33,415 nt of DNA from NCBI GenBank assembly GCA_051892935.1, contig JBJFGS010000043.1, forward strand, positions 1 to 33,415, written 5' to 3'. This document shows positions 1 through 33,415 of this stretch, piece by piece. A program made the position numbers and the translations under genes. The stretch is from Candidatus Coprovivens sp. GTDB lineage: Bacteria > Bacillota_I > Bacilli_A > RF39 > UBA660. A model generated the notes under the pieces. That model made no database searches. It saw only the letters and a list, made by a program, of their open reading frames with translations, and was not told where the DNA came from. The number at the start of each line of letters is the position of its first letter. Position 1 is the first letter of the stretch.

Positions 1-21
1 GCCGACTTTGTCGACACTCTG
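1..21. repeat. 21-bp element end, exact inverted copy of 33367..33387 (possible IS/MITE terminus)
   Basis: GCCGACTTTGTCGACACTCTG is the exact reverse complement of CAGAGTGTCGACAAAGTCGGC at 33367..33387. It is GC-rich against an AT-rich background. Confidence 0.9.
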
Positions 22-22
22 T

Positions 23-54
23 AAAAGAATAAAGCTATAAGGCTTTATTCTTTT
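23..54 (-). terminator. Intrinsic terminator overlapping the stop codon of the 566-aa gene
   Basis: Stem AAAAGAATAAAGC (23..35) / GCTTTATTCTTTT (42..54) with a 6-nt loop. Confidence 0.7.
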
Positions 55-1735
55 TAGATTGAAGATATTCATCTAGTATGGATATATTATAGGGATTAAA
101 TAAATTATCAAATTCTTTTATTGAAATAGTTAAATCCAAAGTAGTTTGATTATCTTTTTTATTAATAAATCTTATTGTTGCATTTTCTAGATTAGTTGAT
201 GAATTACTAAAGTAGAAGTGAACGTTACCATGAGCAATTGCATTTCTAATGTATTCTATTAAGTATCTATTATAATAATAATTACTATTATCATCTAAGT
301 TAAATTCATTTAACTTTTGTTCACGTTTTTTAAGTGTTTCTAACTCTTCTAGTTGTTCTTCTACTATTTTACTTATTTTATTATTAAGAGCTTCAAGAGC
401 TATTTTTAGTTTTTCTTGTTCTTCATTTGTTTTTGATGTACTAAGTAAACGTTTTATGTTTGCTTGTTGAGTTTTTATTTTTTCTAGTTCATTATTTATT
501 GTACTTAGTCTTTTTTGAGAAGCAGTTACTGCATTACTATAAGAAGATTGCCTTCCTTGGGGAATTATAAAAATTGTTGGTTTAAGTACTTGAAGATCTA
601 ATTTACTATAATCAAAGTAGTCTATTCCATCATTGGTATTATCTTTTGATTTACAGATATTTTCTAATGGGTATTGATAATGGGCATAAAAACCTAGAAG
701 TTCTGTAACGAGAATCATTTCTAAGATACTTGTAAATAGATTGTTAGAACTAATATTTTGAATGGCTTGATTTAATGATTGATAATTGGTGTTTTCTAAG
801 CTATTAAGAACATATAAATTATAATGAATACCATCTGTAATGTTTTCTAATGGTTTATCATCATTTAAAAGTTTCTGATACCAATTTGATATTAGTACTA
901 TTTGAGTTCTTAAATCCATTTTTTTTATTTCAGATATATTTTCTTTGATAAATGATGATAATTTATTAGCGTGTTTAGTTTTTGATAATGGTTTTATAAC
1001 TGGTTCAACTTCAATACCATATTGATTAAAATAGCTTTTTATAAGATTTGGAGATAACTTTGTATTATATTTTTCTTCGTATAATGATATAGTTTTTGGA
1101 ATCTGTTTAAGTAATTCTTCTATTAAGGCTTTTTTTTCTGGAGTTATAGAGTTATTGCTATGGAAGTTATACTCTATATAATAAATGTTATCTAATATAT
1201 TATTGATATCATTATAATGCTTTATTTTTTTGGTATTGGAAGTACTGCCATAGATTTGAATTCTTTGATAAGTAGAAGATGTTGTATATAAATCTATTCT
1301 TTCTATTAAAAGAATTGTAAAACTATATAAAGCATTTTTAGGTATTTTAACTTGTTGGTTTTGAATATTAAGTATTATATTATCACTTGTAGAATCTATT
1401 ATAAATTCACCATGAGCGATTTTATTACGGATTATTTTTATTATTTCATCTTTATTTTCAAAAGGTATATTCCCTAAATAATATTTATTACCTATTTTTT
1501 TACAGATAATACTGATGATTTGTTCTAATATGTTATCATCTATATAGTTATCTTTATTTTCATCTTTAGTAGTTATTCGATCTTTATTAAGAATTATATT
1601 TAAACAGGAAAAAAGAATTTCTAGAGTTTTTATTTGAATTGGTTGTTGAGATAGTTGGTTTGGTCTGTTAAAAATAAAATCTTTGTATGACATAAAAGCA
1701 TGATTAAAAGATACTAAAGAGTTTATGTTATTCAT
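35..1735 (-). CDS. Tandem (two-motif) HEPN-like putative ribonuclease with a coiled-coil insertion
   Basis: 566-aa ORF with RBS GGAGG. Two R-N-x3-H motifs: IRNKIAHG (R103/H108) and IRNAIAHG (R497/H502). A heptad-like K/E/L-rich segment precedes the second motif. Confidence 0.7.
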   Translation of the reverse strand: MNNINSLVSFNHAFMSYKDFIFNRPNQLSQQPIQIKTLEILFSCLNIILNKDRITTKDENKDNYIDDNILEQIISIICKKIGNKYYLGNIPFENKDEIIKIIRNKIAHGEFIIDSTSDNIILNIQNQQVKIPKNALYSFTILLIERIDLYTTSSTYQRIQIYGSTSNTKKIKHYNDINNILDNIYYIEYNFHSNNSITPEKKALIEELLKQIPKTISLYEEKYNTKLSPNLIKSYFNQYGIEVEPVIKPLSKTKHANKLSSFIKENISEIKKMDLRTQIVLISNWYQKLLNDDKPLENITDGIHYNLYVLNSLENTNYQSLNQAIQNISSNNLFTSILEMILVTELLGFYAHYQYPLENICKSKDNTNDGIDYFDYSKLDLQVLKPTIFIIPQGRQSSYSNAVTASQKRLSTINNELEKIKTQQANIKRLLSTSKTNEEQEKLKIALEALNNKISKIVEEQLEELETLKKREQKLNEFNLDDNSNYYYNRYLIEYIRNAIAHGNVHFYFSNSSTNLENATIRFINKKDNQTTLDLTISIKEFDNLFNPYNISILDEYLQSKKNKAL

Positions 1736-1738
1736 CTT

Positions 1739-2881
1739 CTAAACCTCCAATTTTAATTTTTTTTGTTCACTTGTTTTTTCTAATAAATAAGAAGAATTTA
1801 TTAAGTAAAATAATGTATCTAATCTCATTGAACAATGGAATTCTGTTTGATTATTTTTTATATAGAATAGTTTTATTATTGGGTTGGCTAGAAATCTATT
1901 AATTTCAATTGTTCCTGATTGATAAGATTTAGTGATGTACATAAGAATATTTTCATTATATATTTCAGGAGACATTCTTAAAATATAAAGGGAAAAAAAG
2001 TAATTGTTTTTTTCTTTTTCTATTTCTATTAGTTCTTGTTCGATACGAGTTATTATTTTTAGACTTACTTTTAAATCATGATCATAACGTTCTCTTTCGA
2101 TATATAATTCATTTTCTTTTTGTAATAAAAGTTTGATCTTTTTTTCTATTTCATCTATTAATGGATTGTTAATAGTAGTTTTTCTTAAACCTATTTCGTT
2201 TTGTGGTAATGAAATCTCTTGAAAAGGGATTTCTCTTTTATTATAAGCATATACCGTAAAAGGGTATAAATTTAAATAACTCGAAAGTATTTTTAAGTAT
2301 TTTAGAGGATAGTTTTCTAAACTATCATTTATTGCTTTTATTATCATATCATTCATTAAAGATATGAAATCCTCTTTGGTATGAGTGATGTAAGGAATGG
2401 TGTCTTGATTAATTTTTGTTGTTCTTTCATAAATAAGAGCTTTTTCTACATGGGTAGTATAAAATGCTGGTTTGTTAATTCTATTAAATTCTATTATCTT
2501 CCCTTTGCTTGTGAAATGTGTATTTGTAGGTTTAGGATTATTTGTATTATTTAGATAAATTATATTATTATTGTTTTTTGTAGTATTTTCTATTATGCTT
2601 AATGTATTAATTAATTCTTCTAGAGTAATTATTATATCATTTATTATAATGCAATTATCTTCTAATATGAAATTACTATCTTCTATTAAAGATAGATAAA
2701 GTTCCTTATTGGGAATGTTTGATTTAATAAGATATTCTTTGTTTAGTGTTAAATAATATATTATTAATTCTATTTTTAGAGTTGAATCTAATATAGGAGT
2801 TTCATTTTTTGTTAAGGCATTACAAAAAGAATTGTTACTTATTACAAATTTTTTTAAAGTATCAGATTCTCTTTGAGTCAT
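1739..2881 (-). CDS. Hypothetical protein; degenerate paralog of the tandem-HEPN protein
   Basis: 380-aa ORF. Coiled coil followed by EIYNENILMYITKSYQSGTIEI...IKLFYIKNNQTEFHCSMRLDTLFYLIN, which aligns by eye with the C-terminal block of 35..1735. No R-x4-H in that block. Confidence 0.6.
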   Translation of the reverse strand: MTQRESDTLKKFVISNNSFCNALTKNETPILDSTLKIELIIYYLTLNKEYLIKSNIPNKELYLSLIEDSNFILEDNCIIINDIIITLEELINTLSIIENTTKNNNNIIYLNNTNNPKPTNTHFTSKGKIIEFNRINKPAFYTTHVEKALIYERTTKINQDTIPYITHTKEDFISLMNDMIIKAINDSLENYPLKYLKILSSYLNLYPFTVYAYNKREIPFQEISLPQNEIGLRKTTINNPLIDEIEKKIKLLLQKENELYIERERYDHDLKVSLKIITRIEQELIEIEKEKNNYFFSLYILRMSPEIYNENILMYITKSYQSGTIEINRFLANPIIKLFYIKNNQTEFHCSMRLDTLFYLINSSYLLEKTSEQKKLKLEV

Positions 2882-2899
2882 ATTAACTACTTCCTTGTA

Positions 2900-3160
2900 T
2901 TATAAATTATAATCTTCTTTTATTTTTTCTATTTCTTTAATAATGACTTTTTTCTTATTAGGAGATATATTAGTATTTAACATATTTATTTTATTAAGAA
3001 TATTAGCTTTTTCTTCATTATCTATATTTAACTTGTATATATCATCTTTTAATCTACTATATTCATCATTATTTTGTGATTCTTCAATAGGTATAGAAAA
3101 AAATTCTGTTAAGTTATTACCTAATTGATATGATGTTTTGTTTTTTACTATAAGTCCCAT
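2900..3160 (-). CDS. Small hypothetical protein, first gene of the putative 86/380/566-aa operon
   Basis: 86-aa ORF with GGTGA RBS. It lies 18 bp before the next co-oriented gene and has a plausible charged, helical composition. Confidence 0.65.
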   Translation of the reverse strand: MGLIVKNKTSYQLGNNLTEFFSIPIEESQNNDEYSRLKDDIYKLNIDNEEKANILNKINMLNTNISPNKKKVIIKEIEKIKEDYNL

Positions 3161-3202
3161 ATGTAATCACCAGTTATATTTTATCATATTTTATTAGTAT
3201 AA

Positions 3203-3227
3203 TAAAAGATGAGTTATAAACTCATCT
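3203..3227 (-). terminator. Intrinsic terminator of the 509-aa gene
   Basis: AGATGAGTT-ATA-AACTCATCT hairpin (3207..3227) followed by a T-run on the minus strand. It overlaps the TGA stop. Confidence 0.65.
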
Positions 3228-4751
3228 CAAAGGCATTCCAAAATCTTCTATTCGATAATTAAAGTTTTCTATAAAGACAATAAGTTTTTCAATATTTATA
3301 GTAGCTTTAAAAACTACTTTACCTATTTCGTCGTTGTATTTTTCAAATACAATTTGATTAGTTCCTAGTTTAAAGTATACTCTTCCATATTTTACGCATT
3401 CAAGTAATAGTTTTATTATTAAATCATTATCAAATGCTATGCTTTCTATTGAAGTTTGTTTAGCTATACGAATACTATCTTGAAGAATATTTCTTTTTTG
3501 TCCTAGTTCTTCTTCTAGAGTTTCATGAGAACTAAAAGATGATAATAAGCTTTTTCTTTCTTGTTTAATTTTTTTTAATTCTTCTTTGTCCTTTATTTGA
3601 TCTAAGTTTGATATTATATTAGATAAATTATCTAATATATTAGAAATAGTTGATTTTTCTTCAAGAGACTTATTAATTTGTTTAATTATTGAATTTAATT
3701 CAATTAATTCAGCTTCTGTTTTAGATGATAGGTACTCATCTATATTAAAATCTGTTAAAGATGTTAATTCTAAATCTATATCTAATGAAGTTATTATTTT
3801 AAAATATATATTTATTAAACCTATTATGGCTTCTTTTCTATTTATGTCATTTATTTCGTATCCGTGGACATTTTTATCACTTGCTATAAGAACTAGTTTT
3901 TGAGCCGCTTTTTTGGCTTTTTTATTACTATTAATAAATTCTATCATCCATTTATTTAAGTATTTTTGTTGTACTTCTAATGTTTCACTATAGAATGTCC
4001 TTCCTAGTTGTTCTGCTTTAGCTACAATAAAGAAAGCATCTGTTAATTTATATTTACTGATTTCGCAATTTACATTAGGGGATGTTTCATTTTCAAATAA
4101 TTCAATTATATCTGATACTTTTATTTCTTTTTTACCTGTAAGTTGACTATTAGTTTTAGCTTCTGTACTTGAAAATTCTATATCATAATCAATATTAGGA
4201 TTTGATGATGATAGTTCTACTAAGAAAGTTTTTGTATGGTGTAAATAATTTAATAAAGCATTTTTATCTGTTATGTTGTTTTCTTTATTTTTGTTATAAA
4301 AGTACATTCTTTGATACTTTGTTCTTTCGGTTGCTTGAGCTAGACGATATAACCATATTTGAGGTATTGTTGTTTCAAGATCTGTACTAGATACGAAAAT
4401 ATTATTTGATTCATCAAATAGGTAGTTTCCTTCTTTTAATGCTTCTATTAATAATGTGTAATATTTTTTATAATCATAATTATATCTTGGATCTTGATAT
4501 GGGGTATGTGTTGGTTCATCATAAATACCTGGTATTTTTCCATCTATCAAAAATTGATTTAAAGAAAAAGGTTGATTTAAATCAAAATTATCGATTAAAT
4601 CATTGATAGAAAACAAATTGAATAGGTTTCGTTTGGCTTCTTCAAATTGTTCTGTACTATCAAATTCAGAGGAGATTTCTTCACTTAGGTTAACTTTGTG
4701 GGCTAAAAAGCGAATTAGTACTTCAATGCATTTTAGTTCTTTAATTGGCAT
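3222..4751 (-). CDS. Hypothetical protein; degenerate paralog of the tandem-HEPN protein
   Basis: 509-aa ORF with AGGTG RBS. N-block LLIEALKEGNYLFDESNNIFV..TTIPQIWL, coiled coil, C-block DNDLIIKLLLECVKYGRVYF...VFKATINIEKL. R-x4-H is absent from both blocks. Confidence 0.6.
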   Translation of the reverse strand: MPIKELKCIEVLIRFLAHKVNLSEEISSEFDSTEQFEEAKRNLFNLFSINDLIDNFDLNQPFSLNQFLIDGKIPGIYDEPTHTPYQDPRYNYDYKKYYTLLIEALKEGNYLFDESNNIFVSSTDLETTIPQIWLYRLAQATERTKYQRMYFYNKNKENNITDKNALLNYLHHTKTFLVELSSSNPNIDYDIEFSSTEAKTNSQLTGKKEIKVSDIIELFENETSPNVNCEISKYKLTDAFFIVAKAEQLGRTFYSETLEVQQKYLNKWMIEFINSNKKAKKAAQKLVLIASDKNVHGYEINDINRKEAIIGLINIYFKIITSLDIDLELTSLTDFNIDEYLSSKTEAELIELNSIIKQINKSLEEKSTISNILDNLSNIISNLDQIKDKEELKKIKQERKSLLSSFSSHETLEEELGQKRNILQDSIRIAKQTSIESIAFDNDLIIKLLLECVKYGRVYFKLGTNQIVFEKYNDEIGKVVFKATINIEKLIVFIENFNYRIEDFGMPLR

Positions 4752-4852
4752 TTTTTACACCTACTCTCCTACTATGTTTATCTTTTATTATTATAACATA
4801 AGAGAAATTAAAAAACTACAATTATGTTCTATAAAAAAAGTTTAACGATTGG

Positions 4853-5923
4853 TTAAACTTTAGTAGTTGGATTATTTAGTTCAGAATCATCCTTTAAAGG
4901 AGTTAAAATTTTTAATAGTGATTTTATATCAATTTTTGTATCTTGTGATAAACCTTCAACGTGAATATATCCTTTTATTGGTTCACCAAATCTTTTTATA
5001 TCTTCATAATCTTTAGCAAATGTTCCGTTAATTAGTTTTAGTGTTGAAGGAATTGTTTGTTCTTCATTTGAATATGAAACTGAAGATTGGTCTTTTTCTG
5101 GAGGAATATTTTCAATATCTTGGTGAGTTAAATCTTGGCTAAAACTAAAAATCGTATTATATAGGTATTTTCCGGATGCTTCAAATGGATTTAGTTCTAA
5201 AATATCATACATATTTTGATAAGAAAAAATGTCTATAACAAAAGTATCAGGGAAATTAGGATTTTTATGTTCAAGAATTCTTTCTACATATTCAATTACT
5301 TCTATAGGTATTCTATGATATGTTGTATCTGTTATTCTTGAAATATTCATAATTCTGTTTTTATAAATAAATATACGATATTCTTCTTTTCCGAGTTCAT
5401 CTTCATTAATATCAACCTTTTCTGAAATAATGAATTCTTCATCTTCATGATAAGTGAAGGCTTTCCTTAGAGCACTATTTTCATCAAATAACTCCGATAA
5501 ATCAATTATTCCATTAAAGTCTTTTTTCTTTGTTTTTAAAAATACTTCTGTTTTATTATGAAATACTTTATATAAGTATTGTAAGAATTCTTTATCATGT
5601 AGATATGAACCAGTAAAAGATATTATTAATCTTTTTGTTTCAAAATAGTTATACCATTCTTCTATTTTATTTAAAGCTTCTATGTTATTGGGAATTATAG
5701 CTCCTTGTTCTATTAGAGCTTTTATCATATTGGGGAGTTGAAATATGAATGATGAAGGTATTATTTTCTTACCTTTAACATCTATTATATTATCTTGAGA
5801 GTCTTTGAATTCATTTGTTGTTTCATCATAATAAATAAATGCATTTTGACTTAATGCGTATTCTATTTCTCTATTTGTTCGTGGTAAGTTAGTAAATTCT
5901 TTGTTGTTATAACAATAATACAT
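4853..5923 (-). CDS. ATP-grasp domain protein (DUF4343/R2K, Cdc123-like clade)
   Basis: Motifs VFLKT, FIISE, EYRIFIYKNRI, FVIDI and ILELNPFEASGKY (ExN). The ATG at 5923 has an AGGTGA RBS and is preferred over the GTG at 5932. Confidence 0.75.
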   Translation of the reverse strand: MYYCYNNKEFTNLPRTNREIEYALSQNAFIYYDETTNEFKDSQDNIIDVKGKKIIPSSFIFQLPNMIKALIEQGAIIPNNIEALNKIEEWYNYFETKRLIISFTGSYLHDKEFLQYLYKVFHNKTEVFLKTKKKDFNGIIDLSELFDENSALRKAFTYHEDEEFIISEKVDINEDELGKEEYRIFIYKNRIMNISRITDTTYHRIPIEVIEYVERILEHKNPNFPDTFVIDIFSYQNMYDILELNPFEASGKYLYNTIFSFSQDLTHQDIENIPPEKDQSSVSYSNEEQTIPSTLKLINGTFAKDYEDIKRFGEPIKGYIHVEGLSQDTKIDIKSLLKILTPLKDDSELNNPTTKV

Positions 5924-5953
5924 AAATATCACCTGTTTATGTATTATATCATT

Positions 5954-6832
5954 TTATCGGCTATATCTGTTTTTTATTTTTTTAGTTAATGTTAGAGAAT
6001 GTTCTGAAATGTAAATATTATTGTTTCTTCCTGATCCTAAAATAATATATGGTTTGATATCAATTCCGTGGTAGTCACTACCACCACTTTCTAATAAATT
6101 ATATTTCTTGGCTTGTTCATGATAAAAAGCTCTTTCTTCTGGAGTTAGATTAGGATGTATAGTTTCTAATGAATCTATTCCTGCTGCAACAAAGTAAGGC
6201 ATTATTTCCGCAAATTCAGAATTAGTATATTTTAGACTACTGGGATGAGCCAAGCTTGTTGTTCCACCTGCTTGATGAATTAGTGATGCTCCTTCTTCTA
6301 AGGTTATGCCTCTTTTTACTTTTCTGGCTTTATCATAAATAGGATTTAAATATCGATCAAAGCATTCATCGACATTATTACAAAAGCCATATTTAATTAA
6401 TAATTTTGCTAGTTGGGGACGACCAATATTTCCTTTAGTATTTAATAAGCTATCGATTTCAAATTGGGGGAAAGTAATACCATATTCTTTTTTTAATAAA
6501 CTTATGTATAACAATATATTATATATAGATATTTCTTTTATTTCTCTTAATACTTTATTTAGTGTTGGATTATCAACATCTATGTTATACCCTAAAAGAT
6601 GCATTCTTCCTTGTTTGTATTTTATAGTTAATTCTACTCCACTATAAATATTTATTTTAGGACTATTATATTTTATTATTTCTTTTGATCCTTCTATATC
6701 ATCATGATCTGTTAATGCTAGATTCGTAATATTTTGAGATAAAGCTATTTTTACTATTTCTGTTGGAGTATTACATCCATCAGAATGAACACTATGAGTG
6801 TGTAAATCATCTATTCTATTTTTCATATACAT
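5954..6832 (-). CDS. PHP-domain metal-dependent phosphoesterase (TrpH/YciV-like)
   Basis: DLHTHSVHSDG, ALTDHD, GVEL, HLLGY, GRPQLA, LAHP, GGSDYHG. The true start may be the ATG at 6826. Confidence 0.9.
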   Translation of the reverse strand: MYMKNRIDDLHTHSVHSDGCNTPTEIVKIALSQNITNLALTDHDDIEGSKEIIKYNSPKINIYSGVELTIKYKQGRMHLLGYNIDVDNPTLNKVLREIKEISIYNILLYISLLKKEYGITFPQFEIDSLLNTKGNIGRPQLAKLLIKYGFCNNVDECFDRYLNPIYDKARKVKRGITLEEGASLIHQAGGTTSLAHPSSLKYTNSEFAEIMPYFVAAGIDSLETIHPNLTPEERAFYHEQAKKYNLLESGGSDYHGIDIKPYIILGSGRNNNIYISEHSLTLTKKIKNRYSR

Positions 6833-6925
6833 TTTCCTTCTTTTTTCTTTGTTTGTATTGAATTATAAAATAAAAATAACTATAATAAAAATACTTTCTT
6901 TTTATATTTATGATAACAGGAGGTT

Positions 6926-7843
6926 ATGATAATGAATATGAATATTAATTTTGAATTATATAGAATATTTTATGTAGTGGCAACTGTCGGTAATATAACA
7001 AAGGCTAGTCAAAAACTAAACATTAGTCAGCCAGCTGTTACAAAACAAATAAAGAACTTAGAAACCCAACTTGGAGGAGAGTTATTTATTAGAACAAAAC
7101 GAGGAGTTATTTTAACTGATAATGGTCGTGAAATATATAATTTTATTAAACAAGCTATGAATTGTTTTAGTAATGCTGAATTACAATTTTCTAATTTAAA
7201 AAAATTAGAATCTGGAGTAATTAGAATTGGGACTAGTATAGCTTTAGCGAGATTTTTTTTAATGAAATATTTAGATATATTTCATAAGGAATATCCGAAT
7301 GTAGCAATACAATTATTTACAGATCCAAGTAAAGTTATGAGAAAAATGTTGAAAGATGGTACATTGGATATATTAATAGCTAAAGAGGAAAATATGGAGG
7401 ATGAGGATTTAGATGTAATTAGAATTGGTGAACTACATCATTGTTTCGTTGCTTCTGATTATTTTTGTGAATTAAAAGAAAGAAAGATACATTTACAAGA
7501 TTTAGAAGAATATCCTATTTTACTGCAAAAGACTCCTTCGACTACTCGTGAATCATTTGATTCATTTTGTAAAGAACATAATATTGAAATTACAACTAAG
7601 TTAGAAATAGCCAGTGCTACTTTATTGGAAGACTTTGTAAAGATTGGTTTAGGTGTTGGGCTTGTTACAAAGGAGTTTGCTCAAAAGGAGCTTGATGAAG
7701 GATTAATATTGGAGGTAAAGACTATTCCTGAAATACCTTCAAAGTATTTTTCGTTAATTACTTTAAAAAATTCTTATCATAGTTTTGGAGCAAATAAGTT
7801 ACAAGAAATAATATTGAATGACATAAAAAAAATTTCTAAATAG
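6926..7843 (+). CDS. LysR-family transcriptional regulator
   Basis: N-terminal HTH ITKASQKLNISQPAVTKQIKNLE..LFIRTKRGV.LT..G plus substrate-binding domain. GGAGG RBS; divergent from the PHP gene. Confidence 0.95.
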   Translation: MIMNMNINFELYRIFYVVATVGNITKASQKLNISQPAVTKQIKNLETQLGGELFIRTKRGVILTDNGREIYNFIKQAMNCFSNAELQFSNLKKLESGVIRIGTSIALARFFLMKYLDIFHKEYPNVAIQLFTDPSKVMRKMLKDGTLDILIAKEENMEDEDLDVIRIGELHHCFVASDYFCELKERKIHLQDLEEYPILLQKTPSTTRESFDSFCKEHNIEITTKLEIASATLLEDFVKIGLGVGLVTKEFAQKELDEGLILEVKTIPEIPSKYFSLITLKNSYHSFGANKLQEIILNDIKKISK

Positions 7844-7854
7844 AAATTTTTTTT
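7825..7854. terminator. Bidirectional terminator between convergent lysR and phosphoesterase genes
   Basis: AAAAAAAATTTCTA-AA-TAGAAATTTTTTTT inverted repeat; the stem is weak and AT-rich. Confidence 0.55.
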
Positions 7855-8740
7855 ATTTGTAAGTATATACTAACTTTTTTCCCTTTTTTTGTGGTTCTAA
7901 ATTAAGAATTGTACAATTTAAACCAAATATTTTATTTATTAAAGGTACTTCTACAAAACTACTGACTGCGCCATTAACTAAAAATAATGTATCAGCAATA
8001 TCCCTTATTCCATATGCTATATCTGGAAACAAGGTATAATCTGGAGATAAAAAGCCATATCCATTTAACTTATCTTGAAGAAAATTAGGTGTAAAACCAT
8101 TATGCATATGACCACTAACGACTAAATCAGTATTAGGAACTAAACATCTTTTCGTTTCCTTACTTATGTGATATAAGGATTTTGGATCATGACATAATAA
8201 AATACTAAAATATTCTTTGGAGAAAGACATTTTATTATTTCTTATGTTATATTCTTGAAGAAAGAATTCTTTTGATTCGTGATGTTCTAAATAATAGTAT
8301 ACACTATTATTTATGGCACTAAATTCTAGATCTTCTGTAACTACTTTTTTATTTATATCTAATAATTCGATATTAGGAAGAATACTAAAAGTTGATATTG
8401 CAGCAGATGAACAATAAGAAGACCAATTTTCAAATCCAATTCTTTCATACTGATCATGATTACCTAGACTTATATAAGTTTTAGTATCTCCTGTTAATCT
8501 TGATAAATCACTTATTATATGTTTTTTTGTCGAATGAGATTCTAAGCATTTTCCAATATGAACAATATCTCCTGGTATTAATATATAATCATATAATTCT
8601 GGAGATAATTGAGGAATTTCAAATATTTCTTTAATGTTGCTTCGATCTTTAAAACCTAAGTGTAAATCTGAATATATAAGTATTTTTTTAGATTTTTTTA
8701 TCTTATTTGAATAAATAGTTAATCTTCTAATCTTTCCCAT
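7853..8740 (-). CDS. Calcineurin-like metallophosphoesterase
   Basis: SDLH, PGD, GNHD, HDP and SGHMHNG motifs. Confidence 0.9.
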   Translation of the reverse strand: MGKIRRLTIYSNKIKKSKKILIYSDLHLGFKDRSNIKEIFEIPQLSPELYDYILIPGDIVHIGKCLESHSTKKHIISDLSRLTGDTKTYISLGNHDQYERIGFENWSSYCSSAAISTFSILPNIELLDINKKVVTEDLEFSAINNSVYYYLEHHESKEFFLQEYNIRNNKMSFSKEYFSILLCHDPKSLYHISKETKRCLVPNTDLVVSGHMHNGFTPNFLQDKLNGYGFLSPDYTLFPDIAYGIRDIADTLFLVNGAVSSFVEVPLINKIFGLNCTILNLEPQKKGKKLVYTYK

Positions 8741-8791
8741 AAAGATACCTCTTGGTAATCTATTTTATCTTTTAATAAGAGAAAGTCAATT

Positions 8792-8815
8792 AAAAAAGAT
8801 GATTATTATCATCTT
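8792..8815 (-). terminator. Intrinsic terminator after the thioesterase gene
   Basis: AAGATGAT-TATT-ATCATCTT hairpin with a T-run on the minus strand. Confidence 0.55.
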
Positions 8816-9218
8816 AGTCAATAAAAAAATATGTTCCTGTTACTGTAGCAGCTAAAACATTTTCTTCTGTATAGATATTCGAGCGATATACAGCAGTTGT
8901 TTTTCCAACTTTTAAAATTTCTGCAATACAAATAATTTTTGAACCTTTACAAGGTTTTAAGTAATCTATCTGTGAGTTTATAGTAACAACATTTCTTCCT
9001 GTTGTACGTGCTAATAAGCCCATGGTTGTATCTGCTAAACCAAAAATCAAACCACCATGAGCTGTTTGATTAGGATTTAGTGATATTTCTGTTAATTCAA
9101 TAGACATTTTACATTGTTTATCATTTAATTCTTCAACATGCATATTATTATGTTTTATGAATCCTTCGTTATGTTCAACATAATCAATAATTTGTTTATA
9201 TATTTCTTCTTTTTTCAT
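8814..9218 (-). CDS. PaaI-family hotdog-fold thioesterase
   Basis: LNPNQTAHGGLIFGLADTTMG and IDYLKP motifs; AGGAG RBS. Confidence 0.92.
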   Translation of the reverse strand: MKKEEIYKQIIDYVEHNEGFIKHNNMHVEELNDKQCKMSIELTEISLNPNQTAHGGLIFGLADTTMGLLARTTGRNVVTINSQIDYLKPCKGSKIICIAEILKVGKTTAVYRSNIYTEENVLAATVTGTYFFID

Positions 9219-9310
9219 ATATTCCTCCTATTTCGTTCATGGTTAATTTTATTACAATTATTATTTTTTTACCAGTATTTTATTATTAAAAATTATTATA
9301 TAATAGTGAT

Positions 9311-10069
9311 ATGGGGATGATTAATTTGAAATATATAAAAGAACATATGGTATTTATTATTATATCTTTAGCATTACTAATTATGCTACTAGGAGTGTTT
9401 TTTTGGAATAAAGTAATTAACTATCAAAGTAGAGATAATCAAGAAACAACTAGTTCTTCTAATGTTAATGTTAGTGATGCTAATAATGTAGAAAGTGTTG
9501 AGTCTAAGTTAGGACAACCTATGAAAATTACTCAAAGTTATTTAATAAGATATACTACTAATAAAAGTGGTATTTGGTATATGAGTAGTGCTGTTGTAAA
9601 AAGTGTAAGTATTAAAAATGATACTGCTATAATAAAGTTAATTAGCGAAGATAAAAAAGATACTATTGTAGGAACGATAGATAGTGATAAAGCCGATGTT
9701 AAAAATGGTGATTTAGTTAATTTTGTAGGTACTATTGATTTTGACTTAGGAGGAATAAATTTAACAAAAATATCTAAAGATACTATTAATTATATAAATG
9801 TTACTAAAATGGAATTTGGAGATTTAGTTAATAACATAAATGCTATTGTAAACAATCAATTTATTATTAGTGGATATATGGTAACCGATGGTGATAAGTA
9901 TAAACTATTTGAAAGCAAAAATTCATACAATATTAATGATAGTGTTGGTAGTTATTTTGTATTAGAATGGAAAGAAGAATTTGGTTATACAGGGACATCA
10001 AGTGTAACTGTACAATGCTATATAGGTGATACATATAGACTTAAGGATTGTGAATTATTGGATAATTAA
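9311..10069 (+). CDS. Membrane-anchored extracytoplasmic hypothetical protein (possible OB-fold domains)
   Basis: N-terminal TM helix, S/N-rich linker, beta-rich domains (VKNGDLVNFVGTI; VTVQC). Confidence 0.7.
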   Translation: MGMINLKYIKEHMVFIIISLALLIMLLGVFFWNKVINYQSRDNQETTSSSNVNVSDANNVESVESKLGQPMKITQSYLIRYTTNKSGIWYMSSAVVKSVSIKNDTAIIKLISEDKKDTIVGTIDSDKADVKNGDLVNFVGTIDFDLGGINLTKISKDTINYINVTKMEFGDLVNNINAIVNNQFIISGYMVTDGDKYKLFESKNSYNINDSVGSYFVLEWKEEFGYTGTSSVTVQCYIGDTYRLKDCELLDN

Positions 10070-10080
10070 TTATTTATAAT

Positions 10081-10112
10081 AAAATAAGAGCAGTAATAAT
10101 TGCTCTTATTTT
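10081..10112. terminator. Bidirectional terminator between convergent genes
   Basis: AAAATAAGAGCA-(8 nt)-TGCTCTTATTTT. Confidence 0.7.
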
Positions 10113-10789
10113 AATCTAACATTATTTTTTATGATATTTATTTGATTAGCTATTTTTTCGTAATCCGAGAAATACTCATCTGAGTATTCTTCTGTTGTTG
10201 GATATTTAATAATGACTGTCTTTTCTTTAGAAGAAGTTATTTTTTCAATATAACTATTTTCATTTTTATTTAAAACTTTAAATTCATCGTTTGAAACTGA
10301 AATGATTCTAAATACTTCTCCACCATTTTTCATATTTGCTGTACTATAAACAATAAATCCATTTTCGATTTTTTCAATTGTGCTTATCTTTATTAACTCA
10401 GCTGGGATTGTCATTGAAAATTCATCATTAGAAAAGGTATTAATATATGATAGTATGTCACTTATATCTTCTACACTAAAAGAATATGCTAAATCAGAAG
10501 AAGAATCTTCATTATTTTTTAATACTCCCTTTATAGTTAATTCTGAATTATTTTTTATGTCTTTATCGTAATCTAACTCTATCTTATTGATTGTATTACC
10601 ATCTATTATAACTGGTTTATCTAAATTCAGAATACTTATTTTCTTTTGTTCATTATTTTCTGTTATTTCTTTTATCGTTACTGTACCACTTAATTCGATT
10701 TCTTCATTTAGTTTTAGTTTTTCTTTTCCGCAATTAGTTAGTATTAATGTCATAATTATTAATGCTGCTATTTTTTTAAACTTCTTCAT
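10106..10789 (-). CDS. Putative lipoprotein
   Basis: MKKFKK, hydrophobic stretch and lipobox-like LTNC-G; AGGAG RBS. Confidence 0.7.
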   Translation of the reverse strand: MKKFKKIAALIIMTLILTNCGKEKLKLNEEIELSGTVTIKEITENNEQKKISILNLDKPVIIDGNTINKIELDYDKDIKNNSELTIKGVLKNNEDSSSDLAYSFSVEDISDILSYINTFSNDEFSMTIPAELIKISTIEKIENGFIVYSTANMKNGGEVFRIISVSNDEFKVLNKNENSYIEKITSSKEKTVIIKYPTTEEYSDEYFSDYEKIANQINIIKNNVRLK

Positions 10790-10820
10790 ATTATAATTCT
10801 CCTACTTTGATTATAGCATT

Positions 10821-10856
10821 AAAAAACATTCACATATTTAAAATATATGAATGTTT
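10821..10856 (-). terminator. Intrinsic terminator closing the addBA-led minus-strand run
   Basis: AAACATTCACATATTT-A-AAATATATGAATGTTT imperfect hairpin with a T-run on the minus strand. Confidence 0.6.
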
Positions 10857-10860
10857 ACAA

Positions 10861-11361
10861 TTATTCTTCTAAATTATTTACATCTATACCTGAAGAGTTT
10901 ACAATTGATTTATATTCTTTAATGAATTCGTTTATCTCAGGGATGTAAAAAGCACATTTTTTATCATAAATAAAAGTACTGTCAACAGTTGTAAACATTG
11001 TATAATCATCTTTAATATATGAACAAATATATTCTTCGTTTTTTAATTCTAAGGCAGGTATTTCTTTACTTAATGTTAAAAGGTATTCTTCGGTATCAAT
11101 GTAAATACTAATGTCAGAATAATTGATAGTATAATTATTATTTCCTACTTGTTTAGAACAAGTTTTTTTATTGCAACTATATCCTATTTCTTCTAAATGA
11201 TTTTTTAGTTTATTTGAAGGTGTATTTCCATTATAGATAAATAAAGCTAAAACTATTAGAAATATTAATACAATTACTATTGGAATTATAATTATTATAT
11301 AGTTTTTTTTGCTTAATTTTACTTCTTTACTATTATGTTTTAATTCTAAATTTCTTTTCAT
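10861..11361 (-). CDS. Membrane-anchored hypothetical protein with four Cys in its C-terminal domain
   Basis: 166 aa with one N-terminal TM helix; GGTGG RBS. Confidence 0.7.
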   Translation of the reverse strand: MKRNLELKHNSKEVKLSKKNYIIIIIPIVIVLIFLIVLALFIYNGNTPSNKLKNHLEEIGYSCNKKTCSKQVGNNNYTINYSDISIYIDTEEYLLTLSKEIPALELKNEEYICSYIKDDYTMFTTVDSTFIYDKKCAFYIPEINEFIKEYKSIVNSSGIDVNNLEE

Positions 11362-11369
11362 ATTACCAC

Positions 11370-11825
11370 CTAGACTATTGCCCCATTATTTTCCTTTTTG
11401 ATTTTTTTGATTTTTTCTTTTTCTTGTTGCTTTTTTAATTTTTTTTCTTTTAATGATTTATCTGTTTTAAGATAGTAAATAAAGTATATTGAGTTTATAA
11501 TACTTATAATTACTATAATAATGTATTCAATTATAAATATTAACATTTTTGAATCATAAATACTTATTACTAAAATTAATAAGAGAATACAGAGTATTAC
11601 GTTAATAATATTAAAAGTGAGACTAAGTTTAATATGAGTTTTGTATTTTATAGTAATACCTGTTATTAATAGCACTATGTAAGGAATGGCCCAACCTATT
11701 ATTATGGACATTATCATTATATATATTGTGTTTTCACTTAGTTCAGATACTAATAATATAATGCCTAAAATAATTGATGTTAATATATTAATTAATGATA
11801 ATATTTTTTCTTTTGATTTATTCAT
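11370..11825 (-). CDS. Hypothetical membrane protein (about 4 TM helices, basic tail)
   Basis: Four hydrophobic segments; AGGTGA RBS; tightly packed between co-oriented genes. Confidence 0.75.
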   Translation of the reverse strand: MNKSKEKILSLINILTSIILGIILLVSELSENTIYIMIMSIIIGWAIPYIVLLITGITIKYKTHIKLSLTFNIINVILCILLLILVISIYDSKMLIFIIEYIIIVIISIINSIYFIYYLKTDKSLKEKKLKKQQEKEKIKKIKKENNGAIV

Positions 11826-11833
11826 AATATCAC

Positions 11834-13471
11834 CTATGCTAATTTAGGAAGATCATTTTGTTCGATGATTCCATTTAATATAAAATGATTGCTTATTTTT
11901 AATAATTCTTTTATAGATATTTCTAAGTAAAAAGAGTTATCTGTTTTTTCATAATCTTCAAAAATTATTATATTGCTAAATATAGAATTTGTATTATTTG
12001 TTTTCATATAATAATTACATCCTATTGTAGAATTGCATAGGTGTCTTATAATTGAATGGTTATAATTATATAATTCAATATTACGATATTTTTCTGATTG
12101 AATCTTTTTTAATTCTTCGTATTCTCTTGTTAATGAAGAGATGGTCGAATTCAAACGAGCTATTATAATACTATTTCTATTTATTTGACTTACACATCTT
12201 TCTAACTCTTTTTGATATTTTTCTGGACCTAGTTCATCTTTATTAAGGATGGCTCTTTCATTTTTATTTTCTTCTAGTTTTCTTTTGGCAGTTGTTAATT
12301 CTTGATTATAGCTATTTAATCTATTTTTTATATCTTGTTCTTCTGTTTTATATATTCTATTCATATATTGTGGATGAACTGATGTTAAATCAATTAAGCT
12401 ATAGTCTATTTCATCTAATTCACTTAGATATGTTAATAGAAATTGATTAATAGTAAGTATTAATAGTAATTTTATATCATTTATATTATGATTTTTCTTA
12501 ATTTGTATGTATGTATTGTTTGGTTCTATCTTAATAATTGAGAAAAAATCTATTAAACTATCAATTGAAGTATTCATATGTTCTAATAGGGTTAAATCAT
12601 TACTTGACTGCCATACGATATTTTCTATTATATGAACTTGTTTACTTAACTGTTGATTATAAAAATCTTCATCTATATATTGATATATTTTATCTAACTC
12701 TTTAGGTTCTATTTCTAATATATTTTTCTCTTCTTCTTCTAATTCAAAACCTTCCCTATTACATTCTGATTTTAGTAGATTATAAAATATTAAGTATGAT
12801 TCTTCGTTTTCAAGTCCATGTTTATATTGCTTTAAATGTTTTAAATAATTAATTGCAGCATTTTTTACTATTAAAATATTGTTTTCACGTACTTGCCTTG
12901 TTTTATCTGTTCTTTTAACGCGAATACTATAATATGTGAACTTACTTAAGAAATTTTCAATATTTGATGAATCTACTAGTTTAGTTATTTCTTTATTTGC
13001 TATAGTATAGCGAATATTAATTTCTTTAGAATCATAATTTTTAGTATTATCAAGAATTAAAGATATAAAGGAAATTAACCAACGAGAATTAACATATGTA
13101 TTATCTATAAAATATATTTTTTCTTCTGTTTCATTATAAATATAATCTAGTTGTTTTATTTTTTCTCTTATTATTAATAATAATTCTAATTCATCGTTTG
13201 CTTTTATATCTGTTATTTTAGATATATTATTAGGATTTTCTATTGTAAAATGATTTAAATAATTTTTATATTTTTTTTCTAAATAATCTGGTTCATTAAT
13301 TAATAGTTTAAATAAGTATATATATATAATAAAATTGTTTTTTTCAGATTGGCGATAAAAGTATGCAGATTTATTAACAGGTAGATTGGGATTTTTTATC
13401 ATCTCAATTAAAGAATTAATAATAAAAGAAACTTTTTCTTTTGTTTTCTTTATTGTGTTTTTATCTAACAT
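11834..13471 (-). CDS. Hypothetical protein; degenerate paralog of the tandem-HEPN protein, downstream of addA
   Basis: 545 aa with AAGGAGG RBS. LIIREKIKQLDYIYN matches KIIRNKIAHGEFIID; IDYSLIDLTSVHP matches FDYSKLDLQVLKP; YNYNHSIIRHLCNSTIGCN..LEISIKEL matches YYYNRYLIEYIRNAIAHGN..LTISIKEF. Confidence 0.7.
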   Translation of the reverse strand: MLDKNTIKKTKEKVSFIINSLIEMIKNPNLPVNKSAYFYRQSEKNNFIIYIYLFKLLINEPDYLEKKYKNYLNHFTIENPNNISKITDIKANDELELLLIIREKIKQLDYIYNETEEKIYFIDNTYVNSRWLISFISLILDNTKNYDSKEINIRYTIANKEITKLVDSSNIENFLSKFTYYSIRVKRTDKTRQVRENNILIVKNAAINYLKHLKQYKHGLENEESYLIFYNLLKSECNREGFELEEEEKNILEIEPKELDKIYQYIDEDFYNQQLSKQVHIIENIVWQSSNDLTLLEHMNTSIDSLIDFFSIIKIEPNNTYIQIKKNHNINDIKLLLILTINQFLLTYLSELDEIDYSLIDLTSVHPQYMNRIYKTEEQDIKNRLNSYNQELTTAKRKLEENKNERAILNKDELGPEKYQKELERCVSQINRNSIIIARLNSTISSLTREYEELKKIQSEKYRNIELYNYNHSIIRHLCNSTIGCNYYMKTNNTNSIFSNIIIFEDYEKTDNSFYLEISIKELLKISNHFILNGIIEQNDLPKLA

Positions 13472-13485
13472 ACTTTTACCTCCTT

Positions 13486-16400
13486 TTATAATTTTTCTAA
13501 GTCTCCACTAATAATGGAGTATAAATAAATGTTTATTTTTTTATTAGATATTTTTTCTATATATGATTTATAACCATTTAATTGTTTTAGATAATTGTCA
13601 TCTTTGATATTATTTAGTTTATAATCTATTATATCTATTTTATCTTCATACTCTAACATTAAGTCAATTATACCATGATATTCTAAAGAATCATCACTAT
13701 AAATGAATTCGTATTCTTTATATATAGTGGCATTTTGAATATTTTGTAATAATTTATTAGATAGAAAATCTTTTATTTTGTTTTTTATAAAGGTATTTTC
13801 TATTAATTCATAGTCTGGATTTTTAAAATCTAAATATTCTAAAGTCTCATGAACTTCTAAACCAAATTTCATATTATTAGAGGTTTCTTTTGTAATTAGT
13901 TCGTGTGTATTTTTAGAAAAGTGTTCTTGAGATATTGTATTAGTTTCTAATATTTCTATAGGTATTACTTTGAAATCTTTTGTTTTTGTAGGTTCTATTG
14001 ATGTTAATGATTGATTATTATATAAGTATTGTTTTGTGATACCAAGTTTTTCAATATCTATTTCTTTATAATATTTTAATAGATTGTGTTTTACTGAATT
14101 CATTATTTGACTGAAAGAACGATATTTTCTTCTAATTGAAATATCAATCGTATTATTTTCATCTAAACTATTTATTACTTCTTCTACTTTAGGAGTAAGA
14201 AGAATTATTGTTTCTTTGGCTCTAGTTAAAGCTACATAGAATAAGCGTATTTTTTCAGATACTTCTTCTTCTAGATAATGATATTTTACAAGATATTTTA
14301 TTACAGATTCATTAATACCTTCTTTAAAGTATGGCGTTATAATTCCGTATTTGTTATCAAATAAGAATTTTTCTTTTAGGTCACTAATATTGAATCCTTT
14401 GTATAAACCACTATAGTAACATACGTGATATTCTAGTCCTTTTGATTTATGAATTGTCATTATTTTTACTGAGTTAGATGATGTGTTAACGGCACTATAT
14501 TTCATATCATAGTCTGTATCAAGTAGTTCGTTAAGGTAGTCTCTAAAAGTATATATATCATATCCTAAATTGCTTAAATTTGATGCTATATCATATAATT
14601 TTGATATACGTATTATTGAAGCTTCGATATTCCCTATCTCGATAAATTTTTCGTACATATTAGTTTTATTTATTATTTTTTCTAGTAATGTATTTATGCT
14701 TGAAGATGTTACTTCGTTAGCTAGCTCTTGAAATGTTTTAAAAATTGTAGTCTCTTTGAAGCTATTATTTTTGAATGTTTTAAAAATTTCATCATCAGTT
14801 AGATTAAATAAGTAACTTCGAGCAATGCTTATATAGTCGTATTTAAATTCTGTGTCATATTCTTTTAGGTTTATTTTTACGATAAAATCGATTATGTTTT
14901 TTAATATGTATATATCGTTAGAATTATTTAGTTTATCATCTTTATATAAGGTTAATGGTATTCCTAAATATTCAAATATCTTTTTGTATAAATCGAAATC
15001 TGTTGTTCTATCCATTAAGATAACAAAGTCATTATATGTAATGTCTCTTAGTACTTTATCATCTTTATTAAATACTTGATATTTAGAATTGATTTTTTCT
15101 TTGATATCTTTGGCAATAGCAAAGATTTCGATTTCTTCTTTAGAATATTTTTTATTATTTGTATCATCATATTCTAGTATTTGAAAATCATAATTATAAT
15201 CAGTTAATCCTTCTTCTATATATGATGTATTTCCATATACCATTTGATGAGATTCATGATATTCTGCTCCACCTATTACATCATCCATGACTAGGTTAAA
15301 TACTTCATTAATATTTGATAGTACTTCTTTTCTGGAACGAAAGTTTTTTACTAAATCTATTTTCATTCCATTGTTACCAAGAGCATAATTATCATATTTT
15401 GATTTAAATATGTATGGATTGGCATTACGGAAGCGATAAATACTTTGTTTGATATCCCCTACACAATAGGTATTATTGTTTTCAATCATACCTATAAATG
15501 TTTCTTGTATATCATTAGTATCTTGGTATTCATCAATCATTATTTCTTTAAATGTATCTCTTAATTCATTACGTACTGATTCATTTTCTTGAAGTACTTT
15601 TATAGATAATAAAGCTATATCTTGAAAATCATAGATATCATTATCTTGTTTGTATTTGTGAAGAGCATCCAAATAATCTTTTAATATTGCTATTATTATT
15701 TCACTATATTCTTCTATATTTTTTATAGATTCAAGAATACTTTCTTTATTCCCATAAGTGTATATAGTGTTTTTTAATTCATCTAAGGCTTCTTTTAATT
15801 TATCACGAGCAGATTTTGTATCATCTTCACTACCACGTGGTAACATTGGTAATTTAATAATTCCAATTGTTCCATAGAATTCATCTATAGAGTGGCAATT
15901 AAATAAAGGTGTTAAGGCTTCTGTTAATTTTACAGCATATTCACCATCTGTATACATAGTCAGATTGTATGATAATTTGTCAACTTCTTTAGTTTTTATT
16001 TGTAAAAGTTGTTCATATTCATTAAGACACTCTTCAATAAATTGATTACTAAAATAGTTATTCATATAGTTTTTAATAGATTCTTCTCGATTAGGAAATG
16101 AGTCTATTTTAGTAGCAATCTTTAGAATAGATGATTTAAGTTCTTTGTCATCTTTAACACAGAAGTCATATATTAATTTACTGAATTTATCACTTGGATT
16201 AGTGTAATATTTATCAAATATTTCATCCATTATTTTATTTTTTTGAATATCGATAATTGAAGCATCTGATATACCAATATCATTTGAGATATTAAGTAAA
16301 TAGTGATATTTTTTTACTACTGATAAAGCAAAGGAATCGAATGTTGTTATGTATGCTTGATCTATTAATTCTAGTTCTTTAGCTAGTGAAGGATTATCTG

Positions 16401-16623
16401 GTATACCTTTTTTTATCGATTTTCTGATACGCTCTTTCATTTCTCCAGCCGCTGCTTTGGTAAATGTTAAAATAAGTAATTCATTTATGTGAGTCCCTGA
16501 ATTTAAAATACGCATTGTTCTAGCTGTTAAGACGGCTGTTTTCCCCGATCCAGCACCAGCTGATACAATTATATTAGTTCCTGTTTCGTTAATAGCACGT
16601 TCTTGTTCTGGTGTCCAAGCCAT
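13486..16623 (-). CDS. addA: ATP-dependent helicase/nuclease subunit A (UvrD-like helicase plus PD-(D/E)xK nuclease)
   Basis: SAGAGSGKT, LTFTKAAAGEMKERI, DEYQD, VGDIKQSIYRFRNA, NFRS, MTIHKSKGLEY, YVALTRAK; C-terminal GIIDL..IIDYK..QL.GY. Confidence 0.93.
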   Translation of the reverse strand: MAWTPEQERAINETGTNIIVSAGAGSGKTAVLTARTMRILNSGTHINELLILTFTKAAAGEMKERIRKSIKKGIPDNPSLAKELELIDQAYITTFDSFALSVVKKYHYLLNISNDIGISDASIIDIQKNKIMDEIFDKYYTNPSDKFSKLIYDFCVKDDKELKSSILKIATKIDSFPNREESIKNYMNNYFSNQFIEECLNEYEQLLQIKTKEVDKLSYNLTMYTDGEYAVKLTEALTPLFNCHSIDEFYGTIGIIKLPMLPRGSEDDTKSARDKLKEALDELKNTIYTYGNKESILESIKNIEEYSEIIIAILKDYLDALHKYKQDNDIYDFQDIALLSIKVLQENESVRNELRDTFKEIMIDEYQDTNDIQETFIGMIENNNTYCVGDIKQSIYRFRNANPYIFKSKYDNYALGNNGMKIDLVKNFRSRKEVLSNINEVFNLVMDDVIGGAEYHESHQMVYGNTSYIEEGLTDYNYDFQILEYDDTNNKKYSKEEIEIFAIAKDIKEKINSKYQVFNKDDKVLRDITYNDFVILMDRTTDFDLYKKIFEYLGIPLTLYKDDKLNNSNDIYILKNIIDFIVKINLKEYDTEFKYDYISIARSYLFNLTDDEIFKTFKNNSFKETTIFKTFQELANEVTSSSINTLLEKIINKTNMYEKFIEIGNIEASIIRISKLYDIASNLSNLGYDIYTFRDYLNELLDTDYDMKYSAVNTSSNSVKIMTIHKSKGLEYHVCYYSGLYKGFNISDLKEKFLFDNKYGIITPYFKEGINESVIKYLVKYHYLEEEVSEKIRLFYVALTRAKETIILLTPKVEEVINSLDENNTIDISIRRKYRSFSQIMNSVKHNLLKYYKEIDIEKLGITKQYLYNNQSLTSIEPTKTKDFKVIPIEILETNTISQEHFSKNTHELITKETSNNMKFGLEVHETLEYLDFKNPDYELIENTFIKNKIKDFLSNKLLQNIQNATIYKEYEFIYSDDSLEYHGIIDLMLEYEDKIDIIDYKLNNIKDDNYLKQLNGYKSYIEKISNKKINIYLYSIISGDLEKL

Positions 16624-19010
16624 TATCCTTCACCTTCTTCTTTTTTAGGTCTTTCTAGTATATCATCTAGAATTAATTGTTCTAATTCTTCGATATCATC
16701 GGCTGTGTGAAAACAAATGTCTTTAAATTTACATAGATTACATCCATAATTTATTTTGCCTATTTTTTTTGGAGAAATGGCAAATTCAGCGTTACTTATT
16801 TTTTGTGCTCCTTCATTTATTTTATTTTCTGCTATATTTGTAATTTTTTCCATCTCTTTATCAGAAAGAACTTTACAATACGAATAGAATGAATAATCTT
16901 TTTTAGTTTTCATACTTTTTATAATGTTGCTATCCATGTATGATTGATCGAACTCTGAAAGAATTTCTTGGTTTTCATTAGAATATCCTTGTAATAGAAG
17001 ATTTTTCTTTTTTAATTGTTCATAACTATGAGAGTTATCAACAATTATTTCATTATTCAGAATTTTTTGAAGATAAAAACCTGCAACTTTTATATTTTTT
17101 ATTTTATTGGAGTTTTTTGCTAAATATAAATATACTGGTAGTTGCATACCTATTCCATATGGAATAGTTGTTAAATCTAAATTAGGATTTCCTGTTTTAT
17201 AATCTATTATTGCTATTATTGTATAATCGCCCATATTTTTATATTTAATTTTATCTATAATACCAGTGAATGTTATTTTCATGTTACCTGATAAACTAGT
17301 GGATATTCTTTCTTCATGTAATTCATTATGTAAGTTAGTAAAATTTTCTTGATCTTTAATAGTTTCAATAATAAATAATAGTTCTTCTTTTAATTTGGAT
17401 AAAAAGAATTTTTCTTTATTATTAAATTGATAATCTAAATTACTAAGTTCTTTATTCCATAATTCATCATATTTTAACTCTGGATTAAGACACTTTTCCA
17501 GAATAGTATGAAATAATGTTCCAACTATTTGATAGAATGTTTCCTCATATATATTAAGTTTTAGAATATTTCCTATATAGAAGCTAAAAGGGCATCTATA
17601 GTATTTGTCTAAGCTTGAATATGATAAAACTATTTTATTATTTAGATATTCTTGTAAATCATTTGGGTTTATACCTGTAAAAGAGTGATTATAAGTATTA
17701 TATGGTAGTTCTTGATAATGATTATTTAATGTATTTAATAAATCACTTTTTGTTCCATATTTGTAGTATTCATCTAGTAAAGATGCAAGTATTAGTTTAT
17801 TATTTATTTCTGAGTTATCTAGACATTTTATATTAATTTTTTCTACATCGTAGTTAAGTATTTCATTTAAGCTTGATATATTAAAATCTTCTCCATTAGC
17901 ATTTTTCTTATATGTTATAGTTAGATTCTTTATTGAATTAAGTTTATCTTTTATTATTTGTTTTTCTAGATTATTTTTATCAACCGTTAAAGAGATAGGT
18001 AAATCTTTTTTATCTTTATCAGTTAAGAATGATTCATCTTTGTATATGCTAGGTAGAACCCCTTGATTAAAAGATAATGTAAAAACATAATCATCTTCTT
18101 CAAATATTGTATCTTTTAAAGATACTTCATGAACCGAATATGGAATATCTTTTTTAGATAATTTCATGTTTTTTAAATCATATTTAATCATTTCTAAGAT
18201 ACTATTTTTATCATCTATAAAAGTATACTTGTTGATAATATTTATTATTTTATTATAAATATCTTCTGATTCTTTGTTATCAATAAACATATTAAGTTGT
18301 TCCATAGTATGAGATAAATCACTTTCATATAGTTCTAGAAACTTTTTACATATAAATGTACTATATACTGATTCTGATGAATCTAATGTGTATGGAATAT
18401 TAAACATAGGAAATATTCTTTTAATTATTTTTCTATATTCATCACTTAAATTAGTTAAATATATTTTAGATATAGAAATACCTTGTTTAATTAAATTACA
18501 TATTGAATTAGCTATATATTCTACTTCGTCTTCTATAGAAGGTAATTCATATATAGTATGTGGATAAATTATATGTTCATCCTGGTTTAGGGAGACATTG
18601 TTATCTTTTTTTAAGTAATCTATTAAAAATGATAATTCTTTAGTTAAAGGGAGATTATAAAATACAATATCTTTATTTTTTAAAGTATTTCTAAATAACT
18701 TATTTATTTTCAATAGTTTTTTGTCTATTAAATCTTTTTTAAGAGATGATAAAAAAGATAATTTGTCATTATCATACTTGGTATTATCTATATAAGTAAG
18801 ATTTTCTAAGTATATTTTAGCTATTTCGTATTTTACATTGTAATTTGTCATTATGTAATAAATAGTTTCTTTATTATAGTCAAAATAAAATAGTTTATTA
18901 AATTCATTTATTGAATATATTTTTATATTAATTAACTTTTGATTATTTTTTTTTAATAAGTTCTTCTTGTTTATGTTTGATGTAATTATTATTTGATTAT
19001 CTTGAAACAT
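16623..19010 (-). CDS. addB: AddB/RexB-like nuclease subunit, shortened, without a recognisable Walker A
   Basis: LSYSSLDKYYRCPF, GTLFH, GIIDKI..IIDYKTG, QLPVY, C-terminal CNLCKFKDIC (Fe-S staple). 1-nt TAATG overlap with addA. Confidence 0.85.
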   Translation of the reverse strand: MFQDNQIIITSNINKKNLLKKNNQKLINIKIYSINEFNKLFYFDYNKETIYYIMTNYNVKYEIAKIYLENLTYIDNTKYDNDKLSFLSSLKKDLIDKKLLKINKLFRNTLKNKDIVFYNLPLTKELSFLIDYLKKDNNVSLNQDEHIIYPHTIYELPSIEDEVEYIANSICNLIKQGISISKIYLTNLSDEYRKIIKRIFPMFNIPYTLDSSESVYSTFICKKFLELYESDLSHTMEQLNMFIDNKESEDIYNKIINIINKYTFIDDKNSILEMIKYDLKNMKLSKKDIPYSVHEVSLKDTIFEEDDYVFTLSFNQGVLPSIYKDESFLTDKDKKDLPISLTVDKNNLEKQIIKDKLNSIKNLTITYKKNANGEDFNISSLNEILNYDVEKINIKCLDNSEINNKLILASLLDEYYKYGTKSDLLNTLNNHYQELPYNTYNHSFTGINPNDLQEYLNNKIVLSYSSLDKYYRCPFSFYIGNILKLNIYEETFYQIVGTLFHTILEKCLNPELKYDELWNKELSNLDYQFNNKEKFFLSKLKEELLFIIETIKDQENFTNLHNELHEERISTSLSGNMKITFTGIIDKIKYKNMGDYTIIAIIDYKTGNPNLDLTTIPYGIGMQLPVYLYLAKNSNKIKNIKVAGFYLQKILNNEIIVDNSHSYEQLKKKNLLLQGYSNENQEILSEFDQSYMDSNIIKSMKTKKDYSFYSYCKVLSDKEMEKITNIAENKINEGAQKISNAEFAISPKKIGKINYGCNLCKFKDICFHTADDIEELEQLILDDILERPKKEEGEG

Positions 19011-19043
19011 AGTACCACCCTATTTTATTTTAACATAATAAAT

Positions 19044-19073
19044 AAAATAAGAGTAGAAATAAACTACTCTTAT
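19044..19073 (-). terminator. Intrinsic terminator after the GGDEF gene
   Basis: ATAAGAGTAG-AAATAAA-CTACTCTTAT perfect 10-bp stem. Confidence 0.7.
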
Positions 19074-19081
19074 CTTTGGAT

Positions 19082-19903
19082 CTACATAGTAAATTTTTTT
19101 AGTTTTACTTGATTTCTTCCAGCTTCTTTGGCTAGATATAGAGCCATGTCTGCACTATGTTGAATTTGTGATCTAAATAAATCTATTTTTTCCTTATCAC
19201 AAGGAATTGCCTTAATTTGTTTTCTAGAAACATGTATGACACCAAAACTACAGGTAATACTAATTGGTTTTCCTTCAAAAACAATACTTGATGATGCTAT
19301 CTGCTCTCTTATTTGATTCATTCTGTCTAAAGTTATTGTAGCTGGAATATTTTTTAAAACAATTAAGAATTCCTCACCACCAATTCGACCTATTAAATCC
19401 TTTGGTCTTTCATTTGAATGACGCGTATTACCTATTAGAGTATCGGCTATATATCTTAATATATAATCACCAGCAAGATGACCATAAGTGTCATTTACTC
19501 TTTTAAAGTAATCAGCATCAGCAATAATAGTTGAAAATTCTTCTACATCATTTATAGCTTCGCTAATATAATCATTAAATTCTTTGTATATAGCTTTCTT
19601 TATTGTTAAACCTGTTGTTTCATCAGTTTGTAATTCTTTTTCACGTTTTTTATACTCTGTTATTTCTATGTATCTTGTTATTGTATATTTATGATTATTT
19701 TCTATATATGGCATTTGCATTAATCTGTATACTCTTTTAGTAAAAGGATGAATTAATTCTTCTGCTTGATCTTTTTTTATTACTTGTAATTGCTGTGCAT
19801 ATTTAATTAATTGTGGATCACTAGGATAAACAATGTTTCCTTTTTCATCTTGTATTATTATTAACATATCAGAAAATAAATTCATAATATTATTTAGTTG
19901 CAT
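19082..19903 (-). CDS. GGDEF-domain diguanylate cyclase with short N-terminal (possibly PAS-like) region
   Basis: DETTGL, DADYFKRVNDTYGHLAGD, RPKD I-site, RIGGEEF, ADMALYLAKEAGRN. Confidence 0.93.
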   Translation of the reverse strand: MQLNNIMNLFSDMLIIIQDEKGNIVYPSDPQLIKYAQQLQVIKKDQAEELIHPFTKRVYRLMQMPYIENNHKYTITRYIEITEYKKREKELQTDETTGLTIKKAIYKEFNDYISEAINDVEEFSTIIADADYFKRVNDTYGHLAGDYILRYIADTLIGNTRHSNERPKDLIGRIGGEEFLIVLKNIPATITLDRMNQIREQIASSSIVFEGKPISITCSFGVIHVSRKQIKAIPCDKEKIDLFRSQIQHSADMALYLAKEAGRNQVKLKKFTM

Positions 19904-20060
19904 ATTATCACCCCATCTGAATAATATAGATACTACATTTTTTTTATGGATGTGTCAAATTTTCTTTATCAATTATAAAAAATTTGTATAACTAAATTTC
20001 TTATTTATAATTTACATTTAATTCTATATATGTTACAAGTAAAAGTATGGAGGGGATGAG

Positions 20061-22238
20061 ATGCAGTATGGGGCTGAAAAGAATATTTATGATTTAAAAT
20101 GGGAGTTGATGAATTATTTAAATAACCCGAGTCAAAAATATAAAAAATATAAATTTAATGAATTAAGGGCAAAAATGTGTGGAGTAAGAGGATATCGTGC
20201 TGATATGCTTAGAGAGGCTCTTGAAGAATTGGAAATAGAAGGTTTAATAGAGGTAGATAAATCTCGTGGTTTATTTCGCTCTTTTCCACATGATTTGGGA
20301 TACGTTCAGGGTAGAATAAGTATTAACAAACATGATGAAGGTTTTATCATTGATAAAGATGGTAAAAAATATAAAATTAGAACTGAAGACTTAAATGATG
20401 CACTTGATGGTGATATAGTGGTTGTAAAAACTACAAAAAAGATAAGTGAAGGTCATATAGTTTGTAAGGTAGATAGAATTATAAAAAGAAAAGATGGTTT
20501 AGTTGTAGTAGAAGTTACTAAAGGCGATGATGATGAGTTTTATTTAAGACCATTTAATGCGCATTTATCACATCCAATTAAGATAAATGCTATGTCAATG
20601 AAACCTTTGGTTGAAGGCGACAGAATTGTTGTAAAAATTAGCGAACTTACTGATAATAAATGCTATTATGCAGGATTTGTGAAGAATATTGGACACAAAG
20701 ATGATCCTGACGCAGATTTAAAAATAATCGCAATTGAAAACAAAATAGTAATAGATTTTTCGGAAGAAGCTTTAGCTGAGGCTGATAGGCTACCAACGGA
20801 AGTTTCAGATGAAGAAAAAGTTGGCCGTTTGGATTTAACGAACAAGTTAATTTTCTCTATTGATGGTGCTAAAACAAAAGATAGAGATGATGCTGTTAGT
20901 ATTGAATTAAATGAACGTGGTAACTATATCGTCGGTGTTCATATCTCTGATGTTTCACATTATATACATCCTGGTATGAAGTTATGGGAAGAAGCAATGC
21001 AACGTGGTACTAGTGTCTATATGGCAGATACTGTTATTCCTATGTTACCGCATAAGATATCGAATGGAATTTGTTCTTTAAATCCAAATGTTGATCGATT
21101 AACGTTTAGTTGTATTATGGAAGTAACTCCTCAAGGAGAGGTACTTGATTACGACTTCGTTGATACTGTCATTAATTCAAGAAAAGCAATGACTTATGAA
21201 GATGTTAATTTAATATTTGAAAACGGAGAGCTTCCTCAAGGATACGAAGAATTCTATGATTCATTAGAAATGATGCGTAAATTGTCTTCTAGAATGGAAA
21301 AAGTAAAGGAATCTAGAGGTTATGTTAACTTTGGTACTAATGATTTAGAAATTGAAATGGATGAAAATGGTAATCCTCTAGAATTTAAAAATAGGGAGCA
21401 AAAAACTGCTGAAAAAATAATAGAAAACTTAATGCTATTAGCTGGTGAGTGCTATGCAAATTACATGATTATTCCTTCCCCACTTCGTGTCCATGAAGCT
21501 CCAGATGAAGAACGTGTTGAGGAAGCTTTTGATATACTTAAGAAAAGTGGTATTAGAGTAAAGTCTACTCATGATATAGTAAACGGAAAAGTTATTCAGC
21601 AAATATTAAAACAAATAGATGATATTGATGAAAGAAATATTGCTGCACAAATTCTTTTGCGTTCAATGAGTCGAGCAAGGTATGATGTTGAAAATGTTGG
21701 CCATTTTGGATTAGGCCTTCCTATTTATGGTCATTGGACAAGTCCAATTAGACGTGCAGCTGACTTAAGAGGTCATTATAATTTAAGATTACAAAGAGAT
21801 AATAAGTTTATTATAAAAGATGTTGATGAATTCTATAATACTATGGAAGAATTCTGTAGGCATATATCTACAAAAGAAAGAAATGCTGATCAAGCAGAAA
21901 TGGATGCTAATGAGTTTGAAATGATAAAATATATGAAGAATCATTTAGGAGAAAAGTTTAATGCTCATATTACTTATATTAATGGTAGAGTTATGTTTGT
22001 AAAAACTGATGATGGTATTACTGGAAGATTATATCCAGAAGATATTGAAGGAGATGAATTTAAATATAATCCTAAATATTTGTCATATTCTGGAAAGAAA
22101 TGTAATAAAAAAATCAAAATTGGTACTAGATTAGTCCTTACAGCTTTAGATGCTGATAGAGATTTTGGTTCAATAAGCTTCGGAATAGAAAGAGAAGACT
22201 TACAATTAATAAAATCTAGAAAAAGAAATGCATCATAA
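20061..22238 (+). CDS. rnr: RNase R / RNB-family 3'-5' exoribonuclease (divergent)
   Basis: Cold-shock region (ALDGDIV), SIDGAKTKDRDDAVS, VHISDVSHY, RGTSVY, HFGLG..TSPIRR..DL, and a C-terminal S1-like region. Confidence 0.88.
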   Translation: MQYGAEKNIYDLKWELMNYLNNPSQKYKKYKFNELRAKMCGVRGYRADMLREALEELEIEGLIEVDKSRGLFRSFPHDLGYVQGRISINKHDEGFIIDKDGKKYKIRTEDLNDALDGDIVVVKTTKKISEGHIVCKVDRIIKRKDGLVVVEVTKGDDDEFYLRPFNAHLSHPIKINAMSMKPLVEGDRIVVKISELTDNKCYYAGFVKNIGHKDDPDADLKIIAIENKIVIDFSEEALAEADRLPTEVSDEEKVGRLDLTNKLIFSIDGAKTKDRDDAVSIELNERGNYIVGVHISDVSHYIHPGMKLWEEAMQRGTSVYMADTVIPMLPHKISNGICSLNPNVDRLTFSCIMEVTPQGEVLDYDFVDTVINSRKAMTYEDVNLIFENGELPQGYEEFYDSLEMMRKLSSRMEKVKESRGYVNFGTNDLEIEMDENGNPLEFKNREQKTAEKIIENLMLLAGECYANYMIIPSPLRVHEAPDEERVEEAFDILKKSGIRVKSTHDIVNGKVIQQILKQIDDIDERNIAAQILLRSMSRARYDVENVGHFGLGLPIYGHWTSPIRRAADLRGHYNLRLQRDNKFIIKDVDEFYNTMEEFCRHISTKERNADQAEMDANEFEMIKYMKNHLGEKFNAHITYINGRVMFVKTDDGITGRLYPEDIEGDEFKYNPKYLSYSGKKCNKKIKIGTRLVLTALDADRDFGSISFGIEREDLQLIKSRKRNAS

Positions 22239-22263
22239 AAGGAATGTTTAACATTCCTTTTTT
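22237..22263. terminator. Bidirectional terminator after rnr
   Basis: AAAAGGAATGTT-T-AACATTCCTTTTTT. Confidence 0.75.
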
Positions 22264-22267
22264 AGTT

Positions 22268-22495
22268 TTATCTATTAATTACTGCAAGACATATAATCAT
22301 TACTCCAATAACTCCTACAGTTATAACAAGTAATAAAGCATAATCTCCACCTATTGCATTGGCTAGCAAATCGTATGTAACTGATTTTATCATTTCGAAA
22401 AAATCTTTGATTAGTTCTATTATTTCTCTAAATTCTTCTTTTATTTGATCCCAAAATGTTTGTTTTACTAAAAGGTAATTCATAATATTTAGCAT
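22268..22495 (-). CDS. Small hypothetical membrane protein (amphipathic helix plus C-terminal TM)
   Basis: 75-aa ORF with strong GGGAGTGA RBS; converges on the rnr terminator. Confidence 0.75.
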   Translation of the reverse strand: MLNIMNYLLVKQTFWDQIKEEFREIIELIKDFFEMIKSVTYDLLANAIGGDYALLLVITVGVIGVMIICLAVINR

Positions 22496-22545
22496 TTATA
22501 TCACTCCCTTATGATATTAATTTATAAAATAATTATAATATATAC

Positions 22546-22574
22546 TTGCATTTTCTTCAATTATTTGTTATTCT
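22546..22574 (+). promoter_or_regulatory. Sigma-A type promoter for tRNA-His
   Basis: TTGCAT (22546..22551), 17-nt spacer, TATTCT (22569..22574) preceded by an extended -10 TG; 12 nt before the tRNA. Confidence 0.6.
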
Positions 22575-22586
22575 ATGTATACGCAT

Positions 22587-22663
22587 GGCGGGATTGGTGA
22601 AGTGGTTAACACACCAGATTGTGGCTCTGGCACGCGTGGGTTCGATCCCCACATCTCGCCCCA
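22587..22663 (+). tRNA. tRNA-His (GTG)
   Basis: G-1, acceptor stem GCGGGAT/ATCTCGC, anticodon arm CCAGA-TTGTGGC-TCTGG, T-loop GTTCGATCC, C73 and encoded CCA. Confidence 0.97.
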
Positions 22664-22675
22664 TTGTGATAAATT

Positions 22676-22698
22676 ACTAGTCTATTGACTAGTTTTTT
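22676..22698 (+). terminator. Intrinsic terminator of tRNA-His
   Basis: ACTAGTC-TATT-GACTAGT followed by a T-run. Confidence 0.75.
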
Positions 22699-22716
22699 AT
22701 TTTGAAAAAAGATTAA

Positions 22717-23424
22717 TTAGCAATCCGTATAATAATAGTGGGCTATTAGTCTTTTTATCTTACCATTTTCTAACGTTGTTTTATATCCTACTCCATTACG
22801 ATACATTGGAGCATTAGGATTTTCTTCATCATGTATAATTATTTCATTTTTTGTTCTTTTTAAAGAAGTTTTTCCTAATATACTATTTAGAACTTTTTCA
22901 TGTTCTTCTGTATTTTCTTTATTAGGATGATTATTTATATAGTTTATAAAATATTCTTTAACTTCTTTTGCAGTTACTTTTCCTTTAATTTGAATCTCGA
23001 ATATCTTATTATAATAATCTTTGCGACACAATATTTGAAGACAAGGATCAAATACGTATTCAATACCCTTATATTTAAAATTAAGCCAGGAATGATAATA
23101 TGTTTTATTTATATCAAATTTCAAATATCCTCTTTCAATATAAGTGCTGTCATCCATAAATAAAGAAGCTGTTTCTGTCGTTTGCCAACACCAACCTTCT
23201 AACTTACCTTCATTCATTAAATCAATTATATTTCCTTCATATTTTCCAACTATTTCTATATGAAGATTATTAAATAAGTTTTTTAAATAATTAAATACTT
23301 CCTTTGGGACTTTATACATTCTTATTTTAGTGAATCTTTCCATTTCAGTAAGTTGGCTATAATCTTCTTCTTTAAAACTGCTTTGAATATTTTCTATTAT
23401 TGTTTTGATATTCATATAAATCAT
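22717..23424 (-). CDS. Hypothetical protein with a transglutaminase/papain-like Cys-His-Asp triad
   Basis: EGWCWQTT ... YYHSWLNF ... YVFDPC, in the order and spacing typical of transglutaminase-like folds. Confidence 0.65.
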   Translation of the reverse strand: MIYMNIKTIIENIQSSFKEEDYSQLTEMERFTKIRMYKVPKEVFNYLKNLFNNLHIEIVGKYEGNIIDLMNEGKLEGWCWQTTETASLFMDDSTYIERGYLKFDINKTYYHSWLNFKYKGIEYVFDPCLQILCRKDYYNKIFEIQIKGKVTAKEVKEYFINYINNHPNKENTEEHEKVLNSILGKTSLKRTKNEIIIHDEENPNAPMYRNGVGYKTTLENGKIKRLIAHYYYTDC

Positions 23425-23551
23425 TCCTTAAAAATTGATGTTATTGTAACATAATAAAATGTAAATAGTAAACAAATTATTATATAAGATATATTCTATA
23501 TAAATATTAAAGATTTAAAGATGGAATTTTTGTTTTCATTGAGTTAATATA

Positions 23552-23578
23552 AAAAAATACTTTTAAAAAGTATTTTTT
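23552..23578. terminator. Symmetric terminator-like palindrome after the 28-aa ORF
   Basis: AAAAAATACTTTT-A-AAAAGTATTTTTT; the stem is AT-rich. Confidence 0.55.
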
Positions 23579-23663
23579 ATTTTTTATTATAATTTGCTAA
23601 TGTAGTTAGTAATGCTAAGATAGTTGTTATGAGTAAAAAAAGTAAAAATATTAGACTATTCAT
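23577..23663 (-). CDS. Small hydrophobic peptide, 28 aa, MNSLIFLLFLLITTILALLTTLANYNKK (type I toxin-like); not in the ORF track
   Basis: Manual translation. AGGAG RBS 6 nt before the ATG, one TM helix with a KK tail, and a palindrome directly after the stop. Confidence 0.6.
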   Translation of the reverse strand: MNSLIFLLFLLITTILALLTTLANYNKK

Positions 23664-23737
23664 ATAACACTCCTAATTAATTATATTTTTTATAATATTA
23701 ATATATGTTAAAATAACTATTTGAAAAGAGAGATATT

Positions 23738-24793
23738 ATGGTAAAAGATTTATGTTTTGAAATAATACAGACTTGTCCCAATAATTGTCGTTTTTGTTCA
23801 TCTTGTGCTGGAATGGATAAAGATACAATTATTACTTATGATACTTTTAAAAAAGTTATAAATCATTTTATAGAAATTGGTGGTATAGAAGAAATATCTT
23901 TTTCTGGTGGAGAACCTTTTTTGCATCCTGATTTGTTTGATATGATAAAGTATTGTAAAAATTTAGGTATTAGAGTTGTTCTATTTACAAGTGGGGTTAA
24001 AAGAAATAGGCAATTGAGTTATAGTCAGCTATCTATGTTATATAAAGAAATAGAAAAAAAATATAGAAAAATAAAAGATTTACCTGATGATCAAATGAAA
24101 AAATATATAGATTCTGAAATGAATATTTATAGACAATATAATGATAAACAATTTACGGCGATAAGTCGTGAAGAGTTAGAATATTTAAAAGATATCGGTT
24201 TAGATAAAATTGTTTTTGATTTTCAAGGTTCAGAAAGAGAAACTTATGATTATTTAATGGGAAGTAATCACTTTTTAGAAGTTGAACGTTCTATTATAAG
24301 AGCAGCATGTGTAGATTTATATACTGATGTTCATTTTGTTCCCATGAAATTAAATTATAGAGAATTGCCAGATTTAATTGAATTATTAAATATAGCTGGC
24401 ATTAAGAATCTTAGTTTACTTAACTTTGTTCCACAAGGTAGAGGATTAATAAATAAGGATGAACTGATGCTAGACGAAGAAGAAATGAAGGAATTTTCTG
24501 TTATATACGAAAATCGTAAAAATAGTTTCCATGGTACTTTGCGAGTTGGTATTCCTTTAATTAGTGATGATAAACACAAATGTACAGCTGGGCTAGATAA
24601 GTTAGTTATAAAATATGATGGGACTGTTTTACCTTGTCCTGCTTTTAAAGAATATGATATAGAGTTATTAAATAAAATTGGAATAAGGACTCCTAATATA
24701 TATACTAATCTTCAAGATGTTGTTGTTCATAATGGTACTAGAGCTTATCCACTTTGTAAAAAACTTTATGATTTTAATGGAACCATAAAATAA
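23738..24793 (+). CDS. Radical SAM protein with C-terminal SPASM/twitch-like region
   Basis: CPNNCRFC, FSGGEPFLHPD, FVPQGRG, CTAG..IKYDGTVLPCPAF. Confidence 0.9.
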   Translation: MVKDLCFEIIQTCPNNCRFCSSCAGMDKDTIITYDTFKKVINHFIEIGGIEEISFSGGEPFLHPDLFDMIKYCKNLGIRVVLFTSGVKRNRQLSYSQLSMLYKEIEKKYRKIKDLPDDQMKKYIDSEMNIYRQYNDKQFTAISREELEYLKDIGLDKIVFDFQGSERETYDYLMGSNHFLEVERSIIRAACVDLYTDVHFVPMKLNYRELPDLIELLNIAGIKNLSLLNFVPQGRGLINKDELMLDEEEMKEFSVIYENRKNSFHGTLRVGIPLISDDKHKCTAGLDKLVIKYDGTVLPCPAFKEYDIELLNKIGIRTPNIYTNLQDVVVHNGTRAYPLCKKLYDFNGTIK

Positions 24794-24824
24794 AAAGAAC
24801 TATTATTATAAATAAAGTTCTTTT

Positions 24825-25988
24825 TTAGTAATATTGCTTTTTTAACTCATATTCTTTTTCTTTTGATTTGGCAAATTCTTCACTTTGTTTAATGTCTATA
24901 TTAGCAATATCTTTTTCTTCTTGTAGTTTTAAAAATAGTTCATATGCATGAGCATATTCGTGAATATTAATTTTATAAGAAAATTCTGATGAAAGAGTTG
25001 GTACTACAATTCTAAAATTTTGATTATTAGTTTCAGTGAATACTCCCCATATATTTTCATTTAATGGGAATTTAATTCTTTTTACTCTAGTTCTCATAAA
25101 CTCCCAAAATTCATCATGACATATTTCTAAATCAAATAATTCTTTTTTTAGTCTTAATATATTATAAAAATCAATAATTTGTTGTTGATATTCTTTAGGT
25201 AAGTATGATAATGCTTTTATTTTTAAATCTCCTGGTATACCATAATAGCTTTCTGCTATGGAGCAGGAGATGGCAGCTATTGTATCACTATCTCCACCTA
25301 TTGAAATAGACTTTCTTAAACAATCTTCAAAATCATTTGATTCAAGAAAGCAAAAAATTGCTTGTGGAACACTATCAATGGCTTTTGAAGAAAATCTGTA
25401 ATTTCTTTGTAAATCTTCTAAGCTATAGTTAAAAAAATAACCAAAACGTGATTCAATGAAATCTTTTATTTCTTCTTTTGAAAAATTATTACGTGCTAGA
25501 TAAATAGCAGTTGAGACGGCTTGTGCCGATGAAATAGAATCTATATTATTGTGAGTTGGTATTGTCGCTTTTTTGGCTGTTGATAAAACATATTCTAAAT
25601 CATCATAATAGAATCCTACTGGAGATATTCTCATTGCTGCTCCGTTACCATAACTATCTCCTATGTTTTCTTCTCTTAGCCAAGAAATAAATCCTTTACC
25701 GAATCTACTTCTCCCATATTTATCTTTACCTAGTTCAATTTCTTTTAATCCGTATTCTCTTAAAGTTTCTTTAAAATCTATTCCATCTGTTAAAGCTTTT
25801 GAAATTGCTATAGTAAGTATCGTATCATCTGTATATGATGAATCAGTAGTAAATAATGGTGTTTCTCTATCTAGTATTTTTATTCTTTCTTCATAACTTC
25901 TTTTTTTATCATGATTATTTTTTATTGCTTGAACTTCTTCAATTTCGTATACTGATCCTACGATATCTCCGATTATTGCTCCTAACAT
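24825..25988 (-). CDS. ADP-ribosylglycohydrolase (DraG/ARH family) with a C-terminal HExxH-containing extension
   Basis: MLGAIIGDIVGSVYE, YTDDT, GNGAAMRISP, TH, GGDSDTIAAI, AESYYGIP; about 110 extra residues containing IHEYAHAYE. Confidence 0.9.
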   Translation of the reverse strand: MLGAIIGDIVGSVYEIEEVQAIKNNHDKKRSYEERIKILDRETPLFTTDSSYTDDTILTIAISKALTDGIDFKETLREYGLKEIELGKDKYGRSRFGKGFISWLREENIGDSYGNGAAMRISPVGFYYDDLEYVLSTAKKATIPTHNNIDSISSAQAVSTAIYLARNNFSKEEIKDFIESRFGYFFNYSLEDLQRNYRFSSKAIDSVPQAIFCFLESNDFEDCLRKSISIGGDSDTIAAISCSIAESYYGIPGDLKIKALSYLPKEYQQQIIDFYNILRLKKELFDLEICHDEFWEFMRTRVKRIKFPLNENIWGVFTETNNQNFRIVVPTLSSEFSYKINIHEYAHAYELFLKLQEEKDIANIDIKQSEEFAKSKEKEYELKKQYY

Positions 25989-26108
25989 TTTATCACCTCG
26001 TGCTTAATATTATATCTTATTTTTTAGTGAAATATTGGTGAAAAATTGTTTTTTTCTTGTAATTAATTGCAAATACTTGTAAAATTGTGTTAGGGAGGTA
26101 TAGAAAAT

Positions 26109-26819
26109 ATGGCAAAAAGTAAAAAGAAAAATACTTCTGTAAAAGAAGTTGAAGTTATCGAAGATGTAGATACTAAAGAAGTTGAAGATGAAGAACTTGA
26201 AGAAGTTGAAGATGAAGTAGAAGAAGTTGAAGACGAAGTCGAAGAAATTGAAGATGAAGTAGAAGATAATGATGAGGATATATCTTTAGAAGAAAGAATG
26301 GCAAATATAGAAAAGAAGACAAATGCTAATTTCTGGATGACTATTGTTATATTAGTAATTTCTTGTTTTACTCTTATTGTTTCTTTAACAACTAGTAATG
26401 GTTCTAAAGATACAGAGACTAATGCACAAGAAGAAGAAACTACAGGATATGATACTAGTGCATTTAATGCAATTAAGCCTGAAGAAATTGAATCACTATC
26501 TAGCGGTAAAACTATCGTTGTTTGGATAGGATTCCAAGAATGTCAGTTTTGTCAAAAATATGCTCCATTGCTTACTCAAGTAACAAAGGAATATAATATT
26601 ACAGCAAATTATATCGATATTTCAACTATTACTGAAGATGAATTTAATATAATTACATCTTTAACAGGTAAAGGTGATTGGGCTGAATTTGCTGCATCAT
26701 TTACTGGTACTCCATTTACTTTAATTATTAAAAATAATAAAGTTGTTGGTGGTATTAATGGTTATGTTGATGCTGATGGTATTAGAAAAGCATTTGATAA
26801 CGCAGGATTTGAGAAGTAA
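26109..26819 (+). CDS. Membrane-anchored thioredoxin-fold protein with an acidic N-terminus
   Basis: Acidic repeats, one TM helix, CQFC active site and GTP cis-Pro motif; GGGAGG RBS. Confidence 0.85.
   Translation: MAKSKKKNTSVKEVEVIEDVDTKEVEDEELEEVEDEVEEVEDEVEEIEDEVEDNDEDISLEERMANIEKKTNANFWMTIVILVISCFTLIVSLTTSNGSKDTETNAQEEETTGYDTSAFNAIKPEEIESLSSGKTIVVWIGFQECQFCQKYAPLLTQVTKEYNITANYIDISTITEDEFNIITSLTGKGDWAEFAASFTGTPFTLIIKNNKVVGGINGYVDADGIRKAFDNAGFEK
26199..26261 (+). repeat. Three imperfect 21-bp tandem repeats encoding EE(V/I)EDEV
   Basis: GAAGAAGTTGAAGATGAAGTA / GAAGAAGTTGAAGACGAAGTC / GAAGAAATTGAAGATGAAGTA. Confidence 0.85.
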
Positions 26820-26836
26820 TCTCAAATCTTTTTTTT
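26806..26836 (+). terminator. Intrinsic terminator overlapping the thioredoxin gene stop
   Basis: GATTTGAGA-AGTAA-TCTCAAATC followed by a T-run. Confidence 0.75.
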
Positions 26837-26890
26837 ACTAACTTTATTTTTCAATAATATGAATATCATGATATAATTTCTATTATAGAG

Positions 26891-27763
26891 GTGAAAAAAA
26901 TGGTAGAGATGAATGGGAAGGTTCTAAGAGACAAGAAACTTGCCGATTTAAAAGAGAAAATTAATAGCTTAGATTGTCAACTTGGACTGGCTGTGATTCA
27001 AGTTGGTAATGATGAAGCTAGTAAGGTTTACGTTAGACAAAAAGAAAAAACTGCTTTGGAATTGGGCTATAAATTTGTTCATAAAGTATTTAAAGAAGAT
27101 GTCGAACAGGATAAAATTATTAAATATATCAAAAAATTAAATAAAGATGATAGTATAGATGGTATTTTAGTACAAATGCCACTTCCTAATCATTTAGATT
27201 CTACTTTAATACAAAATACAATTGATTCTTATAAAGATGTAGATGGTTTAACATTTATTAATGCTGGAAGACTAGTACAAGGAATGCCTTCATTAGTACC
27301 ATGTACTCCGAAAGGAATTATTGATTTACTTGATGAATATAAAATAAAAATTGAAGGTTCTCAGGTTGTTGTCATAGGAAGAAGTACATTAGTTGGGAAG
27401 CCAATGGCAAATCTTCTTACTAATAGAAATGCTTCGGTTACAATATGTCATTCTAAAACAAAAGATATTAACTTATACACAAAAAATGCTAATATTATAA
27501 TTGTAGCTGTAGGAAAAGCTGGTTATTTAAAAGAAGATATGATTAGTCCTGGAGCTGTGGTTATTGATGTAGGTATTAATAGAGTTAACGGCAAGTTATA
27601 TGGCGATGTTCTTTATGAAGAAGTTGCTAAAAATGCTAGTTATATTACACCTGTACCTGGTGGTGTTGGTCCAATGACAGTATATGAACTAATGCATAAT
27701 GTTTTAGTTGCCCACAATTTAAGACTTAAGTATACTACCAAAAAGAAAACTAAAGAAAAATAG
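26891..27763 (+). CDS. folD: Bifunctional methylenetetrahydrofolate dehydrogenase/cyclohydrolase
   Basis: YVRQK, GILVQMPLP, KDVDG, PCTPKG, GRS.LVGKP, VIDVGINR, TPVPGGVGPMT. Confidence 0.97.
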   Translation: MKKMVEMNGKVLRDKKLADLKEKINSLDCQLGLAVIQVGNDEASKVYVRQKEKTALELGYKFVHKVFKEDVEQDKIIKYIKKLNKDDSIDGILVQMPLPNHLDSTLIQNTIDSYKDVDGLTFINAGRLVQGMPSLVPCTPKGIIDLLDEYKIKIEGSQVVVIGRSTLVGKPMANLLTNRNASVTICHSKTKDINLYTKNANIIIVAVGKAGYLKEDMISPGAVVIDVGINRVNGKLYGDVLYEEVAKNASYITPVPGGVGPMTVYELMHNVLVAHNLRLKYTTKKKTKEK

Positions 27764-27855
27764 TTTTCTTTTTTAAATGAATTATATATAATTAATCTTC
27801 AACTACTCTACTATCTTTTTTTATGGTATTATATGAGAGCGAGGTGAAAACCATT

Positions 27856-29505
27856 ATGAATATAAAAAATTTAACTATGTCTTTTGGAGTACAAGAAATA
27901 TTTGATGATGTTAATCTACAAATTAAAGATAATGAAAAAGTTGGCATCATAGGTATGAATGGTGCTGGTAAAAGTACTTTTTTTAAACTTATTATGGGAA
28001 AGTTGGAACCTGATAGTGGACGTATTATATTAAAACCTGGTACTAGGATTGGTTTTTTACCACAAGTAATAAGCGATGAAATACCTAGTATGGAAATATC
28101 AGTATTTGATTATTTATTAGAAGGAAGACCAATTAAAAAGTTAGAAAAAGAACTAAGTGAAGCTTATATGGAAGCTAGTACTGAAAACGATGAAAAGAAA
28201 CTTAAGTTCATTATGAAAAAAATTGGTAAATTACAAGAAAAGTTAGAATACTATGATGTTTATAGTGCTGAAAATATACTATTAAGAATAGTAACTGGTA
28301 TGAACATAGATAGTGACTTGTTAGATATGCAATTATGTAATTTATCTGGTGGACAGAAAAGTAAAATTGCTTTTGCTAGATTGTTATATTCTAATCCGGA
28401 AATATTACTATTAGATGAACCAACTAACCATTTAGATTTAGATACAAAAGAATACATTATAAATTATTTAAAAAATTATAATGGTACTATATTAGTTATT
28501 TCACATGATATTGATTTTTTAGATCAAGTAACAACTCAGACTCTATATGTTGATAAAGCCACGCATAAAATGGAACTATACCCTGGGAATTATGAAAAAT
28601 ATATGAAGATTCGAAATGAAAGATTAAAGACTTTGGAAAGAATTCATGATAAACAAGAAAAAGAAGAAGAAAAACTAAAAAAAATAATTGCGAAGTATAT
28701 TGGTGGTAATGAAAAGAAAGCTAAAATAGCTAAAGATAGACAAAAGAAATTAGCAAAACTTGAAGAGAATAAAGTTGTCTTAGAGCAAAAGCAGAAAGTT
28801 GCACATTTCAAAATAAAGATAAATCATCCTTCAGGAGTTGTTCCAATAAAGTGTGATAATTTAAAGTTTGGATATAATGAAAATCATATTTTAATTAACG
28901 ATTTAACTTTTGATTTAGGTCGAGGAGAAAAGTTCTTAATTGTTGGGGAAAATGGTATTGGGAAATCTACTTTACTTAAATTAATTGTTGGTCAATTAAA
29001 ACCTCTTTCTGGAAATATTACTATAAACGAAAAAACTGAAATTGGTTATTATGCACAAGAGCATGAATTATTAGATAATGAAAAAAATATATTAGATAAT
29101 TTTGAAGGTTCTGGTTTAAGTACTAAAGAACTCAGAAGTTTCTTAGGTAATTTCCTATTTCATGGAGATGATGTTTATAAAAAAGTATCTGTGTTATCTC
29201 CTGGAGAAAGGAGTCGTGTTGCATTAGCTAAGCTAGCTTTAACAGGAGCTAATCTATTAATATTAGATGAACCTACTAATCATTTAGATCCACAAACTCA
29301 AGAAATGATTGCAAAAACATTTAAAGCATATGAAGGAACGATGTTAATAGTTTCTCATAATGTTGATTTTGTAGATAATTTAGGAGTTGAAAGAATGCTT
29401 ATGTTACCTAGTGGAGAAATAAGATATTATAGTAAAGAGACTGTTTTATATTATCAAGAACTAAATAATCAAAAGAAATATAAAAAGAATCCTAAGAATA
29501 ATTAG
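27856..29505 (+). CDS. ABC-F family ATPase (ribosome-associated)
   Basis: Two NBDs (GMNGAGKST/LSGGQ/LDEPTNHLD and GENGIGKST/LSPGE/LDEPTNHLD), linker GNYEKY, no TM segments. The ATG at 27856 follows GAGGTG and is preferred over 27823. Confidence 0.95.
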   Translation: MNIKNLTMSFGVQEIFDDVNLQIKDNEKVGIIGMNGAGKSTFFKLIMGKLEPDSGRIILKPGTRIGFLPQVISDEIPSMEISVFDYLLEGRPIKKLEKELSEAYMEASTENDEKKLKFIMKKIGKLQEKLEYYDVYSAENILLRIVTGMNIDSDLLDMQLCNLSGGQKSKIAFARLLYSNPEILLLDEPTNHLDLDTKEYIINYLKNYNGTILVISHDIDFLDQVTTQTLYVDKATHKMELYPGNYEKYMKIRNERLKTLERIHDKQEKEEEKLKKIIAKYIGGNEKKAKIAKDRQKKLAKLEENKVVLEQKQKVAHFKIKINHPSGVVPIKCDNLKFGYNENHILINDLTFDLGRGEKFLIVGENGIGKSTLLKLIVGQLKPLSGNITINEKTEIGYYAQEHELLDNEKNILDNFEGSGLSTKELRSFLGNFLFHGDDVYKKVSVLSPGERSRVALAKLALTGANLLILDEPTNHLDPQTQEMIAKTFKAYEGTMLIVSHNVDFVDNLGVERMLMLPSGEIRYYSKETVLYYQELNNQKKYKKNPKNN

Positions 29506-29588
29506 GATTTTTTATATTCTATTATAGGTATTATTCTTTAGTTAGAGTCCTTAATATGGTATAATTATGATGTATATTAAAGGAGGTA

Positions 29589-30512
29589 ATGATGGAAAAA
29601 GTTATTAAAGAAGAAAAGAAATCACCAATCTTATTTAAATTATTACAATTAATACTCATTATACTAGGAGCGGCTATTGCGGCATTTGCAGTAGAAGGAA
29701 TATTAGTACCCAATTCTATTTTAGATGGTGGAGTAACTGGTATAAGTATGATACTTAACTATGTATTAAGTTGGAAATTAAGTTTATGTATTATAGTTAT
29801 TAATATTCCGTTTTTATATATCGGATATAAAAATATGGGATGGGGTTTTTTAATAAAAGCATTACTTAGTATTTTAATGTTTTCAATATTCTTAGAATTA
29901 TTCCATCATATAAATCATGTATTAGATAATGTATTATTAGCTACAATATATGGAAGTATTATTTTAGGTATTGGTGTTGGCTTAGTAATTAAAGCTGGTG
30001 GTTGTTTAGATGGTACTGAATCTTTAGGAATAGTTATAAGCAAAAATACTAATTTATCGGTTGGTCAATTTGTATTATTTTGTAACATAATAATATTTAG
30101 TATAGCTGGTATATACTATGGTATTGATAGAGCTTTATATTCCCTACTCGCTTATTTTATTACATCAAAAGTAATTGATGAGATAAATGAAGGATTCGAA
30201 AGAAGTAAAGTAGCAATGATTATCACTAATGATGGTTCAGGAATAGCAGAAACTATTTATAAAAAAATTGGTAGAACTGTAACATCACTTGAAGGAAAAG
30301 GGTTAATTAGTGGAGATAAAACAGTGTTATATTGCGTATTAACAAGAATTGAAGTTCCACAACTTCGTAAAATTGTTGAAGATTATGATGACTCAGCATT
30401 TGTTACTATTACAGATGTATCAGAAGTAATTGGAAATCATATAAAAAATAATAAAGCTTTGAAATTTAAAAAAAATAAAAAAGAAATGAGGAATAAAAAT
30501 GAAAATATATAA
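29589..30512 (+). CDS. YitT-family membrane protein (DUF161/DUF2179)
   Basis: ILDGGVTGIS, INIPFL, GGCLDGTE, and C-terminal DDSAFVTITDVSEVIG. Confidence 0.92.
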   Translation: MMEKVIKEEKKSPILFKLLQLILIILGAAIAAFAVEGILVPNSILDGGVTGISMILNYVLSWKLSLCIIVINIPFLYIGYKNMGWGFLIKALLSILMFSIFLELFHHINHVLDNVLLATIYGSIILGIGVGLVIKAGGCLDGTESLGIVISKNTNLSVGQFVLFCNIIIFSIAGIYYGIDRALYSLLAYFITSKVIDEINEGFERSKVAMIITNDGSGIAETIYKKIGRTVTSLEGKGLISGDKTVLYCVLTRIEVPQLRKIVEDYDDSAFVTITDVSEVIGNHIKNNKALKFKKNKKEMRNKNENI

Positions 30513-30819
30513 TAAACTAGTAAGGGATAGGATTCCAGAAATAATCTTAAAAGATAATGAATTACCTACTACAAGAATACTTGATGATGAAGAGTATATA
30601 AAAGAATTAAATAAAAAGCTACAAGAAGAAGTAACGGAATATTTAGAAGAAGAAAATATTGAAGAAATGGTTGATATATTAGAAGTTATTAGAGCTATTC
30701 TAGAACATAAAGGTGTCTCTTATGAAGATATTGAAGAAAAAAGAATAAAAAAAGCTAATAAAAGAGGTGCTTTTAAAGATAAGATATATTTAGAAAAGGT
30801 TATTCAAAACGGGGATTAG
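30499..30819 (+). CDS. MazG-like / PRA-PH-like nucleoside triphosphate pyrophosphohydrolase
   Basis: YNKLVRDRIPEII, KLQEEVTEY, EEMVDILEV, KRGAF. Overlaps the end of yitT. Confidence 0.88.
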   Translation: MKIYNKLVRDRIPEIILKDNELPTTRILDDEEYIKELNKKLQEEVTEYLEEENIEEMVDILEVIRAILEHKGVSYEDIEEKRIKKANKRGAFKDKIYLEKVIQNGD

Positions 30820-30904
30820 ACACTATCTGGTGTCTTTTTATTTGTCAAATCTTTCAAATTACTATAAAATATATATAGTAGATAAATAGAATTCTGGTGA
30901 TAAT

Positions 30905-31465
30905 ATGTATACTAAAGTTGAAGAAGCAATTCATTTTATGGTAAAAGCTAATAAAGGTCAAAAAAGAAAAAATGAAAACATAGATAAATGTTTTCATCCT
31001 ATGGTAATTTATTCAATGCTTAGAGAATTTACTGATACAGAAGATGTTTTGGTTTCTGCTCTACTTCATGATATTATTGATGATACCGAATATGGTTACG
31101 AAGAAATAGAAGAAAGATTTGGAACGTTAGTAGCTGATATGGTATCAGATTTATCTGAAGATATGAGTATAGCTAAATGGTTTGATAGAAAAAAAGATTA
31201 TATAAAAAGAATGAGATCCAATTACGATGTTAATGTTATAAATATAATGCTTGCTGATAAATTACATAATCTGATTTCAAATTATGATAACTTTCTAAAA
31301 TATGGGGATAAGTTATGGAAGAATACTGGTGGTTCTAAAGATGAGAATAGATATGTTTATAGAGAAGTTTATAATATTGCTAAAAAGAAAAATGCTAATA
31401 AAAAATTATTAGATAGATATAAGGAAATAGTTACCATTTATTTTGGAGAATTAGATGATGAGTAA
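30905..31465 (+). CDS. Stand-alone HD-domain protein of the RelA/SpoT hydrolase (Mesh1/SAH-like) type
   Basis: KGQKRK..HP, SALLHDIIDDT, FG..VA..V, ADKLHNL. Confidence 0.85.
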   Translation: MYTKVEEAIHFMVKANKGQKRKNENIDKCFHPMVIYSMLREFTDTEDVLVSALLHDIIDDTEYGYEEIEERFGTLVADMVSDLSEDMSIAKWFDRKKDYIKRMRSNYDVNVINIMLADKLHNLISNYDNFLKYGDKLWKNTGGSKDENRYVYREVYNIAKKKNANKKLLDRYKEIVTIYFGELDDE

Positions 31466-32078
31466 TTATATGCGAAAACATTGGAAACCTATTATATTTT
31501 CATTAAGTATATTAATATTTGTAATTATTACAAAGCTATTGCTTAGTGAACAAATACATTATTTTGATGATTTTGTTTACAATATTATTTCTAAATTAAG
31601 ATGTGAACCTTTAACTTATTTTTTTAAGTTTATATCATTTTTGTGTAGTACATGGTTTTTAATATTAACGACAATAATAATAATGGCTTTTTCTAAAAAT
31701 AAAAAAAATGGATTCTATATAGCTCTTAATGTTTTAATATGTTGCTTATTAAATCAGTCTTTAAAATATTTATTTGCTAGAACAAGACCAATTGATATTA
31801 ATTTGATTGTTGAAAATGGTTATAGTTTTCCTTCTGGTCATTCTATGGTAAGTTTGGCATTTTATGGTTTCTTTATTTACATAATTGCTCATAAAAGAAT
31901 TAAAAAAAATAAAAAAGTTTTCTATTGTACCCTACTTTCTTTATTAACTTTACTAATTGGAATTAGTAGAATATATTTAGGTGTACATTATGCTAGTGAT
32001 GTCTTAGCGGGATTTGCATTATCTATGGCTTATTTAATTATATATATAAAGCTTTTTTATAAAAAAATGGAAAGATAA
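31455..32078 (+). CDS. PAP2-family membrane phosphatase
   Basis: K-x6-RP (KYLFARTRP), SFPSGHS, SRIYLGVHYASDV, multiple TM helices. Confidence 0.93.
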   Translation: MMSNYMRKHWKPIIFSLSILIFVIITKLLLSEQIHYFDDFVYNIISKLRCEPLTYFFKFISFLCSTWFLILTTIIIMAFSKNKKNGFYIALNVLICCLLNQSLKYLFARTRPIDINLIVENGYSFPSGHSMVSLAFYGFFIYIIAHKRIKKNKKVFYCTLLSLLTLLIGISRIYLGVHYASDVLAGFALSMAYLIIYIKLFYKKMER

Positions 32079-32208
32079 AAAATATCTTTCTTTTTGATTA
32101 TAATGTTATTTGTTATAAGACTATATTTTTATAAACTTGTAAAGTATCCTTTATTATAAATGATGAATTATATAAAATTTGATACAATATATTTAAGGTA
32201 GTGAGTAT

Positions 32209-33339
32209 ATGAAGTTTAAGGATTTTTTTAAGAAATATTGTACTTGTTTTATTGTTTTCTTTGTAATAATGTTTTCTATAATTGGTGCATATTTTATTAT
32301 TCATAAAGATGGTAATGTTGATAATGTTATTAATATAGAAGAACAAAATAATATTATTGATGTTTCTGAAGAAAAAATAACTAATACTAAAGAAGAAATC
32401 AATAACCAAGAAGTTAACGATAATACTAACAACAGTAATACTATTATTGATGATGATAAAGATATAAATGATAATAATGTAAATAAAGATACTACAAGTT
32501 CGAATAATAATTCTAATAATAGTTCTAGTAATAATAACAGTAATAATAATAGCAATAGCAATAGTAATAGTAATAATGATAGTAATAATGATATAAATAG
32601 TAATAATAATGATGACAAAGAAGAGATTGTTTTAAGTCAAGAAGAACTTAATAATCAATATAGAGAGCAATTAGAAACAAGTTATGGAATAAAGATTGCT
32701 TACGGAGATGAGATGGGTAATTATTATGTTACCTCTTATTTACCTACTAAAATGACTGATGAAGATGAAATAAATGAGTATTTAGGTCGTTTAGAAAATC
32801 AATTAAAAAAATATCCTATTGGTTTTTTTAAGGAAATGAAAGACTTTGGAACTCCTTTAACTCTATATTTGGTAAAAGAAATTCCTAATAGTGGAATTGC
32901 TGGTTTAACTGATAGTCAATTTGCAAATAACATTATTATAACTATAAAATCTGGATTACTATTTGAACATACATTGAATCATGAATTAATGCATTATATA
33001 GATGTTTATATAAGATTGAAGGCATATCCTGAAGATTTAGAACCTTTATGGAATAGTTTAAATCCTGATGGTTATAATTATGGTTCTTTTGATAAGTCTT
33101 TGGACTTTATTACTACTCAAAATAATAATTCTTACTTTTTAAGTAATTATGCACAAACGAATTGGCGTGAAGATAGAGCAACACTTTTTGAAGATATGAT
33201 GACAAGAGCTATAAAAAGAAATTGTTATAGTGAGGGTACTCCACTATATAATAAAATTAAATTAATTTCTGAACAAATAGATAAATACTTTGATTGTGTA
33301 AATAATACAACTACTGAATACTGGGAAAGATTTTTATAA
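32209..33339 (+). CDS. Membrane-anchored putative zinc metallopeptidase with an Asn/Ser-rich stalk
   Basis: N-terminal TM, low-complexity N/S/D linker, HELMH motif and downstream YA....EDRA..F. Confidence 0.75.
   Translation: MKFKDFFKKYCTCFIVFFVIMFSIIGAYFIIHKDGNVDNVINIEEQNNIIDVSEEKITNTKEEINNQEVNDNTNNSNTIIDDDKDINDNNVNKDTTSSNNNSNNSSSNNNSNNNSNSNSNSNNDSNNDINSNNNDDKEEIVLSQEELNNQYREQLETSYGIKIAYGDEMGNYYVTSYLPTKMTDEDEINEYLGRLENQLKKYPIGFFKEMKDFGTPLTLYLVKEIPNSGIAGLTDSQFANNIIITIKSGLLFEHTLNHELMHYIDVYIRLKAYPEDLEPLWNSLNPDGYNYGSFDKSLDFITTQNNNSYFLSNYAQTNWREDRATLFEDMMTRAIKRNCYSEGTPLYNKIKLISEQIDKYFDCVNNTTTEYWERFL
32500..32612 (+). repeat. Low-complexity AAT/AGT coding repeat (Asn/Ser stalk)
   Basis: Runs of AATAATAGT/AGCAAT encoding NNNSNNSSSNNNSNNNSNSNSNSNN. 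Confidence 0.8.
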
Positions 33340-33366
33340 AAAAAAGATTCTATAAGAATCTTTTTT
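33340..33366 (+). terminator. Intrinsic terminator of the metallopeptidase gene
   Basis: AAAAAAGATTCT-ATA-AGAATCTTTTTT. Confidence 0.7.
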
Positions 33367-33390
33367 CAGAGTGTCGACAAAGTCGGCACT
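33367..33390. repeat. Element end with internal hairpin; first 21 bp are an inverted copy of 1..21
   Basis: CAGAGTGTCGACAAAGTCGGCACT contains AGTGTCGAC-AAA-GTCGGCACT, a 9-bp stem with one G-T pair. Confidence 0.9.
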
Positions 33391-33415
33391 TTATTTTTTT
33401 TAATTTATATTGTAT

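Follow-up and report, generated by a model that had tools for sequence, protein, structure and literature searches.

The 33,415-nt window analysed here, a stretch of DNA from Candidatus Coprovivens sp., constitutes an entire contig, and near one end it carries a cassette of genes encoding proteins designated A509, B86, C380 and D566 (Table 1). D566, the product of the last gene, is a candidate RNase of 566 aa. Its gene stops at the contig edge, as originally noted, because the window is the complete contig; bases 1–21 are adapter-like and non-genomic, and only 13 genomic bases lie beyond the D566 stop codon. A 12-bp inverted repeat that overlaps this stop codon could be the stem of a terminator whose tail was possibly lost in the adapter-like end, and is not reported by a terminator consensus scan. 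Three contigs of ∼245 nt from metatranscriptome run X20 match D566, C380 and the boundary of C380 with B86 at 94–99% likeness, and are not claimed as expression because they represent a small share of words and DNA carry-over is possible.

Table 1. Positions in the window of the cassette genes, of the predicted parts of D566 and of neighbouring hairpins (residue numbers are those of D566).
Feature	Position	Strand	Basis or remark
Inverted repeat, 12 bp, possible terminator stem	24–35 / 42–53 (24..53)	(-)	Read from sequence; overlaps D566 stop codon
D566, predicted double-HEPN protein, 566 aa	35..1735	(-)	ORF; stop codon 35–37; last cassette gene
C-terminal HEPN core, residues 478–566	38..304	(-)	Model and hhalign to PF18736 proteins
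Motif 2, R497-N-A-I-A-H502	230..247	(-)	R kept 165/166, H 165/166
Antiparallel alpha-hairpin ('coiled coil'), 84 residues, 394–477	305..556	(-)	Helices 394–433 / 437–476
Central alpha/beta region, residues 151–393	557..1285	(-)	Model and alignment; ∼240 residues
N-terminal HEPN-like module, residues 1–150	1286..1735	(-)	DSSP of models and hhalign
Motif 1, R103-N-K-I-A-H108	1412..1429	(-)	R kept 159/166, H 165/166
C380, 380 aa, shortened D566 paralog	1739..2881	(-)	hhalign, family versus family; 23 homologs
B86, 86 aa, co-occurring with D566	2900..3160	(-)	HMM matches
Terminator-like hairpin at A509 end	3206..3228	(-)	Consensus scan only
A509, 509 aa, full-length D566 paralog	3222..4751	(-)	hhalign; 61 homologs

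The original prediction identified two R-N-x3-H motifs in the D566 chain, and a search with the pattern R-x4-6-H returns exactly these two matches, RNKIAH and RNAIAH, which share an I-R-N-x-I-A-H-G context. From the composition of the protein (R 2.3%, H 1.6%, N 12.2% of residues), only ∼0.03 RNxxxH sites would be expected by chance. Both motifs have the polar residue N directly after R, in agreement with the HEPN definition set out in PMC3710099, namely Rx4-6H with a polar residue (N/D/H) next to the arginine. Their conservation, which had been suggested as a check, is borne out: both are invariant in 17/17 homologs at 36–96% identity, and the R and H positions are kept in 159–165 of the 166 rows of a family alignment at ∼20% identity. 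The two motifs are found together in 158/166 family proteins and neither is found in one; the remaining seven lack the N-terminal R-x4-H match, P0175 solely as an effect of the position window set in the pattern and two through having K for R. The motifs tend to be retained or lost jointly, and A509, C380 and a 545-aa paralog have lost both.

In the AlphaFold2 model of D566 (pLDDT 87.3, pTM 0.80), the N-terminal module comprises an alpha-hairpin (4–21/32–49), an insert, the motif helix (95–107), a beta-hairpin (111–132) and a helix (133–149), and the C-terminal core comprises its motif helix (486–501), beta-strands (505–538) and helices (539–565). Each motif is thus predicted to terminate a helix, after which come a beta-hairpin and a closing helix (133–149 or 539–565), and the beta segment and helix after each motif, as well as the long alpha-hairpin before the second, appear in the model as originally described. 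The central region contains conserved F349, Y355-P-L-E/D and FDxSxLDL stretches. The 84-residue hairpin, earlier considered a coiled-coil sensor or oligomerisation arm, is better read as helices 1–2 of the C-terminal HEPN, an extended opening alpha-hairpin of that domain. An hhalign comparison of the N-terminal (1–200) and C-terminal (430–566) sections of D566 gave 91.7% (E 7.8e-7, 84 columns; reversed control 0.2%), and the alignment spans helix, RNxxAHG motif, beta-hairpin and helix. On this profile evidence the two modules arose by internal duplication.

D566 itself has no significant match in Pfam, PADLOC or NCBIfam; PF18736 (pEK499_p136) is absent from its results even at E≤10 and in a six-frame search, and the gathering cut-off is not reached. 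PF18736 is, however, precomputed on 27/31 close homologs of D566, and in hmmscan the ortholog P0002 (69% identity to D566) scores 32.8 bits against the gathering cut-off of 26.6. Among 71 family members, nine match PF18736 at E≤0.01, with weaker Pfam matches to HEPN_Swt1 (two members) and RiboL-PSP HEPN (one), and PADLOC reports RTasHEPN on 10/71 and CARF_HEPN on 3+1. A search of the ESM Atlas recovered only clusters of the family itself, which carry the name 'hypothetical protein' and have PF18736 on 42–72% of their members, and a cluster-name search yielded nothing relevant. Two bona fide PF18736 proteins, which score 76.9 and 29.6 bits and have open frames of 153 and 200 aa, align by hhalign to the C-terminal module at 91.6% (E 8.3e-7) and 91.0% (E 1.1e-6), compared with 0.1–0.2% for reversed controls, and to the N-terminal module at 8.3 and 66.6%. 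As far as profile comparison indicates, the C-terminal module is homologous to pEK499_p136 HEPN proteins, which, together with the duplication, upholds the predicted tandem of HEPN domains in one chain.

The cassette upstream of D566 includes two further members of the same family. A profile of the A509 family aligns over 478 columns with that of the D566 family at 98.8% (E 7.8e-17), against ≤0.6% for reversed controls, and the C380 family does so over 370 columns at 94.3% (E 1e-7), against ≤0.2% for its reversed controls; the family HMM also matches the G007 A-type protein at 5.1e-8. The relationship between D566, A509 and C380 is visible only by profile-profile comparison, BLASTP of D566 against its neighbours being non-significant (E 0.55 and 0.03). 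A509 has lost both motifs, with R replaced by I/L/V and H by E/D/N or K/R/N, and C380 likewise lacks R and H at every catalytic position; N489 and G503 are kept in both while the catalytic columns drift freely. A509 and C380, which did not feature in the original prediction, are diverged paralogs of D566 over their full length and, by these substitutions, are predicted to be catalytically dead, and D566 is the sole cassette member with intact catalytic residues and hence predicted competence. The B86 profile shows no relation to the D566, A509 or C380 families (≤2.1%). HMM matches to B86 occur in the window and in related loci L001, L002, L003, L090 and L091, in L003 directly upstream of the D-type gene. 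The cassette is conserved in L001 (70% identity), L002/L091 (41%) and L090, and in the window and L002 it comes after a 4HBT thioesterase gene; no mobile-element signature was found around it, and the neighbours of D566 contain no NTase domain of the kind found in HEPN-MNT antitoxins. Upstream of the cassette, the window and L001 have genes for R2K ATP-grasp and PHP proteins, which are absent in L002 and L089 and hence are not counted in the cassette. The terminator-like hairpin found where A509 ends may divide the cassette into A509 and B86-C380-D566.

D566 is probably a toxin or anti-phage RNase, and the explanation that best fits the locus, favoured with reasonable but far from complete confidence, is a single-chain double-HEPN RNase that serves as a toxin or abortive-infection effector, pairs its HEPN domains most simply within the chain and belongs to a paralog-regulated cassette. 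Two duplicated pEK499_p136-type modules (residues 1–150 and 394–566), separated by a 240-residue alpha/beta region and with the opening alpha-hairpin of the C-terminal module drawn out to a coiled coil of 84 residues, would bring together the two Rx4H motifs in one or more active sites by HEPN-HEPN pairing, most simply in-chain as in Cas13. The protein would then act as a metal-independent endoribonuclease and as a toxin or abortive-infection effector, with A509, C380 and/or B86 binding the active subunit and either restraining D566 or sensing a trigger. A fuller proposal, advanced here only tentatively, is that D566 represents an independent non-Cas13, non-AbiF single-chain HEPN pair derived from a duplicated pEK499_p136-type module, the live subunit being held or triggered by the pseudo-enzymes A509 and C380 together with B86. 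Regulation by such partners would not be general, because most family members are lone genes.

The same enzyme could instead have its active sites between chains, through a D566 homodimer or pairing with a paralog (N-N' and C-C', or N-C') as in HepT, AbiF and ApeA. According to 10.64898/2026.03.20.713152 and PMC12165695, most HEPN proteins pair intermolecularly; the canonical PF18736 proteins described above are single-domain, so that their pairing must involve separate chains. Oligomerisation is likewise suggested by the paralog cassette and by the long alpha-hairpin, and tandem pairs of active-type members occur in loci L017 and L065. Against this, the two modules lie ∼390 residues apart in one chain whose pTM would imply a defined mutual arrangement of the modules in the model, and joint retention or loss of the motifs may also point to pairing in-chain. 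Active sites formed between chains are considered possible, if somewhat doubtful.

The distribution of the family bears on whether D566 is a conflict gene at all. The family search returned 31 close homologs and a wider family of 288 clusters at 50% identity, which derives from gut Bacillota and occurs commonly in gut metagenomes from animals and humans. The gene mostly stands alone and sometimes adjoins restriction-modification (R-M), AbiD or retron genes; PADLOC defence genes lie at most two genes from a family member in 4/13 representative loci (REase/MTase/HEC-06 in L013, AbiD in L040, a retron RT in L078, and DUF1848 with HTH in L045). The retron RT was rejected as a conserved partner because it occurs in 1/82 loci. 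D566-type genes (E≤1e-80, motifs intact) were detected in 4/24 genomes of the same genus and in 0/16 genomes from the other families of the class, whereas any family member was detected in 19/24 of the former, all of these genomes being MAGs of 64–100% completeness; the distribution of the family is patchy. Genomes may hold several family paralogs, one of which adjoins addAB, and a 545-aa paralog has lost both motifs.

A role as a housekeeping nuclease for RNA processing or turnover in this Bacillota lineage would be compatible with the fixed positions of many members between core genes (tRNA synthetases, TsaD, RecG/YebC, alr), with the presence of some family member in most of the same-genus genomes, with the multiple paralogs, including that beside addAB, and with the absence of relatives from viral contigs (0 among 34 candidate stretches, identified as pattern matches). 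Such a role is nevertheless unlikely, since the intact-motif type is confined to the few MAGs noted above, the paralog that is widely kept is one with degenerate motifs, defence genes adjoin some loci and the upstream islands are variable.

A function as a non-catalytic scaffold, in which RNxxAHG would serve binding or dimerisation, is less probable still. The HEPN of AbiA reportedly lacks activity and mediates dimerisation (PMC13064643); the D566 paralogs do persist without motifs, and the HEPN fold that the original prediction suggested looking for by structure search was not retrieved with either whole-protein or N-terminal models. Foldseek of the whole D566 model against the PDB gave no match at E≤1e-3, a VIA-wide search with the same model returned coiled coils and no HEPN because it was swamped by hairpin 394–477, structure searches with the N-terminal domain model retrieved no HEPN structure, and profile searches of PDB sequences gave coiled-coil or chance matches only (E≥0.033). 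A scaffold would, however, be difficult to reconcile with the near-invariance, among 166 highly divergent sequences, of exactly R, N/polar and H at each of the two copies, which is the catalytic HEPN signature, or with the drift of precisely these columns in dead paralogs that still keep G503 and N489.

The remaining explanation, a miniature Cas13-like RNA-guided effector with its array or guide RNA past the contig end, would accord with HEPN motifs near both ends of the chain, with a length within the Cas13an range and with a window that ends so soon after the D566 stop codon, but it is already largely refuted and hardly credible, given that CRISPR-like periodic repeats occur in 0/83 family loci, including L001 and L090 with 5–10 kb of downstream sequence (the window's own flank is missing), that neither tandem repeats nor Rfam RNAs lie near the gene, that the HEPN type is that of pEK499_p136, and that no Cas13 similarity was found with Pfam, PADLOC, NCBIfam or Foldseek, searches which Cas13 subtypes are known to escape (PMC12165695). 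The absence of a CRISPR array claimed for the window extends to relatives with downstream flanks.

Cas13, Csm6, RNase L and numerous toxin and abortive-infection systems use HEPN RNases as their effectors, and single-chain HEPN pairs are rare and thought to have been the starting material for the origin of Cas13. The D566 family presents a compact double-HEPN architecture built from an HEPN lineage, pEK499_p136, that is distinct from Cas13. A family of ∼560 aa of this kind is undescribed in the searched texts, the bioRxiv and PMC12165695 supplements lying outside their scope, and by its sequence relationships D566 is a real double-HEPN architecture that has not previously been characterised. 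Should D566 prove active, it would supply a new RNase scaffold of small size, and PADLOC 2.0 would lack this candidate defence gene. The combination of one live with two dead paralogs also provides a directly testable model of the regulation of an HEPN toxin by pseudo-enzyme copies; if the cassette does operate in this way, it would be a multi-subunit RNase toxin or defence system of a new type, with a dead toxin copy in the role of 'antitoxin' or sensor.

Among known systems close to D566 are the pEK499_p136 proteins (PF18736; Anantharaman et al., 2013, PMC3710099), with which it shares the I-R-N-[AS]-I-[AS]-H motif, the immediate beta-hairpin and the closing helix. The canonical members found are single-domain, in frames of 153 and 200 aa, whereas the 566 aa of D566 contain the module twice, together with the 240-residue central region and the coiled-coil-like first hairpin. 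PMC3710099 links the pEK499_p136 family to R-M, Pgl and other conflict genes. Cas13, of which the Cas13b subtype has terminal HEPN domains, resembles D566 in having two Rx4H HEPN motifs per chain, and the original description of D566 as smaller than typical Cas13 is true but does not set it apart, its size overlapping that of Cas13an (429–577 aa; PMC12165695); the D566 family differs from Cas13 in its HEPN lineage, in lacking CRISPR arrays at its loci and in giving no sequence or fold match in the searches above, and no sign of a guide RNA was seen. Non-CRISPR single-chain double-HEPN architecture is itself already known, as 12 AlphaFold-DB clusters with an intramolecular HEPN dimer are listed in Table S2 of Yoon et al. 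(2024), including two bacterial non-Cas entries, one from Bacillus mobilis (509 aa) and one from Clostridium sp. (467 aa), although 0/12 of these entries, over the first 400 residues compared, have RNKxAHG near residue 100 or resemble the D566 family.

Two HEPN domains per polypeptide are also found outside CRISPR systems in Swt1 and in c2405/AbiTii-fused HEPN proteins (PMC3710099 and PMC13064643), which belong to other HEPN families and carry other fused domains (PIN, AbiTii N-terminal domain); the HEPN_Swt1 matches are weak and confined to 2/71 members of the D566 family. ApeA is comparable to D566 in length (∼600 aa), has a C-terminal HEPN with RNKITH and gives single-gene, motif-dependent protection, but it contains one HEPN and is a predicted homodimer (10.64898/2026.03.20.713152); no Apea-family match was found for D566 or 71 family members. 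AbiF/AbiD (Abi_2) proteins also belong to the HEPN RNase toxins, carry an RN..AH motif and have a role in abortive infection. D566 and the 71 members have no match to Abi_2 (PF07751), and no repeat or ncRNA signal was seen near the gene. AbiF forms a homodimer in which each monomer has a single HEPN, and a cis ncRNA neutralises it (PMC12737573), whereas the candidate partners of D566 are proteins.

The 566-aa product of a minus-strand ORF in the window, D566, contains exactly two R-x4-6-H matches, RNKIAH (residues 103-108) and RNAIAH (497-502), in the shared context I-R-N-x-I-A-H-G, and the double motif on which the original prediction was founded is real and far beyond chance (∼0.03 RNxxxH sites expected from the protein's own composition). 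Conservation of both motifs among homologs is equally borne out. R103, K105, A107, H108, G109, R497, N498, A499, I500 and H502 are invariant in 17 homologs of 36-96% identity, and an exhaustive profile search extends the D family (D566 and its homologs) to 288 cluster representatives at E<=1e-3, 205 of them at E<=1e-10, nearly all of 540-610 aa and matched end to end. When D566 is aligned with 165 family proteins of 500-640 aa, R103 is retained in 159/166 rows and H108, R497 and H502 in 165/166 each. Both motifs are present in 158 of the 166 proteins, the N-terminal R-x4-H match is absent in seven and both are absent in one; among the seven, P0045 and P0050 have K in place of R, and P0175 is counted there yet has both motifs, its long C-terminal extension taking it outside the position window of the regex.

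D566 itself has no significant match in Pfam, PADLOC or NCBIfam, and PF18736, the Pfam pEK499_p136 HEPN family, is absent from it even at E<=10. A precomputed PF18736 label is carried by 27/31 close homologs, and in P0002, a 69%-identity ortholog, residues 453-556 reach 32.8 bits (cut-off 26.6 bits). Among 71 diverse family members, PF18736 is matched in nine at E<=0.01, with stray matches to HEPN_Swt1 (2) and RiboL-PSP HEPN (1), and PADLOC assigns RT-associated HEPN to 10/71 and CARF_HEPN to 3+1. As an independent check, two bona fide PF18736 proteins (scores of 76.9 and 29.6 bits) with open frames of 153 and 200 aa were taken from same-class genomes (2/399 genomes scored). The C module of D566 (residues 394-566) aligns with them at probabilities of 91.6% (E 8.3e-7) and 91.0% (E 1.1e-6), in alignments that take in the beta-hairpin after the motif, with reversed controls at 0.1-0.2%. 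The HEPN identity predicted from the motifs is supported to this extent; Foldseek with the whole D566 model gave nothing at E<=1e-3 and recovered no HEPN structure, so that what supports the putative HEPN assignment is profile similarity and topology, not a fold match.

Profile-profile comparison of the N part (1-200) and C part (430-566) of the D family yields 91.7% probability (E 7.8e-7) and, after realignment, 84 columns spanning helix, motif, beta-hairpin and helix, against 0.2% for the reversed control; D566 thus contains a single module in duplicate. Inserts between helices 2 and 3 are frequent in HEPN domains, and the Csx1 HEPN carries a beta-hairpin straight after its motif (PMC3710099), features that both D566 modules fit. 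On this reading, the long alpha-hairpin, which the D566 model shows where the coiled coil was predicted, would represent helices 1-2 of the C-terminal HEPN instead of a sensor or oligomerisation arm.

Three ORFs lie ahead of D566 on its strand, of 380 (C380), 86 (B86) and 509 aa (A509). The order 509-86-380-566 recurs in L001, the locus of a 70%-identical relative, and in L002 (= L091; 41%-identical), with 86-380-566 in L090 and an 86-aa gene directly before the D gene in L003. Within the genus this order varies: in genome G007 (locus L089) the D-type (618 aa) and A-type (508 aa) genes have a T-box leader and a 564-aa gene between them. A terminator-like hairpin after A509 suggests that B86-C380-D566 may be a tighter unit. 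BLASTP detects no significant similarity among D566 and its cassette neighbours. Family profiles align A509 (61 homologs) with the D family end to end in 478 columns (98.8%, E 7.8e-17), and C380 (23 homologs) in 370 columns (94.3%, E 1e-7); reversed profiles reach <=0.6% and four unrelated, compositionally similar proteins of a related genome <=0.4%, and the G007 A-type protein is matched by the plain D family HMM at 5.1e-8. In 60 A509-family sequences the catalytic positions are replaced (R103 by I/L/V, H108 by E/D/N/S, R497 by L/I/N/V, H502 by K/R/N/S), and in 22 of the C380 family R103 is deleted, R497 is T/A/V and H502 is S/Q/A. The scaffold residues N489 (58/60 and 22/22, respectively) and G503 (60/60 and 22/22) are retained. 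Because A509 and C380 align to the D family without its catalytic R/H, the cassette is, as judged from these profiles, one live and two dead paralogs with a small unrelated protein, B86.

Coordinates and neighbours of D family features
Feature	Location	Strand	Remarks
D566 ORF	window 35..1735	-	566 aa
C380 ORF	window 1739-2881	-	380 aa; 3-nt gap to D566
B86 ORF	window 2900-3160	-	86 aa
A509 ORF	window 3222-4751	-	509 aa
Terminator-like hairpin after A509	window 3228-3206	-	consensus scan
R2K-clade ATP-grasp and PHP phosphoesterase genes	window 4853-6832	-	
545-aa paralog ORF	window 11834-13471	-	family HMM E 1.1e-27; no Pfam/PADLOC match
AddAB helicase-nuclease	window 13486-19010		
GGDEF diguanylate cyclase	window 19082-19903		
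Further paralog	G000:C39 ∼28480-30216 (L092)	-	open frame ∼579 aa
T-box leader	L089 7819-8015	-	genome G007
Retron-type RT	L078 5725-6702		directly upstream of family member; PADLOC RT_Ec107-like, E 5e-125; 1/82 loci
Amidoligase_2 genes beside tandem family pairs	L017 8175-9884; L065 8435-10153		Amidoligase_2 protein ∼570 aa; two other lineages
Variable R-M/HEC-06 island	L013-type loci		near family member
AbiD	L040		near family member
DUF1848 + HTH	L045		near family member

The window is the entire 33,415-bp contig C43 of a 1.81-Mb draft genome (26.5% GC), which encodes two further paralogs. The 545-aa protein, directly downstream of addA/addB, is a distant family member with degenerate motifs; the other, on contig C39, has K for R in its first motif and an intact second motif (RNSFAHG), and is the genome's only PF18736 match (E 7.4e-4, below cut-off). 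The AddAB and GGDEF genes give an ordinary chromosomal context, and no integrase or transposase occurs among the ORFs scanned (window 35-19903). Some family member is found in 19/24 other genomes of the genus, all counts here being from MAGs of 64-100% completeness; in most genomes with one, the sole match is of 545-aa-like strength (best E 1e-15 to 1e-23), and a D566-type gene (E<=1e-80) occurs in only four of the 24 (G004, G007, G009, G017). Elsewhere in the class, the 16 genomes covered from other families have no match. A metagenome contig scan covered 80 loci of 183 confirmed relatives, a scan of viral contigs found no relatives, and near-identical DNA comes mainly from pig-gut metagenomes.

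In the metagenome loci of distant relatives the gene is mostly stand-alone, often between housekeeping genes (LeuRS/ThrRS, GpsA/TsaB, RecG-YebC, alr). PADLOC defence genes lie within two genes of a family member in 4/13 representative loci (L013, L040, L045 and L078). In L008-L016, L024, L030 and L082, a 558-561-aa member is always followed by alr, with a D12 methyltransferase upstream, beyond which gene sets vary by metagenome (AlwI-like REase, GmrSD/HEC-06, others); the upstream region is an R-M or defence hotspot of variable content. Two loci hold tandem family pairs, both copies with both motifs, adjoining Amidoligase_2 genes, and an ATP-grasp and a phosphoesterase gene lie just upstream of the cassette in the window and L001; two different peptide-ligase-type enzymes beside the family may be more than coincidence. 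As originally noted, the window holds no CRISPR array, and CRISPR-like periodic repeats occur in 0/83 loci; in the window, as in L001, L089 and L090, the gene adjoins neither tandem repeats nor Rfam RNAs. Window bases 1-21 are also present close to contig ends in C24, C41 and C42 and, in inverted form, at the window's own far end (33366-33415); since they recur in this way and public metagenome contigs align from base 22 only, they look like adapter or an assembly artefact.

The best reading of the mechanism is that D566, a member of the pEK499_p136 lineage, somewhat probably works as a double-HEPN endoribonuclease. HEPN active sites require two domains (PMC12165695; 10.64898/2026.03.20.713152); a single D566 chain would supply both, and intramolecular pairing would be the simplest model. 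The D566 model (pTM 0.80) implies a defined predicted domain arrangement, and across the aligned family the two motifs tend to be retained or lost as a pair, observations that fit one composite site as well as they fit the main rival, intermolecular pairing between chains, which we regard as possible if rather unlikely. The putative endoribonuclease would act as a toxin or abortive-infection effector; a housekeeping role is improbable, because the live gene is patchily distributed, defence genes are occasional neighbours and ApeA offers a precedent for single-gene HEPN defence. Conserved linkage and, for A509 and C380, the shared scaffold make these dead paralogs and B86 candidate inhibitor or sensor subunits.

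Neither the HEPN motif nor the PF18736 label of D566 relatives is new, and a catalogue of non-CRISPR single-chain HEPN pairs exists in the form of twelve AFDB clusters (PMC12165695). Among the Table S2 entries of that study, with sequences compared up to 400 residues, none resembles the D566 family. Neither the ∼560-aa double-HEPN architecture nor a live/dead paralog cassette was found described in the literature searched, although some supplements might bear on the point. Set beside these systems, the D566 family represents a solid, widespread and testable candidate for an uncharacterised RNase.
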